Part shown: piece by piece, positions 1-43,958 of the stretch
How positions within the stretch are numbered: position 1 is the stretch's first letter
How the letters are laid out: every line of letters begins with the position of its first letter
DNA from: Clostridia bacterium
GTDB lineage: Bacteria > Bacillota > Clostridia > Christensenellales > UBA1242
Direction: 5' to 3'
Length of the DNA: 43,958 bases
Assembly (NCBI GenBank): GCA_046882085.1
Contig: JBKSNA010000033.1
Coordinates: 1-43,958, forward strand
Program-made: the position numbers and the translations under genes
The notes under the pieces: model-generated
Told to the model about the DNA's origin: nothing
Databases searched by the model: none
What the model saw: the letters and a program-made list of their open reading frames with translations, nothing else

Positions 1-483
1 TTGTTGCTAGATATTACAAAATCGTAGTTATTTAAATTTAAATTATTGATGCCATATAGTTCTAGATAACGTGAATTTTCTAGATTCCAGCGCTCTGTTA
101 ATAATCGCATAGATTCGTTTAAGCTGGTAGTTTGTTCGGTATTGCGATTTGAAGACATTAGTCGTTGGCTGGCGGTGTCTAAGTCTACATCTATGAATAC
201 TTTAAATGAGTCTGGGATAAAGTGCCAAGCGAGTCTAGAGTCTATAATTATGTTATCGTTTAGTCGGGTCTTACCGATGTCGGCGATCTTATCGTCGATG
301 AGCTTGTCTATATCTTTAATGTTATCGTTTTTTTGGAAATTTAATATGTCTTGTCCACTTTGCTGAGAGAGTTCTCTAAACATGTCGCCTGTAGATATGT
401 ATTCAAAATTTTTATTCTTAGCGATAAGTTTGCACGCTGTTCCTTTGCCACTGCATGGTTTACCTGTAACTGTAATAATCATA
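1..483 (-). CDS. cytidylate-kinase-like P-loop NMP kinase (C-terminus runs off the window)
   Basis: Open at the window edge, so absent from the ORF track. The reverse strand from CAT 481-483 reads MIITVTGKPCSGKGTACKLIAKNKNFEYISTGDMFRE...IIDSRLAWHFIPDSFKVFIDVDLDTASQRL. This gives a Walker-A loop plus NMP-kinase motifs. Confidence 0.6.
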
Positions 484-774
484 TTAATCTCCTACTATTA
501 TTTCATCGCCATTATAATTACTGCCATTGTTCTCGTAGTATTCTAATTGTTGCTTTAGTTCTTCTATTTGTGCTTGTTGAGTTTTGATAATTTCATTATT
601 CTTGTGTATTGATACTAGTTGGAATACTAGGGTGCCGACTAGTGCTAGCACTGCTAGGATCGCTAGGAATATCACAAGCTTTACTCTTCCTAAGTTTTCT
701 TTCACTGAATCTTTTCTTCCTTTCTGATAATTTATTCTTGATATGATTATACCACTTGGTTTCAAAAAAGACAA
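484..774 (-). CDS. septum formation initiator, DivIC/FtsB-like
   Basis: Basic N-tail, one TM helix (LVIFLAILAVLALVGTLVF), then a coiled coil (IIKTQQAQIEELKQQLEYY). It follows yabP-yabQ as in Bacillus. The true start is uncertain because of the overlap with the yabQ-like ORF. Confidence 0.55.
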   Translation of the reverse strand: MSFLKPSGIIISRINYQKGRKDSVKENLGRVKLVIFLAILAVLALVGTLVFQLVSIHKNNEIIKTQQAQIEELKQQLEYYENNGSNYNGDEIIVGD

Positions 775-1051
775 CTATTTTATGATTAAGAATTGTAATC
801 CAATATATTCCTAAAATATACATGAAAAGAAGAGTGAATGAAAATATGCCAAAATTAAAATAAACTATAGAAAAAATAAATAAAATACCAAAAAATACAT
901 AAAAAACACTATCAAAAATGATTTTTATTACATTTTTTTGATATTTTTTCAAAAAAATAATACTAAATAAATTAGCGATAATTCCGCAGGTAATGCCAAT
1001 AAAAAGAAATAACAAAGAACAATTAAATTGATTTAAAGAAGAGAATATCAT
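596..1051 (-). CDS. yabQ: YabQ-like small polytopic membrane protein (spore cortex biosynthesis family)
   Basis: Several hydrophobic helices followed by a basic tail. Position directly after yabP, with a 4-nt start/stop overlap at 1048-1051. Confidence 0.5.
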   Translation of the reverse strand: MIFSSLNQFNCSLLFLFIGITCGIIANLFSIIFLKKYQKNVIKIIFDSVFYVFFGILFIFSIVYFNFGIFSFTLLFMYILGIYWITILNHKIVVFFETKWYNHIKNKLSERKKRFSERKLRKSKACDIPSDPSSASTSRHPSIPTSINTQE

Positions 1052-1332
1052 TTAAATATTTTCCTAAATAAAGATTCCTTTTCTTTGTGTTCTGTGTATC
1101 TAATAGAGTGTATTGTTCCTATGATTTCTGCGGTGCTTGTTTCATTGTCTAGTTTGCTTAATTCTAGATTGTTTCCACCAATAATTACTCCGCCTAGATT
1201 GGTGTCAAGTTGGATTAGATCAGGTTTGATACTAATTACTTTGTTTGTTCCTGATATTGTTAGATTGCTTTTGTTAATAAGTGTAAGGTGTTGATTTTTA
1301 TTTTCAGTTTTTTGTTCTTTTTGATTGTTCAT
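1048..1332 (-). CDS. yabP: sporulation protein YabP
   Basis: 94 aa. The pattern HLTLINKSNLTISGTNKVISIKPDLIQLDTNLGGVIIGGNNLELSKLD matches the YabP beta-rich family, and the synteny with yabQ/divIC supports it. Confidence 0.65.
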   Translation of the reverse strand: MNNQKEQKTENKNQHLTLINKSNLTISGTNKVISIKPDLIQLDTNLGGVIIGGNNLELSKLDNETSTAEIIGTIHSIRYTEHKEKESLFRKIFK

Positions 1333-1417
1333 AATTAATTATATTTTGAACGATAATTATTTATGTTGAAATCTGAAAATTATTAATGAATTATTTTTAG
1401 TGTTTGGCTATATTTAT

Positions 1418-1447
1418 TTGACAAATAATGACTTAATTATTTATAAT
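1418..1447 (+). promoter_or_regulatory. sigma-A type promoter of the giant lipoprotein gene
   Basis: TTGACA (1418-1423), 18-nt spacer, TATAAT (1442-1447). RBS AAGGGG lies 6 nt before ATG 1513. Confidence 0.6.
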
Positions 1448-1512
1448 TATATAAAATAATTTTATTAAAATATTTACAGCATTTTAGGTTAAATTATTCT
1501 TAAGGGGTCAAT

Positions 1513-4500
1513 ATGAAAAAAATTAGTAGCTTATTATTAATTTTGATAACGATGGTGTCGTGTTGTTTTTTGACAGCATGTGGTGATAAGTACTCGAAGT
1601 TAAAGATGACATTCGAATCTATTTCAGGCGAAACATTAGAAAGTGTTAATTTTGTGATCGATGATGATAATGAGTTTGGCGGTATAGATATGGGTGTTAG
1701 ATTTTCAGATATTGAAAAGAAACATATTGGCGAGATTGAGGTGAGATCTGAGCCGGAAGGTTTGATTACTGTATCTAATTACTCGCTTGTAGGCTCGTTG
1801 TATACATTTAGAGTCGAAGCTAATAGCGCAAGTGATAATGCAAAGTTGATTGTTAGACATATGTCATCTAATAAATCGCAATCTATTGATTTGACTATTG
1901 ACCAGAAATCCAAAAATATTAATGTTAATAACTCTAAATATGTGGTGGATATCTCTAACAAAGAATCTCGATATATAGATTTCACACAAATTCTTACAAT
2001 GTATCCTACCGGTAGTACTGATAAAATTCAATTTGCATTGAAAGATGGTGAAACTTTGCCTACGGGAATAACTCCGATAAAAAGAGATTCACAAGATCTA
2101 AATTATTCTGGATTTAGTTTTGCTGAAGATTGCGGCGTGGGCAATGTAAAAATTTATCCAATAACCACAATGCATGGTTATGAAGATACAAAATATGAAA
2201 ACGAAGTTATTACAATACACTTCATTGATGGTATCGAAGAGATTGGATTGGTGTCAAAAGAAGCTCCAGAAGATGTGGATAAGTATATCGGATATGGTTC
2301 AATAGAAGATCCTATATATTTATTAGCTAATGGTGGCGATGCTGATGTAGATTTGAGATCTTACATGGTTGGAGTACAGTATCTCGATGGATCAAACTAT
2401 GTGGACATTGGTACATATTTAGAATATTATACAGTTAATGCGGAATGTGATGACTCAAATGGTGAAAGTAATAACATAATGACTAGTGTGGTAGGAGATG
2501 GTGTGGTAGCGATCAGTGCTACAGCGCATACTAATAATCCTTTGGAAATAAATGTGTCTATTGTTCCAAATGGTTATGTGGGTGAAATTCAAGAAATATC
2601 ACAAAAACTGTACGTAAAAGGTGTAATGAGACCTAATACTGTCGAAATGTCAGATGGTTCAGATCTGATAGATTATGAACTTGATAGTGAAGATGTGCGC
2701 AACTATGAAATAGATGTGTACAACTATTATGAAGATAGTACGTTAGGTAAAAAATTCACATTCAAGTCTATTACATTTGGAGAGTCGCCAGTATTAGATG
2801 GTATGGATAAAATCCGCATTGTGATAAGTGCTGATTTGATCGATAATGATGGTAATATATATTTAAACGATACATTCACTGAAACTACAAACGCATCTGA
2901 ATTCAGATTAGAAAATGGAGATACCAAGGCTGTAGGCAGTAGTAGATATTTGTTAGATTTTCATTTAGAGACAGATGAGAGAGTGAGATTCTATTGGAAT
3001 GGAAAGAATATGGTGTCTGAACCAATAGACAATAATAGTAAGATATACATTATTACGAAAGGTCTTGCTGATGATCTCACTAAGCCAATAAGTGATCTAG
3101 AATTTGTGGTGTCGACCATTAATGAATATGGTAAAGAGGAATTGGGATATACATATTTATCTACAGCACAATCAAAACATATCAATGTAAATGTTAATAG
3201 AATGGAAGGTGTTAAAGCATTAGACGTGTATATGGCACTTGGTAATGATACTAAATACGAAACAATTAAAGATCCGGCAATGAATGTATTGAAGAATGCA
3301 TCTAAGATTTATATCAATAGAAATAACCTACCTGTATTAAATGGTGTGGAATATCCTTATTACTATCTCTATTTATCTAGTGATAGTGCTAAAGGTCCTA
3401 ATAAGAATACTGTAAATAATGTTGATTTTGAATTGAGTGTAACTGCAGATTCTAATAAAAATAATCCTTTGATATTGAGCGATGGTGTTACTGTTGGTAA
3501 TAGTGGTTTAGTTAGACATGAGACTATTAGTTACATTAAATTAAAATATTACAATACTACAGATGTGGGCGAATATACCATTAGTTTCATTCAGCCAGCG
3601 TCAGGATTTAGTAAGAGTATTAATATATATATTTACGAAACTATTTCCGATGCAGGATTGAGTGATTTAATTGATTTACCTACTGATGATAAGTTCTTCA
3701 AAAATAGTGGACTATATGATACGTACCTTAGTACGCCAGATCCTGTGGTATCGCCTGTAGTGCCAGAGTACGGAGAAGAGCCCGTAGAGCCTTTGTCTGA
3801 CGAGCCTAGTCCGTTCTATGATGTGTATATAATTAATTCGGGTAGAGCGTTCGATATAGAAATAATGCTAACTGATGCTTTGAAAGCATCTGAGAAGATG
3901 GGATTCATTGAAGGTTATGCATTTGAATATGATATGGTGAAGTATGATAATGAATTTAAGCCTGCTAATATAAACGGAATAGATCAATATTTTAGTCGTA
4001 GTCATACTAGTGCTACAGAGAATTATGCTAATATTAGTTTCAAGCAAGGCACGTATATTGGCGGTATTAGATTTGTCAAATTGACAGCAGAAGTATCAGT
4101 GAAGACATATACTGACGTTTTGACAGAGGGAGAATCTTTACCTATAACTTATGATATGTATTTCTTCATATATGATGAGATAAAAGACACGGATATTAGT
4201 CTAGATAGATCTACAGATACTGTGTATGCTAGAGATTATTTGGGAGTATTTGACAAAGAAGATAGTCAAATGTATCTTGATTTAGTATTAGATGAAAATT
4301 TATGGCATTATACACAAATCCAACAAGACGACAATAAGACTAAATGGGGAATTAATAGCAATAAGGTAATTAAAGATAGTATTACCGATACTCATGCGGA
4401 ATTGACCTTTAATGGAGATAATGACAATGCTCTATATCAGGTAGAAATTACTGCTAGTATCAAGCAATTTGGTCGTACATTTACTAAGACTTGTAAGATA

Positions 4501-7500
4501 ACAGTAAGAAGACCTATTATCACTGAGCGAGTAATTCTCAATAGTCATTCATACGAAGATACTAATGGACAAAGTTATATCTATATGAAGTTAGGCGAGA
4601 ACAATCCGTACAATGTAGAAGTAACTAACTATTCATCTTATGGATTGGTAACCAACCCTGGTGTAGAGATGATCGTAGTAGACGAGATGAATGTGCCTAG
4701 TGATCAATTTGTGATTACAGGAAATACTATCAATGCTAAGTTAGATGCAGAACCTGGAGATTATTATTTAATAATCTTCGCTAGAGACGCATTAAAGCTT
4801 GCTCCTAGTGTTAGTCATGGTGGTTATGATCACCCAGAAGACTTTATTATGGAGAGTGTAGGGCCTGGTGGCGATCAATATAAGAATGCCTTCTTTAGAT
4901 TGAAGATAAGTCTAGCCGATGGTAGTGAAGAGTATCCATACTTAATACATTCAGCTCAGGATTTTGCTAGTATAGAAGGCAAGTATAATTACAAACTAAT
5001 GAACAATATTAATCTCTCGTCGCTTCATGATTTCAAGGGTATTACTGAATTTAATGGTCGAATTTTCACTGAAGGAAGTGTTCGTACTATTGGTGGTATA
5101 AGACTTCACAATGACCTACCTAATATTATTACATCATTCGGCGGTGTAATGGAAAATATTATGTTCGAAGCAATTTTTGACTTCGTTAGCTATGATAAAG
5201 AAGGTAAATTGGGTATCATTGGTACCAATATAGGCGAATTAAGAAATGTTTTCGTAGATATTAGCGGTCAAGCTACTGCTACAAAAGATGTCTATCTAGG
5301 TGGTTTGGTCGGTCATAATGCGGTAAAAGAAAGCAAAGTCGGACTAATAGCATATACTGACAAAACAAAAGTAGGAGCGAACATTGATGTAAACTTAGGT
5401 GGCACAATTTATTTTGGTGGACTAGTAGGACTAAATGATGGTACTATTCAGGCTACTGCTAAGTCCAGCGAGAGTGTAGAATATGTTGATTTTAGCGTTA
5501 GTCTAGGAGATCAGGGATCAATAGCGAATGTGAATATAACAGCATTGTCAACGCTAAAAGCGGTAGGCGGTATAGTAGGTAAAAATACAGGCTATATTAC
5601 AAATGCATATGTTACAGGCATAATAGATGCTGGGGATACAGATAACGTAGGTGGAGCTATTGGTATCAATGAGTATTACACGGCGGATACAGATACCTCG
5701 ATTGAGGTTACGCTTTTAAAAGGTCCTGATGGTAAAGAACTTAATGCTATTGGATCAATTGGAAGAGTAGAAGATTATGACTACAAAGTATCATACATCA
5801 CATCTACGGTACGAATTTCTGCTCGTCATAATGTAGGTGGAATAATTGGATATAATAATTCAGGCATTATTACAGAGTGTCATTATCAGATCGTACCTAC
5901 AATACTAGAGATCAATAATGGTACTAAAGCTGTGGCAATAATTGGTAATAGTAATGTTGGCGGACTAGTTGGTAAGACTACTAATGGACTCGTTAGTTAT
6001 TCATCAGTATATAGTTATAGATGGGATTATAGCAAATTGGAAGATATTGATAATAATTATGATATTTCGGGTACTACGAATGTGGCAGGATTGGTCGGAT
6101 TGGCTCAGAGTGAGAATACCGAGATGCTTAGCACTAGCAATTATCACAAGTTATCAGCAATAATTTATTCTAGTGCCAATGGCAATGTGAATGGACATGG
6201 ATTGGCTAACTATAGCAGAGTCAATGCTAATGAGATAGAAGCAAATTATGTGCTAGCTACATTCAATGCTTACTTCTTGGGTAAAGGCGATATTGAGATA
6301 AATAGCATTTTGAATCAAAATGTGTATTTAAAGAAATATGATAATTCAAGCAATACATTAGTGAATACATCTATCGACAATTTTAAATCATCTCCAGGTA
6401 AAGATTACTGGGGAGATGGCAGTAAGTTTTGGGGAGATAAAGCTACTCTCAATGGTGGATATATATATGTAACTAGAGACGAGGGTGGAAAAAATTCACT
6501 CTTTGAAGTAGCGCCTACAGATGTTTCTGCAGTTGTGCGTGATGGCACATGCGATATAAAAGACAAAGAAGGCAACATTATAAAAGAGCCTAACTATACG
6601 ATAGCAGAAAATATTAATAAATTACTAGTACTGAATTATTACGATTTCAATAGTGCCGACATAGATATTGCGACATTAAATAATTTAAATAATGAACACA
6701 ATACTCATTCAATTCAAGATTATATTAGATTTGGTTATGCTCCTAGCGATCTATCTGGTGTGAGATTGTATATAGAGTCAAAAGATCCGTCTATAGTGTC
6801 TATAGAGTCAGCTGGCAAGATTCGTATCAATAGTACAGGTAAGACTACATTAAAATTCATATCTGTATTGAATCCTGCAATTACTACTGAGATAGATATA
6901 ATAGTCATTACTCCTATAGGAGATTATGAGGTTAGTGATAATCTAAACGATCCAAATATGTCTTCATTGTCTATAGCAAAGGGTAAGAGTAAATTATTGT
7001 ATAACTATACTAGCGGAGAGATAGATGGATATAGTTATGTTACTAATGCTAATCCATATCTAAACATATCGGTAGCGACTCCTAATGATGTAACATTGCC
7101 GGCTAATAAAGAGATATCTGACTACATTTTAATTATTGGTATTGATAATTCGCGTTTATCCAATACTTTACCATTTACTATCAAAGTGTTAGATACATTT
7201 GAGAATGCTAAATTTGAATTTACAGTAAAGCCTTATACCTTAATAAAATATAACGAAGTTGACTATTATATATATTCATCAATATATACAGAGGAGAATG
7301 AATTAGACACATTTGATCTATATATCGGCGAAGGTGGTACAGGTATATCTCTAAATTATAGTGGAGCATTGTTGTACCCAGCAGATAGGACTATTATTAC
7401 TGCATATTTAGAGACTGATTTACAATTAGATCAATCTAAGTACCAAGATGCTAAAGATAAGTTGTTGCAGTCTGCATTAATAGGTAATATAGATGTGTCT

Positions 7501-10500
7501 AGTATGATTAATGTAGTGTCTATAGGATCTTTAAATGATGATGGTGTGCAACCAATTTATTTTGAACTAATTATTGATGAAAATGAGTTTAAAAACGAGT
7601 CTAAATTCGATAAAATGACTACTATAGAATTGGTGTTCCAAGCAAATGAGAATGAAGATATTACGACTAAAGCAACATTTGATATATTACCGCAAAAAAT
7701 AGAGAAAATAGATATTAATAATTATACTAAGAATGGTACTGAGTGGGTACTAACAGATATGATCAAACCTGCTAGCAAAGAATCTCCAAATGGTTCATTG
7801 TTACGTATAGATATGGTTCCGATCAATGCCTATTTTGACTATCTAGAGATTAGAGATATTACAGGTAGTGAATTAATTAAATTCATCCAAGTGAAGAATG
7901 ATAAATTAGAAGCATTGGATCTAGTATTTACTGATGATGGATTAGGTATTAGATTGTATCCTCAGACCGATGATGATACTATCTATGTTCAGATGATGAT
8001 AGAGAGTACATATACTACTAAGGCGCATACGCTAGAAGTAACAGCATATGCATTAGGTAGCGATGGTACTGTATACAACTTGTATTCAGAGACTAAGCAG
8101 GTAGAAGCCAAAATGTTACCTAAGATAGAAACTACTTATGTATTGCCAAATGGAGTCAATCAAAATATCTCTAACGATGGTACTGTATACTTGGCGGCGG
8201 GTACTGATGCTGAGTTTAGAATAAATGTCACAGATGCTACTGCTCCTATGACTCATACTCTTACCTATGCAGATGGTACAGAATGCACTGATTATGAATT
8301 AGTACTTGATCAAGGTCTATTCTATATTCTCAAATATGTCGGAGATCCTATTAAGAGAGCTGAGTTGTTAGGTAAAACGATCAAACTCACACTTACTGCG
8401 GTAGCAGAAGAAGAGAATGGAGAGTATGAAGAAACAACACATACTATTAATTTCACTCTAGTAGAGTATCAAATACATAGCGTTAGTGTCAGTCCAAGCA
8501 TGAATGGTGATATTTATGGACTATTCAATAGACCGGTAGATTTATCATTCTATTTTGCACCTACAGATATTAGTTATTATGGTAGAGAGTCTAATAACAC
8601 AGAATATAGACACACAGATGATCGTACTAAGGCATCTACAGATAATGTGTTGAAATCTATATATGATATACTAGATGCTTTAAACCCAACAGGAAATGAT
8701 GTGCCAGAAAAGCAAATATCACCATCATCTAACGTGGTGGAATTCGATATGAGAGCAATAGATCAATCTAGTAATAAACAACTCACTATCAATGTGGTGA
8801 AAGAGACAAAGGACGGCGATGACATAATCTCATATGTAGGCGATGAAAAAATCATATTATCTCTATACCTAAAATTAGAAAATAATCTTTGGATTATTAA
8901 TGCAGCTCCAACTGAAGGTACGGAACCTACTATTAAGCAAGAATATGGATTGAATTTCATCGATCCTAGTAGTAAGAAAGAGCCAATCATCATCACTAGT
9001 GAAAAAGAATTCACAGAGATGGCGAGCGGACCGAATACTTACTATGCTCTAGGTAAAGATTTGGAGTTTTATGATTATGTTCCTCTCAATGTGAATGTAA
9101 CTGAGTTCGATGGTAACGGGCATAAGATTACTATTCGCGGATTCGTGGATAGCGAGAATGCAGATGTGAAGTTAGGTGTATTTAGCGAGATTCCAGCTGG
9201 AATGCTTGTCAAGAATCTAACAGTAGAATATCCTGCAGATAGTATTGGTTATGTAAGAGAGGGTAATAGCATTTATAGATACCAAGATCTAACAGATAGT
9301 ACAGCAGTGAATTATACAGCGGTTAGTTTTGGTGGAATCGCTAGCGTCAATAATGGTATCATTACTAATTGTAAAGTAATGGGTACGATAGCAGTACACG
9401 CATCAGTATTAGAGAGTCGTGGTGATGCTATGACTATTGGTGGATTGGTAGCTACTAACTCAAGTACGGGATATATCACACATTCAAGTACCGAACTCAA
9501 TATATATTCTCAGTCTAACATTGGTGGATTGGTGTATGAGAATGCGGGAACTATCGCATCGTCATATAATAAGAATGCTAAAATATATGCGTACAACAAA
9601 AATCTCTCATCAAGTATTATTGTCAAGGTGGCGGGATTTGTTGTAGATAACAGCGGTAGTGTGTCTATGTCATACATAGAGTTGGACAATGGTTATGAGA
9701 TGAGTGCTAAGGATATATCTGCGGGATTCATATTGAATAATTCGGGAGATGTATCTGATTGTTACAGCATTATCAGTAAGATCAGTTATAGTACTAATAG
9801 TAACTATTTCTCAGGATTTGTAGACACCAATAGTGGTAGAATAGAGAGATCTTATTCATACATTAATGCTGGACAAAGAGAAGACAACAATATGTTTATG
9901 TTCTTTAGAGCGGGACAGAATTCTGGTGAAATGACAGAGTGTATTGAAATAGTGAATAGTAATAACTATTCTCAAGTGGAAAAAGGATTAGACTATGTGT
10001 CATACTCTAATTCTAGATCTCAGTTTATTAATAGTGGATATTCCTTCGGCAATAATCTCAATATTAATAACGGAGCAGTGTGGACATTTGAGTTTGGATT
10101 ACCAAGATTGGTGTCTACTAAAGAGAACATTAGAGAAGAATTTGATCCAGATGGCGAAGGCGATGAATATGTCGGTAGATACATTATCTATAAAAAGATA
10201 ATAGAAGAGACCGAAGATGGTGAGAATACTAAGTATGTAGAATATCTATCACGCTATGGTACTAAAGATAATCCATTCATTGTTCATGACATTAATTCAT
10301 GGAATGAATATATGATGGACTATGCTATTGGTGGAGTGAATACTAATTACTTTAGAATAGTCGCTGATATTGACTTCTCAGGCGAGAAAGATAATCCTAA
10401 GACTAGTACATTGGTATTCGCGGGAGATATTCAAGGTAACAATATGACTCTAAGTAATATCATACTTAAGTCAAATAATACCTTGTCTAGTATAGGATTA

Positions 10501-12009
10501 TTTGCTTCTATGGAGAAGCGTGATGGTGTAGTGGATACCAAAGTGCGCAATCTAACCCTTACAGCTAGCTCGGTATGGGCTACTAAGACTCAGTCGGTGG
10601 GAATTTTAGCTGGTATTATAGAGAACTTCGATCTATACAATATTTACATTGATTCAGAGAATATCACAGTAGTCGGTGGTAATGCAGTCGGTGGATTAGC
10701 GGGAATCATTCGTGGTAATTTTGATATGGATATGATTAGTAGTAATGTCGGCGTGAATAGTACTCGAGTGGTCGCTACTAGTCAACATTATATATATAGT
10801 TCGATCAATAATCAGGGATCAAAGTCAAACAATATCTCCAATGTCTACTATGCTGGTAGTATCGCTGGTATATTAGATGGTTATGATACTTATACAGGAT
10901 TTGATATTAATGATGATAGAATTGTAACGTCGGTAGATAATAGAATCAATAACTATTATCAAGCGAGAAATATCTCAGTATCTGGATCTATGGTATTGAT
11001 CGGAGATATTGTGGGTAGTGCATTTGGTTTCGTAGGCGAGAGAGTACAGGTAGACAATGCAAATATCTCACTCACAGATGCCAGCATCAAGGGTAGCCAA
11101 TATTCATCTGGTTTAGTAGGTGAGAATAGAGGTGTTATTACTAGATATCGTGCTAAAGTCGTAGGAGATCAAAGTTACGCATTGGCTACAGGCGCTATGG
11201 GTGGATTAGTAGGATTGAATTTAGGCGGTCTAGTTCGTAATTCTGCATTTGAAGGCGATATTATCAACAATCAACGAAAAGCAGTTATTGGTGGCATAAT
11301 CGGCCGAAACATTAATGGTACACTAAATAATGTAGAAGTGTCTGGTAAACTATATGGTCATTTCGCAGGTGGAATAGTAGGAGCAGACTATACTAAGGAG
11401 ACACTTATTGGACATAGTAGTGGGTATGGTGCATTGGCGAATACTTGCAAGAGTGATACGATCATTCCTAGTTCGGTCAAGTATATAGATTCTGAACCAT
11501 TAGCTAAATTTACAGACCTGAAGATGTCTATTGATACACTCCAGAATATGCTAAAGAACATTGAGTCTTATTATAGTTATGATATAGAATCTAGCGAGAG
11601 TGGTGGTGTTGTTAGCCATACATTAAAACAAACTAGATATAGAGTCTTAGGCCTAAGTATTGCTATCTCAGACGTAGCACAGCAGATTACGGATATCGAG
11701 AAAGTTGACAATGCTATTGTATTCAATCAATCTATAGTTTCTCCTACGTCAGTTACTGAACCATATGTAGAAGTATCTGTATCTGACGGATTATTGACAA
11801 GTTCGGGAGATGTCAAAGTCCAAATCGCTCTCAATAATTCTAATCAAATAATCAAGACAATACTACCTGAAGGTGAAGGGCTATCTGATGTATATCAAGT
11901 ATATCTCACAGGCGCTATAGTAGTAACATTTGATTATTGGAATGATGAGTATAGCAATGCGGATATGTTAATATTAGGTGATTTGCAAGCAGTAGAAGAG
12001 ACTACATAG
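1513..12009 (+). CDS. giant (3498 aa) surface lipoprotein with Ig-like domains and three GLUG-repeat beta-helix modules
   Basis: Signal peptide with lipobox: MKKISSLLLILITMVSCCFLTAC. Pro-rich linker PVVSPVVPEYGEEPVEPLSDEPSP. Big_2-like segment SIVSIESAGKIRINSTGKTTLKFISV. Dozens of N-[VI]-GG-[LI]-[VI]-G repeats (GLUG motif). Confidence 0.85.
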   Translation: MKKISSLLLILITMVSCCFLTACGDKYSKLKMTFESISGETLESVNFVIDDDNEFGGIDMGVRFSDIEKKHIGEIEVRSEPEGLITVSNYSLVGSLYTFRVEANSASDNAKLIVRHMSSNKSQSIDLTIDQKSKNINVNNSKYVVDISNKESRYIDFTQILTMYPTGSTDKIQFALKDGETLPTGITPIKRDSQDLNYSGFSFAEDCGVGNVKIYPITTMHGYEDTKYENEVITIHFIDGIEEIGLVSKEAPEDVDKYIGYGSIEDPIYLLANGGDADVDLRSYMVGVQYLDGSNYVDIGTYLEYYTVNAECDDSNGESNNIMTSVVGDGVVAISATAHTNNPLEINVSIVPNGYVGEIQEISQKLYVKGVMRPNTVEMSDGSDLIDYELDSEDVRNYEIDVYNYYEDSTLGKKFTFKSITFGESPVLDGMDKIRIVISADLIDNDGNIYLNDTFTETTNASEFRLENGDTKAVGSSRYLLDFHLETDERVRFYWNGKNMVSEPIDNNSKIYIITKGLADDLTKPISDLEFVVSTINEYGKEELGYTYLSTAQSKHINVNVNRMEGVKALDVYMALGNDTKYETIKDPAMNVLKNASKIYINRNNLPVLNGVEYPYYYLYLSSDSAKGPNKNTVNNVDFELSVTADSNKNNPLILSDGVTVGNSGLVRHETISYIKLKYYNTTDVGEYTISFIQPASGFSKSINIYIYETISDAGLSDLIDLPTDDKFFKNSGLYDTYLSTPDPVVSPVVPEYGEEPVEPLSDEPSPFYDVYIINSGRAFDIEIMLTDALKASEKMGFIEGYAFEYDMVKYDNEFKPANINGIDQYFSRSHTSATENYANISFKQGTYIGGIRFVKLTAEVSVKTYTDVLTEGESLPITYDMYFFIYDEIKDTDISLDRSTDTVYARDYLGVFDKEDSQMYLDLVLDENLWHYTQIQQDDNKTKWGINSNKVIKDSITDTHAELTFNGDNDNALYQVEITASIKQFGRTFTKTCKITVRRPIITERVILNSHSYEDTNGQSYIYMKLGENNPYNVEVTNYSSYGLVTNPGVEMIVVDEMNVPSDQFVITGNTINAKLDAEPGDYYLIIFARDALKLAPSVSHGGYDHPEDFIMESVGPGGDQYKNAFFRLKISLADGSEEYPYLIHSAQDFASIEGKYNYKLMNNINLSSLHDFKGITEFNGRIFTEGSVRTIGGIRLHNDLPNIITSFGGVMENIMFEAIFDFVSYDKEGKLGIIGTNIGELRNVFVDISGQATATKDVYLGGLVGHNAVKESKVGLIAYTDKTKVGANIDVNLGGTIYFGGLVGLNDGTIQATAKSSESVEYVDFSVSLGDQGSIANVNITALSTLKAVGGIVGKNTGYITNAYVTGIIDAGDTDNVGGAIGINEYYTADTDTSIEVTLLKGPDGKELNAIGSIGRVEDYDYKVSYITSTVRISARHNVGGIIGYNNSGIITECHYQIVPTILEINNGTKAVAIIGNSNVGGLVGKTTNGLVSYSSVYSYRWDYSKLEDIDNNYDISGTTNVAGLVGLAQSENTEMLSTSNYHKLSAIIYSSANGNVNGHGLANYSRVNANEIEANYVLATFNAYFLGKGDIEINSILNQNVYLKKYDNSSNTLVNTSIDNFKSSPGKDYWGDGSKFWGDKATLNGGYIYVTRDEGGKNSLFEVAPTDVSAVVRDGTCDIKDKEGNIIKEPNYTIAENINKLLVLNYYDFNSADIDIATLNNLNNEHNTHSIQDYIRFGYAPSDLSGVRLYIESKDPSIVSIESAGKIRINSTGKTTLKFISVLNPAITTEIDIIVITPIGDYEVSDNLNDPNMSSLSIAKGKSKLLYNYTSGEIDGYSYVTNANPYLNISVATPNDVTLPANKEISDYILIIGIDNSRLSNTLPFTIKVLDTFENAKFEFTVKPYTLIKYNEVDYYIYSSIYTEENELDTFDLYIGEGGTGISLNYSGALLYPADRTIITAYLETDLQLDQSKYQDAKDKLLQSALIGNIDVSSMINVVSIGSLNDDGVQPIYFELIIDENEFKNESKFDKMTTIELVFQANENEDITTKATFDILPQKIEKIDINNYTKNGTEWVLTDMIKPASKESPNGSLLRIDMVPINAYFDYLEIRDITGSELIKFIQVKNDKLEALDLVFTDDGLGIRLYPQTDDDTIYVQMMIESTYTTKAHTLEVTAYALGSDGTVYNLYSETKQVEAKMLPKIETTYVLPNGVNQNISNDGTVYLAAGTDAEFRINVTDATAPMTHTLTYADGTECTDYELVLDQGLFYILKYVGDPIKRAELLGKTIKLTLTAVAEEENGEYEETTHTINFTLVEYQIHSVSVSPSMNGDIYGLFNRPVDLSFYFAPTDISYYGRESNNTEYRHTDDRTKASTDNVLKSIYDILDALNPTGNDVPEKQISPSSNVVEFDMRAIDQSSNKQLTINVVKETKDGDDIISYVGDEKIILSLYLKLENNLWIINAAPTEGTEPTIKQEYGLNFIDPSSKKEPIIITSEKEFTEMASGPNTYYALGKDLEFYDYVPLNVNVTEFDGNGHKITIRGFVDSENADVKLGVFSEIPAGMLVKNLTVEYPADSIGYVREGNSIYRYQDLTDSTAVNYTAVSFGGIASVNNGIITNCKVMGTIAVHASVLESRGDAMTIGGLVATNSSTGYITHSSTELNIYSQSNIGGLVYENAGTIASSYNKNAKIYAYNKNLSSSIIVKVAGFVVDNSGSVSMSYIELDNGYEMSAKDISAGFILNNSGDVSDCYSIISKISYSTNSNYFSGFVDTNSGRIERSYSYINAGQREDNNMFMFFRAGQNSGEMTECIEIVNSNNYSQVEKGLDYVSYSNSRSQFINSGYSFGNNLNINNGAVWTFEFGLPRLVSTKENIREEFDPDGEGDEYVGRYIIYKKIIEETEDGENTKYVEYLSRYGTKDNPFIVHDINSWNEYMMDYAIGGVNTNYFRIVADIDFSGEKDNPKTSTLVFAGDIQGNNMTLSNIILKSNNTLSSIGLFASMEKRDGVVDTKVRNLTLTASSVWATKTQSVGILAGIIENFDLYNIYIDSENITVVGGNAVGGLAGIIRGNFDMDMISSNVGVNSTRVVATSQHYIYSSINNQGSKSNNISNVYYAGSIAGILDGYDTYTGFDINDDRIVTSVDNRINNYYQARNISVSGSMVLIGDIVGSAFGFVGERVQVDNANISLTDASIKGSQYSSGLVGENRGVITRYRAKVVGDQSYALATGAMGGLVGLNLGGLVRNSAFEGDIINNQRKAVIGGIIGRNINGTLNNVEVSGKLYGHFAGGIVGADYTKETLIGHSSGYGALANTCKSDTIIPSSVKYIDSEPLAKFTDLKMSIDTLQNMLKNIESYYSYDIESSESGGVVSHTLKQTRYRVLGLSIAISDVAQQITDIEKVDNAIVFNQSIVSPTSVTEPYVEVSVSDGLLTSSGDVKVQIALNNSNQIIKTILPEGEGLSDVYQVYLTGAIVVTFDYWNDEYSNADMLILGDLQAVEETT

Positions 12010-12011
12010 TC

Positions 12012-12040
12012 TTGACAAATTACATTGTATTAGATATAAT
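12012..12040 (+). promoter_or_regulatory. consensus promoter placed for a leaderless queH transcript
   Basis: TTGACA 12012-12017, 17-nt spacer, TATAAT 12035-12040, then 7 nt to ATG 12048. No Shine-Dalgarno sequence. Confidence 0.6.
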
Positions 12041-12047
12041 CAATCTA

Positions 12048-12632
12048 ATGAAGATAGATTACAACAAATTAATGCATGAAGAAATAAGCAATCTTGGCGA
12101 TAAGCCAAGATTGCTTTTGCATTGCTGTTGCGCTCCATGTTCTAGTGCGGTAATAGAGAGAATTAGTAAATATTTTGATATTACTTATTTTTATTACAAT
12201 CCTAATATCGACACTAACGATGAATTCAATAGAAGAAGAGAAGAATTTGATAAACTTAATGTAAAGATAGTGTGTATGCCTTATGATCATGATGAATTTT
12301 TGAACGTGGTGAAAGGACGTGAATTAGATCAGGAAGGCGGGGATAGGTGTAGAATATGTATTGCACAGCGAATGGATAGAGCATTTCAGTATGCGGTAGA
12401 GAATGGATATGACATGGTTACTACCACCTTATCTATTAGTCCACATAAAGATGCTCAGTTTATCAACGAGTTAGGCGAGAGATTAGAAGAAAAATTTGGT
12501 ATCAAATATCTTCATGCGGATTTCAAGAAAGAGAATGGATATCTTCGTAGTATTGAGATCTGTAGGGAATTAGGAATTTATAGACAAGACTATTGTGGTT
12601 GTGAATTTGCGCGTAACAATGAAGAAGATTAA
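12048..12632 (+). CDS. queH: epoxyqueuosine reductase QueH (DUF208 family)
   Basis: LLLHCCCAPCSSAV motif plus C-terminal CRIC and DYCGCEF cysteines. Start moved from the track's TTG 12012 to ATG 12048, because 12012-12040 is a promoter. Confidence 0.8.
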   Translation: MKIDYNKLMHEEISNLGDKPRLLLHCCCAPCSSAVIERISKYFDITYFYYNPNIDTNDEFNRRREEFDKLNVKIVCMPYDHDEFLNVVKGRELDQEGGDRCRICIAQRMDRAFQYAVENGYDMVTTTLSISPHKDAQFINELGERLEEKFGIKYLHADFKKENGYLRSIEICRELGIYRQDYCGCEFARNNEED

Positions 12633-12648
12633 TACATAAATAATAATT

Positions 12649-13680
12649 ATGAATAATGAGATAATTATCTCAAAAGATAATCTAATAAATAATATTAAAC
12701 AAGTCAAAAAATATAATCCAAATACTCTAATATGTGCTATGGTGAAAGCTAATGCATATGGCATAGGTGTAGAAAATGTGGTATCTATTATTGATAGATA
12801 TGTGGATTATTATGGAGTGGCTTGTTTTTTTGAGGCTAGACAATTACGATCGCTGACTGATAAGAAGATACTTATATTAGGTGTAGTCGACGAGATAGAT
12901 GAGGATTTCTCGTATTCATGCAATTCGATAGATGATGCATTAAAATTAATAAGTTCAAAAAAGAAAATCGATATCCATATCAAGATTAATACAGGCATGA
13001 ATCGATATGGATTCAGTAGTATAAAAGAACTACGTACAGCGCTAAAACTTATAAAAAAATCTAAACTCAACATTGAAGGAATATATACACATTTCGCGAC
13101 AGATGATAAGTATGTCAATATACAGATGAAGAAATTTCAAAAATATTTAAAAATACTAACAAAATACAAAATTTCACCTATTATCCACGCAGATAACAGC
13201 AGAGTAAATAGATCACATAATCATCATCTAGACATGGTGAGAGTTGGATTCGATCTATATAATCAAGACGATAAAATGTTTTCATCGGTGGTTAGTATCA
13301 GGTCTAAAGTGGTAGATATACGCACAGTCAGAAAAGGAGAATTAATAGGATATGATTATCGCTGTGTGGCGAGGAAAAAAGCTCGTATCGCTATCATTTC
13401 TTTAGGTTATGCAGACGGATTTGACATTCGATATATCGGCATGGAGATTTTGGTCAAAAATGAAAGTTGTAGAGTGCTAAATGTGTGTATGGATTGTTTT
13501 ATGCTGGATATAGGTGGTTTGGATATTAAAAAAGGAGATGATATTGTGATTCTAGATCATATCAACTCCCTTATTAAATATTCTGACTATTCCAAGACTA
13601 GTCCATATCAAGTGATGATTAATTTCTCGCACATTAGAGCGGGATTATCTTCTATCTCCACGAATAGCGAATATGAATAA
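12649..13680 (+). CDS. alr: alanine racemase
   Basis: PLP-lysine motif VKANAYGIG, plus IHIKINTGMNRYGF, EGIYTHFATDD and LGYADGF. Confidence 0.9.
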   Translation: MNNEIIISKDNLINNIKQVKKYNPNTLICAMVKANAYGIGVENVVSIIDRYVDYYGVACFFEARQLRSLTDKKILILGVVDEIDEDFSYSCNSIDDALKLISSKKKIDIHIKINTGMNRYGFSSIKELRTALKLIKKSKLNIEGIYTHFATDDKYVNIQMKKFQKYLKILTKYKISPIIHADNSRVNRSHNHHLDMVRVGFDLYNQDDKMFSSVVSIRSKVVDIRTVRKGELIGYDYRCVARKKARIAIISLGYADGFDIRYIGMEILVKNESCRVLNVCMDCFMLDIGGLDIKKGDDIVILDHINSLIKYSDYSKTSPYQVMINFSHIRAGLSSISTNSEYE

Positions 13681-14370
13681 TACTAGTCTTAGTAATGATA
13701 ATATAGATGTTACTAGTGCTGCTACATATGTCCATGCTGCGGCATTTAGTACTTTTTTAACACCTTCGGCTTCTTCAGTATCCATCTCTGCAGTGTATAC
13801 AAGCATTTTATAGGCACGTTTACTAGCGTTTAGTTCGATTGGCAATGTGATAAGGCAAAATACAATATTCAATGCATATATTCCTATGCCTAAATAAATC
13901 AATATATCTGCACCTGTGGTATAATATGACATTTCTAATATGAATCCTAAGATGATCAAAGGCCACACAAAATATCCTAAGAAATTGATTGTTGGTACGA
14001 GGACCTTTCTTAGTTTGATAGGTCCATATTTTTCTTTGTGTTGAAATACATGACCAATTTCATGCGCGGCTACACCGATGGCTGCGATAGTATTTTGATT
14101 GTATACAGATTCAGAGAGAGAAATAGTGTCAGTAGTTGGATTATAATTGTCAGTCAGTTCTCCATTAATATGTTGGATCTTGGTATTAATGCAACCGCCA
14201 CCATCTAACATATATCGAGCTACTTCTCTAGCAGTCTTGCCATGCTTGGTCTGTATAGTATTGTATTGATTAAAAGTAGTCTTCACCTTAGTCTGCGCCC
14301 AAACTCCAAGTGCAATACCGGGAATCATCACGAATCCTAATATATAATATAATAAGTATAAATCAAACAT
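13645..14370 (-). CDS. YugP-type membrane zinc metallopeptidase
   Basis: N-terminal TM, HEIGH zinc motif (AAHEIGHVFQH), C-terminal TM helices. RBS AGGAGA before the ATG. Confidence 0.8.
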   Translation of the reverse strand: MFDLYLLYYILGFVMIPGIALGVWAQTKVKTTFNQYNTIQTKHGKTAREVARYMLDGGGCINTKIQHINGELTDNYNPTTDTISLSESVYNQNTIAAIGVAAHEIGHVFQHKEKYGPIKLRKVLVPTINFLGYFVWPLIILGFILEMSYYTTGADILIYLGIGIYALNIVFCLITLPIELNASKRAYKMLVYTAEMDTEEAEGVKKVLNAAAWTYVAALVTSILSLLRLVLFIFAIRGDRR

Positions 14371-14599
14371 ATTATCTCCTAATAATTATTATATTACTTA
14401 GCTTGTGCATTATTGTCAACAAAAAAATCAAAAACAAAACAATATTTATTATTACAAATAATTAAATTTAAATAAAATTAATATAGAAAATTCAATTTTA
14501 CTCTATAAAATAGTGCAAAATAGCAATTTACAAAAAATAAAAAAATTTATAAAAAATCAAAAAAAATATCGAAAAATATTAGTAATTAATTATTCTTTG

Positions 14600-14608
14600 T
14601 GTTATAAT
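14600..14608 (+). promoter_or_regulatory. extended -10 promoter element of the AT-hook protein gene
   Basis: TGtTATAAT at 14600-14608. RBS AAGGGG lies 6 nt before ATG 14652. Preceded by phased A-tracts at 14532-14576. Confidence 0.5.
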
Positions 14609-14651
14609 AACTTTATAGAAAATTCCGTTATGGAGATTTCAAGGGGTTAAT

Positions 14652-17165
14652 ATGTATAATTTTTTTAAAGATATTCACAATTTCTTTATATCTCTAACTA
14701 TTCCTTTAGGACGTACTGAGATATTCGTGATTTTTGGTGGATTCTTCTTAGCTACTATATTGTGCGTATTGATATTGACAGCACGAGCATATGAGTCTAG
14801 ATTGATCAAGGCTATTGATATGTTCAATAATTATTTCATCGATAATGCACAGATTAATGAAGATAATTTGGTAGCGTTTAATAATAAGATGAAGTCTAAG
14901 AAGGTGCCTAAGCAATTAAGAAAACAATGGCAACAATTTGTATTATATCGTGAGAATAATGCTAGTCATTATATGTCCTTCGAGAACTGTGTGTCTAATC
15001 CAATTAGAAATAGTAGTTTCAAGATTGATATCAAAGTAATGAATATCATTGCATACATTACTGCATCTCTAAGTTTCTTATTGACAATGTATTGTGAAGA
15101 TATCAGTTTCTTGTATACTTTGCAACAAGCTATTATTACTCCGGTAATTATTCTATTACTTAATTATCTTGTAACCATATTCTTGGATCTAAGACATAAT
15201 GCTATTGTGAGCGATTTGTATCAAAATTATCAATATTTTGAAGTAAACATCGATAAGGCAACAAAGACTCTACCTGATTATGTAGACTATGAAGTATTGT
15301 TCGATAAGAATGAGATTAAGCGTGGTATTCCTATTCTTTATGCATATTTGCAAAAACGTGCTGAAGAAGAGCAACGCGAATTAGAGCGCGCTAGATTAAA
15401 GAATATTGAACATGAGAAATTTAGCTTTGATGAAGCAGGCGTGGCTGGATCACTAGTATTAGAGAGAGCGATGCAAGAGGCTGAGAACTACATAGCAGAG
15501 CGTAAGAAGTATAATCAAGATACTGAGCAGATCAATACAGATATTACTCAGGAAGATATGAATTATCGTGAGATTACTAAAGAATACAATAGACAAATGC
15601 AAGTTAGTAAAGAGTCGTTCGCTAACTACAAAGCGCAACTAGAAGAAGCATCATCTAGTATTGAGGCGAACTATCTCAAAAAACAACAACAACAAGAATT
15701 GGATCGTCAGAGAAATCTAGAGAGAGAATTTGATACTGCTACTGAACGACACAAGAAGGTAATTCAATCATATCAATCAGAATTAGATACTGTAGACAAA
15801 TTCCGTGCAGAGAGTAGAAAGAATCTAGAGTCTGCTATGATGAGTGAGTTCAGTTCTTATAGTAGTAAAGTTTATGACGAAGCTAAAAAGCAAGCTGAGT
15901 TGAAGCAAAAAGAAAAATTTGACAAACTAAAAGCTAATATTAAAGAATTAGAAGAAAGAATTGTTAGTAAAGATCATGAATTAGAACATATCTATGCTAA
16001 GCATCAAGAATTGACTGAAGCATTAGAAAATAGCGGAGAATTAAGTGCGGTACAAGATATGATGAATCAACAATCTTATGTAGCACCTACTCCAACATAC
16101 GAAGAGCCACAAGACAATGGTGAACAACCATTAGAATATGTGCCAGAGTATGAAGATGTGAATTACGAAGAACCTGCTAATCAAGAGTCTGAAACTTTTA
16201 ACTATGATACAAATGAAGAAGAAAGTTTCGATTTTGAACCAATTTCAGAGCAATTTGCAGAAACTAACAACACTGAAACAGAAGAAACATTCAATTATGA
16301 GCCGATTGAGGAAGAAGAGAAATTTGATTATGAACCTGAGAATCTTGAGTCTGAAGACAATATAGAATCAGAAGAAGAAATCAAATTCAACTACGAACCA
16401 ATCGAAGAAGAATTGACTGATTTAGACACTGAGCCAGAACAAGAAGCTGATGAAGATTTCGAGCCAATCAAAGACGATGAAGAAGGTTATATCAATCCAT
16501 ACTTAGAGCCTATAAAACAAGAAGAAACTAAGGTCGATGACTCCACCGACCAAGAGAATGAAAGCATCGAATCAGGGGAAACAATAGATGTGATTATAGC
16601 TCCTAAGAAGAAGGCTGGTAGACCTAGAAAGATCGTAGATCCAGAGACTATTAAACCTAAGAGAAGCGTAGGTCGTCCTAAGAAACTAGTGGACAATGAG
16701 CCAAAACAAAAGAAAAAAGCAGGAAGACCTAGAAAGGTAGAAATAGTAGATGCTGAACCTAAGAAAAAAGTAGGCAGACCTAAGAAAGAAACAGTTGAGA
16801 TCGTAGACACTCCTAAGAAGGCTGGTAGACCTAAGAAAGTGGTAGTATCAGAGCAACCGATGAAGAAAAAAGCAGGTCGTCCTAAGAAAGTAGTGGATAC
16901 TACAGAGACTACCGAGAAGCGTCCTGTAGGTCGTCCTAAGAAGGTCGTAAAGCGTGGAGTAGGTCGTCCAAGAAAAGAGAAGATCGAAACAACTAAGCGT
17001 CCTGTAGGTAGACCAAAGAAGTCAGACAGCATTGCTAAAAATGATCATGTAGATATTGATCTATATCTTCAAGAGATTGATAAGGCGATCGCTAACGAAA
17101 ATGCGGTAATCGAAAAAGCTCGTAAAGAACTTGAGAAAAAGGCTAAAATCAAAACTAAAAAGTAA
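14652..17165 (+). CDS. membrane-anchored coiled-coil protein with acidic repeats and nine C-terminal AT-hook-like GRP repeats
   Basis: TM segments near residues 22-44 and 130-180, then a long charged coiled coil. F-N-Y-E-P-I-E-E-E type acidic repeats at about nt 16195-16500. Nine copies of [KR]x[AV]GRP[KR]K at about nt 16600-17025. Confidence 0.8.
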   Translation: MYNFFKDIHNFFISLTIPLGRTEIFVIFGGFFLATILCVLILTARAYESRLIKAIDMFNNYFIDNAQINEDNLVAFNNKMKSKKVPKQLRKQWQQFVLYRENNASHYMSFENCVSNPIRNSSFKIDIKVMNIIAYITASLSFLLTMYCEDISFLYTLQQAIITPVIILLLNYLVTIFLDLRHNAIVSDLYQNYQYFEVNIDKATKTLPDYVDYEVLFDKNEIKRGIPILYAYLQKRAEEEQRELERARLKNIEHEKFSFDEAGVAGSLVLERAMQEAENYIAERKKYNQDTEQINTDITQEDMNYREITKEYNRQMQVSKESFANYKAQLEEASSSIEANYLKKQQQQELDRQRNLEREFDTATERHKKVIQSYQSELDTVDKFRAESRKNLESAMMSEFSSYSSKVYDEAKKQAELKQKEKFDKLKANIKELEERIVSKDHELEHIYAKHQELTEALENSGELSAVQDMMNQQSYVAPTPTYEEPQDNGEQPLEYVPEYEDVNYEEPANQESETFNYDTNEEESFDFEPISEQFAETNNTETEETFNYEPIEEEEKFDYEPENLESEDNIESEEEIKFNYEPIEEELTDLDTEPEQEADEDFEPIKDDEEGYINPYLEPIKQEETKVDDSTDQENESIESGETIDVIIAPKKKAGRPRKIVDPETIKPKRSVGRPKKLVDNEPKQKKKAGRPRKVEIVDAEPKKKVGRPKKETVEIVDTPKKAGRPKKVVVSEQPMKKKAGRPKKVVDTTETTEKRPVGRPKKVVKRGVGRPRKEKIETTKRPVGRPKKSDSIAKNDHVDIDLYLQEIDKAIANENAVIEKARKELEKKAKIKTKK

Positions 17166-17170
17166 TAAAA

Positions 17171-17199
17171 AATGGACTAAATTTAGTCCATTTTTTTTG
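17171..17199 (+). terminator. rho-independent terminator
   Basis: ATGGACTAAA/TTTAGTCCAT stem followed by T8. Confidence 0.8.
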
Positions 17200-17249
17200 C
17201 TTAAATTGCACCACCAACAAAATATATTTTTGTTAGAAAATTTGTTTTC

Positions 17250-17435
17250 TTAAGCATTAAGAGCAGTTAGTAATTCGTCTACATTTAGTTCGTGTACTTG
17301 GCAGGCTTCTTCTAATGATTCCATCTGGGCACATGGACAATATATACAATGCAAGCCGAAGTTGGTAAGTATCTCTTCTGCATTAGGGTGATTTTCTAAT
17401 ACGAAACTAATTAGATCTGTTGCTTTGAATTTCAT
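17250..17435 (-). CDS. DUF1858 / hybrid-cluster-protein-associated redox disulfide domain protein
   Basis: 61 aa with the pattern LENHPNAEEILTNFGLHCIYCPCAQMESLEEAC. RBS AAGGAGAG. Confidence 0.65.
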   Translation of the reverse strand: MKFKATDLISFVLENHPNAEEILTNFGLHCIYCPCAQMESLEEACQVHELNVDELLTALNA

Positions 17436-17526
17436 AATTCTCTCCTTGAATATTGAATTAATGATAGTATATACAAAATTTTCAAAAAGGTCAACGAATT
17501 TTATAAAATATTGCTATTTCATAATC

Positions 17527-17555
17527 TTGACAAATATTGCGACAAAGTATATAAT
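17527..17555 (+). promoter_or_regulatory. consensus promoter placed for a leaderless LtaS-family transcript
   Basis: TTGACA 17527-17532, 17-nt spacer, TATAAT 17550-17555, then 7 nt to ATG 17563. No SD. Confidence 0.6.
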
Positions 17556-17562
17556 ATTTCAC

Positions 17563-19809
17563 ATGATTAAGACTGTTTTTAATAAACTTTCACTGGCATT
17601 ATATTTTATCGTAAGTGCACTTATTGTTGAAGTGATTACTTTTTATTTATTGGATTTTGGTTTTATGCCAGAGTATTTTTGGTACAATTTGGCTATTATT
17701 AGCATTATCTCGTTATTGATATATGCTATTCCTAATTATACAGCTCAGTACATTACATATTTAGTAGTGATTTTGATACAGATTATACTGACTTATGTTA
17801 ATTATTCTTTATTAGTTATATATGGAGATTTGTTCTCTATAGATATGCTGATGTTGGGTGGTGAGGCCATGGCTGCCATTACTACTAATTTTATATATTT
17901 TGCAGTAATTGGTCAATTAGTAGCAGTGTTTTTGGCTATTGCTATTATCGGATACTTTATACTAAAATCTGCGAATAGAGATAAAGTGAAAGTAAAACAA
18001 CATTTTACTATTTATAATATCGTTATTATTTTAGTGGTGCAATTATTCTCAATCGGCTGTTGTGTAGACAGTAGAAATAATATTAATTCTTCTGCAAGTA
18101 ATGATCCTATGGCGTTCGTTCATAGCGATGCATTCTTGATGAATACTGCTTATATCAAAGAGAATAGTTATCAGAAATTCGGAACATATGGTTATTTTAC
18201 CAATCTCATCATGAGTAATACTAACAATTACAATTCAGCACATAAATCTAAAACTATTGAGTATTTTAATTCAGGGAATATTTACGATGGTACTTATAAT
18301 GTGAATGGTGAACAGATTTCTAATGGAATGTTCGGTAGAGCTAATGGTCAAAATGTAGTCGTGATTATGATGGAATCTCTTGAGTGGTTTGCATTTGGAG
18401 ATGGTAAGTATGATTACTCGCTTGAGAACCTATCGGACGAATTAACACCTAATATTTATAACTTAATACATAGTGATTCTTCTATGATTTCGTCTAATTT
18501 TTATTCAAAATCTAAGACAAATTATTCAGAAGCATTTGCTGTATTAGGTTTATACCCTGTAGGTCAATCTTTGTCAGATGTGTTAGGATTTGGTTATGAT
18601 AATGATACTAATGCATTCGGATATTCTATGCCGAGTGTTATGAGAGATGAAGGATATACCACTTCTTATATTCATTCTAACGAATTAGGTTTTTATCGTC
18701 GTAGAAATACACATAAGTATCTAGGATTTGATAATGTTTTAGGAAAAGATACTGTAAAAGATGGCAATGGAAATAAAGTGTATAAAGGTAGCGATCTATG
18801 GTGGGATCATTGGGACGCAGAAGGTGATTTCGCTAGAAATGCAATGTATACATTAGTACCAGAGAATTATAAAGAGAAGAATTTCTATTCATTCTATCTC
18901 AATGTGTCATCTCATGGACCGTATGTGTATGATAAGAACGATGGAGATTGCTTGCGTTATCGTGATTATGTCATGTATGGCGAAGATGATTGTGAGTGGA
19001 ATAGTGAAAAATCTATTTGGGAACTAAAAGATACCTCTTCTTGTACTTATGATAAGAAAAATAAGATCTGGCGAAAAAATAATAATTCAGATCTTACTTA
19101 TACAGAATGGTATCAAAATATAGTAGATAAATTTGGAGAGAGCGATCCAGTGTTGTGCAACGAAATGATCTTCTATCAGTGTGGAGTAATGGGATTAGAT
19201 GAAGCGATAGGTGCTATAATTAAGCAATTAAAAGATTATAAATATGACGATGGTACTAGCGTATATGATAATACCACTTTATTGTTGTACTCAGATCATT
19301 ATGCATACTATAATGGATTGACTAATAGATACAAGGGATTTGATTCTAGCGATGTAACAAGTGTGGAGTTAAATACTGTTCCTATGATTATTCATAGTAG
19401 TGCGATCAAGGAATATGCTGATGAGTATTACCCTAATAGGGCTAAAGAATATTTAATAAATGATAGATTTAGTTCTGCGTATGATATTATACCTACATTA
19501 TTAGATATTTTAGGTATTAAGTACAATGAAAATCTATATTTAGGACATTCATTGTTTAGACCTGCTGATAGTTATTATACTATTGGAGAAGAGAATCGAG
19601 ATATGACAGTATATTACTCTAATACAGGCGGAATATACTCAGAACACATGTATTCATACAATCTTCGAGATTTCTATACTACTAGTGATGAATTGGGTGC
19701 AGATACTCAAGACATCTTCATGAACGAAGTATCAAAAGTATTGGTTAAATTAAACTATTTGGGAATACTAAATAATTATCATTTATACAATCAACTCACT
19801 AATGTATAA
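17563..19809 (+). CDS. LtaS-family (sulfatase-fold) phosphoglycerol/lipoteichoic-acid transferase
   Basis: Five N-terminal TM helices, then an extracellular sulfatase domain starting NVVVIMMESLEWFAF. Start moved to ATG 17563, because the track's extension covers the promoter. Confidence 0.75.
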   Translation: MIKTVFNKLSLALYFIVSALIVEVITFYLLDFGFMPEYFWYNLAIISIISLLIYAIPNYTAQYITYLVVILIQIILTYVNYSLLVIYGDLFSIDMLMLGGEAMAAITTNFIYFAVIGQLVAVFLAIAIIGYFILKSANRDKVKVKQHFTIYNIVIILVVQLFSIGCCVDSRNNINSSASNDPMAFVHSDAFLMNTAYIKENSYQKFGTYGYFTNLIMSNTNNYNSAHKSKTIEYFNSGNIYDGTYNVNGEQISNGMFGRANGQNVVVIMMESLEWFAFGDGKYDYSLENLSDELTPNIYNLIHSDSSMISSNFYSKSKTNYSEAFAVLGLYPVGQSLSDVLGFGYDNDTNAFGYSMPSVMRDEGYTTSYIHSNELGFYRRRNTHKYLGFDNVLGKDTVKDGNGNKVYKGSDLWWDHWDAEGDFARNAMYTLVPENYKEKNFYSFYLNVSSHGPYVYDKNDGDCLRYRDYVMYGEDDCEWNSEKSIWELKDTSSCTYDKKNKIWRKNNNSDLTYTEWYQNIVDKFGESDPVLCNEMIFYQCGVMGLDEAIGAIIKQLKDYKYDDGTSVYDNTTLLLYSDHYAYYNGLTNRYKGFDSSDVTSVELNTVPMIIHSSAIKEYADEYYPNRAKEYLINDRFSSAYDIIPTLLDILGIKYNENLYLGHSLFRPADSYYTIGEENRDMTVYYSNTGGIYSEHMYSYNLRDFYTTSDELGADTQDIFMNEVSKVLVKLNYLGILNNYHLYNQLTNV

Positions 19810-19816
19810 TATGTAT

Positions 19817-19845
19817 AAGGTAGTCTTAATTGACTACCTTTTTTA
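19817..19845 (+). terminator. rho-independent terminator
   Basis: AAGGTAGTC / GACTACCTT stem with a T-run. Confidence 0.75.
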
Positions 19846-20112
19846 CTACCAACACCAATGTCTAAATAATGGGCAACAACAACGATTTCTAGTAGTTTCT
19901 TTTCGGTCTTCTTGACGATCTGTATTCTTGTTACAGGTACAGTCTTTTTTGTGTGGACAACTGTGCTTTTCTTCACATTTATCATCTTCTTTTTCTTCAG
20001 TGTAGTAGCTAGGATAACAGCAATATTCTGTTACACGAATACAGCATTTTTCCTTTTCGCGAGATGGATATTTCTTATCATCGCAGTTGTCGTCATATCT
20101 ATTGTAATACAT
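19846..20112 (-). CDS. small highly charged cysteine-rich protein (88 aa, 13 Cys)
   Basis: RBS AAAGGAG 7 nt before ATG (CAT 20110-20112). Sequence MYYNRYDDNCDDKKYPSREKEKCCIRVTEYCCYPSYY...NRCCCPLFRHWCW. No family recognised. Confidence 0.5.
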   Translation of the reverse strand: MYYNRYDDNCDDKKYPSREKEKCCIRVTEYCCYPSYYTEEKEDDKCEEKHSCPHKKDCTCNKNTDRQEDRKETTRNRCCCPLFRHWCW

Positions 20113-20176
20113 TTTCTTCTCCTTTTTGAACACTAGGTGTTCTATGACATAGTATTCTAAGAAATGAATAGATGTG

Positions 20177-20211
20177 AAAAAAAACAATACGCGTTGGTAT
20201 TGTTTTTATTT
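20177..20211. terminator. bidirectional hairpin terminator
   Basis: A8, then ACAATAC/GTATTGT stem, then TTTTATTTT. It ends the minus-strand gene 20252-21421. Confidence 0.6.
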
Positions 20212-20251
20212 TGCGAATATAACAAAGCGAGATTTATGTTGCTTAATTAAT

Positions 20252-21421
20252 TTATTTAGTGTTAGGTTGCTTGTCCATAGTAGCGACAGTGAAGGCTCCA
20301 TTGGCTACTTTGTCTAATATTTTATTAATATCTGTGATAGTTAGTTTGAATTGGTATGTAAATTCTTTATTACCATCATAGAAATAGAATGTCTTATCGA
20401 AATCATGGAAATATCTACCATGACAAAGGGCATTCCTAAAGTGTCGAACATTTTCTTTAGTGAGACCTGCTATACAACCATTAAGAGTATTATAGAGTTC
20501 GTCATTAGATTGAGATGATGCCAATGTGAATAATAAATTCGATATTAGCGAGAAATAAAAATTCAGAGATCCTAATTTTGTTTTGAGTTTAGGGAATTTT
20601 TCTACTATTTGATCCCATGTACTATTTGATCCTATTGCCATTAATATCTTGAGAGTATCTACTTTTTCATTGAAATTTTCGTTGGCGCAGTCAGGGAATC
20701 TAATGGCGACATCTAGATCAGCATCGCTCTCAAATTGCTTTCGATTTTCTTTCACGTAATAGAAATAATTATAAGCGCGAGATATTTGATTATTATCTAA
20801 ATCTCTTAGAGTATTATCATCATTGCATAGTCGCATATTGTCTCTAATATCGCTTCGGTATTCAATTTGACGGATTGGTGTAATATTCATTTTGCCATGA
20901 GGAGTGCTTCGTAGGACATTAGATGTTAGGATCTCGATTAATTCAATCAATTCTCTGCCATTAAGTTTGACAATATAGTCTGAGCCTTTCACTTTGCCGA
21001 GATTTAGTTCAAATGAAGTTAGGTCAAATACGAAATTTGGATTAGTTTCGCTATTATGAACAATGCTTTCTCGGATACGCTTGTATAGTTCTTTGTTATT
21101 GAAAGGAAAATTTTCACCAGTTTTTGTCATTTCTTTTTTTATTAAGGTAAATAATGCTTTTTGTTTTACTAGCCCTTCGTCAAATCGAGTAGGATCAGAT
21201 GCCCACAACTGATTGATTAGAGTGAAGAGTTCTTTAGTAACATTGATACATACTTCTTGAAGGCAAGTGTCGGTAACAAGTTTAAGATGATCCCTAGTAT
21301 ATTCACGCATTATTTTTCGTAGTTCTCTATCTGGCTTTTCTACCATTTTTCTTGCTGCTGCTAGAAATATATTGTGTAAAACTAAACTTTCGGTTAATGT
21401 TCTTTGATAATTATTATTCAT
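20252..21421 (-). CDS. orphan protein with two Rx4H (HEPN-type) motifs
   Basis: RESIVH at nt 21056-21073 and RNALCH at nt 20420-20437. The two halves show a similar motif-strand-helix pattern. Start set at ATG 21421, because the track's TTG 21439 lies inside the promoter. Confidence 0.7.
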   Translation of the reverse strand: MNNNYQRTLTESLVLHNIFLAAARKMVEKPDRELRKIMREYTRDHLKLVTDTCLQEVCINVTKELFTLINQLWASDPTRFDEGLVKQKALFTLIKKEMTKTGENFPFNNKELYKRIRESIVHNSETNPNFVFDLTSFELNLGKVKGSDYIVKLNGRELIELIEILTSNVLRSTPHGKMNITPIRQIEYRSDIRDNMRLCNDDNTLRDLDNNQISRAYNYFYYVKENRKQFESDADLDVAIRFPDCANENFNEKVDTLKILMAIGSNSTWDQIVEKFPKLKTKLGSLNFYFSLISNLLFTLASSQSNDELYNTLNGCIAGLTKENVRHFRNALCHGRYFHDFDKTFYFYDGNKEFTYQFKLTITDINKILDKVANGAFTVATMDKQPNTK

Positions 21422-21427
21422 ATCTAA

Positions 21428-21456
21428 ATAATAGCACAAAACATATCGATAATCAA
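21428..21456 (-). promoter_or_regulatory. promoter placed for a leaderless transcript of the two-HEPN-motif gene
   Basis: Minus strand: TTGATT (21456-21451), 17-nt spacer ending in TGc, TATTAT (21433-21428), then 6 nt to ATG 21421. Confidence 0.5.
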
Positions 21457-21481
21457 TATTAAATACGAAATTTTCTAAAAC

Positions 21482-21510
21482 AAAAAAGACTTAGGTTTGA
21501 TCCTAAGTCT
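21482..21510 (-). terminator. rho-independent terminator downstream of the displaced tRNA-Asn 3' fragment
   Basis: AGACTTAGG/CCTAAGTCT stem, followed by T6 on the minus strand. Confidence 0.7.
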
Positions 21511-21512
21511 AT

Positions 21513-21534
21513 TTGGCGCCCCGAGCGGGTTCCG
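21513..21534 (-). repeat. displaced copy of the tRNA-Asn 3' end (att-like direct repeat)
   Basis: TTGGCGCCCCGAG at 21513-21525 is identical to 22405-22417 (acceptor 3' strand plus CCA of tRNA-Asn). Partial similarity continues for about 8 more nt and then is lost. Confidence 0.7.
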
Positions 21535-21695
21535 TTTTTTATCAGCCTCACCCCGTGTCAATCATTATTTTAAGTGAAATTCACTCACAAATTTCCCACT
21601 TTCAAACTCATTAAAACGTTAATTTTTGATATTTTGGAAATTGTTGCAAATTTGTTAAATCAAATCTTAAACATTTAATCTTTATTGTTTTTTGT

Positions 21696-22172
21696 TTAAA
21701 AATTATTTATAATGGTTACTTCTTCATCGGTAGACGGAACTTCAAATAACTTTTTATTTTTATCAAAGTTTTCCAAATGAATTTTAACCCATTCAGGAGG
21801 TCTGTCTGCAATTATTCTTTGCTTAAGAATTTCATCTGGAACATACAAATAGTAGTGTTTATAGTTTGCATTACATTCTTGTGCTACTTGTTTTGCAAAA
21901 TCTCTATCTTTTTTAATCCAAAATCCCATATTCAATATAACATCGATACCATTATTTAAATATTCTTTTGTTTTCGTCCAAAGTTGAGTTACTGTTGCAT
22001 CAAAACATTTATTCCAATCTGTCATATATTCATCTTTATTATATAGTTTAGTTACCCATTCATCAGGATTTAAGTGTATAGCACCCCTTTCTTTAGAAAA
22101 CTTTTTTGAAAAAGTGCTTTTCCCAGCTCCTATAAATCCTTGAATAAGATATAAAGTTGCTTTTTTGTTCAT
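21696..22172 (-). CDS. P-loop kinase, AAA_33 / polynucleotide-kinase-like family
   Basis: Walker A in LIQGFIGAGKST. 158 aa. RBS AAGGAGA. Extended -10 TGaTATAAT upstream. Confidence 0.7.
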   Translation of the reverse strand: MNKKATLYLIQGFIGAGKSTFSKKFSKERGAIHLNPDEWVTKLYNKDEYMTDWNKCFDATVTQLWTKTKEYLNNGIDVILNMGFWIKKDRDFAKQVAQECNANYKHYYLYVPDEILKQRIIADRPPEWVKIHLENFDKNKKLFEVPSTDEEVTIINNF

Positions 22173-22370
22173 ATTTTCTCCTTAATAATTTTTATTATTA
22201 TATCACAAAAACTATAAACATCAAATCTCTTGAAATTAATTTGTTTAATTGTTCCATTGTATAAAGCTTTCTTTTATCTGTCATATTGTACTCTTTTATT
22301 ATTTAAAGGTAGCACAAATATTATAGAAAATCAATTCCTGCATTAAAAAATTCTCACTTTTTGTGAAAAT

Positions 22371-22400
22371 GAAAAAGGACTTTAGATTAATCTAAAGTCC
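22371..22400 (-). terminator. rho-independent terminator of tRNA-Asn
   Basis: GGACTTTAGA/TCTAAAGTCC stem, followed by a T-run on the minus strand. Confidence 0.75.
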
Positions 22401-22405
22401 TTAAT

Positions 22406-22480
22406 TGGCGCCCCGAGTAGGGCTCGAACCTACAACCTATCGGTTAACAGCCGAGTGCTCCACCATTGAGCTATCGAGGC
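22406..22480 (-). tRNA. tRNA-Asn (GUU), CCA encoded
   Basis: Reverse complement GCCTCGATAGCTCAATGGTGGAGCACTCGGCTGTTAACCGATAGGTTGTAGGTTCGAGCCCTACTCGGGGCGCCA. It folds by hand into a 75-nt cloverleaf with anticodon loop CTGTTAA. Confidence 0.9.
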
Positions 22481-22594
22481 ATATGCTGAAAACAAGTCTA
22501 TTATACTATATGATTTTTGCTTTGTCAACGCTTTTTTATTAAATTTATGAAAAATTTTTAAGATTTATCTAGAATAGAAATTTATTCAAAACTA

Positions 22595-22623
22595 TTGAGT
22601 TTTTAATAATTATATGCTATAAT
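22595..22623 (+). promoter_or_regulatory. promoter of the 1856-aa protein gene
   Basis: TTGAGT 22595-22600, 17-nt spacer, TATAAT 22618-22623. RBS GAAGGAGG before ATG 22646. Confidence 0.6.
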
Positions 22624-22645
22624 TATTTAAATTGAAGGAGGCTGT

Positions 22646-25600
22646 ATGGCTACAAGAATTGCAATAGAACCTACAAAGATAACAAATATGTCATTTAGAA
22701 GATATGACAAGACTCAAAATATTTCTTTTGAGGATTTGTTTGTACAAAAAACTGATGGGGAATTGATTTATCTAAACGATCTCCAGACTGGTGATACTGC
22801 AGACACTAAGATTAAAACTATTGATGAATTTTTTAAGAATTTTAATAAGTTGCAATATGGTGGCACTAAGCTTGTTGACATGGGGATTAAAATAGAAGAT
22901 TTATTTTATCGTACTATGGTGCATACAGATATTTCATCTAATCATACTAGTATATCCAGCTTGTCATTAACTAATGGAGCTAGTCGTACCTATAGTTTGG
23001 CACATAAAAGTGAATTAGCACCTGGCGAGAGAAGATTTGGCAATGATGTTGTATTCATTGGTAGACTCAGAGGTTATGCTCAAGATACTATTATGGAAGC
23101 TGGCGATATTTATTATATCCACCCATTGACTAAGGCGAGAATTAATTTAATCGAATTAGAGAATGTATTGAAGCCTAGTTTTAAGAATTTCACTCATGCG
23201 GTCTATATGTATGAAGACAAAGATGGTGTAAGTAGAGAAATAGAAGCCATTGATCTACGCAATGCATATACTTGTAAGTTGACTACCTATGAAGCTAAAA
23301 AAGAAAATGGAATGATTGAAACTCATACTTTTGATAAAGATGGTAATGATATTGTAGTGGGTACTAGATTTACTAATCCTAACTTTGTAGAGAAGAAAGC
23401 AATAGCAGACGATGATAAAGGTACTACGCTTATCCAAAATAAATTATTCAAGCGTAGCGCTAATGGTGAATTTGTTGGTGTGAGAGTAAAAGGTCAAGAA
23501 CATTTGATAAAAGTGAACATAACCGACTTATACTTTAAAAATGGTAATCAGATTATATCTGAGGGAACAGAGTTGTCCGCGGAAGAATTTGATACGATCA
23601 AAGGCTTAGAACTTCAAGTAAAATCAGAAGATGGTAAAATGCTCGACATCGAGCCTCTCACAATAGACAATGAAAGATATACTACCGAGAGAGTGTTGGC
23701 ATTATCACATAGTGCGGAAGATGTCATGGCGGATAATGCATATTTGAAGTTACAAAATGGTGAGATGTTCCGCGAATCAGCTGAGAATCTTCAGCCTAAG
23801 TCATATAATATCATTGCTGACACAGCAGATGCAGATGCATATTTGGTAAGATTAACGAATGGACAATTCAGAATAATAGATAAGGCATATTTTGAGAAAC
23901 AAAGATTAGCTAATAATGTATCTTTCAATCTAGATGGCGCAGTTGTTCGTATTAGTAGCGTGCATAAGTTGGGACGTACCACTGCTGCTAACGCGGAATT
24001 ATATCAAACATCGAATGCATTCGGATCTAAAGTACATGCTTGTAGAGTGATTAAGAAAGTTAGAGAATTAGGCGAAATGGCCGAATCATTTGATGCTGAG
24101 CAAGAGCAAACTGAGGGTAGAGAAGATTTCTTAGCAAGTTATAAGGCTGGCAATTATGTCTTAGATAAAGTTGAAATTTTAGATAAAGATAGCAATGTAA
24201 AACTTCAAGATGTCGTAACAAATAAAGAAGAAAAAGGTGAAAGATATATCTATACCGATACTTTTGAGACAGAAGACAATAGTCAAAAGACAGGATATTA
24301 TGCGACTTTAGATAACAAACCAGTAGAAATACAGGTAAAAGATGGCAAAATTAGTTATGCCAAGGGTGGCCCTAAGTATAATATCGGTAAAGCGATGGCA
24401 AGAGATTATAAAGTGTTAGGAACAGCGGCACTTTATTCATTGGGAATTTTCTCTACAGGTGGTCTAGCATTAGCAATAGCTGTTCCTGGTCTAGTAATCG
24501 CGGGTGGTGCCGCGATGGCTTTGGCTGCTCCTGGTATATTGATAGGGGAAACTGCTCGTGGTATAGTGAATCGTATCTCTAATGCTGTAAAGAAAAGTGC
24601 ATGGCATACAAATGTGGATCTAAAGAAATTAGATAAGAATCAAGATATTAACAACCAAACTAAGAAAGAAGTCGAAGTTGGTTTAAAACATATTAGAACT
24701 CAAACTGAACAAAAATTAGCAGAGATAGAGAATAATGCTACCTTATCAGATGATGCTAAGCAAGAAGCTAAAGAAGAATTAATGCAAAAATTAAATCTAG
24801 AGTGTGGGCTTCTTCAACAAAAAATTGCGACTATGTCTGGCTCTACTATTGAAGGCAGTGGCTTCACTATTACAGATGGTAAAGGTAATGTATCTTCATA
24901 TAATGCATATCAATGTCTAATGTTCCAAGATGCATTTAATAAGAAAGTGGATCAAAGAAAAGAAATCGATAAAAGTATCAAAGGTCTACATGAGCGTCTA
25001 ACTAAGGGGAAAACTTTACGTCGTGGACAATCTAAAACTTTAGATAAAATGATCGCTAAGTATTTCCCAGAAGATGAATTTGCTAATGACTTAGACAAAG
25101 TCGAGGCATTACAAAATAGAAGTATAGCTATCAATACTGAACTAGAGGGAATGCAGCAAAGCTTCACTAGTGGAAGATATCAAGCACCTCCAGATGCTAG
25201 ACACGCTGAGCTTTTAGATAGATCTAGAAATATGCAGGCGTATTTGATCGCTAAGATACAAGGTGTATATTTAGAAGATGGTATCAAAGTTGATGACTTT
25301 ATGTCTAGCACATTAGATCAAGCTACTCTTCAACATCATATGGATATTATTGAAGGAATCAAAAATGATATCGGTGAATTTAATTTAGAAGATGTATTAG
25401 CAATGACTCCAGCGAATGCGGAAGAATCTTCTAGAAAAGAAGCAGAAATAGAAACCGGTGCAGGTTTAGGCGCTAACACAGATCTTGAAACTAAGATAAA
25501 ACCAATAATAAATTTAGATGACGAAGAAAAGAAAGAAGATGAAAGTTCGAGTATTCTACAGATAGAAGACATAGAAGATATTAAGTCTGTATTTATGGGA

Positions 25601-28216
25601 TTATCTCCAAGTTTCAATGCTATTAAGGATAAAATGGATCCTATATGGGACGAGACATTATCTGAAATGAATGCTTTGAACGTTACTCCGGAGACTATTG
25701 ATTCAGCGATTACATACCTTAACAATCAAGATAATTTATCTGAAGATAATAGTGATTTATTAGCCAAATTACAACTTGTTCGTTTTAAATACGATGATTT
25801 TGTTAGTGATAGTACAAAATTTGTTGATGCTATTGAGAAGCAAGAAAGAATAATCAATCAGTTGAATGAAAATTCAAATATTGATCCTACTCAAATTGAA
25901 ACTGCATACAGCGAACTAGTTAGTGTGTGTGAAGAATTGGCAGAGAAACATGGTGTAGAGATTAAAATTGACGTTGCAAAGATAGAAATTTTATCAACCG
26001 TAAGACAAGCAGAAGATGCTGCAGATGCTATGAGAGCACTTACTGAGCCATCAGATGATAATTTATCTTTAGTTGACGCATTCAATATGATGAAATCTGG
26101 CGCTATAGATGAGAGTTTCATCGATATGTATCCTCATCATATAAGAGACATTGGTGAGAGATGTTCTAGATATAAATATTTCGAGAAATTGAAAGAAAAA
26201 GGATCTATTAATATTACAATCAACGGTGAAAAAATCACATTAACTCGAGATGAAGCTGAACAAATGCAAGATAATTTTGCTAAGATTAATTCTGTACTTA
26301 AAGGCGAAAAAGAAGAAAAAACTTATACTGAGTTAGATATTGCATTGATTAGAACTTTGATTGCTAAAATGAATGACTTGGAGAATATTCACAAAAAGTT
26401 CGCAGGACCAGATGAAGAACTATTAGGTAATGAAGAAGATTTGGCTACAGATCTTAGAGACTTCTACGATGCGAATCATGCAATATTTGATAAAGCGTTA
26501 TCTAGTGAGAGTTTGTCAGATTTGCTAAAAGAAGATATCAAGCAAGCAATCGAATATTACAATCATTATGGTGATTATTATCCAATAGGTTATAAACCTG
26601 AGAACAATGATGAAACTAAACCTCAAAATGAAGATATAGATTCAAATAATAATCTGTCTATCAACCCTAACAATGTTAACAAAAATGATGGCAACAACGT
26701 TGTACCTAATTTAGTCGTAAAGCCTGAGGATACACTAGATGATCAAGTAGACGATGATACAAATAGTCATAATGATAGACAGCCAAGTGTATATACTAAC
26801 AATACACATGATGAAAACGACAATAGTGTTGATCCTAATAAAGTAAATGAGATTCTAGAAGAATCAGATGAAGCGAATAAAGATAAAAATGATAAAGATG
26901 ATTCAACTGACCTTAATGCGAATGAAAAAATCAGTAGATTATCAAAAATTAAAGCTAAATTATCAAGTGTATTAGAAAGCATAAAGAACAAGAAAGAAGA
27001 ACACAAAGCTCAAAAACAAGAAAAGAAAAATAGCAAGAAGGATAAAGAAAATCTTTTAGACGAAGAATCAAAACTTAAACTAGGTGAGAAAATTCATCAA
27101 TTAGGATCAAAGTTAAAAAATGCAGGGTCAAAAACAATATCTGCAGTCAAAACTGCTGGAGTAACTGCAGGCAATGCTATTAAGAATGCTGGAATAACTG
27201 CAGGTAAAGGAATCAAGACTGCAGGTGGTGCAGTAGTTGGCGCGGTAAAAGATGCAGTATCAAAATTAAAAGAAAAACTTAAAAAAGAACCAGAATATAG
27301 TTTTGATGAACGTGTGGCGATATTTAAAGATATGGTAATATTACCTTTTGATCCTAAAAAGTTTAGTGAAAAGTATAAAGACAAAAAAGGCTTGATAGAA
27401 TATGCAAAAAATAATATTAAGTTAACTGAATTAAAAGGATTTAAAACTCTAAAGATTACTAAATCTGGTGAAAAAGAATCTATATCGTTTACTGCAGAGG
27501 CTGTAAATGTTTGTATCGATGCATTGCATCAGTTAGATGAATATGAGAAATCTCTGAAAGAAGAAAAGAAGAAAAAGAAAGGTTTTGATAAATCAAAAAA
27601 AGAGACTTCTCGTACTGATAAGAAAGGCAATAAGAAGGATAAAAAGAGACAACAACAAGATGCTGAGAGATCTAGCAGTTCTAATGATGCAAATGATAAT
27701 AATAATACTGACTCAGAAATGGAGATTGTATTTGATCCTAATAAAATATTTAGCGGAGAATTTGGTGATATAGATCTTTCTAAGCCGGTATATGATCCGA
27801 AAATTCGTGAATACATGCAAAGTCTTGGTCTTAATCCAGATAATCCATGGGAAAGTGTTTCTTCAAATGGTGTTAATATACCAAATCCTTTTGCAGAAGC
27901 TGGACAAAATCAAACAAGCTCTATAATTGGAAATGGTGAAATTTATAGTGGTCTTTTAGATTGGATAAATGAAGATCAAGCTAATAGAGGTCCACTGCTA
28001 GCGCTTAATAAGGAAGAATTAGAGAAAAAGGGTCTAGATGCTAATAAAATAGAAGAAATAATAAACTTTAAGCAGTCTGTTAAAGAATTATTAGAAGCAA
28101 AAGAAAAGGCTCAAGCGTCAGCTGGAAAGCAAAGTAAGAAAATATTAGATGATTTAGATAATCAAAATATCAATACAAGTACAAACAATAATAAACCTGA
28201 TGATTTGGGTTTATAG
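22646..28216 (+). CDS. giant (1856 aa) protein with a central TM hairpin, long coiled-coil/low-complexity C-terminal region
   Basis: A globular region of about 590 aa, then two Gly/Ala-rich hydrophobic helices (nt 24413-24546). After that come charged helical sequence, N/D/K-rich tracts and a K-x-AG-x-TAG repeat block (nt 27113-27262). No family recognised. Confidence 0.8.
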   Translation: MATRIAIEPTKITNMSFRRYDKTQNISFEDLFVQKTDGELIYLNDLQTGDTADTKIKTIDEFFKNFNKLQYGGTKLVDMGIKIEDLFYRTMVHTDISSNHTSISSLSLTNGASRTYSLAHKSELAPGERRFGNDVVFIGRLRGYAQDTIMEAGDIYYIHPLTKARINLIELENVLKPSFKNFTHAVYMYEDKDGVSREIEAIDLRNAYTCKLTTYEAKKENGMIETHTFDKDGNDIVVGTRFTNPNFVEKKAIADDDKGTTLIQNKLFKRSANGEFVGVRVKGQEHLIKVNITDLYFKNGNQIISEGTELSAEEFDTIKGLELQVKSEDGKMLDIEPLTIDNERYTTERVLALSHSAEDVMADNAYLKLQNGEMFRESAENLQPKSYNIIADTADADAYLVRLTNGQFRIIDKAYFEKQRLANNVSFNLDGAVVRISSVHKLGRTTAANAELYQTSNAFGSKVHACRVIKKVRELGEMAESFDAEQEQTEGREDFLASYKAGNYVLDKVEILDKDSNVKLQDVVTNKEEKGERYIYTDTFETEDNSQKTGYYATLDNKPVEIQVKDGKISYAKGGPKYNIGKAMARDYKVLGTAALYSLGIFSTGGLALAIAVPGLVIAGGAAMALAAPGILIGETARGIVNRISNAVKKSAWHTNVDLKKLDKNQDINNQTKKEVEVGLKHIRTQTEQKLAEIENNATLSDDAKQEAKEELMQKLNLECGLLQQKIATMSGSTIEGSGFTITDGKGNVSSYNAYQCLMFQDAFNKKVDQRKEIDKSIKGLHERLTKGKTLRRGQSKTLDKMIAKYFPEDEFANDLDKVEALQNRSIAINTELEGMQQSFTSGRYQAPPDARHAELLDRSRNMQAYLIAKIQGVYLEDGIKVDDFMSSTLDQATLQHHMDIIEGIKNDIGEFNLEDVLAMTPANAEESSRKEAEIETGAGLGANTDLETKIKPIINLDDEEKKEDESSSILQIEDIEDIKSVFMGLSPSFNAIKDKMDPIWDETLSEMNALNVTPETIDSAITYLNNQDNLSEDNSDLLAKLQLVRFKYDDFVSDSTKFVDAIEKQERIINQLNENSNIDPTQIETAYSELVSVCEELAEKHGVEIKIDVAKIEILSTVRQAEDAADAMRALTEPSDDNLSLVDAFNMMKSGAIDESFIDMYPHHIRDIGERCSRYKYFEKLKEKGSINITINGEKITLTRDEAEQMQDNFAKINSVLKGEKEEKTYTELDIALIRTLIAKMNDLENIHKKFAGPDEELLGNEEDLATDLRDFYDANHAIFDKALSSESLSDLLKEDIKQAIEYYNHYGDYYPIGYKPENNDETKPQNEDIDSNNNLSINPNNVNKNDGNNVVPNLVVKPEDTLDDQVDDDTNSHNDRQPSVYTNNTHDENDNSVDPNKVNEILEESDEANKDKNDKDDSTDLNANEKISRLSKIKAKLSSVLESIKNKKEEHKAQKQEKKNSKKDKENLLDEESKLKLGEKIHQLGSKLKNAGSKTISAVKTAGVTAGNAIKNAGITAGKGIKTAGGAVVGAVKDAVSKLKEKLKKEPEYSFDERVAIFKDMVILPFDPKKFSEKYKDKKGLIEYAKNNIKLTELKGFKTLKITKSGEKESISFTAEAVNVCIDALHQLDEYEKSLKEEKKKKKGFDKSKKETSRTDKKGNKKDKKRQQQDAERSSSSNDANDNNNTDSEMEIVFDPNKIFSGEFGDIDLSKPVYDPKIREYMQSLGLNPDNPWESVSSNGVNIPNPFAEAGQNQTSSIIGNGEIYSGLLDWINEDQANRGPLLALNKEELEKKGLDANKIEEIINFKQSVKELLEAKEKAQASAGKQSKKILDDLDNQNINTSTNNNKPDDLGL

Positions 28217-28225
28217 TAAAAACTG

Positions 28226-28254
28226 TTGACAAATGAAAAAAATTATTATACAAT
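28226..28254 (+). promoter_or_regulatory. promoter of the glyQS T-box leader
   Basis: TTGACA 28226-28231, 17-nt spacer, TACAAT 28249-28254. Confidence 0.65.
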
Positions 28255-28259
28255 AATAT

Positions 28260-28420
28260 TAATCCTATAAGCAAAGTGGCGATTTGCTTGGAGATATTGA
28301 AAAGATATCCGCTCCGCTTGGCGTAATAAGCAATTAAGGTGGGAATTATCCAATTAGGGTGGAACCGCGGTATTGATTTATCGTCCCTTGTCTATTATTA
28401 GGCAAGGGATTTTTCTTTTG
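28260..28420 (+). promoter_or_regulatory. glycine T-box riboswitch (short glyQS type) with terminator
   Basis: T-box sequence AATTAGGGTGGAACCGCGG at 28352-28370; its UGGA would pair with a U73-CCA tRNA end as in tRNA-Gly. Candidate GGC specifier at 28320-28322. Terminator TCCCTTGTC/GGCAAGGGA plus T-run at 28384-28420. Confidence 0.8.
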
Positions 28421-28433
28421 CTTAAAATTAGAT

Positions 28434-28520
28434 GTCATTCCGAGCATAACGCGGGAATCTAAATTTAATACAAACAAGACTAAGTGTAGATTGCCACGTC
28501 GTTGTACTTCTCGCAATGAC
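28434..28520. repeat. imperfect palindromic (REP/MITE-like) element between the T-box terminator and the glyQS RBS
   Basis: Left arm GTCATTCCGAG...GGGAATCTA (28434-28462) against right arm TAGATTGCC...CTCGCAATGAC (28487-28520). The outer stem pairs 10/11 and the inner stem 8/9. Confidence 0.6.
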
Positions 28521-28547
28521 AAAAAAATAAAAAGGAGAAAATAAAAA

Positions 28548-29912
28548 ATGGGAAATTTTGACAAAGTCGCAAATTTATGTAAAAATCGTGGATTGATATT
28601 CCCTGGTAGTGAGATCTATGATGGTCTAGCTAATACTTGGGACTATGGTCCAGTGGGCGTGGAGCTCAAGAACAATATCAAGCGTGCATGGTGGAAGAAA
28701 TTCGTGCAAGAATCTCCATCATCATATGGTGTAGATGCTGATATCTTCATGAATAGTAGAGTATGGGACGCGAGTGGTCATACTGCTAGTTTTAGTGATC
28801 CTAAGATGGATTGTAAGGCATGTAAGACTCGTCATCGTGCAGATAATCTAATCGAAGATCATGCTAAAGGAAAGGTGAATCCAGACCTAATGTCTAACGA
28901 AGAGATGGAGAAATATATTGAAGAGAATCATGTGAATTGTCCTAAATGTGGTAGACATGATTGGACTAATATTCGTAACTTCAATCTAATGTTCTCTACA
29001 TCTCGTGGTGTAACAGATGAGAATCAAAATTTAATTTATCTTCGTCCAGAGACCGCACAAGGTGAATTCGTAAACTTCCTAAATGTTCAACGAAGCATGA
29101 GAGCAAAAGTGCCATTTGGTATCGCTCAAGTGGGTAAGGCATTCAGAAATGAAGTAACACCAGGAAACTTCACATTTAGAACTATCGAGTTTGAACAAAT
29201 GGAGCATCAATGGTTCTGCAAGCCAGACTCTAGTCTAGACTTCTATGCAGAATACAAGGCTAAAGCGATGGATTTCTTGTTGTCTCTAGGATTCAAGGCT
29301 GACCATCTTCGCTATCATGATCATGATAAGTTGGCACACTACGCTAAGGCTGCATGTGATATTCAATATTTATATCCTATCGGTTGGCAAGAACTCAATG
29401 GTATTCACCATCGTGGAGATTGGGACTTATCTCGACACCAAGAGTATAGCGGTAAGTCTATGTTATACCTAGATCCATATACTAATGAGAAATATATTCC
29501 TAATGTAGTAGAGTATTCTATCGGTGCGGATAGATTGACTCTTGCTGTATTATGCGAAGCATATGATGAAGAAACCTTAGCAGATGGAGATACTCGTGTA
29601 GTAATGCACTTCCACCCAGCGATCGCGCCATACAAAGTAGCAATTCTTCCTTTGCAAAAGAATCTAAGCGAAAAAGCCAACGAAGTTTATGCTAAACTAG
29701 CTAAGCATTTCATGTGTACATACGATGAAGCTGGTTCTATTGGTAAGAGATACCGTCGTCAAGACGAAATCGGTACTCCTATGTGCGTAACTATTGACTT
29801 CGATACATTAGAGAACAACACTGTAACAATTCGTGATCGTGATACTATGGAACAAATCCGTATAAGTATTGATGAATTAGTAGATTATGTTGAGAAAAAA
29901 GTAGAATATTAA
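28548..29912 (+). CDS. glyQS: glycine--tRNA ligase (alpha2 type)
   Basis: 454 aa. N-terminus ...CKNRGLIFPGSEIYDGLANTWDYGPVGVELKNNIKRAWW. RBS AAAGGAGA. T-box upstream. Confidence 0.95.
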   Translation: MGNFDKVANLCKNRGLIFPGSEIYDGLANTWDYGPVGVELKNNIKRAWWKKFVQESPSSYGVDADIFMNSRVWDASGHTASFSDPKMDCKACKTRHRADNLIEDHAKGKVNPDLMSNEEMEKYIEENHVNCPKCGRHDWTNIRNFNLMFSTSRGVTDENQNLIYLRPETAQGEFVNFLNVQRSMRAKVPFGIAQVGKAFRNEVTPGNFTFRTIEFEQMEHQWFCKPDSSLDFYAEYKAKAMDFLLSLGFKADHLRYHDHDKLAHYAKAACDIQYLYPIGWQELNGIHHRGDWDLSRHQEYSGKSMLYLDPYTNEKYIPNVVEYSIGADRLTLAVLCEAYDEETLADGDTRVVMHFHPAIAPYKVAILPLQKNLSEKANEVYAKLAKHFMCTYDEAGSIGKRYRRQDEIGTPMCVTIDFDTLENNTVTIRDRDTMEQIRISIDELVDYVEKKVEY

Positions 29913-29920
29913 AACAAAAA

Positions 29921-29950
29921 AACACTATGTTTCATACATAGTGTTTTTCT
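29921..29950 (+). terminator. rho-independent terminator
   Basis: ACACTATGT/ACATAGTGT stem plus T5. Confidence 0.8.
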
Positions 29951-30038
29951 ATTAAATATTTGTAGAAAACGTTAATAAGGCATTAATTAGTGGATTTTTT
30001 ATAATTAGTATAGTATAATAAAGTTAATTGGAGGGCGT

Positions 30039-31040
30039 ATGAAAAACATTTTAGTAACAGGTGGTACAGGATACATTGGTAGCCATACAGTGGTGGAACT
30101 CATTACTCGTGGATACAATGCTATTATCATTGACAATCTTAGCAATAGCGAAGAGAGTGTATTAGATCGTATAGAAATGATAACAGGAGTGAAACCAAAA
30201 TTCTATCATGGAGATATTCGTGATAGAGAATTATTAGAGAAAATATTTAGCGAAGATAATATTGATGCAGTAATTAATTTCGCAGGACTTAAGGCAGTTG
30301 GCGAGAGTTGTAAATTACCATTGATGTATTACGATAATAATATCTATGGTGCGTTGGTATTACTTGAGATTATGGAGAAATATAAAGTGAAGACATTCGT
30401 ATTCTCATCATCGGCGACGGTGTATGGAGATCCGAAGAAATTACCATTAGATGAAGAATGTGAAGTAGGTAAGACTACTAATCCATATGGCACTACTAAA
30501 TATTTTATAGAGCGGATCTTGGAAGATGTAGCCAAGGCAGACAATAGTTGGAATATGATTGTATTAAGATACTTTAATCCCGTAGGAGCGCACCCATCAG
30601 GTTTGATCGGTGAAGATCCTAAGGGCATTCCTAATAACTTGATGCCTTATGTGGCGAAAGTGGCTACAGGTGAGCTAGAAAAAGTACACGTATTCGGTAA
30701 TGATTATCCTACTCCAGATGGTACAGGGGTTAGAGATTATATTCACGTAGTCGATCTAGCGATTGGACATATTATGGCGCTAGAGAAATGTGTCAACTCA
30801 GGTCTTCATATCTATAATCTAGGTACAGGTAATGGATATAGTGTGTTGGATATGATCAAAGCATTTGGAAGAGCGAGCAATCAAGATCTACCATATGATA
30901 TTGATCCTCGTAGACCGGGCGATATAGCAGAGTGTTATGCATGCGCGGACAAAGCAAAAAACGAACTAGGTTGGACAGCAAAATTGAATCTAGATGATAT
31001 GTGTCGCGATCAATGGAATTGGCAGAAGAATAAAAAATAG
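30039..31040 (+). CDS. galE: UDP-glucose 4-epimerase
   Basis: [11 protein letters not shown] Rossmann motif, YGTTKYFIE (YxxxK). 333 aa. Confidence 0.9.
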
Positions 31041-31065
31041 TTTATCTTTGATATTGGGAGATAAA

Positions 31066-31390
31066 ATGTATACAGAGTTCAATGGGAGACAATGGTCAAG
31101 CGAAGACAACTATCTAAAATATAAAAAAAATGTACGCATTAAATCTTAAATCTTCATTAGCGTTAGAAGATTATGCTGATTGTAATAATTCTGATTGGAT
31201 ATATAAAGATATTGCATTTCAAAGACTAAAAGAATATCGACAAAATAAAGATAAAATGACAGAAGAAGAATTATTATCAACTACTGCAGAAATAGTAGAA
31301 AATTTTGAAAAATTGTTTGAAAAAATTGGCAAGGAAAATTTTGTGTTCCATGATGATGGAGATGTGGAGTACATATGGCCAGAAATATAG
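31066..31390 (+). pseudogene. hypothetical gene split by a frameshift at an A8 tract
   Basis: ATG 31066 has RBS GGGAGA and opens a 27-codon ORF that stops at 31147-31149. The 86-aa ORF from ATG 31130 has no RBS and is in the +1 frame. The junction is A8 at 31123-31130. Confidence 0.45.
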
Positions 31391-31402
31391 AAGAAATAAA
31401 AT

Positions 31403-31432
31403 AAAAAAATCCGCAGATTTGCGGATTTTTTT
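31403..31432. terminator. bidirectional terminator shared by 31130-31390 (+) and rplI (-)
   Basis: A7, then ATCCGCA/TGCGGAT stem, then T7. Confidence 0.8.
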
Positions 31433-31473
31433 ATTGTACTAACAACAAACTACGTTTTCGTAAGAAAATTAGT

Positions 31474-31917
31474 TTATTTCACATCTACTACTGCGATAAT
31501 GTCTACCGATACCTCTTTGATTAGTTGGAGAGTGATCTTGTATTCGCCGACTGCTTTGATTGATGGGAAGTCTTTGATTTGATTCTTATCAATCTTGATA
31601 TTGTCAGTCGCTAGTTTAGACATGATTTCTTGCTTAGTGATCGATCCGAATGCCTTACCATTAGCACCTACATTTAGTGTGAAGTTGTAATGCTTACCTT
31701 TGATCTTATCTGCAATAGCAAGGTACTCTTTCACCATTTCTCCGTGGTGGAATGCTTTTGCTTCCATTTGACCTTTGTGATCATTTAGGTTGCTAGAATT
31801 GGCTTCTTTGGCGATGCCTTGTTTGATCAATACATTCATTGCATAGCTAGGATTCACGTCAATTATTTCTCCAGCCTTTCCTTTACCTTTTAGATCTTTT
31901 ATTAATATAACTTTCAT
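31474..31917 (-). CDS. rplI: 50S ribosomal protein L9
   Basis: [39 protein letters not shown]. 147 aa. RBS AAAGGAGA. Confidence 0.9.
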
Positions 31918-32028
31918 ATTTATCTCCTTTTTGATTGAATTTGCTTGCAGTAATTAAAGCTAAAAGGAGTAATTACATCGACGCTAGGCGATATATTTTA
32001 TCTCCTTTTTTGTTAAAATTGCTTGCAA
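31918..32028 (-). repeat. duplicated ~32-nt SD-containing segment with an intervening anti-SD in the rplI leader
   Basis: Minus-strand copies TGCAAGCAAATTCAATCAAAAAGGAGATAAAT (31949-31918) and TGCAAGCAATTTTAACAAAAAAGGAGATAAAA (32028-31996). CTCCTTTT on the minus strand lies between them at 31969-31962. Confidence 0.6.
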
Positions 32029-32069
32029 AGATCGATTCATAAAGTTTATTGCTTCTGCAAGCACGCGTA

Positions 32070-32411
32070 TTAAATTATAGTATTATCGTAATGATTGATT
32101 TCGTCATAGTAGTTGAATATTGCATTCAAACTCTCACGAATCTCGCAAAATGCGTCATGAGCCATTTCTTCTAGTTCAGGATCAGGGTCAAAAACTTTAT
32201 GTTTAGACCACATATGATTAAACATAGTATTAATATTATCTCTCATAACTAAATAATTGTCTCTACCAAGTCCGACATTCAGAATAATGTCTAGATCATT
32301 TAGAATGTATTTAGAATATCTGGTAATATACGGATTCTTACAAGTAGAGCGGATAACATCAAGATTTGTTTTGATATCGTAATATTGACGCATATTATGT
32401 ATTTTGCCCAT
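32070..32411 (-). CDS. hypothetical protein (113 aa)
   Basis: Start moved to the ATG (CAT 32409-32411), which has RBS GAGG. Promoter TTGACA-17-TATAAT on the minus strand at 32456-32428. No family recognised. Confidence 0.55.
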   Translation of the reverse strand: MGKIHNMRQYYDIKTNLDVIRSTCKNPYITRYSKYILNDLDIILNVGLGRDNYLVMRDNINTMFNHMWSKHKVFDPDPELEEMAHDAFCEIRESLNAIFNYYDEINHYDNTII

Positions 32412-32427
32412 ATTAACCTCTATCTTC

Positions 32428-32456
32428 ATTATAGATAAATTGATAAAATTTGTCAA
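32428..32456 (-). promoter_or_regulatory. consensus promoter of 32070-32411
   Basis: Minus strand: TTGACA (32456-32451), 17-nt spacer, TATAAT (32433-32428). Confidence 0.6.
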
Positions 32457-32507
32457 TATTATACAATAAAAATGTATACTTTTAGAAAATAAGTAAAAAA
32501 TAAAAAT

Positions 32508-32822
32508 ATGGATGTAGTATGTAGAAAGTATAGCTGTGTATACAACGAAAAAGCAAAATGTAGTCGAAAAAATCTCCATGTAAATGATCATGCTGATTGT
32601 TTTGATATTGAGATTGATAATGAGAAATTAGTAGAAGATGTATCTCGAGATATGTTTTCGCACGAGCCTGACGTTGCACCTTATCATCATTGCAAAAATA
32701 TGAATATAGAGTGCAATAGTGAAGATTGTATATTCAATAGATCTCATGAATGTTTTTCTAATGGCATATTCGTAGGCAGTGAAGAGATTAGCGCACCATG
32801 CAATAGTTTCGTAGTTAGATAA
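32508..32822 (+). CDS. DUF1540-like cysteine-rich protein (two repeats)
   Basis: VVCRKYSCVYNEKAKCSRKNLHV..ADCFD and IECNSEDCIFNRSHECFSNGIFV...APCNSF match the DUF1540 C-x-C-x-N-x-C pattern found in spore-forming Firmicutes. Confidence 0.6.
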   Translation: MDVVCRKYSCVYNEKAKCSRKNLHVNDHADCFDIEIDNEKLVEDVSRDMFSHEPDVAPYHHCKNMNIECNSEDCIFNRSHECFSNGIFVGSEEISAPCNSFVVR

Positions 32823-32845
32823 TTTTGATTTTTTTGACGATATCC

Positions 32846-32874
32846 TTGACATTGCTATTTCAGTGTGATAGAAT
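32846..32874 (+). promoter_or_regulatory. promoter of the leuS leader
   Basis: TTGACA 32846-32851, 17-nt spacer ending in TGa, TAGAAT 32869-32874. ATG of the leader ORF lies 6 nt downstream. Confidence 0.65.
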
Positions 32875-32880
32875 AAAGCC

Positions 32881-32919
32881 ATGAAGATAAATAGTTTGGC
32901 ATTACTATTATTGAGGTAA
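32881..32919 (+). CDS. 12-codon Leu-rich leader peptide MKINSLALLLLR
   Basis: ATG AAG ATA AAT AGT TTG GCA TTA CTA TTA TTG AGG TAA. Five of the 12 codons are Leu and four are consecutive. The stop codon abuts hairpin 32919-32936. Confidence 0.6.
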   Translation: MKINSLALLLLR

Positions 32920-32963
32920 GGTGCCCATTGGCACCTCTCTTTTGGTTGTGCCCAAGGTTGATA

Positions 32964-32995
32964 ATTGACGGCATAACCGCTGTCAATTTTTTGTT
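32964..32995 (+). terminator. intrinsic terminator (attenuator) immediately upstream of the leuS RBS
   Basis: 9-bp stem ATTGACGGC/GCTGTCAAT (one G-U pair), loop ATAACC, then TTTTTTGTTT. RBS AAGGAG 33002-33007 and ATG 33013 follow. Confidence 0.7.
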
Positions 32996-33012
32996 TATCA
33001 CAAGGAGAAATT

Positions 33013-35421
33013 ATGAGAGAATACAATCATCAAGAAATAGAAGCAAAGTGGCAAAAGTATTGGGACGAACATGAGACGTTCAAGACTGATATAAGAGATT
33101 TTTCTCGTCCTAAGTTTTATGCACTAGATATGTTCCCATATCCATCAGGATCAGGACTACACGTAGGACACCCAGAAGGATACACTGCTACTGACATAGT
33201 GAGCAGAATGAAGAGAATGCAGGGATATAATGTATTGCACCCAATGGGATTTGACTCATTCGGTTTGCCAGCAGAGCAATTCGCAATAGAGACTGGTAAT
33301 CACCCTGATGCATTTACTCAGAAGAATATAGCATATTTTACCAATCAATTAAAAAATATTGGTCTATCTTTTGATTGGGACAGAGATATTCAGACTAGTG
33401 ATCCTAAATATTACAAGTGGACTCAATGGATATTTAAGCAACTATACAAAGATGGTTTGGCTAGATGTGTAGAGATGCCTGTGAATTGGTGCGAAGGTCT
33501 TGGCTGTGTATTGGCTAATGATGAAATCATTGATGGCAAGAGTGAACGTGGTGGATTCCCTGTTGTAAAGAAGAATATGAAACAATGGGTTATTGATATT
33601 CCTAAGTATGCAGACAAACTTCTTAGCGGTTTAGATGAGATTGATTGGCCAGAGTCTACTAAGTTGATGCAGAAGAATTGGATAGGTAAGTCTACCGGTG
33701 TAGAAGTAGATTTCAATATCGTAGGTGGCGGACAATTCTCAATATATACTACTTGTATAGAGACAATTTATGGTATTACTTTCATGGTGGTAGCGCCAGA
33801 GAGTAAGTTGGTAGACGATCTTCGTCCGCGTATTAAGAATTGGGAAGAAGTAGAGAAATATAGAATAGAAACTGCAAAACTCAGCGATATGGAACGTACC
33901 GAACTAAATAAAGGTAAGACTGGTGTTCGCCTTGATGGTATATATGCGATTAACCCTGTGAATGGTAAAGAAGTACCTGTATTTATTGGAGATTTCGTAC
34001 TTGCTAGTTATGGTACAGGTGCAGTAATGGCAGTACCTAGTCATGATCAGAGAGACTTCGAGTATGCTATCGCACATAATATCCCAATGATTCAAGTAAT
34101 AGATGGTAGAGATGTATCTCAATCTGCATTCGAGAAGCAAGATTATCTAGGTAAAGGTTGTAAGCTTATCAACAGTGAAGAGTTCACAGGTCTCACAGTA
34201 GAAGAAGCGAAAGCTGCTATCACTAAGAAAGTGGAAGAAATGGGCGTGGGTCGCAAGAAAGACAATTATCGTATTAGAGAGTGGATATTTGCTCGTCAAC
34301 GTTATTGGGGTGAGCCAATTCCTGTAGTACATTTTGATGATGGAAGCACTGAGGCACTAGAAGATAGCGAGCTTCCACTTGTGTTGCCTGTATTGGAAGA
34401 TTATAAACCAGCAACAGATGGTAGTAGTCCGCTCGCAAAAGCGACTGATTGGGTGAATGTATCAGTAGATGGTAAACTAGGCAAGAGAGAGACTAGTACT
34501 ATGCCAGGTAGTGCTGGATCTAGCTGGTATTTCTTGAGATATATAGATCCACACAATGACGATATATTCGCTGATTATGAATTGATGAAACACTGGTTGC
34601 CAGTCGACTTGTATGTTGGCGGACCAGAGCATGCTGTAGGACATCTATTGTATTCTCGTATGTGGAATAATTACCTATTTGACAAAGGATTAGTGCCGGT
34701 AAAAGAACCATTCAAGAAACTAGTTCACCCTGGTATGATTCTTGGTGCTAATGGTATCAAGATGGGTAAGCGTTATCCGGAATATGTAGTGGATCCTAAT
34801 GATATTGTTAGAGATTTCGGTGCAGATACATTAAGATTGTATGAAATGTTCATGGGACCACTTGAAGTATCAAAACCATGGGATCATAATGGTGTCATCG
34901 GTGCTAAGAAATTCTTGGATAGAGTATATAGAATTTATCAAGAGAAGAAGATCGTAGATAGCGATAATAAAGAATTAGAAAAAATTTATCACCAGACACT
35001 TAAGAAAGTAACTAATGACTACGAGACGCTTAATTTCAATACTGCAATATCTCAAATGATGATATTCATCAATGCGGTAAGTAAAGTAGAAGTATTCCCT
35101 AGAGAATATGCAGAAGGATTCGTAAAGATCTTGAATCCAATCTGTCCATTCATGACAGAAGAATTGTGGCAAGAACTTGGTCATAACAATACAATCGCAT
35201 ACGAAGTATGGCCAAAATATGATGAATCGAAGATGATAGAAGATGTAATAGAGATTCCTATCCAAGTGAATGGCAAACTTCGTGCGAAGATTAGTGTCAA
35301 TATTGATGCTAGCGAAGATGAGATCAAGTCTAAAGCTCTTAGCGAAGTTAAGCAATATGTAGAGAATGGATATAAGAAGATAGTATATATTCCAGGTAGA
35401 ATATTCAATATTGTGGTATAA
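33013..35421 (+). CDS. leuS: leucine--tRNA ligase
   Basis: 802 aa. HVGH (HIGH) motif in PYPSGSGLHVGHPEGY, KMGKR (KMSKS variant), CP1 editing region. Confidence 0.95.
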   Translation: MREYNHQEIEAKWQKYWDEHETFKTDIRDFSRPKFYALDMFPYPSGSGLHVGHPEGYTATDIVSRMKRMQGYNVLHPMGFDSFGLPAEQFAIETGNHPDAFTQKNIAYFTNQLKNIGLSFDWDRDIQTSDPKYYKWTQWIFKQLYKDGLARCVEMPVNWCEGLGCVLANDEIIDGKSERGGFPVVKKNMKQWVIDIPKYADKLLSGLDEIDWPESTKLMQKNWIGKSTGVEVDFNIVGGGQFSIYTTCIETIYGITFMVVAPESKLVDDLRPRIKNWEEVEKYRIETAKLSDMERTELNKGKTGVRLDGIYAINPVNGKEVPVFIGDFVLASYGTGAVMAVPSHDQRDFEYAIAHNIPMIQVIDGRDVSQSAFEKQDYLGKGCKLINSEEFTGLTVEEAKAAITKKVEEMGVGRKKDNYRIREWIFARQRYWGEPIPVVHFDDGSTEALEDSELPLVLPVLEDYKPATDGSSPLAKATDWVNVSVDGKLGKRETSTMPGSAGSSWYFLRYIDPHNDDIFADYELMKHWLPVDLYVGGPEHAVGHLLYSRMWNNYLFDKGLVPVKEPFKKLVHPGMILGANGIKMGKRYPEYVVDPNDIVRDFGADTLRLYEMFMGPLEVSKPWDHNGVIGAKKFLDRVYRIYQEKKIVDSDNKELEKIYHQTLKKVTNDYETLNFNTAISQMMIFINAVSKVEVFPREYAEGFVKILNPICPFMTEELWQELGHNNTIAYEVWPKYDESKMIEDVIEIPIQVNGKLRAKISVNIDASEDEIKSKALSEVKQYVENGYKKIVYIPGRIFNIVV

Positions 35422-35422
35422 T

Positions 35423-35923
35423 ATGCATTTTAATTATAGACCTCTATTGAAGACAGATGTTGAGTATATTAATTCGTTTCATTCTGATATGGTAGACAAA
35501 GATAAAAATAATAGCATCACTAAATATATTACTTCAAAAGGAATTTTGTTGGGAGATGTGTTTAAAGAATTATGTTTGAATGAAGATTCTTGTACTGATG
35601 CTAGAATTGTGTTAGATGACCATGATTTTGTTGGTGCTGTAATGTATAATGTAGACATAGTGGGGAATAAGAAGGTTTTGAATTTAGAAGCTATAATAGT
35701 ACATCCGCAACTGACAGGCAAGGGTATAGGTAGAAAAATACTTCATGATGTAATATCTTATTCTGCTGATATATTTGGCATAGAAATTCATACTATTCAG
35801 GCAATTGTCGAGAAAGATAATATGCCTAGTCAAAAAATCTTTGATATAAATAAATTTAGTAAAAAAGATCGTAACAAAGATAATTCAGATAAATATATAT
35901 CATATAGTCTAGATATTGAATAG
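35423..35923 (+). CDS. GNAT family N-acetyltransferase
   Basis: Motif A in IIVHPQLTGKGIGRKILHDVI. Start set at ATG 35423, 1 nt after the leuS stop. Confidence 0.7.
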   Translation: MHFNYRPLLKTDVEYINSFHSDMVDKDKNNSITKYITSKGILLGDVFKELCLNEDSCTDARIVLDDHDFVGAVMYNVDIVGNKKVLNLEAIIVHPQLTGKGIGRKILHDVISYSADIFGIEIHTIQAIVEKDNMPSQKIFDINKFSKKDRNKDNSDKYISYSLDIE

Positions 35924-35933
35924 GTAAATAAAG

Positions 35934-35962
35934 AAAGTCGGTTTAACTAAACCGACTTTTTC
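35934..35962 (+). terminator. rho-independent terminator
   Basis: AAAGTCGGTTTA/TAAACCGACTTT stem plus a T-run. Confidence 0.8.
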
Positions 35963-35987
35963 TAATCTATTAACCAATATAGGTGAA

Positions 35988-37121
35988 ATGGTGGCGAAGA
36001 AACCTTCTGTAAGTGCTAGAACTTTTGAATGTAATATGAGAAATTTTAGATTACATATTCAGCCACATATTGGAAATATGAAAGTTTATGAGGTGGACAC
36101 GTTTGTAATTCAAAAGTTGGTTAACAAATTAGCTGAAGAAGGTTTGAGTGTTGATGTGATTAAGAAAAAGAAACATCTAATTAATCAATTCTTTGAGTAT
36201 GCAAAAGATAATAAATGGGTGGTAGACAATCCAACAACAAAATTGAAGATAAGATCAAAAGATAGAACGAACACAGAAGCAAAAGAAAGATACAAAGCAT
36301 TGAATCCTGAAGAAAGAGCAATATTTTTGGAAGCATTAAATAAAGACGAAGCAAACTTTATTAAACCACTTTGCATTTTGCTTATGTTTGCAGGTTTAAG
36401 AATTGGAGAGGCTTGTGCTTTGAAATGGAAAGATGTAAATTTCGAAAATAAAACATTAAAGGTTGAAAGAGGAATAACTCAGGTTGCAAAGTTTGATGAG
36501 AAAGGAAAGGTGGTTGAAAGAGTAACTGTTGTGGGAGCCACAAAAACAGCGTGTTCTGTGCGAGAAATACCAATCACAGACATTGTGGTGGAAACCTTAA
36601 AAACATGGCGTAAAAAGCAGGATTTCAAGCAAAAAATGGACCCTAGCATCAAAGTTAATCTTATAGATTCAGATGCTTTCATTTTTGCGAACGATGATGG
36701 TAGTGTTAGGACATATTCAGGGTGTAGAAAGATTTTCGGTAGATTTATTAATCGTAACAGGTTGCAAAAATACAACATTCACTTTCATGGATTAAGGCAC
36801 ACCTTTTCAAATATGCTTTTTGAAATGAACGAGAATCCAAAAGTTATTCAACAACTGCTAGGGCATCGTGATGTGAAAACGACAATCACAGTGTACAATT
36901 CTGTTGATAGTGAGTATGTAAGACAAGCAACTGACAAATTGAATGATAAAATTAAAAATGAGGAAATATTTGCTCAGAATAAACAGATGGAAGATGAAAA
37001 GCAAGAACAAAAGAAAAGTGTTATTTCAGAAATGAGCGATGAAGAGTTTGATGATATGTTTTTAGATTTATTGGAAGAACGCAAACGAAGAAAACAAAAA
37101 CAAGATGATATGGAGATGTGA
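35988..37121 (+). CDS. tyrosine site-specific recombinase / integrase with a short N-terminus and acidic C-terminal tail
   Basis: Catalytic residues in GLRIGEACALKWKDV (R), HGLRHTF (HxxR) and LGHRDVKTTITVY (H, Y). The core-binding domain starts near residue 10, so an arm-binding domain seems absent. Confidence 0.85.
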   Translation: MVAKKPSVSARTFECNMRNFRLHIQPHIGNMKVYEVDTFVIQKLVNKLAEEGLSVDVIKKKKHLINQFFEYAKDNKWVVDNPTTKLKIRSKDRTNTEAKERYKALNPEERAIFLEALNKDEANFIKPLCILLMFAGLRIGEACALKWKDVNFENKTLKVERGITQVAKFDEKGKVVERVTVVGATKTACSVREIPITDIVVETLKTWRKKQDFKQKMDPSIKVNLIDSDAFIFANDDGSVRTYSGCRKIFGRFINRNRLQKYNIHFHGLRHTFSNMLFEMNENPKVIQQLLGHRDVKTTITVYNSVDSEYVRQATDKLNDKIKNEEIFAQNKQMEDEKQEQKKSVISEMSDEEFDDMFLDLLEERKRRKQKQDDMEM

Positions 37122-37240
37122 AAATATTAAATATTGTCATATTTAAGACGATTTTTAAAATCCTTGTGTTAATATGCAAACAAAAAAGGTTGGAGAGTAA
37201 TTTCTTCAACCTTGCAATTTTTAAGGAGGTATGATATAAT

Positions 37241-37825
37241 ATGGGTGTACTTAACGATGTTATTCAAATTGATAAAGATGGAAATGTAAAATATAATCAA
37301 TGGATAGAATGGGATCACTTTCTAATTCCTAATAATATAGAGTGGTTAAGAGAGATTTTAAGAAATTTAATGGCTGTTTTTGGTCATTGCAAAAAATGTA
37401 CTGCTTTGGATGGTTGTTATTTGGTTAAAGGTAATATGCCTGAACAACCACTTCATGAACATTGCGATTGTAAAAGCAAAAATATCGCATTTTCGAAGGT
37501 AAAGTCAAAAGCATTTGCGGAATGTGATATTAGAAAGTTTACAGAATATGTTTTTACAAATATAGAAGATTCAAAAGGCAAAATTGAGATTTTTAAAGAA
37601 ATGGGTTACTCAAAGGAAGATTCTTCATATTTACAACAAGAATTTTGTAAACAGGCTCTTGAACAATATTTGTTAGGAAATTATAAGTTAAAAACTTTAG
37701 ATGCAAAAGGTCAAAGACTTGCTATTCCAACTACACTAAAAGAAATTACTTTTTATAGTGGTTGGATGTTGTGTCCAGAAGGTAAAATTAGAAATACAAC
37801 ACCGTTTGGAGGAAGAATTAAATGA
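37241..37825 (+). CDS. MuF-type zinc-ribbon fused to a DUF6883-like C-terminal domain
   Basis: CKKC-x17-PLHEHCDC resembles the MuF/SPP1-gp7 C-terminal ...PPLHPNCRC motif. The C-terminal half (IRKFTEYVF..SKGK.EIFKEMGYS...GQRLAIP...SGWM..GKIRNTTPF) resembles DUF6883. RBS AAGGAGG. Confidence 0.6.
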   Translation: MGVLNDVIQIDKDGNVKYNQWIEWDHFLIPNNIEWLREILRNLMAVFGHCKKCTALDGCYLVKGNMPEQPLHEHCDCKSKNIAFSKVKSKAFAECDIRKFTEYVFTNIEDSKGKIEIFKEMGYSKEDSSYLQQEFCKQALEQYLLGNYKLKTLDAKGQRLAIPTTLKEITFYSGWMLCPEGKIRNTTPFGGRIK

Positions 37826-38307
37826 AAAAATACGATTTAGTTAAATTAATTAATGAATCACCATATTTAAAATACAACTTAACAAAAAATGCTCATGGTA
37901 TTATTATAAATTCATATATAGACACAATGGATGTAATGTTTTTCAATCCTCAAAATTATGGAGATTACATTATTGTTAAAATAAAAGCGCAAGATTTGAT
38001 TTTAGAGAAAGAAAAATTACCTAATAAGGTGATTAAAGAATTTGAGCAAAAGAAAGAAAAAATCATTTCAAAAGCTAAAGAAATCTTACAAACTTTGCCT
38101 GTAAAAGCTTATAATATAGTAGAATTAATTGTGGAAGATGAAAAATATACTAAGTTTGGAATACATAAAGGTGATCGAGGCTGTGTGATGGATGACATTG
38201 CTGTTGATAATTGTGTTGAAGTTGATTTTTCAGGAATTGATGAAGATAGAAATTATTATGGGGATTGTATTTCTGTAAATATTAAAGATTTAAAAGTGAT
38301 TAAATAA
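37822..38307 (+). CDS. protein with two tandem DUF4926-like modules
   Basis: YDLVKLINESPYLKY...VMFFNP...IKAQDLIL and YNIVELIVEDEKYTKFGIHKGDRGCVM...VEVDF...NIKDLKVI. ATGA overlap with the upstream stop. Confidence 0.55.
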   Translation: MKKYDLVKLINESPYLKYNLTKNAHGIIINSYIDTMDVMFFNPQNYGDYIIVKIKAQDLILEKEKLPNKVIKEFEQKKEKIISKAKEILQTLPVKAYNIVELIVEDEKYTKFGIHKGDRGCVMDDIAVDNCVEVDFSGIDEDRNYYGDCISVNIKDLKVIK

Positions 38308-38310
38308 AAC

Positions 38311-38547
38311 ATGAAATATTTAGATTTGGTAGAATTGATAAAAGAAAAACCAGCATATAAAAAAGCTGGGGTTAAAGTTGGCGACTTCGGGGCTGTCATG
38401 AGCAAACAACCAATTAATGGAAAATGGCAAGTTGTATTTTCTGAATTTTATACAGGAAAGGACACCGCTGATATTATGGTTGCCGAAGAAGATTTACAAG
38501 TGCATGAATTTGTTCCTAAAGACAAATATCCAAAGAAAAAACAATAA
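38311..38547 (+). CDS. single DUF4926-like module protein
   Basis: LDLVELIKEKPAYKKAGVKVGDFGAVM...WQVVFSEF...VAEEDLQV. Starts 3 nt after the upstream stop. Confidence 0.55.
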   Translation: MKYLDLVELIKEKPAYKKAGVKVGDFGAVMSKQPINGKWQVVFSEFYTGKDTADIMVAEEDLQVHEFVPKDKYPKKKQ

Positions 38548-38552
38548 AAAGG

Positions 38553-38705
38553 CTGACAGTAATTGACAGTAGTTTGACAGCAGTTGACACCATTTAGGGT
38601 GTTTTTAGGTAGTTTTAAAGAGATTTAGACCGAAAGTTGAGTTGATCAATTTTCGGTCTTTTTTCATTAAATTTTTTGACAGCAGTTGCACCTAAATTTG
38701 ACAGT
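38553..38705 (+). repeat. cluster of TTGACAG-type direct repeats
   Basis: cTGACAGTAA TTGACAGTAG TTTGACAGCAG TTGACACC at 38553-38591, then TTGACAGCAGTTGCACC at 38676-38692 and TTGACAGT at 38698-38705. Confidence 0.7.
38627..38665 (+). terminator. rho-independent terminator of the 37241-38547 operon
   Basis: AGACCGAAA/TTTCGGTCT stem plus T6. Confidence 0.7.
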
Positions 38706-38740
38706 AAATGTTTTTTTTGTGGAAAAGATGTGGGAAATTT

Positions 38741-38791
38741 TAAAAACAAAAAACCCTTGAAAACATCTATAAAATAGGCGATTTTCAAGGG
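38741..38791 (-). terminator. terminator downstream of the tRNA-Thr fragment (likely the original tRNA terminator)
   Basis: CCCTTGAAAA/TTTTCAAGGG stem with an 18-nt loop, followed by a T-run on the minus strand. Confidence 0.6.
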
Positions 38792-38800
38792 TTGAGATTT

Positions 38801-38846
38801 TGGAGCTGATGACGGGGATCGAACCCGTGGCATCTGCCTTACCAAG
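38801..38846 (-). pseudogene. 3' fragment (about 46 nt: anticodon loop to CCA) of a tRNA-Thr(GGU)-like gene; att-type scar
   Basis: Reverse complement cTTGGTAAGGCAGATGCCACGGGTTCGATCCCCGTCATCAGCTCCA has an anticodon loop, T-arm ACGGG/TTCGATC/CCCGT, acceptor 3' strand and CCA. There is no matching 5' acceptor strand (GCTGATG) upstream. Confidence 0.65.
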
Positions 38847-38882
38847 TATTGAATTTTACCCAAGCAAGACTCGAACTCAAAG

Positions 38883-38914
38883 CACAGGAAACCATTATCT
38901 TTCCTGTGTTTTTT
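38883..38914 (+). terminator. orphan plus-strand hairpin terminator just inside the island edge
   Basis: CACAGGAAA/TTTCCTGTG stem plus T6. No plus-strand gene lies upstream of it. Confidence 0.5.
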
Positions 38915-38931
38915 CTTGCTTACAAAACTTC

Positions 38932-38975
38932 CAATTGTTGTCAATTTTTAAAAATTTGACAACAGTTGACAACAA
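38932..38975. repeat. TTGACAAC boxes in palindromic and tandem arrangement
   Basis: TTGTTGTCAATTTTTAAAAATTTGACAACAGTTGACAACAA. A further inverted copy GTGTTGTCAA lies at about 39053-39062. Confidence 0.65.
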
Positions 38976-39115
38976 AAGCCCCATTTTAACCCACCAAAAC
39001 ACCTAATTTTTCCACCTAAAATCATCTAAACTTGCCTAAAACCGAACATCAAGTGTTGTCAAAAATTTTAGGGAACAAATTAGAGCTTAATATTTCAAAA
39101 AGTTCCCTAAAAGAA

Positions 39116-39141
39116 AAAGACAATGAGTTAATTCATTGCCT
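39116..39141 (-). terminator. probable terminator of the XRE gene
   Basis: GACAATGA/TCATTGCC stem (7/8 paired), then TCTTTTTCTT on the minus strand. Confidence 0.45.
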
Positions 39142-39381
39142 TTAATATACATCTTCAGTTCCGTTAAAATAATCTCTTGCAAAAAATTCTTCAAGAGTTA
39201 TATTTGCTCCTGAACAAATTTTCTTAATTGTGATTACTTTTGGGCATTTGCTTTTGCCAGACATAAAATCAAAAATAGTTGATGGTGTTAAATTAGAATT
39301 TAAACATAATGCAGTCAATGTTATTTTGTTTGTTTCAACTATTTCGTTTATTCTTTTTCTTATTGCTTCATCAATATTCAT
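39142..39381 (-). CDS. XRE-family helix-turn-helix transcriptional regulator
   Basis: 79 aa. ITLTALCLNSNLTPSTIFDFMSGKS is a typical HTH_3 pattern. Divergent from the SLOG-like gene. Confidence 0.75.
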   Translation of the reverse strand: MNIDEAIRKRINEIVETNKITLTALCLNSNLTPSTIFDFMSGKSKCPKVITIKKICSGANITLEEFFARDYFNGTEDVY

Positions 39382-39383
39382 AA

Positions 39384-39510
39384 TTACTATACTCCGTAAC
39401 GATGTTTCGTAATTATTTTACTTTTATCTGTAAAATTAGTCTTACGGAGTTTCGTAATAATGATTGCCATATTAAATATATTTTATTATAATATTTACGG
39501 AGTATCGTAA
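39384..39510. promoter_or_regulatory. four copies of a 16-nt TTACGGAGTnTnGTAA box (candidate operator overlapping SD sites)
   Basis: Copies at 39384-39399 (minus), 39397-39412 (13/16 match), 39442-39457 and 39495-39510. Three of them lie exactly 2 nt before an ATG: the XRE gene, a 16-codon uORF at 39460-39510, and the SLOG-like gene. TATAAT at 39487-39492. Confidence 0.6.
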
Positions 39511-39512
39511 AT

Positions 39513-40070
39513 ATGAAAAATGAAGTTTGTTCTTTCTTTGGTCATAGAAAAATTGAGATAACCGGGGAACTTAAACAAAAAGTAAAAGAAGTAATTAAAG
39601 ATTTGATTGTTAACCACAATGTTTTTACTTTCTTGTTTGGTAGTCGTAGTGATTTTGACTACCTTTGTCATTTAGTGGTTACAGAACTAAAAGAGAAATA
39701 TCCAAGCATTATAAGAAAATGCTACACTTGCAGAAGTGAAACCTGTACATTAGAAAACGAACGAGAACATTGGGAAGAGCTATATAGTCATTTCAGAAAA
39801 GAAAAAGTTACACTACTTGGTGTTGAAGAAGAAGTGGAACACAAAACAAAATACACATCTGGCAAAGCAAGTTATGTAGAACGAAATCAAGCTATGATAA
39901 ACGATAGCGATTATTGTGTCTTTTATTATGATGAAAACTATCAACCTGAAATGCGAAAATACTCCAAACGAAGCATTGGCTATTACCAACCCAAATCCGG
40001 CACAGCCCTTGCCCATGTCTACGCCAAACAAAAGAAAAAGATAATTATTAATTGTTATATAAAAATTTAA
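39513..40070 (+). CDS. SLOG-fold (YpsA/DUF1273/YoqJ-like) protein
   Basis: N-terminal CSFFGHR motif, then FLFGSRSDFDYLC, with later acidic/Gly positions typical of this nucleotide-binding Rossmannoid family. Confidence 0.55.
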   Translation: MKNEVCSFFGHRKIEITGELKQKVKEVIKDLIVNHNVFTFLFGSRSDFDYLCHLVVTELKEKYPSIIRKCYTCRSETCTLENEREHWEELYSHFRKEKVTLLGVEEEVEHKTKYTSGKASYVERNQAMINDSDYCVFYYDENYQPEMRKYSKRSIGYYQPKSGTALAHVYAKQKKKIIINCYIKI

Positions 40071-40135
40071 AAAACTTTTTTAAATATAGCGAAATTTTTT
40101 ATAAAATATGTTATACTCGTTATAGAGGAAAAATT

Positions 40136-40984
40136 ATGGAACAAAAGAATTACGGAAAAACAATTGAATTATTCTTTGTAAATGGAACTTCAGATGGTAT
40201 TGTTACAGCTGAGTTAAGTAATTGGAGTGGAAGATCAGTCAAAATTCCACGCATTAATGTTAAAGATTATGACCGTGGCGGAATTTGTAATGTTGGTGTA
40301 TATCTTTTATATTGTGTAGAAGATGATGGATCTGAAAAAATTTACGTGGGTGAAGCTGAAAATGTTTCAGACAGATTAAAACAACATATCAGAGACTATC
40401 AATCAGGTAAAGAATCTTTTTATTGGAATCAGGCAGTTGTTTTTACAGATGATAGATTAGATAAAGCTGAAATTAGATATATTGAAAATAAATTGGCCGA
40501 TATTATTAGTAGTAATGATAAATCCAAACTTTTAACCAAAAGCACATATAAAAATACTGCATTAAAAGATTCTCAAATAGCGAAAGCAGAAGAATTTATA
40601 GACAATATAAAAACTTTATTGGGTGCACTTGGTTTAAAAACTCTTAATGAAGTTCCAAAGGCAACTGCAGAAACAATATATTTTTATTGTAAAGGAACAG
40701 ATTCTTCTGCAACAGGATTCTTGTCTAACGAAGGTTTTACGGTAATGAAAGGATCTATAATTTCATCTAAAACAGCTAACTCGTTTAAAGGTGCTGCTTA
40801 TTATAAGTTAAGAGAACGACTTATAGAAGATCAAGTAATTGTAGATGGAGAATTTACAAAAGATTACGAATTTAAAGCTCCATCTGCGGCATCATCTGTA
40901 GTTCTTGGAAGAGCGTCAAATGGAAAGGATAAGTGGAAAACACAAAACGGCGTTAAGTTCGCTGATATTAAATTAGAGGTTTAA
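40136..40984 (+). CDS. GIY-YIG nuclease domain protein with DUF4357-like C-terminal domain
   Basis: GVYLLYC..EKIYVGEAENVSDRLKQH..(R)YIENKL is GIY-YIG-like. The C-terminal GFTVMKGS...FKAPSAASSVVLGRASNG..WK is DUF4357-like. Start moved to ATG 40136, which has RBS AGAGGA. Confidence 0.7.
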   Translation: MEQKNYGKTIELFFVNGTSDGIVTAELSNWSGRSVKIPRINVKDYDRGGICNVGVYLLYCVEDDGSEKIYVGEAENVSDRLKQHIRDYQSGKESFYWNQAVVFTDDRLDKAEIRYIENKLADIISSNDKSKLLTKSTYKNTALKDSQIAKAEEFIDNIKTLLGALGLKTLNEVPKATAETIYFYCKGTDSSATGFLSNEGFTVMKGSIISSKTANSFKGAAYYKLRERLIEDQVIVDGEFTKDYEFKAPSAASSVVLGRASNGKDKWKTQNGVKFADIKLEV

Positions 40985-40988
40985 TAAT

Positions 40989-41327
40989 ATGTATTTAACA
41001 CCAGATGAAATGTGTTCTATAAATTCAGCATCTGCTGGAACTGAACTTTTTAAAAAGAAAGAACAAGAACAAAGAGAAAAACAGTTATTAATAAACAATT
41101 CAAATAAACAAGTTGAATTACTGCAAGGACAGATTAATATTTTAAAGCAGCAATTAGAAGAAGTAAAAGAAGAGAAAAATAAAATAAACGAATTATATGA
41201 ATTAAAAAATAAAGAATTAGAAGATAGTAGAAAAGAACTAAAGAAAAGCAAGGTATACAATACGGTAATGTTGGGAATTGCAATCGCTTCATTAGTTGCA
41301 ACTATTTTAATTGGAATATTTTTATAG
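40989..41327 (+). CDS. tail-anchored coiled-coil protein (112 aa)
   Basis: Heptad-rich LLQGQINILKQQLEEVKEEKNKINELYELKNKELEDSRKELKK, then the C-terminal TM MLGIAIASLVATILIGIFL. Confidence 0.6.
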   Translation: MYLTPDEMCSINSASAGTELFKKKEQEQREKQLLINNSNKQVELLQGQINILKQQLEEVKEEKNKINELYELKNKELEDSRKELKKSKVYNTVMLGIAIASLVATILIGIFL

Positions 41328-41346
41328 AATAAGTTAGGAGGAATAT

Positions 41347-43818
41347 ATGGCTGTTAAGAAAAGTGAGTTATACAGCAAATTATGGGCGAGTTGTGATGAG
41401 TTAAGGGGCGGAATGGACGCTTCTCAATATAAAGACTATGTTTTAACATTACTATTTGTAAAATATGTTAGTGATAAATTTAAAGGACAACCATTTGCAG
41501 ATATTGAGATTCCAGAAGGTGCAAGTTTTGATGATATGGTAGCTCTGAAAAGAGATGCACACCTTGGCGAAGAAATGGATAAGATTATTGCTAAACTAGC
41601 AGAATCTAACAATTTAAGAAATGTTATTGATAATGCAAAATTTAACGATGAAGAAAAAATGGGCAAGGGAGAAGAAAAAAGAGATAGATTATCTAATCTT
41701 ATCGATATTTTTGATAATCCAGATTTAAATTTTAAAGACAATAGAACTGATGGTGACGATATCATTGGCGATGCTTATGAATACCTTATGAAGAACTTTG
41801 CTAAAGACTCTGGTAAAAGCAAAGGGCAATTCTACACCCCTGCAGAAGTATCTAGAATTTTAGCAAAAATTATTGGAATAAAAAATGCTAAAAGTTCTGA
41901 TACGCTATATGACTGTGCATGTGGTAGTGGATCGCTACTTATCAAAGCAGCAAGTGAATGTGATAATAAGGTTACTATATATGGACAAGAAAAAGATGGT
42001 GCAACAGCTGGTATGGCAAAGATGAATATGGTGTTGCATAATCTTTCTACTGCAACAATTCATAAAGATAATACAATGGCAGCACCTTTCTTTAAAGAGC
42101 AAGATAGCAAAGGAAATAATATTGATAATAAACTTAAACAATTTAATTATATTGTTGCAAATCCACCTTTTTCTCTTAAGAATTGGAAGAATGGTGTTGA
42201 TACTGAAAAATATGGCATATATCAAGGTTATAGTACCCCACCAGAAAAATGTGGTGACTATGCTTGGCTTTTACATTGTATAAAATCTTTGAAACAAACA
42301 GGTACAGGTGCCATTATCCTTCCACATGGTGTTTTATTTAGAGGAAATGCAGAAGCAGAAATCAGAAAAGAAATTATTGATAGAGGTTTAATTAAGGCAA
42401 TAATTGGTTTGCCAGCAAATTTATTCTTTGGAACTGGAATTCCTGCTTGTATTATAGTATTTGACAAAAAAGATGCTAATGAAAGAAAGGGCATTTTTAT
42501 GATAGATGCAAGTAAAGGATTTGTTAAAGATGGTCCAAAAAACAAATTAAGAGAACAAGACATTAAGAAGATTGTAGATGCTTATGAAGGACAATTAAAT
42601 CTCCCTAAATTTTCTAGATTTGTTGAAAATGAAGAAATTAAAGTTAAAAACGAGTACAACTTAAATATCCCAAGATATATTGATACATCTGAAGTTGAAG
42701 ATTTACAAAGTATTGAAGCTCATTTACATGGAGGAATCCCTATGGAAGATGTGGACTCTCTTAATAAATATTGGGAACAATTCTCTAATCTAAAAGAAAA
42801 GTTGTTTTCAAAATTAAGGGATGGTTTTTACAAATTAAATATCGATAAAGATGAAGTAAGAAAAACAATTTATAATGATGAACAATTTGCTTCTTATTCT
42901 AAAAAAGTTGATAAAGCATTTTCTAACTGGAAAGCTTTTGTTGATGAAAAATTAAGGGCAATGAATAAGAATGTTAAACCGAAAGAATTAATAATTGAAC
43001 TTTCCAACAAGTTAATTTCAGAATTTGAAACGGTTGAACTTATTGATAAATATGATGTTTATGAAGTTTTACTTGAGTATTGGCAAGAAGTAATGCTTGA
43101 CGATACTTCTTTGATTTGTTCGGATAATGGTTGGAATGAAGCAAAAGAAACAGAATTAGAATTTGCAAAACCTAAAAAGGCAAAAGAAGGCGAAGAAAAG
43201 AAACCTAAAAAAGAACCTAAAGTAACTGGCTGGCATGGTAAAATTATTAGCAGAGAGCTTCTTGCTAGTGTTTATTTTAGTGATGCAGTTTTAGCAATAG
43301 AAACTGCAAATAATGCCGTTGCAGAACAAGAAGGATTATTACAATCATTGATAGAAGAAAATAGTGATGATGATTCTATTTTTAATGAGTGTATGAACGA
43401 CAAAAATGAAGTTACAACAAAATTAGTTGAAACTAAATTTAAGGACCTTAAAAAACTTAATCAAATTGATGATGACTATAATCTTTTGAAACAATACATC
43501 GACATCAATGATGTTATTAAACAATTAAACAAAGATTTAAAAACTTTAAATGCTGGATTAGAAGAAGATTTAAAAAAGAAATACCCTACTTTAACTATTG
43601 AAGAAATTAAGGATATCCTTATCAATAAAAAATGGTTGAAAGTTGTTTATGAAGGTATAGATAACCTTTACACAACAATTTCTCATAACATTGCTAATCG
43701 AATTGTGGAATTAGTTGTAAGATATGAAAACACTCTTTCAGAAATAGAAAACAATGTTAATTCTTACGAAGCAAAAGTAAAAGAACATCTTAAAAGGATG
43801 GGATTTGAGTTATGTTAA
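41347..43818 (+). CDS. hsdM: type I restriction-modification methyltransferase subunit HsdM with a ~370-aa C-terminal extension
   Basis: HsdM_N pattern (LWASCDELRGGMDASQYKDYVLTLLFVKY), FYTP, DCACGSGSLL (motif I), NPPF (motif IV). The catalytic core ends near residue 450 of 823. RBS AGGAGG. Confidence 0.9.
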   Translation: MAVKKSELYSKLWASCDELRGGMDASQYKDYVLTLLFVKYVSDKFKGQPFADIEIPEGASFDDMVALKRDAHLGEEMDKIIAKLAESNNLRNVIDNAKFNDEEKMGKGEEKRDRLSNLIDIFDNPDLNFKDNRTDGDDIIGDAYEYLMKNFAKDSGKSKGQFYTPAEVSRILAKIIGIKNAKSSDTLYDCACGSGSLLIKAASECDNKVTIYGQEKDGATAGMAKMNMVLHNLSTATIHKDNTMAAPFFKEQDSKGNNIDNKLKQFNYIVANPPFSLKNWKNGVDTEKYGIYQGYSTPPEKCGDYAWLLHCIKSLKQTGTGAIILPHGVLFRGNAEAEIRKEIIDRGLIKAIIGLPANLFFGTGIPACIIVFDKKDANERKGIFMIDASKGFVKDGPKNKLREQDIKKIVDAYEGQLNLPKFSRFVENEEIKVKNEYNLNIPRYIDTSEVEDLQSIEAHLHGGIPMEDVDSLNKYWEQFSNLKEKLFSKLRDGFYKLNIDKDEVRKTIYNDEQFASYSKKVDKAFSNWKAFVDEKLRAMNKNVKPKELIIELSNKLISEFETVELIDKYDVYEVLLEYWQEVMLDDTSLICSDNGWNEAKETELEFAKPKKAKEGEEKKPKKEPKVTGWHGKIISRELLASVYFSDAVLAIETANNAVAEQEGLLQSLIEENSDDDSIFNECMNDKNEVTTKLVETKFKDLKKLNQIDDDYNLLKQYIDINDVIKQLNKDLKTLNAGLEEDLKKKYPTLTIEEIKDILINKKWLKVVYEGIDNLYTTISHNIANRIVELVVRYENTLSEIENNVNSYEAKVKEHLKRMGFELC

Positions 43819-43958
43819 AAAATTCGGAAATAGGATATATTCCTAATGAATGGAAATGCGAAAAATTGTTAACAAATGGAGAGATTCTTTCGGGATTGAC
43901 ATATGCACCACATAATATCGTAGATAATGGATTACTTGTGTTAAGATCTTCCAATATA
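43812..43958 (+). CDS. hsdS: type I R-M specificity subunit HsdS (N-terminal part, runs off the window)
   Basis: ATG 43812 overlaps the hsdM stop (ATGTTAA). MLKNSEIGYIPNEWKCEKL...GLLVLRSSNI is a typical HsdS N-terminus. Confidence 0.75.
   Translation, partial: MLKNSEIGYIPNEWKCEKLLTNGEILSGLTYAPHNIVDNGLLVLRSSNI

Follow-up and report, generated by a model that had tools for sequence, protein, structure and literature searches.

The window examined here, a stretch of DNA of 43,958 nt from a genome of 791 kb and 34% GC, carries on its + strand an open ORF of 837 aa plus stop (14652..17165), in a neighborhood that includes QueH, Alr, Zn_peptidase_2, DUF1858 and an LtaS-type sulfatase. A Shine-Dalgarno-like AAGGGG lies just upstream on the same strand (14641..14646), with the ATG 5 nt further on. 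Direct reading of the region beyond it (14532..14608, + strand) shows an A-tract block (14532-14580) and an extended -10 element, TGTTATAAT (14600-14608). This region is likely a sigma-A-type promoter, but a consensus scan gives many promoter-like sites in this AT-rich stretch, and hence the assignment is weak evidence. Downstream, the DUF1858 gene (17250-17435, − strand) is convergent, and a terminator scan identified a palindromic hairpin (17167..17196) with A/T runs on both sides, which is likely a two-way terminator common to the two genes. The same window also contains ORFs of 3498 aa and 1856 aa.

At least 344 homologues of the 837-aa protein were found, and all 120 of those listed are similar in length. 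A Pfam scan of the protein returned AT_hook alone, with no CarD_CdnL_TRCF domain, and an NCBIfam scan matched no family. The same Pfam scan of five short relatives gave nothing above the cut-off.

The AT-hook array spans aa 651-800 (16602..17051, + strand) and has a net charge of +35. Nine GRP[KR]K cores are present, at aa 656, 674, 691, 708, 725, 742, 760, 771 and 786 (nt 16617-17015), mostly 17-18 aa apart. Their contexts are, in order, KKAGRPRK, RSVGRPKK, KKAGRPRK, KKVGRPKK, KKAGRPKK, KKAGRPKK, RPVGRPKK, RGVGRPRK and RPVGRPKK, and all nine fit [KRSPG][AV]GRP[KR]K. The earlier note had listed nine GRP repeats in exactly these contexts and read them as AT-hooks, and both claims hold up. With 30.6 bits (E 1.9e-7), the match to PF02178 exceeds the gathering cut-off of 17.4, and 20,000 shuffles of the whole protein gave a mean of only 0.04 GRP, with a maximum of 2; for shuffles of the tail alone (aa 651-800) the mean was 0.13 and the maximum 3. 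No other ORF in the 791-kb genome, counting those of 80 aa or more, contains two or more GRP[KR] motifs.

The copies do use different synonymous codons, as had been noted (Gly GGT/GGA/GGC, Arg AGA/CGT, Pro CCT/CCA). The 24-nt hook units are 66% identical in DNA and 71% in protein, and all that Tandem Repeats Finder picks up is a trace of 18 nt x 1.9. In view of the varied codons and this slight trace, we reject a recent origin of the array by DNA slippage. The accompanying suggestion, that the array is maintained at the protein level, is borne out by the 120 closest homologues (of at least 344), each of which has 4-11 hooks at a median distance of 18 aa from one another. Across these homologues, GRP[KR][KR] is seen in 97% of 987 hooks and R precedes GRP, giving canonical RGRP, in 51%. 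In the protein studied here, R-G-R-P with the two arginines of the HMGA type occurs in 0/9 hooks, the residue before Gly being Ala (five) or Val (four). Judging from the motif, the missing first Arg may weaken or alter binding.

Preceding the hooks is an acidic linker (aa 481-650; 16092..16601, + strand) with a net charge of -61. The acidic F-N-Y-E-type repeats mentioned in the earlier note are real and correspond to five F[ND][YF][ED][PT] motifs between aa 516 and 583. Homologues differ in the length of the linker, which is hard to align; nevertheless, an acidic block is found N-terminal of the first hook in 120/120 of them. The linker is in turn preceded by a charged helical stalk (aa 227-480; 15330..16091, + strand), for which the model gives helices at 227-256 and 264-299 and the homologue alignment indicates very high conservation up to about aa 400. 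Hydrophobic residues in aa 264-480 show a periodicity peak at 3.66 residues, exceeded in 0.2% of shuffles. Across the family this peak falls at either 3.48 or 3.66, and therefore the value is a hint rather than proof of a right-handed coil like that of ZorA. The protein ends in a conserved helix, DIDLYLQEIDKAIANENAVIEKARKELEKKAKIKTKK (aa 801-837; 17052..17162, + strand), recognized from alignment conservation. Short relatives that have no hooks likewise end in a related terminal helical element, and the model of one such homologue shows a confident helical bundle at its C-terminus.

The N-terminal 256 residues (14652..15419, + strand) form the membrane domain, which we characterized by AlphaFold2 modeling, Foldseek, hydropathy and charge. 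It begins with an amphipathic helix (aa 2-16) and TM1 (21-44), which a conserved cytoplasmic helical loop (45-121) connects to TM2 (122-147); TM3 starts at aa 153 as part of one long helix that runs to aa 206 and is in the membrane to about aa 180. An alignment of 63 sequences has 51 invariant columns. Two single-chain models were computed, one for the protein itself (pLDDT 83.6, pTM 0.64) and the other for a short relative with 17% identity (pLDDT 76.9). In both cases ZorA ranked first in Foldseek, followed by TolQ, ExbB and MotA/PomA, which fill ranks 6-50. For the protein itself, the top 25 matches in the PDB search were all ZorA, TolQ or ExbB, and the best was 8qyd_A (E 5.6e-4, probability 1.0, TM 0.50-0.60). 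One caveat is that the fold matches are modest overall (E 5.6e-4 to 0.03, TM 0.42-0.60).

Sequence comparisons gave a similarly mixed picture. PF01618 (MotA_ExbB) did not match the 837-aa protein at E <= 1 in the Pfam scan, and the PADLOC ZorA models gave a single, unconvincing match, of ZorA3 to coiled coil (E 0.011). When we aligned a family profile (A3) to that of a genuine clostridial ZorA family (A4) with hhalign, E was 1.3e-4 and the probability 53% over 151 columns, in register across the loop motif, TM2 and TM3. A second family profile (A2) aligned with A4 over 25 columns only (E 0.04, not significant), returned only noise from PDB sequences (E > 1), and was not significantly matched by single MotA and ZorA-like sequences. 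The hhalign comparisons with single sequences did point to a common loop motif, P..L..W..FL. Considering the models and alignments together, the domain is predicted to be ZorA/ExbB/TolQ-like and is probably a remote relative of these proteins. Thus the earlier note was right to count three TM segments, but they are not a generic anchor; they belong to a conserved domain predicted to resemble the A subunit of 5:2 motors.

The TM1-TM2 loop contains 14 K+R residues and the TM2-TM3 loop none. This charge distribution, together with the ExbB/TolQ/ZorA-type fold, places the tail in the cytoplasm, with a predicted N-out, C-in topology. The location of the tail had been proposed in the earlier note as one of two tests that could refute its reading, and the prediction agrees with that reading. 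The very high conservation of loop and stalk suggests that the protein has further protein partners, beyond what a simple tether model explains.

In 5:2 motors of this kind, the A subunit works with a B subunit (MotB, ExbD, TolR or ZorB) that has an Asp in its TM segment and is usually encoded by the next gene, and we searched for one. None of PF01618, PF13677, PF02472, PF00691 and the PADLOC ZorB1 model (PDLC00609) gave a match above cut-off in the genome itself or in 9-12 same-genus genomes per profile. A weak MotB_plug match in the genome proved to be YajC, between tgt and secDF, and a single weak ZorB1 match in a sister genome has stop codons inside. No conserved small gene that might encode a partner adjoins the gene in about 70 loci. 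The searches did pick up a genuine ZorA-ZorB pair in a related genome, which served as positive control. The lack of a detectable B subunit in the genomes searched argues that the protein does not work as an ion-driven motor. According to a published genome analysis, UBA1242 has no F0F1 ATPase, no respiration and no pyrophosphate pump (PMC12306168).

The protein family is restricted to the Christensenellales. The gene is present in 24/24 genomes of the same genus and in 7/7 genomes sampled from other UBA1242 genera, and all of the sampled UBA1242 genomes have the long form. One large clade is distinguished by its AT-hooks. At the same position, sister clades have histone-H1-like or AlgP-like KKPAAKK repeats or else a weakly basic tail, the latter being all that is present in 54/116 representatives of the wider family. 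By sequence, then, the hooks are a clade-specific module and not the core of the family, and with weakly basic tails in about half of the wider family, the core function would not need them. The H1/AlgP-like repeats of the sister clades nonetheless suggest that the tail is selected for polyanion binding.

Gene order differs between this genus and its relatives. Here, in about 60 loci, Zn_peptidase_2 and DUF1858 flank the gene, a fixed synteny, and addA of this genome is on another contig (C39). In three other UBA1242 genera and five other Christensenellales families, addB-addA lies directly upstream on the same strand, with a gap of roughly 30-200 nt, in lineages whose proteins are as little as 17% identical. 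This distribution suggests that the addB-addA linkage, which could not be seen in the window alone, is ancestral. In a small sample, there was also a hint, not counted as evidence here, that a second ParB-like (Noc-type) gene has been lost in this genus.

With the tail placed in the cytoplasm by charge and fold, a membrane-to-DNA tether is the most economical reading, and we give an even chance to the proposal that the protein forms an oligomeric stalk in the membrane to which AT-rich DNA is tethered, and does not work as a motor. From the features described above we infer oligomerization, DNA binding and the tethering role. By analogy with its structural relatives, the ZorA/ExbB/TolQ-like three-helix domain would oligomerize, possibly as a pentamer, and the conserved helical stalk of about 250 residues, with an expected length of about 35 nm, would reach into the cytoplasm. 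A disordered acidic spacer would separate the stalk from the hooks and may shield or regulate these basic elements, as in HMGA and CarD. The nine AT-hooks, if they behave as their motif predicts, would grip AT-rich DNA in the minor groove and show little selectivity for sequence, and the conserved terminal helix would be a fifth module. In this way DNA, most likely the 34% GC chromosome, would be held against the cytoplasmic side of the membrane. The earlier note had proposed a tether, or else a nucleoid-organizing or xenogeneic-silencing factor, and the tether is the reading favored here. The gene is a vertically inherited core gene with fixed synteny, and in a genome that is AT-rich throughout the hooks cannot single out foreign DNA; we reject a xenogeneic silencer, for which we see no support.

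Several other explanations have to be weighed against a tether. The protein could be a ZorA descendant that works with AddAB, holding incoming or broken DNA at the membrane and presenting it to AddAB in DNA surveillance or repair. The position of the gene directly after addB-addA in other genera and families, at identities down to 17%, and the ZorA-like predicted fold are both consistent with such a role, which would parallel the way in which ZorAB directs the DNA-binding ZorC and the nuclease ZorD in Zorya (PMC11946911). However, the linkage is broken in this genus and yet the gene is fully conserved; ZorB, ZorC and ZorD are absent; the gene is a core gene in fixed synteny and not part of a defense island; and a gene order common to one order of bacteria may be plain inheritance. 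We consider this explanation unlikely. Much the same low probability attaches to a more specific proposal, in which the protein is a B-less housekeeping offshoot of the ZorA branch, or a relative of its ancestor, and forms a pentameric ring with about 45 AT-hooks that works with AddAB at the membrane. In a bolder version of this proposal, the protein may still turn, driven by a cryptic partner.

The tail might instead bind another polyanion, such as RNA (in membrane-localized RNA handling), polyphosphate or anionic lipid head groups, with the GRP motifs serving as basic, flexible units. AT-hook-type motifs can also bind RNA, and extended AT-hooks have been reported to prefer it. The first canonical Arg is missing from 9/9 hooks (A/V-GRP), and relatives have generic K/A/P-rich or weakly basic tails. 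Against this stand the retention of GRP[KR][KR] in 97% of the 987 hooks and of RGRP in 51%, the DNA-repair genes that are the ancestral neighbors, and the tails of the sister clades, since H1/AlgP-like repeats are classical DNA binders. On balance, we consider a ligand other than chromosomal DNA unlikely.

Less probable still is a working ion-driven 5:2 rotary machine with a cryptic B subunit, whose pentameric stalk would move, twist or spool DNA by means of about 45 hooks. The likeness to ZorA and the MotA superfamily invites this idea, as do the extreme conservation of the loop, of TM3 (with an invariant Pro164) and of the stalk, part of which has a hendecad-like periodicity of 3.66 that recalls the right-handed coiled coil of ZorA. 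However, MotB_plug, ExbD, OmpA and ZorB1 were unmatched in 9-10 same-genus genomes per profile, and there is no conserved small neighboring gene. Nor does the sequence alignment show, in TM2 and TM3, a conserved Thr/Ser pair of the kind that touches the B-subunit Asp in such motors: the nearest polar candidate, at position 141 in TM2, varies among S, A and C in the family, and TM3 has no conserved Thr/Ser. The usual generators of proton-motive force are also reported missing in the lineage (PMC12306168).

We assign an equally small probability to a special case of the tether, a sporulation-specific, RacA-like anchor that, when the cell divides asymmetrically, would attach the chromosome to the membrane or to a pole. 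RacA is not known in Clostridia, and FtsK/SpoIIIE is present. Furthermore, sporulation genes have unexpectedly been retained in UBA1242 even though its genome is reduced (PMC12306168). Yet the upstream element resembles an ordinary extended -10 vegetative promoter, and no sporulation genes are found in the gene neighborhood. Finally, an extracellular tail that binds extracellular DNA, teichoic acids or the surface of a partner cell would fit a partner-dependent lifestyle, in a lineage proposed to be cell-dependent and to have many unusual surface proteins (PMC12306168), as well as the presence of the 3498-aa and 1856-aa ORFs in the same window, but this is very improbable, as the positive-inside pattern and the ExbB/TolQ/ZorA fold put the C-terminus inside, and a highly charged coiled-coil region of 650 residues without a signal peptide is an unlikely export substrate.

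The membrane-tether reading bears on how bacteria with very small genomes organize and segregate their chromosomes, about which little is known. Bacteria rarely have direct integral-membrane DNA tethers, and AT-hooks tend to be regarded as eukaryotic. The family described here is conserved in all genomes sampled from a widespread gut lineage (UBA1242, Christensenellales), is covered by no Pfam or NCBIfam model beyond the hook motif, and combines, in a way that is new, a predicted motor-ring-like membrane domain with a multivalent tail of putative minor-groove binders. If the kinship with ZorA is true, it would be a Zorya-type membrane stalk outside defense and without a motor partner, and would bear on the origin of Zorya. 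A B-less ring working with AddAB, if true, would link Zorya-type architecture to ordinary handling of chromosomes and DNA ends, and would be the first integral-membrane, AT-hook-based nucleoid tether in bacteria. In a literature search we found no paper joining an AT-hook with ZorA or MotA in bacteria.

Among known systems, the closest in architecture is ZorA, of the Zorya ZorA5B2 complex (PDB 8qyd, 8qyk, 8qyy and 8vvn; PMC11946911). As is predicted for the protein here, ZorA crosses the membrane with three helices, has a helical cytoplasmic domain that separates TM1 from TM2, and continues from TM3 into a long cytoplasmic helical tail. The tail of ZorA has been modeled as a right-handed coiled coil and belongs to a DNA-directed system, another point of likeness, in which ZorC binds DNA and ZorD is a nuclease (PMC11946911). 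Unlike ZorA, the protein here has no ZorB, ZorC or ZorD and, by the alignment, no conserved polar pair for an ion path, and its tail ends in an acidic spacer and AT-hooks, both of which ZorA lacks. ZorA is also a mobile defense gene, whereas the gene here is core and syntenic; with neighbors other than zorB, zorC, zorD and zorE, its membership in a Zorya system is ruled out. TolQ, ExbB and MotA (PomA), of PF01618, have a topology and fold like those predicted here. However, their tails are short and they are always paired with TolR, ExbD or MotB, while this genus has neither the partner families nor PF01618.

Chromosomal DNA held at the membrane, the outcome proposed here, is also what Noc and RacA bring about in Bacillus subtilis. 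Noc is a site-specific CTP switch of the ParB family with an amphipathic helix, and RacA, a soluble HTH protein, docks on DivIVA. Neither has any sequence or fold relation to the protein described here, which, unlike both, is predicted to be integral to the membrane, with proposed binding that is non-specific for AT-rich DNA.

For the tail, the best parallel is CarD of Myxococcus xanthus (PMC4374960, PMC2919716), in which a disordered acidic segment is likewise followed by an AT-hook array. CarD is a transcription factor and carries four RGRP hooks on a soluble RNA-polymerase-binding domain, as compared to nine A/V-GRP hooks on a predicted membrane stalk here. Relatives of CarD replace the AT-hooks by a histone-H1-like K/A/P region, much as the sister clades do here, and according to work cited in PMC4374960 the HMGA-like and H1-like domains of CarD are equivalent. 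Such interchangeability has earlier been shown only for CarD, and the swap between AT-hook and H1-like tails in the sister clades constitutes a natural experiment on how freely low-complexity DNA-binding modules can replace one another.

We give about an even chance to the view that the AT-hook gene encodes a membrane stalk tethering AT-rich DNA. The ORF at 14652–17165 (+) is open and its product, of 837 aa, contains nine GRP cores at aa 656–788 (nt 16617–17015). An earlier note had described nine AT-hook-like GRP repeats at the end of a membrane protein, and their contexts proved to be exactly those it listed; Pfam AT_hook scores 30.6 bits, versus a curated cut-off of 17.4. Whole-protein shuffles contain 0.04 GRP on average, compared to 9 in the real sequence, and shuffles of the basic tail alone average 0.13, with a maximum of 3. 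The synonymous-codon variety reported for the copies is also real (Gly GGT/GGA/GGC, Arg AGA/CGT, Pro CCT/CCA), and Tandem Repeats Finder detects an 18-nt × 1.9 trace in the array and nothing more. Together, the mixed codons and near-absent tandem-repeat signal indicate that the array is maintained at the protein level. All nine hooks have the A/V-GRP form, none being canonical RGRP. Among the 120 closest homologues, 51% of hooks have R before GRP and 97% have RK or KK after it, and each protein carries 4–11 hooks (median 8) at a median spacing of 18 aa. No other ORF in the genome has more than one GRP[KR] motif.

An alignment of 20 full-length homologues resolves five modules: a membrane domain (aa 1–256), very strongly conserved in the TM1–TM2 loop and past TM3; a charged helical stalk (aa 227–480), near-invariant to about aa 400; a poorly alignable acidic linker between stalk and hooks; the array of 4–11 hooks; and a conserved terminal helix at the C-terminus. 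Net charge is −61 for the linker (aa 481–650) and +35 for aa 651–800. Acidic repeats of the F-N-Y-E-P type, also claimed earlier, are present in five copies (aa 516–583). These five copies fit the pattern [TSK]F[ND][YF][ED][PT] and lie within 16197–16412 (aa 516–587). In linkers of the 120 closest homologues, F[ND][YF] is found 113 times versus about 10 expected, most commonly as TFNYLDE, and two or more motifs are seen in 33 of the 120 and no more. This acidic aromatic motif may act as a partner-binding short linear motif.

The AT-hook gene looks monocistronic. Upstream on the + strand lie an extended −10 element (TGTTATAAT, 14600–14608), preceded by an A-tract block, and the ribosome-binding site AAGGGG; downstream, a palindromic hairpin (17167–17196; perfect 13-bp stem, A6/T6 flanks) sits between the gene and the convergent DUF1858 gene, and is likely a bidirectional terminator common to both. 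The A-run block spans 14532–14580, just 5′ of the −10 element, within a 281-nt intergenic region that also serves the divergent Zn_peptidase_2 gene. As this block would be an ideal AT-hook target, autoregulation through it is conceivable. The neighbours (QueH, alanine racemase, Zn_peptidase_2, DUF1858 and an LtaS-type sulfatase) recur in the same order in about 60 related loci, indicating a vertically inherited core gene. Family members were found in 24/24 genomes of the genus, Onthoplasma, and, for three other UBA1242 genera, in 7/7 of the genomes sampled. About five other families of the order have short relatives (289–558 aa), which combine the membrane domain with an acidic linker and a helical element at the C-terminus but lack the long stalk and the hooks. 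Roughly 380 Clostridia genomes sampled from outside the order yielded no member.

The gene sits immediately after addB-addA (the AddAB helicase-nuclease genes), on the same strand, in each of the three other UBA1242 genera and in all five other families examined; protein identity across these lineages goes down to 17%, and corA comes next in most of those families. Onthoplasma has lost this linkage. In the genome under study addA lies at C39:30279–32504 (−), where the contig end truncates it; after it come genes for a small membrane protein and mini-RNase III, then rlmB, a sigma factor gene, dnaX, ybaB and recR. With these unrelated genes after addA, the AT-hook gene has evidently moved from its ancestral place after addBA. 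The link offers a lead, though no proof, towards a DNA-end or DNA-uptake context, and it cannot be obligatory; an AddAB-linked surveillance or repair role seems unlikely to us.

An exhaustive profile search yielded 264 clusters at 50% identity. The tails of 116 near-full-length representatives comprise 47 with three or more hooks, 15 otherwise strongly basic and 54 weakly basic; 7 of the 15 carry H1/AlgP-like KKPAAKK repeats, as in the representative P0191. In a tree of the N-terminal domain, almost all hooks fall in one clade (46/55 representatives with hooks), and tail state changes 8 times versus 36.7 for shuffled labels. The hooks are therefore a derived module shared across the clade and placed between two older elements, the acidic linker and the terminal helix. 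In one MAG, CALCEI01, two copies on different contigs (L048 and L051) encode proteins of 596 aa (2 GRP) and 654 aa (0 GRP), most of the array being missing in both; either the MAG mixes strains that include truncated variants, or the tail has really been lost. We consider it doubtful that the AT-hook tail binds RNA or other polyanions in place of DNA.

The "about three TM segments" of the earlier note stand as TM1–TM3, to which we can add a predicted ZorA/TolQ/ExbB-like fold. An AlphaFold2 model of aa 1–300 (63-sequence alignment) reached pLDDT 83.6 and pTM 0.64; like all structural results here, it is a single-chain prediction. In Foldseek against PDB, its top 25 matches were all ZorA, TolQ or ExbB, with MotA further down; the best, ZorA 8qyd_A, had a modest E of 5.6e-4 (probability 1.0, TM 0.50–0.60). 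As a robustness test, we modelled P0267, a 402-aa short relative from another family of the order with 17% identity (pLDDT 76.9), for which ZorA again ranked first, followed by ExbB, TolQ and PomA. One caveat is that the P0267 alignment included long-subfamily rows, which leaves the two models partly dependent on each other. In short relatives (L094–L098), the C-terminal 70–80 aa form a predicted three-helix element (pLDDT above 90 at aa 329–401 of P0267), for which no PDB structure matched convincingly. The first of its three helices is similar to the DIDxYLxEID helix that ends the long form.

By sequence, the AT-hook protein was not matched by Pfam MotA_ExbB, and the family profile retrieved nothing from PDB sequences. 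For comparison and positive control we used a genuine ZorA-ZorB pair from another Christensenellales genome (L073, G032:C39, ORFs 1168–2718 and 2719–3237). PADLOC ZorA1 matches its 516-aa A subunit at 5e-19 (MotA_ExbB, 25 bits) and ZorB1 the next gene at 4e-11, the latter having a transmembrane aspartate within FSDM; some 490 homologues occur in Clostridia metagenomes. When aligned by hhalign to a profile of this ZorA family, the combined family alignment gave a probability of 53% and E 1.3e-4 over 151 columns, in register from the shared loop motif P..L..W..FL through TM2 and TM3 to the post-TM3 helix; the Onthoplasma-only profile gave no significant match. The predicted fold resemblance is well supported, and remote homology to ZorA is plausible but unproven.

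The protein is probably not a motor. MotA_ExbB, MotB_plug, ExbD, OmpA and PADLOC ZorB1 gave nothing above threshold in its own genome and 9–12 same-genus genomes per profile, and the same searches detected these families in control genomes and a flagellated relative. The single weak MotB_plug match in the genome is YajC. No conserved small gene adjoins the AT-hook gene in any lineage examined. S, A or C occupies the candidate ion-path position of TM2, and TM3 offers only an invariant proline. UBA1242 has been reported to lack F0F1 ATPase, respiratory chains and a pyrophosphate pump (PMC12306168). A cryptic motor seems improbable.

ParB_N is represented by one strong gene in Onthoplasma (G002, G003, G005, G006) and two adjacent genes, a Noc/Spo0J-type pair, in larger relatives (G025, G026); the MAG under study has none, probably owing to incompleteness. 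Possibly, on this very small sample, a Noc-like membrane-DNA factor was lost in the lineage carrying the AT-hook tail. An anchor serving sporulation specifically seems improbable to us. N-out, C-in is the orientation of ExbB, TolQ and ZorA; together with the K+R counts of the TM1–TM2 and TM2–TM3 loops (14 and 0), it predicts that stalk and hooks lie in the cytoplasm, and an extracellular tail, which would have overturned the earlier proposal, is most improbable.

In the tethering model, then, a ZorA/ExbB-like membrane domain, probably oligomeric, would anchor the protein, and from it the conserved stalk of about 250 residues would extend on the cytoplasmic side, followed by a flexible acidic spacer. 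Through this spacer the nine AT-hooks of each chain would reach the AT-rich chromosome and hold DNA at the membrane. By analogy with HMGA and CarD, the spacer may also mask the hooks. Motifs, conservation, distribution and synteny are observed, as is the lack of a detectable B partner, and fold and topology are predicted; oligomerisation, DNA binding and tethering are inferred.

Our scan of the protein and short relatives found no Pfam or NCBIfam model for the family apart from the AT_hook motif, and in the literature searched no paper joined AT-hooks with ZorA or MotA. Since the protein lacks two defining motor features, a detectable B partner (MotB/ExbD/TolR/ZorB-type) and sequence membership, we class it as working like a ZorA-shaped membrane stalk and not as a ZorA. 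ZorA is nonetheless nearest in fold and stalk, and TolQ, ExbB and MotA are alike in fold. In tail logic the likeness is to the HMGA-like domain of myxobacterial CarD, whose disordered domain places RGRP hooks after an acidic segment (PMC4374960); that paper and its reference 5 report an H1-like domain to be functionally equivalent in CarD, an exchange mirrored by the hook and H1-like tails of this family. Noc and RacA resemble it in outcome only.

Follow-up and report, generated by a model that had tools for sequence, protein, structure and literature searches.

A predicted single-chain tandem-HEPN endoribonuclease encoded by a solitary chromosomal gene of gut Clostridia

HEPN RNases normally build one active site from two subunits. 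A minus-strand gene at positions 20252 to 21421 of the 43,958-nucleotide stretch of clostridial DNA analyzed here (hereafter the window) encodes a protein with two HEPN-type Rx4H motifs in one chain, raising the question of what kind of protein this is and which role it could play. The initial annotation, made from the sequence alone, had suggested a stand-alone RNase toxin or abortive-infection effector, possibly served by a neighboring kinase. Our analysis argues that the product is most likely a single-chain tandem-HEPN protein acting as a metal-independent endoribonuclease whose composite site is intramolecular, because both motifs are conserved, the two halves of the protein match each other, and the N-halves of distant relatives match PF18736.

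Conserved motifs and module layout

The coding sequence and its predicted parts are as follows.

20252..21421, minus strand: CDS of the tandem-HEPN protein (389 aa), including the stop codon (ORF list; start common to homologues; dN/dS 0.06-0.08)
20912..21421, minus strand: N-terminal HEPN module, pEK499_p136-like, residues ~1-170 (equivalent region of distant relatives above the Pfam cut-off of PF18736)
21056..21073, minus strand: HEPN motif 1, R117-E-S-I-V-H122, then N123 (conserved in 89 homologues; end of helix 109-121)
20687..20911, minus strand: middle region, residues ~171-245, with a conserved L-D209-x-N-Q212 motif (conservation in 89 homologues)
20297..20686, minus strand: C-terminal HEPN module, residues ~246-375 (hhalign against the N-half, E 8e-6; AF2 domain model, pLDDT 85)
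20420..20437, minus strand: HEPN motif 2, R329-N-A-L-C-H334, then G335-R-Y-F, with Y348-D-G350 downstream (conserved in 89 homologues)

The two Rx4H motifs that the initial annotation had picked out are indeed there, as RESIVH at residues 117 to 122 (nt 21073-21056) and RNALCH at residues 329 to 334 (nt 20437-20420). Within a single sequence such a pair is only marginally unusual, shuffles giving at least two Rx4H in 5.4% of trials and at least two R[NDEQH]xxxH in 0.44%. We take conservation, and not single-sequence rarity, as decisive for the reality of the motifs, and we followed it through 89 full-length homologues of 15 to 90% identity (39 close and 50 distant). R117, H122, N123, H334, and G335 are invariant in the 39 close homologues, and R329 is nearly so. 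Both motifs occur at equivalent positions in all 50 distant relatives, where the only invariant columns are the R and H of motif 1 and the R, N, and H of motif 2. Over the 89 homologues, R117, H122, N123, R329, N330, and H334 are invariant or 99% conserved (H334 invariant; R329 and N330 at 99%, as are G335, Y348, and D349; G350 at 88%), which answers the question, posed with the initial annotation, of whether both R and H positions are kept. The residue after the motif R is always polar (E/D/N/Q/H or N). The HEPN signature has been described as Rx4-6H with a polar residue after R, located at the end of helix 3 of a four-helix up-down bundle, and as typically lost in inactive HEPN domains (PMC3710099); Rx4-6H with a polar residue after R is found at both motifs throughout the 89 homologues.

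The full-length AF2 model (pLDDT 84.8, pTM 0.86) places the motifs at helix C-termini (H109-121 and H322-333) and lets three strands and a helix follow each of them (E130-153 and H155-167; E337-361 and H362-373), in agreement with the aromatic strand and the Leu/Ile-rich helix read earlier from the sequence after each motif. The pTM of 0.86 predicts a defined packing of the two halves. The middle region is modeled as mixed strands and helices, and its D209 and Q212 are conserved in 96 to 97% of the 89 homologues. It had also been proposed that the two halves are diverged copies of one domain. BLASTP of the N-half against the C-half (no match) and hhalign with the close homologues alone (E 0.26) did not detect this, but hhalign with the 89-sequence alignment supports it, matching the halves with a probability of 84% and an E value of 8e-6 and aligning motif, hairpin, and helix in register. 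The suggested Foldseek check for HEPN folds retrieved no HEPN structure, and indeed no significant structure, with the full model or the C-terminal domain model against PDB or with the full model against BFVD (best E values, 0.7, 3.2, and 0.18). The HEPN fold is predicted here from sequence profiles and secondary-structure layout only.

Family membership

Searches of Pfam (to E 1), NCBIfam, PADLOC, and PHROGs with the query gave nothing meaningful. The query stays below the PF18736 gathering score of 26.6 bits, and its best close homologue reaches an E value of 0.0047, but the N-halves of three distant relatives pass that score with 31.5, 31.4, and 28.1 bits (P0051, P0052, and P0065). Of the 50 distant relatives, 12 match pEK499_p136 (E up to 0.01) and 15 match HEPN-clan families, other families being matched by three relatives at most. 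Isolated C-halves give below-cut-off matches to HEPN-clan families only (Abi_2, RiboL-PSP, and pEK499_p136), and the 166-aa HEPN nuclease of Escherichia coli pEK499 aligns to the N-half with an E value of 1.6e-4. The HEPN profile match is significant for the family, and not for the query alone.

The protein had been called an orphan, which holds in that it belongs to no named family, but not in the sense of isolation, as 43 close homologues exist and a set of 1.84 billion proteins contains 81 cluster representatives of the family (clustered at 50% identity). Such a family, carrying no annotation in Pfam, NCBIfam, PADLOC, or PHROGs, deserves a model. Sequence searches of the PDB with the query and both family profiles returned chance-level matches only, e.g., doublecortin. 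A histidine-kinase ATPase segment over the middle region (E 0.025) was likewise put down to chance, since the distant relatives do not conserve N168. Short proteins with only the C-half, found in an exhaustive search, look like fragments of full-length members and are therefore silent on free-standing single-domain ancestors.

The best and sole recurrent profile match of the family, pEK499_p136 (PF18736; Anantharaman et al. 2013, PMC3710099), has the same module layout, with a helix ending in R-polar-x3-H, a hairpin, and a helix. While the type protein of pEK499_p136 has one domain in 166 aa and would need to dimerize, two modules are fused here together with a conserved middle region. The settings also differ: Pfam describes pEK499_p136 beside R-M, ART/Macro, and Pgl genes, whereas the tandem-HEPN family is solitary among housekeeping genes.

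A solitary gene beside a tRNA-Asn cassette slot

The signals and neighbors of the gene are as follows.

20177..20210, minus strand: downstream AT-rich hairpin with T run, probable terminator (inverted repeat I25)
21428..21456, minus strand: promoter TTGATT-17-TATTAT (-10 box ends 6 nt before the ATG)
21487..21510, minus strand: upstream hairpin terminator, insulating the HEPN gene from the cassette slot (hairpin in sequence)
21514..21530, minus strand: displaced copy of the tRNA-Asn 3' end, marking the end of the cassette slot (14/17 bases match)
21696..22172, minus strand: AAA_33/PNK-like kinase, swappable cassette cargo (AAA_33, 2e-17; polynucleotide-kinase PHROG, 8.6e-8)
22406..22480, minus strand: intact tRNA-Asn(GTT) (tRNA gene call)

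The open reading frame is real, and its start is the ATG at 21421, common to homologues; an alternative TTG at 21439 overlaps the -10 box. The gene had been described as a self-contained unit with its own promoter 6 nt from the ATG and hairpin terminators on both sides. The promoter lies where it had been seen, and 13 of 17 homologous loci share the same 6-nt distance between -10 box and ATG. With this geometry in most family members, the mRNA should be leaderless, a prediction made from the promoter geometry; Shine-Dalgarno sites are present at most of the 19 other gene starts checked in the window. As to the terminators, the upstream one stands, while the downstream one is seen only as an AT-rich inverted repeat and counts as probable; similar hairpins lie 3' of the gene in most homologous loci. 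The HEPN gene is thus solitary and monocistronic.

The displaced tRNA-Asn 3' fragment noted earlier next to the gene matches at 14 of 17 bases, where no match is expected by chance. Across this scar, the neighboring gene is PNK-like, as had been recognized, and lies in a cassette with tRNA-Asn at one end and the displaced 3' copy at the other. The HEPN gene itself is not cassette cargo, since it is found past the last tRNA fragment, in the flanking chromosome. The slot content differs between loci (read in L001, L010, and L011): sister strains with 89 to 90% identical HEPN genes hold a Ham1p-like or peptidase S51 gene there and no kinase, and a 49% relative holds two small ORFs. No kinase recurs beside the HEPN gene in the other contexts surveyed; a cytidylate kinase encoded near enolase, at a distance of two genes, is housekeeping. 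The proposal of a kinase partner that heals or modulates the damage is thus refuted. A conserved ~110-nt element upstream of the gene in Onthoplasma strains was considered as an ncRNA partner but dismissed, since it goes with the repeated boundary of the cassette: in L011 the element also precedes other genes, and loci outside Onthoplasma lack it. Its two viral matches lie inside a coding region and were attributed to chance.

The neighborhood survey rests on 12 contexts, because a scan of metagenome contigs gave only two fragmentary loci. The suggested co-occurrence with a kinase or with defense islands did not emerge across these contexts: 11 are housekeeping and not defense islands, and in one a relative adjoins the type I restriction subunit HsdR and a reverse transcriptase. 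No neighbor gene recurs across the 12 contexts, among which there is no sensor gene and no antitoxin (e.g., MNT) that would make the gene part of a type II, III, or VII toxin-antitoxin module. Adjacency of tRNA-Asn and HEPN gene is kept down to 49% identity, in three contexts the HEPN gene has a tRNA gene as its immediate neighbor (Asn, Arg, and Glu, respectively), and four subgroups (L012 being one) retain the order enolase, HEPN gene, RecX, which is stable across subgroups ~40 to 46% identical to the query. The dN/dS of 0.06 to 0.08 against sister strains indicates strong purifying selection. Neither tblastn of the query against a phage collection nor tblastn of the distant relative P0051 against a plasmid collection gave a match. 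The HEPN gene belongs to the chromosome of Candidatus Onthoplasma and of related uncultured gut Clostridia and is inherited vertically.

Mechanism, role, and competing explanations

We propose a model in which two diverged pEK499_p136-type HEPN modules would be joined by the ~75-residue middle region, each module consisting of helices, a helix ending in R-polar-x3-H, a beta-meander, and a final helix. The modules would pack like the two subunits of a HEPN homodimer, with R117/H122 and R329/N330/H334 forming one composite, metal-independent RNA-cleaving site whose geometry is a prediction, and cleavage would leave 2',3'-cyclic phosphate and 5'-OH ends. The role is the least certain part and could be that of a toxin-type RNase that is self-contained and stays latent until phage infection or stress releases it. 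To the whole explanation, i.e., a tandem-HEPN endoribonuclease with a composite site, encoded by a solitary leaderless chromosomal gene and leaning toward a toxin role, we assign a probability of about 0.6.

The most probable of the alternatives, tentative as it is, concerns the role: the protein could be a housekeeping RNA-processing or RNA-decay endonuclease of reduced-genome Clostridia, similar in its logic to eukaryotic Las1 and acting on a specific cellular substrate, e.g., a tRNA, rRNA, or mRNA class. Several observations that would suit such an enzyme also speak against a toxin or defense role, namely, the housekeeping contexts in 11 of 12 cases, the stable enolase/RecX synteny, the lack of any antitoxin, immunity, or sensor gene and of a conserved ncRNA, and the lack of matches for the query among phages and for P0051 among plasmids. 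The tRNA-Asn adjacency, the tRNA genes next to the gene in three contexts, and a dN/dS of about 0.07 fit it as well. To our knowledge, however, no bacterial HEPN RNase has a housekeeping role, nearly every neighbor is a housekeeping gene anyway in such small genomes, the family is rare and narrow with its 81 cluster representatives, its nearest named relatives are HEPN families of conflict systems, and one relative adjoins restriction and reverse-transcriptase genes. We lean toward a toxin-type RNase over a dedicated RNA-processing enzyme, while a stand-alone abortive-infection effector is weakened as a role because 11 of the 12 neighborhoods are housekeeping.

The other alternatives bear on what controls the site, or on whether there is one. 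The initial annotation had invoked the logic of Cas13 in a window with neither repeat array nor cas gene, and this fits at the level of architecture only: two HEPN motifs in one polypeptide and an implied intramolecular composite RNase site. Compact Cas13an proteins have 429 to 577 aa, compared with 389 aa here, and the proposed pre-CRISPR ancestor of Cas13, with two AbiD/F-, Swt1-, or pEK499-like HEPN modules in one chain, has the two-module architecture of the present protein (PMC12165695). AbiD/AbiF (Abi_2, PF07751) resembles it as a stand-alone HEPN RNase gene of Bacillota and in its motif context, RNxxxH followed by G/Y-R-aromatic; the best Abi_2 score comes from one C-half (19.2 bits against a cut-off of 25.6), with no match for the query. 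AbiF, described as a type III-like toxin with one HEPN motif, acts as a homodimer, has an ncRNA with abiF motifs upstream, and occurs in prophages and plasmids (PMC12373285), whereas we find a tandem chain, a chromosomal gene, a predicted leaderless mRNA, and no abiF RNA. An RNA-controlled nuclease of the AbiF/Cas13an type, its composite site gated by an antitoxin or guide ncRNA encoded nearby or elsewhere, would draw on these likenesses and on the ~110-nt element, but we regard it as improbable. That element is a repeated cassette boundary missing outside Onthoplasma, no non-coding motif is common to the subgroups and no repeat RNA was found, and an Rfam scan of 19700-22700 (E up to 1) detected neither the abiF motif (RF03085) nor any other family beside the gene. 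Moreover, the phiC2 AbiF is not significantly similar to the family profiles (E 0.25 and 0.029), and the leaderless mRNA would have no 5' UTR to hold a cis RNA. Neither the window nor any of 29 loci contains a spaced CRISPR-like repeat array, we saw no cas genes and no candidate for a guide RNA, and PADLOC Cas13c gave one weak match among 50 relatives. We give far less credit still to a module of HEPN RNase and PNK-like kinase in which the kinase would heal or modulate 5'-OH ends. It could appeal to the AAA_33/PNK-like neighbor and to the nuclease-kinase precedent of Las1-Grc3 (PMC10942766). In this eukaryotic pair, the HEPN nuclease Las1 requires two motifs for cleavage but is a homodimer of single HEPN domains, and the association with a polynucleotide kinase is not conserved here: the kinase sits in the cassette between the tRNA-Asn 3'-end copies, is replaced in sister strains, recurs in none of the other contexts, and is separated from the HEPN gene by a terminator and by that gene's own promoter. 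Just as unlikely is a non-catalytic helical protein with a structural or binding function that keeps R and H for other reasons. The Foldseek results, the lack of a direct family match for the query, and the existence of inactive HEPN dyads such as Swt1 would agree with it, but inactive HEPN domains typically lose the motif (PMC3710099), and here both motifs, with the polar residue after R, are the best-conserved positions from 15 to 90% identity.

Among the families compared, HEPN dyads in one chain are found in Cas13, in some Csx1 proteins, and in the inactive dyad of Swt1. A dyad in a single chain of 389 aa, in which both motifs are strictly conserved, would be near the smallest self-sufficient HEPN nuclease imaginable, and neither a guide array nor an antitoxin or sensor gene comes with it. 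If the protein is active, it could show how a composite site is restrained within one small protein, serve as a compact RNase scaffold, and inform the proposed step of a fusion of two HEPN genes in the origins of Cas13. An unlikely but attractive extension is that the family is a free-living example of this postulated pre-Cas13 step, in which two related defense-type HEPN genes would have fused into a chain of 389 to 450 aa that is shorter than every Cas13an and has an intramolecular RNase site. Rather than being taken over by a CRISPR array, the fusion would have become fixed as a vertical, leaderless, partner-less chromosomal gene for a lineage-specific nuclease of RNA processing or quality control, which, if true, would make it the first bacterial HEPN RNase with a housekeeping function. 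The stable housekeeping neighborhood and the conserved leaderless expression raise the broader question of whether bacteria use HEPN nucleases outside conflict systems.

A conserved family with two HEPN-type motifs

The HEPN gene, a putative single-chain tandem-HEPN RNase, and its flanking signals are laid out as follows, the motifs being located in the translated ORF.

20252-21421, minus strand: HEPN gene, 389 aa, ORF from the ATG common to all homologues
21073-21056, minus strand: motif 1, RESIVH (R117-H122)
20437-20420, minus strand: motif 2, RNALCH (R329-H334)
21428-21456: sigma-70-like promoter TTGATT-17-TATTAT, the -10 box ending 6 nt 5' of the ATG
21510-21487: hairpin terminator upstream of the gene
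20177-20210: AT-rich hairpin with a T run, downstream of the gene
22406-22480: tRNA-Asn(GTT)
21514-21530: displaced copy of the tRNA-Asn 3' end (14/17 match; 0 expected by chance)

The two Rx4H motifs, the gene's own promoter 6 nt from the ATG and the displaced tRNA fragment beside it were thus found where the initial annotation had placed them, while its description of the protein as an orphan did not hold. A word-indexed search returned 43 homologues (35-90 % identity, all about 370-400 aa), every one from metagenomes or MAGs, and an exhaustive HMM search among 1.84 billion cluster representatives matched 81 proteins; of these, about 50 are distant relatives at full length (379-458 aa). Nearest among the genomes are MAGs that carry the name Candidatus Onthoplasma, which the NCBI taxonomy assigns to the Christensenellales, together with "uncultured Clostridia." The query matched no Pfam, PADLOC, NCBIfam, or PHROG model, and the family is conserved and without annotation.

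Shuffles of the query sequence yielded two Rx4H motifs in 5.4 % of cases, which is only mildly unusual, and the stricter R-polar-x3-H form in 0.44 %. Among close homologues, R117, H122, N123, H334, G335, and Y348-D-G350 are invariant. Both motifs are kept at equivalent positions in 50/50 distant relatives (15-40 % identity), with R followed by a polar residue in every case, and that alignment has no invariant columns other than R and H in motif 1 and R, N, and H in motif 2. This invariance across close and distant homologues points to catalytic residues rather than chance, and the family protein, as read from its alignments, carries two conserved HEPN catalytic motifs.

Whether the protein fits a HEPN profile has a split answer. 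The query itself remains below the cut-off, but the N-halves of three distant members (P0051, P0052, and P0065) score 31.5, 31.4, and 28.1 bits against PF18736 "HEPN pEK499 p136," above its gathering score of 26.6. This family, pEK499_p136, was matched at E <=0.01 by 12/50 distant relatives, RiboL-PSP-HEPN by two, and MAE_28990-HEPN by one, no other family recurring in >3 of the 50. PADLOC matches were weak and nearly all to HEPN models (CARF_HEPN, RTasHEPN, and Cas13c); TniQ_IB and SspE, matched once each, were judged chance. Isolated C-halves gave below-cut-off matches to Abi_2, RiboL-PSP-HEPN, and pEK499_p136, the sole families of one clan among otherwise scattered, unrelated matches. Moreover, the type protein of plasmid pEK499, a single-domain protein of 166 aa labelled "HEPN family nuclease," aligned with the N-half of the family profile (E 1.6e-4) with the register kept over motif, hairpin, and final helix. 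These matches link the family by sequence to pEK499_p136, its nearest relative within the HEPN superfamily.

The internally duplicated layout proposed by the initial annotation was borne out. In hhalign, the N- and C-halves did not align significantly with close homologues alone (E 0.26) and aligned in equivalent register with the 89-sequence alignment (probability 84 %, E 8e-6), which shows them to be homologous. The AF2 models are confident (full length, pLDDT 84.8 and pTM 0.86; C-terminal domain, pLDDT 85.2) and in both of them each motif closes a helix at its C-terminal end and leads into a meander of three strands and then another helix. The same position, the end of helix 3, is given for the motif in the HEPN superfamily survey (PMC3710099). 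The Foldseek comparison suggested for detecting a HEPN fold returned no significant match in the PDB for either model, nor in BFVD for the full model; we infer a putative four-helix-bundle fold in which both motifs would face each other.

Between the halves, profile residues about 150-240 (window about 20700-20975) gave a borderline PDB sequence match (E 0.025) to a histidine kinase ATP-binding segment, N-box and G1-box-like. This likeness is probably chance since distant relatives do not conserve the Asn. Within the same region, D209 and Q212 are 96-97 % conserved over all 89 sequences.

Predicted leaderless expression and the tRNA-Asn cassette slot

Exactly 6 nt separate the -10 hexamer from the ATG in 13/17 loci (the window, L001, L006, L008, L010, L011, L012, L017, L019, L020, L023, L028, and L029), distant relatives such as L017, L019, L020, and L023 included. 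The exceptions are L004, L014-16, and L024, which are Shine-Dalgarno-led, and the ambiguous L022. As clear Shine-Dalgarno sequences precede most of the 19 other window gene starts that were checked, the predicted leaderless mRNA looks like a conserved, gene-specific trait. It could keep basal translation low, permit translation under stress, or spare the mRNA from cleavage in a 5' UTR.

Downstream of tRNA-Asn, a segment about 100 nt long, containing the tRNA 3' end, the hairpin terminator, and the TTGATT...TTTGTGCTA promoter, has a second copy about 880-890 bp on, directly before the HEPN gene. In the window, the sole gene between the two copies is the AAA_33, PNK-like kinase (21696-22172, minus strand), which had been proposed to heal or modulate the damage done by the RNase. 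Strains with an 89-90 % identical HEPN protein carry other genes in this slot: Ham1p-like in L001 and L003, peptidase S51 in L010. In L011, a 49 % relative, the slot is occupied by two small tandem ORFs, and after each come a conserved element (about 110 nt), a tRNA 3'-end copy, and a hairpin. The HEPN gene sits past the last tRNA 3'-end copy, on the original chromosomal flank. Thus, the kinase is exchangeable cargo, and the proposed partnership finds no support.

The slot (window 21487-22480; L001 151-1246; L010 about 1-1384; L011 1-1382) is integron-like, with single small genes varying by strain. Its repeat unit consists of the about 110-nt element (…TTTAATGxGTTTGAAAGTG…GGATAAAAAACGGAACC), the tRNA-Asn 3'-end copy, the hairpin terminator, and the promoter. 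No integrase was found inside the cassettes and no Rfam match on the repeat unit; its two viral-contig matches fall inside a coding region and were dismissed as chance.

Genomic setting and probable role

The neighbourhood survey covered 12 distinct contexts, among them the following.

Window, L001, L010: sulfatase-type membrane protein, small Cys-rich ORF, HEPN gene, cassette slot, tRNA-Asn
L006, L008, L012, L029: MgsA, rubrerythrin, cytidylate kinase, and enolase on one side; RecX and ACPS on the other
L004: AspRS, L13, S9, and tRNA-Arg upstream; Tex, DprA, and TopA downstream
L017: RNase HII, L19, PolA
L019, L020: TyrRS and glycolysis genes
L022: RNase T-like gene, ArgRS
L024: DnaE, WhiA, and MurB upstream; UvrC and CtsR downstream
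L028: giant ORF, class II aaRS
L023, 1674-8245: distant family member P0127 just downstream of type I HsdR, DUF4160, and a 323-aa reverse transcriptase (RVT_1)

The second arrangement is kept in four subgroups whose identity to the query is only about 40-46 %, and L023 is the sole defence-like neighbourhood. No gene recurs beside the HEPN gene in all 12 contexts, no Rfam family (abiF motif included) lies near it in the window, and the subgroups share no non-coding motif. The lack of a repeat array, already noted for the window, was confirmed there and extends to 29 loci, none of which has a CRISPR-like array. The query matched none of 50,697 phage records, and the distant relative P0051 none of 72,556 plasmid records. 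Against sister strains, dN/dS is 0.06-0.08, with 90 % identity for the HEPN protein and 93 % for the adjoining sulfatase. Altogether, these results characterise the gene as stable, vertically inherited, and chromosomal. The family is organised as solitary, predicted-leaderless chromosomal genes, devoid of CRISPR array, antitoxin, and kinase partner.

Three unrelated contexts have a tRNA gene directly adjoining the HEPN gene: tRNA-Arg 100 nt upstream (L004 9540-9616), tRNA-Glu about 100 nt downstream and convergent (L014 7268-7342, also L015 and L016), and tRNA-Asn upstream (window 22406-22480). This could reflect chance, proximity to an integration hotspot, or a hint of the substrate.

By analogy with Cas13, in which HEPN domains form an intramolecular composite site (PMC12165695), the two halves would pair within the chain as a pseudo-dimer and build a single composite site, similar in working principle to the Cas13 nuclease lobe or to a covalently linked HEPN homodimer. 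Cleavage would presumably be metal-independent, as is general for HEPN RNases (PMC3710099). Such one-chain dyads are known from Swt1, some Csx1 proteins, and Cas13, so the principle has precedents; the novelty lies in a bacterial dyad family of roughly 390 aa that has no partner and is fixed in the chromosome. It differs from pEK499_p136 proper in score, in context, and in being tandem rather than single-domain, from Cas13 in having no CRISPR array at its loci, from AbiD/F in the query having no Pfam match and its locus no abiF RNA, and from TA modules in having no partner.

What the putative enzyme does is a matter of weighing this setting against known HEPN proteins. Stable housekeeping synteny, strong purifying selection, and the lack of an immunity partner all leave room for a dedicated RNA-processing role, which we hold to be possible rather than probable. 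To our knowledge, nearly all characterised prokaryotic HEPN RNases belong to conflict systems, and single-gene Abi systems exist; on these grounds we lean toward a latent toxin-type RNase. An RNA-gated mode of the AbiF/Cas13an kind appears unlikely. 

Other features of the window

19846-20112, minus strand: 88-aa Cys-rich, highly charged ORF (…CCIRVTEYCCYPSYY…CCCPLFRHWCW) with a strong Shine-Dalgarno site
35988-43958: probable integrated defence island, directly after LeuRS
35988-37121: tyrosine integrase of the island
41347-43818: type I HsdM methylase of the island
1513-12009, plus strand: giant ORF, 3498 aa
22646-28216, plus strand: giant ORF, 1856 aa, Lys/Glu/Asp/Asn-rich, with a hydrophobic segment

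The Cys-rich ORF follows closely after the HEPN gene, has conserved counterparts in L001, L002, and L010, and matched no Pfam family. The probable island, which also encodes DUF6883, YpsA/SLOG, and GIY-YIG/DUF4357 proteins, is separated by about 15 kb from the HEPN gene, to which it is not linked. The L001 counterpart of the 3498-aa ORF (3470 aa) has no precomputed Pfam match, and both giant ORFs possibly encode surface proteins.

Follow-up and report, generated by a model that had tools for sequence, protein, structure and literature searches.

How is leuS controlled in a Clostridia genome where the gene appears to lack the regulator expected for it? Aminoacyl-tRNA synthetase genes of Firmicutes are textbook T-box territory. 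The window analysed here (the whole stretch of DNA, 43,958 nt, from a Clostridia bacterium) contains leuS preceded by a short leader, and the initial annotation, made from the sequence alone, had reported that no T-box precedes the gene, proposing Rfam as the check.

T-box elements at leuS and glyQS

An Rfam search of the whole window at the gathering threshold returned no T-box and no other family. The absence of a T-box before leuS held even at E <= 10, at which positions 32700–33100 yielded none and the plus-strand leader matched no family, RF00512 and RF01743 included. The remark that glyQS in the same window is under T-box control was also borne out, by a T-box-like element at 28258–28391 that contains AAUUAGGGUGGAACCGCG and a terminator and lies ahead of the glycine–tRNA ligase gene. 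This element scored 47 bits (E 2.9e-9) against an Rfam cut-off of 93 bits, and is considered a weak but genuine T-box. In the distant leuS loci L021–L040, Rfam gave nine T-box hits, of which eight lie no more than about 600 nt ahead of leuS, and in loci L001–L020 it found a T-box in none. Since the outgroup leuS loci carry T-boxes and L001–L020 do not, the attenuator proposed below would occupy the T-box niche.

A family of leuS leaders

Fourteen further leaders homologous to that of the window were found, and all 15 lie immediately ahead of leuS in uncultured Christensenellales-like Clostridia. A genome scan of 80 leuS loci contributed nine of these (window included), contigs with close LeuS homologues contributed four, and a metagenome pattern scan yielded only the remaining two. 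A covariance model (R1) gave scores of 89–110 bits to four leaders left out of its building. When R1 was used to search the window and 614 kb of related loci, no second copy of the element was detected; in this search and in the metagenome pattern scan, the element was found only ahead of leuS. About half of the close relatives carry the attenuator leader and some have neither attenuator nor T-box. The close relatives L001, L002, L087 and L039 are without any such leader at leuS.

Promoter and predicted leaderless start

The promoter, leader ORF and regulated gene are arranged as follows, all on the plus strand:
32846–32851, plus strand, −35 hexamer TTGACA (sequence and promoter scan)
32866–32874, plus strand, extended −10 box TGaTAGAAT, with a 17-nt spacer from the −35 hexamer (sequence)
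32881–32919, plus strand, leader ORF MKINSLALLLLR and its stop codon (32917–32919), predicted to be leaderless and without a Shine-Dalgarno (SD) sequence
33002–33007, plus strand, leuS Shine-Dalgarno sequence AAGGAG (read from the sequence)
33013–35421, plus strand, leuS, leucine–tRNA ligase of 802 aa, the regulated gene (TIGR00396, 977 bits; Pfam domains)

In the element under study, 132 bases precede leuS, from the leader start at 32881 to the leuS start at 33013. A minus-strand ORF of 132 aa (32628–33026), which overlaps a plus-strand gene at 32508–32822, is probably spurious. Direct reading of the sequence confirmed the near-consensus promoter and the ATG at 32881, 6 nt further on, that had been annotated. 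In a promoter scan of 5.5 kb, this promoter ranked second among the matches (11/12 plus TG). Across the family, the scan identified TTGACA or TTGACT with a 17–18-nt spacer in 13/15 leaders; in L017 and L010, for which it picked other hexamers, reading by eye gave TTGACA and TTGACT respectively, both with a 17-nt spacer. The gap between the −10 box and the ATG was 6 nt in 12/15 leaders by scan, and in 14/15 if L017 and L010 are assigned TAATAT for this box. L004 has a gap of 8 nt. The ATG itself is invariant across the 15-sequence alignment.

Because the ATG is located only 6 nt past the −10 box, transcription is predicted to start at its A (32881), which would leave the leader transcript leaderless and an SD sequence impossible. 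Leaderless starts had also been claimed elsewhere in the window, but these were not confirmed; a start-site survey of the window indicated that most of its genes start after ordinary SD sequences. Efficient leaderless initiation on the leader is thus an assumption, as the ordinary genes of the window rely on SD sequences. The leader family suggests a regulatory use of leaderless initiation within a lineage of Clostridia in which SD sequences serve the ordinary genes.

The leader ORF and its leucine codons

The Leu-rich leader ORF had been annotated correctly, with its ATG at 32881 and its stop at 32917–32919. It reads ATG AAG ATA AAT AGT TTG GCA TTA CTA TTA TTG AGG TAA, with Leu codons at 32896–98 and 32902–13. 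Five of its 12 codons specify Leu (42%, compared with 7.5% Leu in the proteins of the window). The ORF is 10–12 codons long among the 15 leaders, and both TAA and TGA are used as stops. Within the ORF span of these leaders, the predicted frame contains no stop (0/163 codons), whereas the two other frames contain 30/148 and 10/148. Peptide codons 2–5 vary freely and the C-terminal residue is not conserved either.

Comparison of the leuS upstream regions of relatives had been proposed as a check on the Leu run. The L-A-L-L-L core is kept in 13/15 leaders. The remaining two, L010 (ILALPVC) and L018 (LLALF), have eroded runs that retain two or three Leu in a leader that is otherwise conserved. In the 13 sequences, the core and the extra fifth Leu codon of the subgroup of the window display only synonymous changes (TTG/TTA, TTA/TTG/CTA and CTA/TTA/CTC). 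One of these changes, CTA to CTC in L017, loses a base pair of the helix P1 described below and retains Leu. Most of these synonymous changes are transitions, which G-U wobble would tolerate as well, and coding and structural constraints are therefore confounded. The invariant ATG 6 nt past the −10 box, the open frame and the synonymous changes are indirect indications that the leader ORF may be translated.

Hairpins, terminator and pivot

The 135-nt leader has a minimum free energy (MFE) of −41.5 kcal/mol, compared with −28.1 +/- 3.5 kcal/mol for shuffled sequences (z = −3.9; 0/200 shuffles as good). Five structural elements were assigned, again on the plus strand:
32898–32907, plus strand, region 1, GGCAUUACUA, within the GCA-TTA-CTA (Ala-Leu-Leu) codons; one strand of the anti-antiterminator P1, whose other strand is region 2
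32919–32936, plus strand, hairpin P2, AGGUGCC-CAUU-GGCACCU, whose first base is also the final one of the stop codon (folds)
32943–32952, plus strand, region 2, the pivot UGGUUGUGCC; alternative partners are region 1, the P2 3′ arm and region 3
32963–32992, plus strand, intrinsic terminator with a 10-bp stem (32963–72/32979–88), loop AUAACC and T-run 32987–92 (folds and terminator scan)
32970–32978, plus strand, region 3, GGCAUAACC, comprising the top 3 bp of the terminator 5′ arm and the entire loop; forms a 9-bp antiterminator with 32944–52

P1 was recovered in the MFE folds and in the RNAalifold consensus, with 95.6% of cells paired in the 15 sequences. Its duplex ranges from −7.5 to −12.2 kcal/mol across the leaders and is equalled by 0–11 of 200 shuffles. 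A hairpin at the position of P2 is present in 15/15 leaders (−9 to −12.5 kcal/mol), and in the leaders compared the in-frame stop is always just before it. The apical pairs of P2 vary by subgroup (GAC/GUC versus GAU/AUC; CUA/UAG versus CGA/UCG). Its loops, which include CAUU, CUUC, GGUC, AAU and GAU among others, are not conserved, and hence no ligand or protein site is obvious there. P2 was flagged as terminator-like by the scan and was considered as a first terminator, a role that was rejected. Most relatives lack a U-run directly after the hairpin, and for this reason P2 is read as a structural or pause element. In the window it is followed by CUCUUUU and may also act as an RNA polymerase pause hairpin.

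Region 2 could also pair with the P2 3′ arm (GGCAC, 32930–34). Within region 2, TTGTGC is invariant; the two preceding bases are GG in 14/15 leaders and GC in L017. The UGGU of this region is not conserved, being CGGU in L010 and UGCU in L017. The terminator, written from 32963 to 32988 as AATTGACGGC-ATAACC-GCTGTCAATT, has one G-T pair in its stem. It is conserved in 15/15 leaders, although the stem sequence differs in L018. A hairpin and a terminator ahead of the leuS ribosome binding site had thus been recognized properly, with the correction that the terminator stem is 10 bp rather than 9 and that the terminator spans 32963–92.

Pairing tests of the predicted antiterminator switch

The initial annotation paired two copies of TTGGCA with GTGCCCAA. 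These elements exist, with three coordinates to be moved by one base (TTGGCA at 32896–901 and 32928–33; GTGCCCAA at 32948–55). The model was incomplete in that it contained no antiterminator. It has no helix that overlaps the terminator, and its pairings therefore cannot cause read-through alone. The missing helix is provided by the pivot GGUUGUGCC (32944–52), which pairs alternatively with the Leu-codon region at 32898–907 or with region 3 at 32970–78. The latter helix overlaps the top and loop of the terminator, and the two structures are mutually exclusive.

The antiterminator segment folds at −12.8 kcal/mol. The region 2/region 3 duplex is present at −12.0 to −15.5 kcal/mol in 15/15 leaders, with 0–3 of 200 shuffles equalling it, and 91% of antiterminator cells are paired in the 15 leaders as against 27–61% with a slid partner. 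One compensatory antiterminator pair was found, C-G in the window and L017 and U-A in the other 13. The leader of L083, whose LeuS is 96% identical, differs from that of the window by precisely this C-G to U-A double change. In L017, the change of GG to GC in region 2 is coupled with AACC to GGGU in region 3. Column-wise covariation of the antiterminator and P1 across the 15 leaders was not significant, and most measures were not above shuffle controls. The weakness of this statistic is attributed to leader sequences that are too similar and to misalignment of L017 and L018 around region 3.

Simulated ribosome masks switched most members from terminator to antiterminator and back to terminator, the effect being weak in the subgroup of the window, and prefix folds of the leader reproduced the three predicted states. 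Replacement of the 5′ part by shuffled sequence lowered the unmasked terminator probability in 15/15 leaders. In the window it fell from 0.96 to 0.61, the drop being smallest in the subgroup of the window and L003. Under a stalled-ribosome mask at equilibrium, the antiterminator probability did not exceed 0.42 in the window or 0.08 in L083 and L084, and in these three leaders the terminator was thermodynamically favoured in every simulated state. Since equilibrium favours the terminator even under this mask, the switch in the subgroup of the window would have to be kinetic. In transcripts cut before the 3′ arm of the terminator, the antiterminator won in most states and members, a result of equilibrium folding that cannot separate the states. 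The pairing of the P2 3′ arm with region 2 was clearly above chance in the L007/L004/L081/L088 group. In the window, this duplex was no better than chance (51/200 shuffles equalled it).

Proposed mechanism

The leader is probably a ribosome-mediated, leucine-responsive transcription attenuator of leuS. The initial annotation had already favoured attenuation of the trp/leu type instead of a T-box, and this is supported by the 15 leaders, which keep the ATG, the open frame, the Leu-rich core and the terminator. The elements, their conservation and their alternative pairings are seen directly in the leaders; leaderless translation, timing and response to leucine are predicted from them. Expression of leuS would be tuned to the supply of charged tRNA-Leu by attenuation at the leader peptide. 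A 70S ribosome would initiate on the leaderless 5′-AUG and translate the 12-codon ORF with its five Leu codons, and region 2 (32943–52) would be the single deciding segment. With no ribosome on the leader, or once the ribosome has gone, region 1 would pair with region 2 around P2 and leave region 3 free. The terminator at 32963–92 would then form and transcription would end before leuS.

During leucine starvation, the ribosome would stall with its A site on a Leu codon, covering region 1 while P2 is still folded. The free region 2 could then capture region 3 (32970–78) once it is made. This pairing would deprive the terminator of its top and loop, and RNA polymerase would enter leuS. On reaching the stop codon, the ribosome would in many family members melt the P2 5′ arm, and the released 3′ arm (GGCAC) would capture region 2 and restore termination. 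Region 2 lies beyond the reach of a ribosome positioned there, and termination in the leucine-replete state would thus need either fast ribosome release or this P2 relay.

Alternative explanations

An untranslated RNA switch, in which the helices answer LeuRS, uncharged tRNA-Leu, another protein or small molecule, or polymerase pausing, and the ORF is a structural by-product, is unlikely, though it has more in its favour than any other rival. It would account for the better conservation of regions 1, 2 and 3 than of the peptide N-terminus, for Leu-codon changes that are mostly wobble-compatible, and for the reduced Leu runs in L010 and L018. SD-led translation as the norm of the window fits it as well. 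It leaves unexplained why the ATG is invariant and coincides with the predicted start, why its frame contains no stop (0/163 codons, compared with 30 and 10 stops in the other two) and why an in-frame stop always falls just before P2, and no Rfam family, T-box included, matches the leader. The joint change of UGGU to UGCU and of its region-3 partner in L017 also favours intramolecular pairing over binding of a tRNA 3′ end. The same segment bears on another reading, in which the element is a T-box, degenerate or reduced in size, that responds to uncharged tRNA-Leu. It lies where T-boxes of Firmicute synthetase genes are normally found, it contains Leu codons, and the ACCA terminus of tRNA-Leu would find a match in the UGGU of region 2. 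The probability of this reading is nevertheless negligible: the leader has no match at E <= 10, in a search that finds the glyQS T-box and eight leuS T-boxes in relatives; at about 110 nt it is without stem I, AGGGUGGNACCGCG box or bulged antiterminator; and the UGGU varies in L010 (CGGU) and L017 (UGCU).

A constitutive leaky terminator or insulator, which would set a fixed low leuS level or block upstream read-through with no leucine sensing, is slightly less probable than the untranslated switch. In the window, L083 and L084, the terminator has the thermodynamic advantage whichever state is simulated, and L001, L002, L087 and L039 manage without the leader. A plain terminator would have no use for a conserved 9-bp segment, 18 nt upstream, that is complementary to its loop, nor for a second complement inside a Leu-rich ORF. 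The conservation of the loop (AUAACC/AUGACC) is explained by its pairing with region 2. It is less probable still that the terminated transcript of about 110 nt, or the 12-aa hydrophobic peptide, acts in trans beside or instead of cis control. Promoter and terminator do form a self-contained unit, and rnTrpL/peTrpL of Sinorhizobium offers a precedent (PMC7298713). However, peptide residues 2–5 and the C-terminal residue are not conserved, the element was found only ahead of leuS, and no target is known.

Comparison with known attenuators

Attenuation of a synthetase gene is known from E. coli pheST, where the leader peptide pheM has an SD-led start and ribosomes stall at the cognate codons. 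Leu leader families include the enterobacterial leu leader (RF00512) and the Lactococcus leu/phe leader (RF01743). The leuS leader resembles pheST in having a synthetase gene as target, a short leader ORF, stalling at cognate codons (here predicted) and a downstream terminator, and differs in amino acid, phylum, sequence and the SD-led start of pheM. pheST was cited as a gamma-proteobacterial example of synthetase attenuation in a 2005 survey, according to which no Firmicute synthetase gene was known under classical attenuation (PMC1262725). Among the papers searched, no later exception to that statement was found.

Leu-rich leader attenuators have been described for ilv-leu of S. aureus and L. 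monocytogenes (PMC6123439), and the mechanism is thus already present in Firmicutes. Together with RF00512 and RF01743, these share Leu-codon stalling and terminator/antiterminator alternatives with the leuS leader, in which both roles are predicted. In contrast, they control biosynthesis genes rather than a synthetase and are not leaderless as far as described. Leaderless polycysteine short ORFs act as attenuators in mycobacteria according to a preprint (bioRxiv 10.1101/834739). As described there, they likewise consist of a leaderless 5′-AUG short ORF rich in codons of one amino acid, but they are from Actinobacteria, sense cysteine and act on operon genes.

The closest parallel in target and layout is the leuS attenuator of Streptomyces with leader peptide LeuL2 MRAVRLLLSEPR, which was predicted by Seliverstov et al. 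2005 (PMC1262725). Its transcript was mapped as leaderless in S. lividans TK24 (PMC8079986). Both systems have the same gene, leuS, a 12-codon leaderless ORF with a mid-ORF Leu run, hairpins and a U-run terminator, and the same logic has been proposed for both. Unlike the leader described here, LeuL2, compared via its published peptide only, is from high-GC Actinobacteria. In the Clostridia leaders, region 3 is the terminator top and loop and not the whole arm (except in L018), and an extra hairpin, P2, lies between regions 1 and 2. Given phylum and GC content, homology is unlikely and the two attenuators are probably convergent.

The predicted attenuator would share with a leuS T-box (RF00230) its position, the tRNA-Leu charging input and terminator read-through as output. 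It differs in that the sensor would be a translating ribosome and not direct tRNA binding, and the leader is half as long and without stem I, specifier loop or T-box sequence. In this family, one mode of regulation would have taken the place of another at leuS, with input and output unchanged. A leaderless Leu peptide before Streptomyces leuS, and attenuators on pheST and on Firmicute ilv-leu operons, were already known; what this family adds is its sequence, a synthetase gene of Firmicutes as the target and the apparent replacement of a T-box. On balance, the leaders may well constitute an undescribed RNA family in uncultured gut Clostridia (Christensenellales-like), a leaderless Leu leader-peptide attenuator that took over the T-box role at leuS and whose pivot GGUUGUGCY chooses among three GGCAY partners (Leu codons, P2 3′ arm and terminator top). 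If true, this would be the first Firmicutes aminoacyl-tRNA synthetase gene under classical ribosome-mediated attenuation.

In practical terms, the element is missed by Rfam and misleads gene callers on the start of LeuS. The N-terminus that they assign to the protein runs up to 28 residues into the leader.

Organization of the leuS leader

In the window, the gene for leucine--tRNA ligase (leuS; TIGR00396, 977 bits) is preceded by a short leader that is likely to be a leucine-responsive, ribosome-mediated attenuator of leuS. Its elements are as follows.

32846-32851, plus strand: -35 box TTGACA, read from the sequence
to 32874, plus strand: extended -10 box TGaTAGAAT, after a 17-nt spacer
32881, plus strand: leader ATG, 6 nt past the -10 box
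32881-32919, plus strand: leader ORF, ATG AAG ATA AAT AGT TTG GCA TTA CTA TTA TTG AGG TAA, encoding MKINSLALLLLR; stop at 32917-32919
32919-32936, plus strand: GC-rich hairpin (P2)
32963-32988, plus strand: terminator with a 10-bp stem; T-run at 32987-32992
33002-33007, plus strand: leuS SD
33013, plus strand: leuS ATG

The promoter, ATG, Leu-rich ORF, hairpin and terminator of the initial annotation were all present on re-reading the sequence; three sub-coordinates needed lowering by one base, and the stem of the terminator had been put at 9 bp, with the rest of the layout in agreement. Its reading as leader-peptide attenuation is supported, and is completed here by an antiterminator (32944-32952 with 32970-32978). 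The main uncertainties concern leaderless translation in this organism, a kinetic switch in the window's subgroup and the restoration of termination in plentiful leucine. The leader promoter ranks second among promoter matches in 5.5 kb; of five terminator-like sites in that stretch, the leader contains two. Its fold is more stable than those of dinucleotide shuffles (z = -3.9).

A leader family found upstream of leuS

Scanning LeuS relatives at one genome per species gave 80 loci, mainly MAGs labelled uncultured Clostridia, Christensenella or 'Candidatus Onthoplasma' (a Christensenellales genus). Reading of upstream regions revealed homologous leaders in eight of these (L003, L004, L005, L007, L010, L013, L017 and L018). 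A conserved-core pattern scan of metagenomes added two, each before leuS, and contigs of close LeuS homologues added four (L083, L084, L085 and L088; LeuS of L083 and L084 is 96% and 87% identical to that of the window). The last four are independent of R1, a covariance model trained on the first eleven leaders, and score 89-110 bits with it. No other copies were found by R1 in 614 kb of related DNA and the rest of the window. All 15 distinct copies lie directly 5' of leuS, with varying upstream neighbours.

The leuS gene also adjoins a Cys-rich ORF (104 aa, 32508-32822, plus strand, without an SD), for which a faint DUF1540 match was obtained in a relative only. Such an ORF stands beside leuS in L001, L002, L005, L017, L039, L083, L084 and L087, with or without the leader. 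The leader-less loci L090 (about 370-600) and L008 (about 2240-2500) have leuS upstream regions of 150-230 nt. Neither matched R1, and that of L008 had no Rfam match; these regions may hold yet another regulatory element.

The leader ORF

TTGACA or TTGACT was found by promoter scan in 13 of 15 leaders, and a 6-nt gap between the -10 box and ATG in 12. L017 and L010 have the same geometry once TAATAT is taken, by eye, as the -10 box, which brings the gap to 14 of 15; the one exception is L004, with 8 nt. The 6-nt gap places the A of the ATG at the usual transcription start position, and an SD is impossible for lack of room. L004 carries a second ATG 4 nt 5' in another frame (2349-2359, AAAATGTATG; identical in L086). 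Were transcription to begin there, the AUG at the 5' end would start another frame, one poor in Leu.

The leader ATG is invariant. No stop occurs in 163 codons in frame, against 30 and 10 in the other two frames, and the ORF ends in TAA or TGA after 10-12 codons, always just before P2.

Leader peptides of the window and related leuS loci
Window and L083: MKINSLALLLLR
L084: MKINSLALLLLG
L003: MLNKLLALLL
L085: MWNKLLALLL
L004 and L081: MIKKELALLL
L007: MIIRQLALLL
L088: MKNKFLALLLQ
L005: MKIKALALLLR
L013: MKINALALLLR
L082: MNKQTLALLLR
L017: MIIKTLALLLW
L010: MNKANILALPVC
L018: MIKSNLLALF

The peptides differ at residues 2-5 and at the last position. Comparison of the Leu run among relatives, as initially suggested, showed an L-A-L-L-L core in 13 of 15 leaders but not in L010 and L018; nucleotide changes within it are all synonymous, as are those in the extra fifth Leu codon of the window's subgroup. 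Leu makes up 7.5% of residues in the window's proteins. Most core changes are transitions tolerable by G-U pairing in P1 (the region 1-region 2 helix described below), which leaves coding and structural constraints entangled; the exception, CTA>CTC in L017, breaks a P1 pair and retains Leu.

Seven LeuS proteins (P0040, P0067, P0073, P0076, P0077, P0080 and P0099) are called too long, at 825-830 aa. In L085 (1456-1585), where the leader spans 1456-1564, the start was annotated at 1501, within the leader, in place of the conserved one at 1585; the attenuator thus causes systematic start-site misannotation.

Alternative structures and the proposed switch

Unconstrained folds of family members share one architecture. 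Region 1 (GGCAU.ACUA, 32898-32907, within the Ala-Leu-Leu codons) pairs with region 2 (UGGU.UGUGCC, 32943-32952), enclosing P2, and the terminator comes next. Judged by compensatory changes specific to subgroups, P2 is a real hairpin; with the following U-rich tract it may pause RNA polymerase. The pairing scheme of the initial annotation contained no helix competing with the terminator. Region 2 (GGUUGUGCC, 32944-32952) can also form 9 bp with GGCAUAACC (region 3, 32970-32978), the top three pairs of the terminator 5' arm plus the whole loop, and this antiterminator pairing accounts for conservation of the loop. It is present in all 15 leaders, where the segment folds at -9.2 to -16.1 kcal/mol; the duplex itself has -12.0 to -15.5 kcal/mol, which 0-3 of 200 shuffled versions of region 2 equal. 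Its pairing across the model-based alignment reaches 91%, versus 27-61% with the partner slid. At one pair the window and L017 have C-G, and the remaining 13 leaders, L083 (the window's closest relative) among them, have U-A. In L017, GGUU to GCUU occurs together with AACC to GGGU. L018 has a different terminator, yet its region 2 matches that terminator's 5' arm too. Covariation statistics fell short of significance, the sequences being too alike.

Ribosome positions were simulated by holding the 5' part single-stranded to a leading edge 8-12 nt past the first base of the A site. In most members the ribosome-free RNA formed the terminator, placing a Leu codon in the A site gave the antiterminator, and placing the stop codon there brought the terminator back in full or in part. 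The terminator returns because the ribosome melts the P2 5' arm and the freed 3' arm (GGCAC, kept in 15 of 15) pairs with region 2. This relay exceeds chance in the L007, L004, L081 and L088 group but not in the window (51 of 200 shuffles as good). Thermodynamics favours the terminator in every state in the window, L083 and L084. In transcripts ending before the terminator's 3' arm, the antiterminator prevails in most states and members. From these equilibrium folds, the decision must be kinetic: the partner holding region 2 as region 3 emerges would decide the outcome. Kinetic choice of partner is an assumption of the classical attenuation model.

T-boxes and the origin of the leader

The initial annotation saw no T-box before leuS, and Rfam agrees: at gathering thresholds tRNA was the window's sole match, and at E <= 10 the stretch 32700-33100 gave merely chance-level snoRNA/sRNA matches. 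The glyQS T-box that it noted elsewhere was recovered in the same permissive search at 28258-28415 (plus strand; match 28258-28391; 47 bits, E 2.9e-9). This short, glyQS-type element, 5' of glycine--tRNA ligase (28548-29912; NF003211, 643 bits), combines a canonical AAUUAGGGUGGAACCGCG box with a terminator. Its score is below the Rfam gathering score of 93 bits, and a standard gathering-threshold run overlooks it. T-boxes are thus in use in this organism, with leuS as an exception.

No T-box was detected by Rfam in the 20 closest leuS loci; the next 20 gave nine matches. Two are immediately 5' of leuS (L030 and L033), six precede a small ORF before leuS (L021, L022, L025, L028, L029 and L040) and the ninth is on the 3' side of leuS in L022. 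In those six loci (about 1900-2500) the T-box is 400-600 nt 5' of leuS and the small ORF is hydrophobic, ending just before leuS, which places leuS second in a unit governed by the T-box.

In a rough neighbour-joining LeuS tree, leader-bearing lineages are interspersed with lineages in which a promoter and short UTR are all that is present, L001, L002 and L087 among them; these three retain the same upstream gene. The simplest reading of this one gene tree would be a single origin in the clade ancestor, replacing a T-box, then several losses.

Comparison with known attenuators

Ribosome-mediated attenuation is a well-known mechanism class, with E. coli pheST as its textbook example at a synthetase operon. 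The closest known case is the Streptomyces leuS attenuator: a 2005 study predicted classical attenuators at this gene (PMC1262725), and RNA-seq of S. lividans later revealed a 12-aa peptide, MRAVRLLLSEPR, that is leaderless and has a terminator after it (PMC8079986). Among Firmicutes, ilv-leu operons of S. aureus and Listeria are under Leu-rich attenuators (PMC6123439), and His-leader attenuators were predicted in some (PMC9413887). Leaderless Cys-rich ORFs function as attenuators in mycobacteria, according to a preprint (bioRxiv 10.1101/834739). In 2005, classical attenuation was stated to be known for no Firmicute synthetase gene (PMC1262725); no later report was found in an incomplete coverage of the literature. 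The leader matches no Rfam family and is taken as a new sequence family within the known attenuator class, probably of convergent origin. It would represent a neat regulatory replacement and leaderless sensing in Clostridia, and no new principle.

Other features of the window

Two giant ORFs (1513-12009, 3498 aa; 22646-28216, 1856 aa; both plus strand) yielded no Pfam domain match at E <= 1e-5. Within 35411-37121 (plus strand), a GNAT acetyltransferase gene overlaps the 3' end of leuS and is followed by a phage-type integrase (35988-37121, plus strand) and, farther on, the type I restriction-modification methylase HsdM (41347-43818, plus strand). This group of genes may be an integrated element downstream of leuS.

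Follow-up and report, generated by a model that had tools for sequence, protein, structure and literature searches.

The operon and its integrase islet

The window, by which we mean the whole 43,958-nucleotide stretch of Clostridia bacterium DNA that was analyzed, holds a compact operon of three genes inside a small islet bounded by an integrase gene and a truncated tRNA gene. Its features are as follows.

35988..37121, + strand: tyrosine recombinase (integrase) that opens the islet (Phage_integrase, 92 bits, plus a SAM-like N-domain)
37186-37213, + strand: terminator-like hairpin 3' of the integrase (consensus scan)
37212-37240, + strand: promoter-like TTGCAA-17-TATAAT (consensus scan and sequence)
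37241..37825, + strand: ORF1, 194 aa, candidate toxin with an N-domain (aa 1-92) and a DUF6883-like C-domain (aa 93-194)
37382..37486, + strand: zinc ribbon HCKKC...PLHEHCDC (aa 48-82), a match to the C-terminal stretch of Phage_Mu_F
37517..37822, + strand: DUF6883-like putative toxin domain, predicted BECR-type RNase with candidate catalytic K99, Y103, and T187, together with K114 and R184
37822..38307, + strand: ORF2, 161 aa, candidate cognate immunity protein or antitoxin, two DUF4926-like modules with a charged helical linker between them
38311..38547, + strand: ORF3, 78 aa, one DUF4926-like module, orphan immunity gene of a paralogous 179-aa (type B) toxin
38627..38665, + strand: intrinsic terminator at the operon end (stem 38627-38659, then a T-run)
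38801..38846, - strand: 3' fragment of tRNA-Thr(GGT), an att-type scar at the edge of the conserved islet (by eye and homology)
38574..39062: 15-mer TTGACARCAGTTGMC, four copies (+ at 38574, 38676, and 38956; - at 39048) flanking the tRNA fragment

The original prediction had set three genes between a tyrosine recombinase and a tRNA-Thr scar, and the ORF listing, with all three on the plus strand, and the domain scan bear this out. The scar is real: it consists of the 3' 46 nt of tRNA-Thr(GGT), from the anticodon loop to CCA, and an intact tRNA-Thr(GGT) stands at the homologous place in six relatives; ARAGORN and Rfam did not call the fragment. DNA homology between the window and its relatives ends at 38846, and homologous integrases lie upstream of the toxin cassette in five related loci (L019, L022, L024, L029, and L046). 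The 15-mer is matched four times against 0.11 expected, and the rest of the genome is without copies; these copies are possibly recombinase arm sites or operator sites. The TTGACAG heptamer by itself was set aside, as it is not enriched and the enrichment is limited to the 15-mer. The neighbors are the integrase, a GNAT gene, leuS, the tRNA scar, and defense-type genes, not a phage DNA-packaging or head module. A PADLOC candidate defense gene, PDC-S14, is found 1.5 kb from the cassette.

The genes are closely packed, with an ATGA overlap of ORF1 and ORF2 (37822-37825) and a gap of 3 nt (AAC, 38308-38310) between ORF2 and ORF3, both as first described. ORF1 is preceded by the ribosome-binding site AAGGAGG (37223-37229), 11 nt upstream of its ATG. 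The idea that a single such site serves the operon has to be dropped, because ORF2 carries its own GGAGGA (37808-37813). The expected intrinsic terminator was recovered by the consensus scan as a 14-bp stem followed by a T-run; the region contains 6 terminator-like sites against 1.0 expected. None of the three proteins matched an NCBIfam, PHROG, or PADLOC family.

ORF1: a MuF-type ribbon and a DUF6883-like domain

ORF1 had been read as the C-terminal zinc ribbon of a phage MuF head-morphogenesis protein fused to a DUF6883-like domain. The ribbon motif is present (H49-C50-x2-C53...H72-x2-C75-x-C77), and five of its residues (H49, C50, C53, H72, and C77) do not vary among 30 ORF1 homologues. In hhalign, ORF1 aa 48-82 align to MuF columns 72-110 of 113 (93.6%, E 2e-7, 35 columns), with each of 20 shuffled control sequences below 1% probability. 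The MuF assignment holds for this ribbon alone and not for the MuF domain itself: Phage_Mu_F (PF04233) matched neither ORF1 nor any of the 30 homologues, and ORF1 was rejected as a MuF family member, the defining domain being missing. An N-domain HMM searched against 1.84 billion proteins gave no match longer than 239 aa, and the MuF-type matches of the ORF1 model in BFVD were weak (Foldseek, best E 5.8e-3). The link between ORF1 and MuF proteins is a 35-residue Cys/His motif, which could also have arisen by convergence.

The DUF6883 call survives at the family level. ORF1 itself matches DUF6883 (PF21814) over aa 95-167 with 20.7 bits (E 5e-4), below the gathering cut-off of 27 bits, and the domain is assigned because family members match it (28 of the 30 homologues, best E 1e-6). 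By profile, ORF1 is a divergent DUF6883 relative and not a threshold member.

What kind of toxin would such a domain be? The canonical BECR fold consists of one or more N-terminal helices and then a four-strand β-meander (bioRxiv 10.64898/2026.09.18.752725), and this is the order seen in the AF2 model of the isolated C-domain (pLDDT 91.3), with helices at 9-14, 19-22, 25-31, and 36-56 followed by strands at 60-65, 68-77, 80-88, and 93-103. The best profile match of the C-domain in the PDB was CdiA-CT Kp342 (6cp9_A, E 0.037), and the best fold match of the isolated domain was CdiA-CT EC3006 (6vek_A, E 0.12, probability 0.75, TMq 0.44), neither of them significant. CDI toxins ranked top in Foldseek with the isolated C-domain but not with full-length ORF1, whose model (pLDDT 87, pTM 0.84) retrieved nothing with E <1 from the PDB; sequence searches of the PDB with ORF1 and with the profiles A1, A2, and A3 returned no meaningful match. 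CdiA-CT Kp342 and EC3006 (Gucinski et al. 2019, reviewed in PMC9086364) belong to the BECR tRNases and have a Lys-Tyr-Thr triad. Beyond being the closest matches, they share with ORF1 the helices-then-four-strands topology, on the ORF1 side as predicted, and a Lys-Tyr-Thr(+Arg) set that can be mapped onto K99, Y103, T187, and R184; in the profile match of E 0.037, the catalytic R252 and T255 of Kp342 align with R184 and T187. A joint DUF6883 alignment has invariant K, Y, K, and G, with K99, Y103, and K114 unchanged across ORF1-type and canonical DUF6883 proteins; T187 does not vary in the ORF1 family and is T, S, or N in the wider alignment, and the R184 position is mostly R or K. Unlike the CDI toxins, ORF1 is without a CdiA delivery region, and their catalytic His has no invariant equivalent in the ORF1 family, where a Lys lies near that position.

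Taken together, the fold model and the aligned residues suggest, as the most likely identity of the C-domain, a metal-independent RNase with the BECR fold, of the colicin D and CdiA-CT (EC3006, Kp342) type. The SRLase1-type "BECR-like" toxins were considered as a match and rejected, since they use another catalytic set (Arg/Asp/His/His; bioRxiv 10.64898/2026.09.18.752725). A 2026 BECR-classification preprint mentions both DUF6883 and DUF4926 (10.64898/2026.08.28.747851), and DUF6883 has apparently already been placed among the BECR RNases there.

Probable toxin/immunity pairing and the cassette exchange

The call of DUF4926-like modules also holds for the families, with ORF2 composed of two modules in tandem and ORF3 of one. 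In the window, ORF3 reaches 14.9 bits against DUF4926 (PF16277; gathering cut-off, 29.1 bits) and ORF2 gave no match in the Pfam scan; the assignment is made because the families match. DUF4926 was matched by 22 of the 30 homologues of ORF2, with E values down to 1.6e-7, the best match, 31 bits in the C-module, being the one homologue above the cut-off, and weakly by 16 of 25 ORF3 homologues. The claimed likeness of the modules is clear between ORF2-C and ORF3 (hhalign 96.5%, E 8e-10) and weak between ORF2-N and the others (72.5%, E 3e-5). The CdiI protein of Kp342 is an all-β dimer (PMC9086364), to which the β-rich tandem of ORF2 is alike; profile searches against the PDB found no sequence link between CdiI and DUF4926.

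The homologues form 226 clusters for ORF1 and 405 clusters for ORF2, and in the synteny check ORF1 and ORF2 homologues were always overlapping neighbors, across six genomic contexts that included serine recombinase/tRNA-Thr, thrS, recF-dnaA, and tyrosine integrase. Canonical DUF6883 is carried by 11 of 400 genomes of the phylum, and at least 5 of these 11 are C-termini of MuF-motif prophage proteins; in the two such proteins scanned with Pfam (L114 and L123), Phage_Mu_F/Phage_min_cap2 and DUF6883 were found together. An ORF of 59 to 82 aa follows immediately in 8 of the 11, and 4 of these 8 match DUF4926, 3 of them above the cut-off, so that the suggested neighborhood of DUF6883 and DUF4926 does recur with canonical toxins in other Bacillota. 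Since full-length prophage MuF-DUF6883 proteins are followed by small DUF4926 genes, DUF6883 and DUF4926 are, judged by profile and gene order, a genuine toxin/immunity pair. The proposal of a compact toxin/immunity or TA-like cassette is thus supported by profiles and synteny; its triplicated immunity is not.

MuF polymorphic toxins likewise have their toxin domain at the C-terminus and a small immunity ORF next in line, and they are described as exclusively phage or prophage encoded (Jamet et al. 2017, PMC5576092). DUF6883 and DUF4926 occur on and after full-length prophage MuF proteins of the phylum, and ORF1 keeps the MuF C-terminal zinc ribbon. In contrast to MuF toxins, ORF1 is missing the head-morphogenesis body of ~250 to 400 aa, its gene lies outside a phage packaging module, scans of IMG/VR found no relatives of ORF1 or ORF3, and its immunity partner ORF2 is a tandem two-module protein.

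Four related loci (L015 to L018) have the same N-domain fused to barnase, followed by barstar and then ORF3. This bears on whether ORF1 is a toxin at all. It might instead be a zinc-ribbon factor that binds nucleic acid or protein, such as a regulator or a recombinase accessory, with ORF2 and ORF3 as SH3-like partners; in keeping with this, every RNase match is below threshold, cassette and recombinase are tightly linked in several relatives, and AF2 packs the N- and C-domains into a single globule. We regard such a role as very unlikely, because the C-domain is a homologue of the cargo found at the C-terminus of MuF polymorphic toxins, which are followed by immunity-sized genes, because it is interchangeable with barnase/barstar within the same architecture, and because degraded toxin genes occur beside intact ORF3 copies, as is typical of toxin/immunity loci.

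A classical addiction or abortive-infection system is a different matter. Here a labile ORF2 would restrain ORF1, the RNase would be freed and growth would stop once the islet was lost or a phage infected the cell, and ORF3 would be an anti-addiction remnant. Toxin-first type II systems (HigBA and MqsRA; RelE-superfamily BECR toxins) have the same two small overlapping genes on mobile DNA and pair a BECR RNase, probable here, with a protein inhibitor, for which ORF2 is the candidate; the ORF1 sequence is without a secretion signal or trafficking domain, the cassette lies on a mobile integrase islet, and the insertion contexts are many and independent. Most type II antitoxins carry a DNA-binding domain and usually also bind the operator. 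In contrast, Pfam scans of the proteins and their homologues found no HTH, RHH, or other DNA-binding domain in ORF2 or ORF3 that would serve autoregulation, PADLOC returned no known Abi or TA family, and ORF1 has an extra zinc-ribbon N-domain and an ancestry in polymorphic toxins. We hold the addiction reading to be possible, with less than even prospects.

ORF3 turned out to belong elsewhere. It had been proposed to supply a third immunity module against ORF1, a role that was rejected because its usual partner is a second, paralogous toxin of 179 aa. Among 72 ORF3 loci, an intact zinc-ribbon/DUF6883 toxin of ~179 aa lies directly 5' in 25, toxin fragments alone accompany ORF3 in 12 more, and in about 30 it stands by itself. 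These type B toxins reach the DUF6883 cut-off (27.6 and 33.1 bits). In the closest relative, L019, the same integrase and promoter drive a type B toxin and ORF3. The two loci share 90% identity over the 37186..37240 block and the opening 52 nt of ORF1; at this level of identity the homology runs to toxin codon 17 and resumes 14 nt 5' of ORF3, and the sequences in between are unrelated. As read from this alignment, a type B toxin body has been replaced in the window by ORF1 and ORF2. The exchanged stretch begins within the toxin gene, after its conserved 5' end, and stops where ORF3 starts, so that ORF3 was left as an orphan.

Similar arrangements are reportedly seen in the orphan toxin/immunity arrays of CDI/Rhs loci and the recombinase-associated orphan-immunity islands of gut Bacteroidales (Poole et al. 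2011; Ross et al. 2019). As in the islet, cassettes there are displaced through recombination in the conserved 5' portion of a toxin gene, toxin fragments and orphan immunity genes stay behind downstream, and a recombinase lies alongside; the islet differs in having 1 to 3 genes, a tRNA-Thr att site, and a host among the reduced-genome Clostridia. By analogy with the Bacteroidales islands, the integrase might gather and exchange cassettes at tRNA-Thr, and the cassette, above all orphan ORF3, might serve chiefly as acquired immunity against outside DUF6883 toxins, either phage-injected MuF-DUF6883 proteins or those of neighboring cells. ORF3 is found without an intact toxin in about 42 of the 72 loci and is better conserved than its toxin (mean identity, 80.5%, against 70.7% for the type B C-domain and 57.6% for the N-domain); MuF-DUF6883 toxins are present in prophages of the same phylum, arrays vary among relatives (toxin B, ORF3, and an ORF2-like orphan in L022), and the PADLOC candidate is close by. 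Even so, we judge a defense island unlikely, since the window keeps an intact, apparently expressed toxin gene, of which pure immunity has no need, and the IMG/VR scans show no phage with a toxin near type A or B. Still more doubtful is the specific version in which recombinases would service the tRNA-Thr islet as a cassette exchange site in these reduced-genome gut Clostridia and ORF3, widely kept and unusually conserved, would have been selected as a shield against phage-injected MuF-DUF6883 RNases, making the islet an anti-phage-toxin immunity island. If so, it would be a Firmicute counterpart of the acquired interbacterial defense islands of Bacteroidales, and the MuF zinc ribbon on stand-alone toxins might be a handle for a conserved partner and not a relic.

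Proposed mechanism and its meaning

The reading that we consider probable is that of a free-standing toxin/immunity pair derived from a MuF toxin tip, with a predicted BECR RNase, ORF2 as its antidote, and ORF3 as an orphan. The ancestor of ORF1-ORF2 would be the tip of a MuF polymorphic toxin carried by a phage, with the last ~35 MuF residues retained by ORF1 inside its 92-aa N-domain, which is joined by a short linker to the DUF6883 toxin domain. Lys99, Tyr103, and Thr187, aided by Lys114 and Arg184, may cut tRNA or another RNA of translation and thereby stop protein synthesis. The ATGA overlap, together with a ribosome-binding site for ORF2 itself, would keep ORF2 synthesis coupled to that of ORF1, and ORF2 would neutralize ORF1 by direct binding, its two SH3/KOW-like DUF4926 modules resembling a covalently linked dimer. 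The operon lies within the small integrase islet, next to the 3' end of a tRNA-Thr(GGT) site that would act as a cassette-swap hotspot in gut Christensenellales-like Clostridia, and orphan ORF3 may still protect against incoming type B toxins.

The operon is a variant of the toxin/immunity theme and introduces no new principle. If the reading is correct, it would join DUF6883 and DUF4926, two Pfam domains of unknown function, as a toxin/immunity pair, and would give DUF6883 a testable chemistry in the form of a BECR tRNase-like Lys-Tyr-Thr site. It would also mean that the cargo tips of MuF toxins can be cut loose, with the MuF zinc ribbon as all that stays, and the window and its closest relative would be a clean natural case in which one toxin cassette has replaced another and left an orphan immunity gene behind. 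That ORF3 is often kept where its toxin is gone suggests that protection against incoming toxins is under selection. Free-standing cassettes of this kind would have spread among gut Christensenellales-like bacteria, whose genomes of about 0.9 Mb retain few accessory genes.

Operon layout and integration site

The ORF listing and raw sequence bear out the original prediction of three ORFs joined by an ATGA overlap (ORF1 to ORF2) and a 3-nt gap (ORF2 to ORF3, both in one reading frame), closed by a single terminator and placed between a tyrosine recombinase and a tRNA-Thr scar.

35988-37121: tyrosine recombinase upstream of ORF1 (Phage_integrase, 92 bits)
37223-37229, plus strand: RBS of ORF1, AAGGAGG
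37241-37825, plus strand: ORF1, 194 aa
37808-37813, plus strand: RBS of ORF2, GGAGGA
37822-38307, plus strand: ORF2, 161 aa
38311-38547, plus strand: ORF3, 78 aa
38627-38665, plus strand: terminator, 14-bp hairpin and T-run
38801-38846, minus strand: tRNA-Thr(GGT) fragment, last 46 nt, anticodon loop to CCA
39142-39381, minus strand: divergent Cro/C1 HTH gene
39513-40070, plus strand: YpsA/SLOG-family protein, overlapping the start of the GIY-YIG gene
40052-40984, plus strand: GIY-YIG and DUF4357 protein, 310 aa (PADLOC candidate defence family PDC-S14, 274 bits)

The claim of one RBS for the whole operon fails, since ORF2 has its own; no clear Shine-Dalgarno is seen in the sequence upstream of ORF3. 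Between ORF2 and ORF3 lie just TAA and one codon, AAC, and hypothetical stop read-through would yield a three-module DUF4926 protein.

Neither ARAGORN nor Rfam calls the tRNA-Thr fragment. An intact tRNA-Thr(GGT) lies at the homologous place in six relatives, and a functional copy persists on another contig of this genome. Starting at ORF3, DNA homology to relatives extends across the terminator and ends at 38846 within the fragment, which places the cassette at a tRNA-Thr(GGT) integration site. The 15-mer TTGACARCAGTTGMC surrounds the fragment in four copies (38574-39062; 0.11 expected) and is absent from the remaining genome and from 123 fetched loci of other genomes; the copies could serve the recombinase as arm sites or the neighbouring HTH protein as operators. 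Judging from the GIY-YIG, YpsA/SLOG and HTH genes, the DNA to the right of the scar looks like a second, defence-type islet.

The genome is a MAG of 58 contigs (791 kb, 34% GC, 89.8% completeness) with only 27 tRNAs found and one copy each of ORF1, ORF2 and ORF3; members of its family have 0.9-1.0 Mb at 100% completeness, and among named relatives a Candidatus Onthoplasma MAG is closest. Despite its reduced genome, this gut Clostridium retains toxin/immunity and defence islets.

Domain families and their occurrence on prophage MuF toxins

DUF6883 (PF21814) holds for the ORF1 C-domain at the family level, matching 28 of 30 homologues in Pfam, but ORF1 itself is sub-threshold (aa 95-167, E 5e-4, 20.7 bits, cut-off 27). 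DUF4926 fares similarly: it matches 22 of 30 ORF2 homologues (always the C-terminal module, one above the cut-off) and, weakly, 16 of 25 ORF3 homologues, whereas ORF2 itself has no Pfam match and ORF3 a sub-threshold one (E 0.017). Profile-profile comparison aligns ORF2-C with ORF3 (96.5%, E 8e-10) and ORF2-N with ORF2-C (72.5%, E 3e-5), indicating that ORF2 is a tandem of two DUF4926-like modules and ORF3 a single one. The ORF1, ORF2 and ORF3 families comprise 226, 405 and 382 clusters, populous in gut Clostridia/Christensenellales MAGs.

The ORF1 family has invariant H49, C50, C53, H72 and C77 and nearly invariant C75. Against PF04233-matched segments of 15 prophage proteins from the same class, hhalign places ORF1 aa 48-82 on columns 72-110 of the 113 MuF columns (probability 93.6%); 20 column-shuffled control profiles all stay <1%. 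Phage_Mu_F matches none of the three cassette proteins and none of 30 ORF1 homologues. The predicted ribbon thus stands while the rest of the MuF domain does not: ORF1 bears a MuF-type zinc ribbon without being a MuF protein, a candidacy we rejected on these grounds. Foldseek matches to MuF-type viral models are weak (best "minor capsid protein", E 5.8e-3), and no ORF1 or ORF3 relatives were found in IMG/VR. An N-domain HMM retrieves only 118 of 1.84 billion representative proteins, all ≤239 aa and almost all with the same DUF6883-like C-domain. One relative, P0451 (172 aa), bears a second, canonical MuF-type ribbon (TCYYC…PVHENCRC) behind that of the N-domain, in place of a DUF6883 domain.

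A PF21814 search of 400 genomes of the phylum gives 11 canonical DUF6883 matches. At least 5 are C-terminal domains of 399-611+-aa proteins with the MuF motif TLD.RTS.IC..MDGK...PPFHPWCR and adjoining capsid or scaffold genes, and both carriers run through Pfam (loci L114 and L123) have Phage_Mu_F or Phage_min_cap2 plus DUF6883; the remainder include stand-alone proteins of 88-131 aa. The two families co-occur here: 8 of the 11 genes have an ORF of 59-82 aa at their stop codon, overlapping or abutting it, and 4 of these ORFs match DUF4926 (3 above the cut-off, 42-73 bits). Jamet et al. 2017 (PMC5576092) described the same arrangement for MuF toxins, with the toxin domain at the C-terminus and a small immunity ORF directly downstream, and DUF6883/DUF4926 is, by gene order, a putative toxin/immunity pair on genuine MuF toxins. 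In the MuF-DUF6883 protein of L115 (G184:C70, reverse strand), the ribbon motif is split by ~330 aa (…GLFHPN / CFPAGVLV … TIITHN / CRHAY…). The insert starts with Cys and ends with His-Asn-Cys, and looks like an intein that has entered a prophage MuF toxin exactly at its HPNCR motif.

Predicted activity of the ORF1 C-domain

AF2 gives confident models of full-length ORF1 (pLDDT 87, pTM 0.84) and of the isolated C-domain (pLDDT 91). The C-domain is modelled as four helices and then a four-stranded β-meander, a topology that fits the canonical BECR description (bioRxiv 10.64898/2026.09.18.752725). Foldseek finds no PDB match for the full-length model. For the isolated C-domain, CdiA-CT EC3006 ranks first (6vek_A, E 0.12, prob 0.75, TMq 0.44) and another CDI toxin third. 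An HMM from ORF1-type and canonical DUF6883 ranks CdiA-CT Kp342 first (6cp9_A, E 0.037), aligning its catalytic R252/T255 with ORF1 R184/T187. Kp342 and EC3006 are sister BECR tRNases; besides a Lys-Tyr-Thr triad they use His/Arg, and the immunity protein of Kp342 forms an all-β dimer (PMC9086364). K99, Y103 and K114 are invariant over the DUF6883 alignment, and T187 inside the ORF1 family. These lines are individually weak yet convergent, and we lean slightly towards an RNase of the BECR type with tRNA or another translation RNA as its target. A BECR-classification preprint (10.64898/2026.08.28.747851) names DUF6883 six times and DUF4926 three.

ORF3 and cassette replacement

Is ORF3 a third immunity module for ORF1? 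Its family is far more conserved (79-96% identity to the window protein) than those of ORF1 (57-76%) and ORF2 (58-63%). Among 74 ORF3-anchored loci from species-representative genomes, upstream content was read in 72. An intact ~179-aa protein (type B) lies directly 5' of ORF3, with a gap of ~10 nt, in 25; only toxin fragments are present in 12, and ORF3 is alone in ~30. Type B has the same HCxxC…HxxCxC N-domain (33-37% identical to ORF1) and a DUF6883 domain (40-46%) that exceeds the Pfam cut-off. The predicted triplication stands for the number of DUF4926-like modules but is rejected as immunity for ORF1, since the regular partner of ORF3 is the type B toxin. The window's gene order recurs only in L072 among the 72 loci.

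The closest relative, L019 (a Candidatus Onthoplasma MAG), is 90% identical to the window over 36593-37292 (integrase 3' end, promoter, RBS and first 17 codons) and 91% over 38297-38552, covering ORF3; the stretch separating the two blocks encodes toxin B instead of the ORF1 body and ORF2. A cassette has been replaced between the conserved toxin-gene 5' end and ORF3, and ORF3 is best read as an orphan immunity gene left by a displaced sister toxin.

Arrays vary elsewhere: L022 has toxin B, ORF3 and an ORF2-like orphan, and L027 differs too. L038:3448-5228 exemplifies stacked, decaying cassettes, two of them in tandem: first a toxin of 196 aa plus an ORF3-like gene of 79 aa, then a truncated 142-aa toxin and a 43-aa toxin fragment ahead of ORF3. 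In 2 loci plus L015-L018 (e.g., L016:3137-4231), barnase with the same N-domain, then barstar, precede ORF3; in L015-L018 the fusion is a 192-aa protein (MGIFDD...HCxxC...HxxCxC, then PF00545), so that the zinc-ribbon N-domain is common to at least two different RNase cargoes.

Overall, the best-supported reading is an integrase islet carrying the whole cassette, in which ORF1 would be a stand-alone MuF-stub/DUF6883 candidate RNase toxin, ORF2 its tandem DUF4926 candidate immunity protein, and ORF3 an immunity gene orphaned when its sister toxin was displaced. The role of such a cassette may be addiction or abortive infection, or chiefly defence against toxins arriving from outside; for ORF3, the surplus of orphan copies speaks in favour of protection.

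Follow-up and report, generated by a model that had tools for sequence, protein, structure and literature searches.

Genes such as prrC and rloC are embedded in type I restriction–modification (R-M) operons, and the immR–Pxis switch of ICEBs1 exemplifies a tRNA-targeting element with an ImmR/cI-like repressor at one end. The SLOG superfamily was reportedly described by Burroughs et al. in 2015. YpsA was described by Brzozowski et al. (2019; PMC6459960); its overproduction blocks FtsZ assembly and cell division in Bacillus subtilis and Staphylococcus aureus, and its GxD/E ligand-binding motif follows strand 2 (G53/E55 in B. subtilis YpsA). Viral YpsA-like SLOG domains are proposed degraders of cADPR-type signals (PMC9503650). 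PDC-S14 is a phage defence candidate from the guilt-by-embedding set of Payne et al. (2024; preprint 10.1101/2024.01.29.577857), the text of which does not contain PDC-S14 by name. In the papers found to name PDC-S14, which list it as a candidate, no defence phenotype was found reported.

The window analysed in the present study is the whole 43,958-nucleotide stretch of contig JBKSNA010000033.1 from a Clostridia bacterium, and three of its genes, ORF1 to ORF3, form the block 39513–41327 (Table 1). A sequence-only reading had placed this block in an integrated island adjoining a type I R-M system, which the present analysis confirmed, and had proposed that the three genes constitute a single repressor-controlled sensor–nuclease–membrane module, which it did not. 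The region from 38801 to the contig end is very probably the distal part of an island of approximately 17 kb at tRNA-Thr(GGT), in which the block is a mosaic of three separable units ahead of the type I R-M operon. Overall, it is an ordinary defence island.

Table 1. Positions of the features discussed in the text, numbered along the window
Feature	Position	Strand	Remarks
tRNA-Thr(GGT), 3′ part	38801–38846	−	46 nt, anticodon loop to CCA
XRE repressor gene, Cro/C1-type HTH	39142–39381	−	79 aa, divergent from SLOG gene
Divergent control region XRE/SLOG	39384–39512		three TTACGGAGTnTCGTAA boxes and promoter-like site
YpsA-type SLOG gene (ORF1; DUF1273)	39513–40070	+	185 aa
ORF2 as listed	40052–40984	+	TTG start, 310 aa
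AT-rich spacer ahead of nuclease gene	40072–40135	+	extended −10-like TGTTATACT, ribosome-binding site AGAGGA
GIY-YIG + DUF4357 nuclease (ORF2, corrected)	40136–40984	+	282 aa
Tail-anchored coiled-coil protein gene (ORF3)	40989–41327	+	112 aa
hsdM (type I methyltransferase)	41347–43818	+	823 aa, long helical C-terminal extension
hsdS start	43812–43958	+	first 49 codons, then contig end

All three open reading frames were present where the earlier reading had located them, with the domains that it had assigned. The product of ORF1 matched PF06908 (YpsA/SLOG; E 2e-8, 34.9 bits against a gathering cut-off of 27.7), and its AlphaFold model (pLDDT 82) gave B. subtilis YpsA (PDB 2NX2, E 2e-7) as the best Foldseek match, followed by DprA, MoCo-carrier, LOG, and ThsA-SLOG proteins, in agreement with a YpsA-like SLOG protein. 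A PDB sequence search with ORF1 returned nothing useful. The N-terminal domain of the ORF2 product matched PF01541 (GIY-YIG; E 4e-5) and its C-terminal domain matched PF14267 (DUF4357; E 5e-17), as anticipated, and the GIY-YIG catalytic set was intact (GVY56, Y70-V-G72, R80, H84, and E117-N118); Y56, Y70/G72, R80, H84, and E117 were invariant in 30 sequences, and N118 was not. ORF2 also matched phrog_12629 (E 2e-55). Because 29 of 29 homologues have their N-terminus at MEQKNYGK or M..K.FGK, ORF2 starts at ATG 40136 instead of TTG 40052. Neither a PDB sequence search with ORF2 nor a fold search of the whole-chain multi-domain model against the PDB returned a useful match (best E 0.09 in the fold search). 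The strongest hydrophobic 19-mer of the ORF3 product begins at residue 93 (mean 2.64), and the earlier description as a coiled-coil protein with a C-terminal transmembrane anchor was upheld. ORF3 matched no Pfam family and only weak, sub-threshold PADLOC models, and a PDB sequence search with the profile of its family returned generic coiled coils only. The R-M content of the window comprised a complete hsdM, the product of which matched N6_Mtase (E 2e-99), HsdM_N, and, over residues 1–821, the PADLOC model MTase_I (PDLC03027), and an hsdS of which the contig retains only the first 49 codons. The start of this truncated hsdS was 100% identical to the start of HsdS at locus L004. The remainder of hsdS and hsdR were absent from the 58-contig assembly, and hsdM, hsdS, and hsdR were all present at locus L219, which is 96–98% identical.

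The single-module model suggests that the SLOG protein is the sensor, and the nuclease and membrane protein are the effectors, of one XRE-regulated anti-phage system. The genes are indeed co-oriented and tightly packed: ORF3 starts 5 nt past the last base of the ORF2 stop codon, as the earlier reading had stated, hsdM follows ORF3 after 20 nt, and no terminator-like site was found from 39513 to 41822. Ahead of ORF1 lies a strong promoter-like site (TTGCCA-17-TATAAT, 39464–39492); since no terminator separates the SLOG gene from the downstream genes, transcription under XRE control may, in this particular element, read through to PDC-S14, the membrane gene, and hsdM. Furthermore, the trio was intact at loci L004, L005, L219, and L221, and the gene order of the non-orthologous locus L048 (SLOG, T5orf172 + DUF4357, hsdR-S-M) could hint at more than chance. 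However, the intact copies are 96–98% identical and thus represent the same element. Among 20 family genomes with a SLOG orthologue, none had the nuclease gene, the membrane gene, or this hsdM next to it, and the SLOG or membrane gene occurred at only one of 76 PDC-S14 loci, a copy of the present element with 98% identity. The most common slot of PDC-S14 was directly after hsdR (16/76 loci), with no SLOG gene nearby.

The breakpoints of DNA homology also fell between the three genes. The homology block of L004 (39528–43958) begins near the SLOG start codon, that of L002 (40072–43820) begins just past the SLOG stop codon, and that of L003 (41053–43867) begins inside the membrane gene; the block of L006 (39062–40052) contains XRE and SLOG only, and homology with L006, L012, and L043 stops at the SLOG gene borders. 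L002 carries an AbiEii gene in place of the SLOG gene upstream of PDC-S14, the membrane gene, and hsdM, and L003 carries the membrane gene and hsdM without SLOG and PDC-S14. The homologous units found elsewhere were the SLOG gene alone, XRE with SLOG, the nuclease and membrane genes with hsdM, and the membrane gene with hsdM. The trio was thus found together only in near-identical copies, and its genes were essentially not syntenic in other genomes. As judged from gene order, the model of one system is largely refuted by synteny, and we consider it highly improbable; the trio appears to be three independently exchangeable pieces and not one defence system. PADLOC assigns ORF2 to PDC-S14, a single-gene candidate already in its list.

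The SLOG homologues comprised more than 2000 clusters, and orthologues (E ≤ 1e-40) occurred in approximately 27 of 151 family genomes, multiple copies being present in some. The identity reached 91% in other genera, compared with 53–54%, or absence of the gene, within the same genus, suggesting that the SLOG gene is accessory, with a patchy distribution independent of taxonomy. ORF1 and YpsA share an N-terminal strand followed by G-H-R (GY[KR] in YpsA), a glycine-rich loop after strand 2, and an RN...D.D..(I/V)..YD block. Unlike YpsA, ORF1 carries additional conserved cysteine and histidine residues (C6, H11, C52/H53, C73, and C78) and is a mobile-island gene always paired with a divergent Cro/C1 repressor gene. 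The acidic position of its putative GxD/E motif is variable; G43, S44, S46, and F48 were invariant, and D47 and D49 varied among D, N, E, and Q. No GpsB-like gene lay beside the SLOG gene in approximately 30 loci, in which the constant neighbour was the Cro/C1 HTH gene. An assignment of ORF1 to YpsA proper, the cell-division clade, was rejected because the conserved gpsB neighbourhood was missing, and ORF1 fits the branch of the family found in diverse conflict-system contexts.

The fold of ORF1 also bears on a role as an anti-defence or DNA-entry factor, which would degrade cADPR-type immune signals, as proposed for viral YpsA-like SLOG domains (PMC9503650), or, like DprA, bind single-stranded DNA on its entry. 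The fold matches of the model include Helicobacter pylori DprA, phage ‘DprA-like’, and cpYpsA SLOG proteins, and related elements carry a MobL relaxase and would thus enter cells as single strands. However, the SLOG gene was all but missing from the collections of sequenced phages and plasmids, each yielding one weak match. Intact stand-alone copies occur on chromosomes, no catalytic residues were assignable, and the relaxase end of the element is distant from the gene. We thus regard a role in anti-defence or DNA entry as unlikely.

The 79-aa XRE protein matched HTH_26 and HTH_3. The upstream neighbour of the SLOG orthologues was a Cro/C1 HTH protein in 10 of 10 sampled cases, and a small opposite-strand gene accompanied SLOG in 22 of 24 loci. 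The pair is located at the far end of integrase-bearing islands at tRNA-Thr with variable cargo, and stand-alone copies occur among housekeeping genes in genomes of 0.8–1.3 Mb. These neighbourhoods suggest that XRE and SLOG form a conserved divergent cassette, the backbone of the island rather than its cargo; no convincing repeats bracketing the cassette were found within the window. The TTACGGAGTnTCGTAA box, an imperfect palindrome (TTACG-N6-CGTAA) that includes GGAG, recurred elsewhere only in loci with the same XRE (L006 and L048), indicating that it tracks the repressor rather than SLOG. These boxes, which overlap both start regions, are most likely the binding sites of the Cro/C1-type repressor, which would control both its own expression and that of SLOG. 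At L048, the XRE protein was 94% identical and its paired SLOG protein only 64% identical, and at L004, a 90%-identical SLOG protein was paired with an unrelated 99-aa HTH protein; the HTH and SLOG genes thus appear to recombine independently. A type II toxin–antitoxin pair, with XRE as the antitoxin, was rejected, as the genes are divergent and the partners at L048 and L004 do not co-evolve.

The cassette may alternatively act by itself as an addiction or abortive-infection module, in which a YpsA-like inhibitor of growth or division is silenced by the repressor until the element or cell is perturbed. The inhibition of division by overproduced YpsA (PMC6459960), the constant pairing of SLOG with a repressor, the several copies in some genomes, and the persistence of the cassette alone in such small genomes are consistent with this possibility. 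However, the genes are divergent and not co-transcribed, the acidic residue of the putative GxD/E motif is not invariant, no gpsB linkage was seen, and the independent recombination of HTH and SLOG makes a specific protein–protein antidote relation unlikely. We therefore hold this explanation as a tentative one.

Type I R-M genes adjoined PDC-S14 in at least 29 of 76 species loci, consistent with the earlier remark that GIY-YIG + DUF4357 genes are often found in R-M loci. Like catalogued PDC-S14 proteins, the ORF2 product combines GIY-YIG and DUF4357, matches the PADLOC model PDLC04925 over its full length (E 1.2e-81, residues 6–279 of 282), and is encoded in or next to a type I R-M operon, though its gene opens the operon, ahead of hsdM, instead of following hsdR. 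The AT-rich spacer travels with the nuclease gene, the homology with L002 beginning at 40072, one base past the SLOG stop codon. The DUF4357 of PDC-S14 is the same module as that fused to GmrSD, McrB, and T5orf172 nucleases. An identification of DUF4357 with RAMA, an m6A reader, was rejected and kept as a lead only, the match of the L048 protein (E 7.5e-5) being below the cut-off; RAMA matches at E ≤ 0.1 occurred in three of 30 PDC-S14 homologues. PDC-S14 is a putative stand-alone DNA nuclease with its own promoter-bearing leader. Its DUF4357 domain probably recognizes DNA or the modifications on it, and PDC-S14 would accordingly be an extra restriction layer beside the R-M system.

A profile search with the membrane family returned 98 clusters of proteins of approximately 100–140 aa with common motifs; a genome match in G247 (L172) without a matching ORF was set aside as probably spurious. 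In at least seven lineages, members of the family are encoded within R-M operons of type I or type III. The ORF3 gene itself immediately precedes the 823-aa hsdM in three distinct contexts; the membrane gene travels with hsdM, and ORF3 belongs to an unannotated family repeatedly found in R-M operons. The membrane protein would most likely act on its own as an embedded membrane effector or else serve the R-M complex as its membrane partner. Its coiled coil may contact HsdM or HsdS and tether the R-M enzyme to the membrane where foreign DNA enters, or it may be a back-up membrane effector released once the R-M complex is disabled, as is PrrC. That it represents a new family of R-M accessories in type I and III operons, listed in no database and working with the restriction enzyme by tethering or as a back-up effector, is conceivable but doubtful. 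The genes for the membrane protein and PDC-S14 resemble prrC and rloC in being placed within R-M operons or at their head; however, neither product shares sequence or domain similarity with PrrC or RloC, and the membrane protein is only approximately 110–140 aa long, with a coiled coil and one C-terminal transmembrane helix. Other candidates in the same R-M slots were RhuM/PDC-S05, PDC-M48, a CAP12-type TIR protein, and AbiU2.

The tRNA-Thr 3′ fragment was 87% identical to the tRNA-Thr of the genome itself (contig C9) and is the att scar at the left (distal) end of the island; no second copy was found in the window or the genome. The same 46-nt repeat flanks the L043 and L044 elements as direct repeats of an intact tRNA-Thr, in the order intact tRNA-Thr, cargo, integrase, 88-aa gene, MobL relaxase, cargo, SLOG, HTH, and 46-nt repeat. 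The 18-kb contig of L219 carries SLOG, PDC-S14, the membrane gene, hsdM, hsdS, AbiU2, and hsdR, then YgjP, an 83-aa Xis-like gene, an integrase, and an 882-aa ATPase, and ends with an intact tRNA-Thr(GGT) on the minus strand, as predicted from the orientation of the fragment. The contig stops partway through the element, so that only L219 and L043/L044 showed the integrase and intact tRNA-Thr, and the integrase end of the element was deduced from the 96–98% identical L219; a second integrase was absent from the assembly. A small integrase element neighbours the island. MobL was present in L043, L044, and L144 and absent from L219 and the whole assembly, so that ‘mobilizable’ applies to related elements only.

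The cargo after SLOG in such islands included Hachiman with an Eco47II R-M system, an AAA_21 ATPase with a fused methylase, a UvrD/RQC/HRDC helicase, and Dcm with HATPase_c_3, a range spanning Hachiman, type I and II R-M systems, and ATPases. For L043, a single repressor-controlled operon running all the way from SLOG to the integrase was rejected, as terminator-like and promoter-like sites lie between its cargo units. Like integrative elements of the ICEBs1 type, these islands have a tyrosine integrase and a small Xis-like gene adjoining the intact tRNA, a direct repeat of the tRNA 3′ end at the far end, a variable cargo bay, a divergent XRE repressor at the element end, and, in relatives, MobL. 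Unlike in ICEBs1-type elements, the first gene under the repressor is SLOG instead of xis or transfer genes, and terminators divide the cargo into separate transcription units; unlike in mobilizable elements, the closest relative, L219, has no relaxase.

Considering these results, we prefer the following scenario for the SLOG protein, the biochemical role of which, as for its neighbours, we infer. With its YpsA-family nucleotide-binding fold, it may be a repressor-gated factor that arrests growth or cell division or processes nucleotides in the service of the element, aiding maintenance or establishment rather than acting as the sensor of the neighbouring nuclease. In defence islands, genes tightly packed in one orientation under a single visible repressor do not for that reason form a system, and the exchange borders exactly between genes call for caution in gene-neighbourhood reasoning. 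The element is a compact natural construct for testing PDC-S14. A modestly new lead is the membrane family found embedded in R-M operons; neither Pfam nor PADLOC lists it, it recurs in two R-M types, and it is an inexpensive guilt-by-embedding candidate. In small-genome gut Clostridia, the XRE–SLOG cassette provides a landmark for where tRNA-targeting islands have their distal end, and new defence cargo can be looked for in the slot behind it.

The sequence-only reading proposed the SLOG gene, the nuclease gene and the membrane gene as one module; however, this did not hold in a synteny comparison across other genomes, and the three genes are not a single module. The nuclease, the membrane gene and this hsdM lay beside an SLOG orthologue in 0 of 20 family genomes, and SLOG and the membrane gene occurred at the nuclease (PDC-S14) locus in one of the 76 species with full-length PDC-S14 homologues, in a near-identical element. 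In DNA comparisons with related loci from other genomes and metagenome contigs (L-numbers), the shared blocks stop at gene borders (see the table), indicating that the units of exchange are XRE–SLOG, leader plus PDC-S14, and membrane gene plus hsdM onwards. Neighbours were called by simple ORF picking with BLAST or HMM searches, and clusters rather than loci were counted because metagenome loci are often copies of each other.

Features of the island end and starting points of homology with related loci (genes from the ORF listing, homology from DNA comparison)
Feature	Position	Strand or orientation	Remark
Small neighbouring element	35988-38547		Tyrosine integrase and three small genes; ends at the att scar
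tRNA-Thr(GGT) 3' 46 nt	38801-38846	Minus	Anticodon loop to CCA; 87% identity to the native tRNA-Thr, which lies on a different contig
XRE gene	39142-39381	Minus	One flank of the trio
SLOG gene (ORF1)	39513-40070	Co-oriented with ORF2, ORF3
Nuclease gene (ORF2)	40052/40136-40984	Co-oriented with ORF1, ORF3
Membrane gene (ORF3)	40989-41327	Co-oriented with ORF1, ORF2
hsdM	41347-43818		823 aa; other flank of the trio
L004 homology	From 39528		Near SLOG start codon (39513); different HTH and promoter
L002 homology	From 40072		One base past SLOG stop; AbiEii gene upstream in place of SLOG
L003 homology	From 41053		Within membrane gene; no SLOG, no nuclease
L006, L012, L043, L048 homology			SLOG only, with or without XRE

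The window is the complete contig C33 (G+C approximately 30%) of a 58-contig, 791-kb assembly that is roughly 90% complete, and its named homologues are from uncultured gut Clostridia or Christensenellales, for example Candidatus Caccovivens. The ORF listing agreed with the earlier description of three co-oriented genes between XRE and hsdM, and the assignments of the single genes also stood. ORF1 is a YpsA-family SLOG protein that scored above the gathering score of Pfam PF06908, and its AlphaFold model (31 sequences, pLDDT 82) best matched the fold of B. subtilis YpsA (2NX2), followed by DprA, MoCo carrier protein, LOG and the ThsA SLOG domain. ORF2, whose start was placed at the ATG at 40136 by alignment of 29 homologues, comprises a GIY-YIG domain fused to DUF4357, and the catalytic residues Y56, Y70/G72, R80, H84 and E117 are invariant among homologues. 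ORF3 has the long heptad-rich centre and hydrophobic C-terminal helix of a coiled-coil protein with a C-terminal anchor, and it is without any family assignment, Pfam giving no match and PADLOC only weak, sub-threshold ones.

The PADLOC model PDC-S14 covers ORF2 over its full length (E 1e-81), identifying the nuclease as an already listed single-gene candidate for phage defence. The PDC sets come from a 'guilt by embedding' approach applied to loci of BREX, DISARM and type I R-M (10.1101/2024.01.29.577857), and the publications found to name PDC-S14 give it as a list entry only. Relatives were found in 415 stretches from several phyla in a species-level genome collection. As the earlier reading had stated, such genes often lie in R-M loci: a type I component was within 7 kb of PDC-S14 at no fewer than 29 of 76 loci, with hsdR immediately upstream in at least 16 of these 29, both counts being lower bounds from BLAST-based calling of type I components. 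DUF4357 is elsewhere fused to GmrSD, McrB-like and T5orf172 proteins (PMC4619093, PMC11090510), and the m6A-reader domain RAMA has been linked to DUF4357 (PMC4738411), a link seen weakly in the present analysis.

At 22 of 24 loci, an opposite-strand gene encoding 76–107 aa lay 340–530 bp upstream of SLOG, and all ten of the upstream opposite-strand proteins scanned were Cro/C1 HTH proteins. The 79-aa XRE of the window and the TTACGGAGTnTCGTAA boxes recur at 90–94% identity in L006 and L048, beside SLOGs of 82% and 64% identity, respectively, and an unrelated 99-aa HTH adjoins SLOGs of 85–91% identity in L004, L012, L043 and L044. The HTH partner is thus exchangeable, indicating that XRE and SLOG are linked by transcription and not as a co-evolving protein pair. 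At E ≤ 1e-40, approximately 27 of 151 family genomes have SLOG orthologues, some of them in multiple copies; the identity of the orthologues does not track taxonomy, and sequenced phages and plasmids almost entirely lack the gene. On the 3' side of SLOG lies either defence cargo (Hachiman with Eco47II R-M, AAA_21 with a fused methylase, a UvrD/RQC/HRDC helicase, Dcm with HATPase_c_3, or T5orf172-DUF4357 with type I R-M) or, in stand-alone cases, unrelated genes with housekeeping functions, frequently next to a tRNA (ABC-F, ThyX, ThrRS, TrmA, MnmE, NrdD, S2 and a gyrase neighbourhood). YpsA overproduction blocks FtsZ assembly (PMC6459960), and viral YpsA-like SLOG domains have been proposed to degrade cADPR-type signals (PMC9503650); the data allow neither role to be attributed to the island SLOG. 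Within 39460–39510, a 16-codon uORF starts 2 nt past the middle operator-like box and stops 2 nt short of the start codon of SLOG. GGAG is present in every box; besides a role at the DNA level, the boxes could function in RNA by forming a hairpin that covers the ribosome-binding site.

Of the genes in the block, the membrane gene was the one least expected. A word-based search gave ten close homologues, located directly 5' of the 823-aa hsdM in three contexts that are otherwise dissimilar, and long HsdM relatives (47–59% identity) have a small HTH gene, MerR/Xis-like or XRE, upstream in its place. The window HsdM carries a helical C-terminal extension of approximately 370 aa and is matched over its full length by the PADLOC model MTase_I PDLC03027. 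A full HMMER search of 1.84 billion cluster representatives defined a family of 98 clusters, nearly all of 100–140 aa; 12 retrieved and aligned members have in common an NSA motif at the N terminus, a coiled-coil core with NYxKL(K/N)ELY, a basic junction of the form K(K/S)S.x(F/Y)N and the helix at the C terminus. In one class-level genome, type III mod and res genes bracket a homologue within a TIR/DUF6680 island. The order in L171 (2575–15094), a defence island in a Clostridia genome other than that of the window, is TIR_2 protein, DUF5677, DUF6680, type III mod, membrane protein and res, followed by IMS (Y-family polymerase) and then by regulators of the WYL-WCX and MerR types. A metagenome scan with a distant subgroup gave 46 loci forming eight clusters at 80% identity, of which four belonged to type I R-M loci (where the context was full, the position was between hsdM and hsdS), one was after a type III res gene, one before an AbiA-like RT-HEPN gene and two at contig ends. 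In L217 (5842–8143), the homologue lies outside any R-M operon and immediately precedes the gene for an AbiA-like reverse transcriptase that carries HEPN_AbiA_CTD. The hsdM–hsdS slot of human-gut type I R-M loci (L198 5974–7012; L176 4804–7131; L207 4290–6240) holds the small membrane protein, with no match in Pfam or PADLOC, and changing partners, namely RhuM (PDC-S05), a PDC-M48 metallo-beta-lactamase pair, a CAP12/Pycsar-type TIR protein, and 191-aa and 75-aa (Cys4) proteins of unknown type. With that of the window included, at least seven lineages are R-M-embedded, in operons of two types.

The trio is located in a tRNA-Thr island, at its distal end. From the scar orientation for a minus-strand tRNA, the element should run rightwards to an intact tRNA-Thr past the contig end. 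Two family genomes (L043, L044) have the complete layout: intact tRNA-Thr, cargo, tyrosine integrase, 88-aa gene, MobL relaxase, small genes, cargo, SLOG, HTH and a 46-nt direct repeat; L144 is similar. Their island integrase has 65–66% identity to the window integrase at 35988–37121. The latter and the three small genes that follow it (194 aa and DUF6883-like, 161 aa, 78 aa) form a neighbouring small unit resembling 'element X' of L043. This unit comes directly after LeuRS and GNAT, both housekeeping genes, and no left repeat could be recognised. The decisive case for the island end is L219, an 18-kb contig whose SLOG-to-hsdM block is 96–98% identical to the window and continues with hsdS, HEPN_AbiU2, hsdR, YgjP-like, an 83-aa Xis-like gene, integrase, an 882-aa SMC_N/AAA_23 ATPase and a minus-strand tRNA-Thr(GGT). 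The window copy breaks off within hsdS, and the remainder was not found in its own assembly. L219 and L043 have a second cargo position between integrase and intact tRNA-Thr, occupied by the ATPase (13659–16307) and a HEPN/Toprim N-terminal domain protein (1075–2385), respectively. A TTGACAGCAGTTGACA-type unit flanks the scar on both sides (38552–38975; four direct copies plus inverted partners), and these units are candidate arm-type sites for the binding of integrase or Xis. The stretch 38831–39065 is 88–92% conserved in L004 and L012.

Considering the gene content, borders, exchange and associations observed here, and inferring every biochemical role of the components, we propose that the island carries a classical type I R-M system, with PDC-S14 and its own leader as a second, independent nuclease layer. 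The membrane protein would be either an accessory linked to R-M or an embedded effector that acts independently, and XRE–SLOG would be the island's own repressor-gated backbone cassette. The cargo is independent of XRE–SLOG, since L002 and L003 lack SLOG upstream; no terminator was detected after SLOG, and derepression may thus also raise downstream cargo expression in this particular element. The island is a defence island of known kind with an already catalogued component, PDC-S14; XRE–SLOG is a recurring but undescribed cassette with a protein of known family, and the membrane gene belongs to an unannotated R-M-embedded family.
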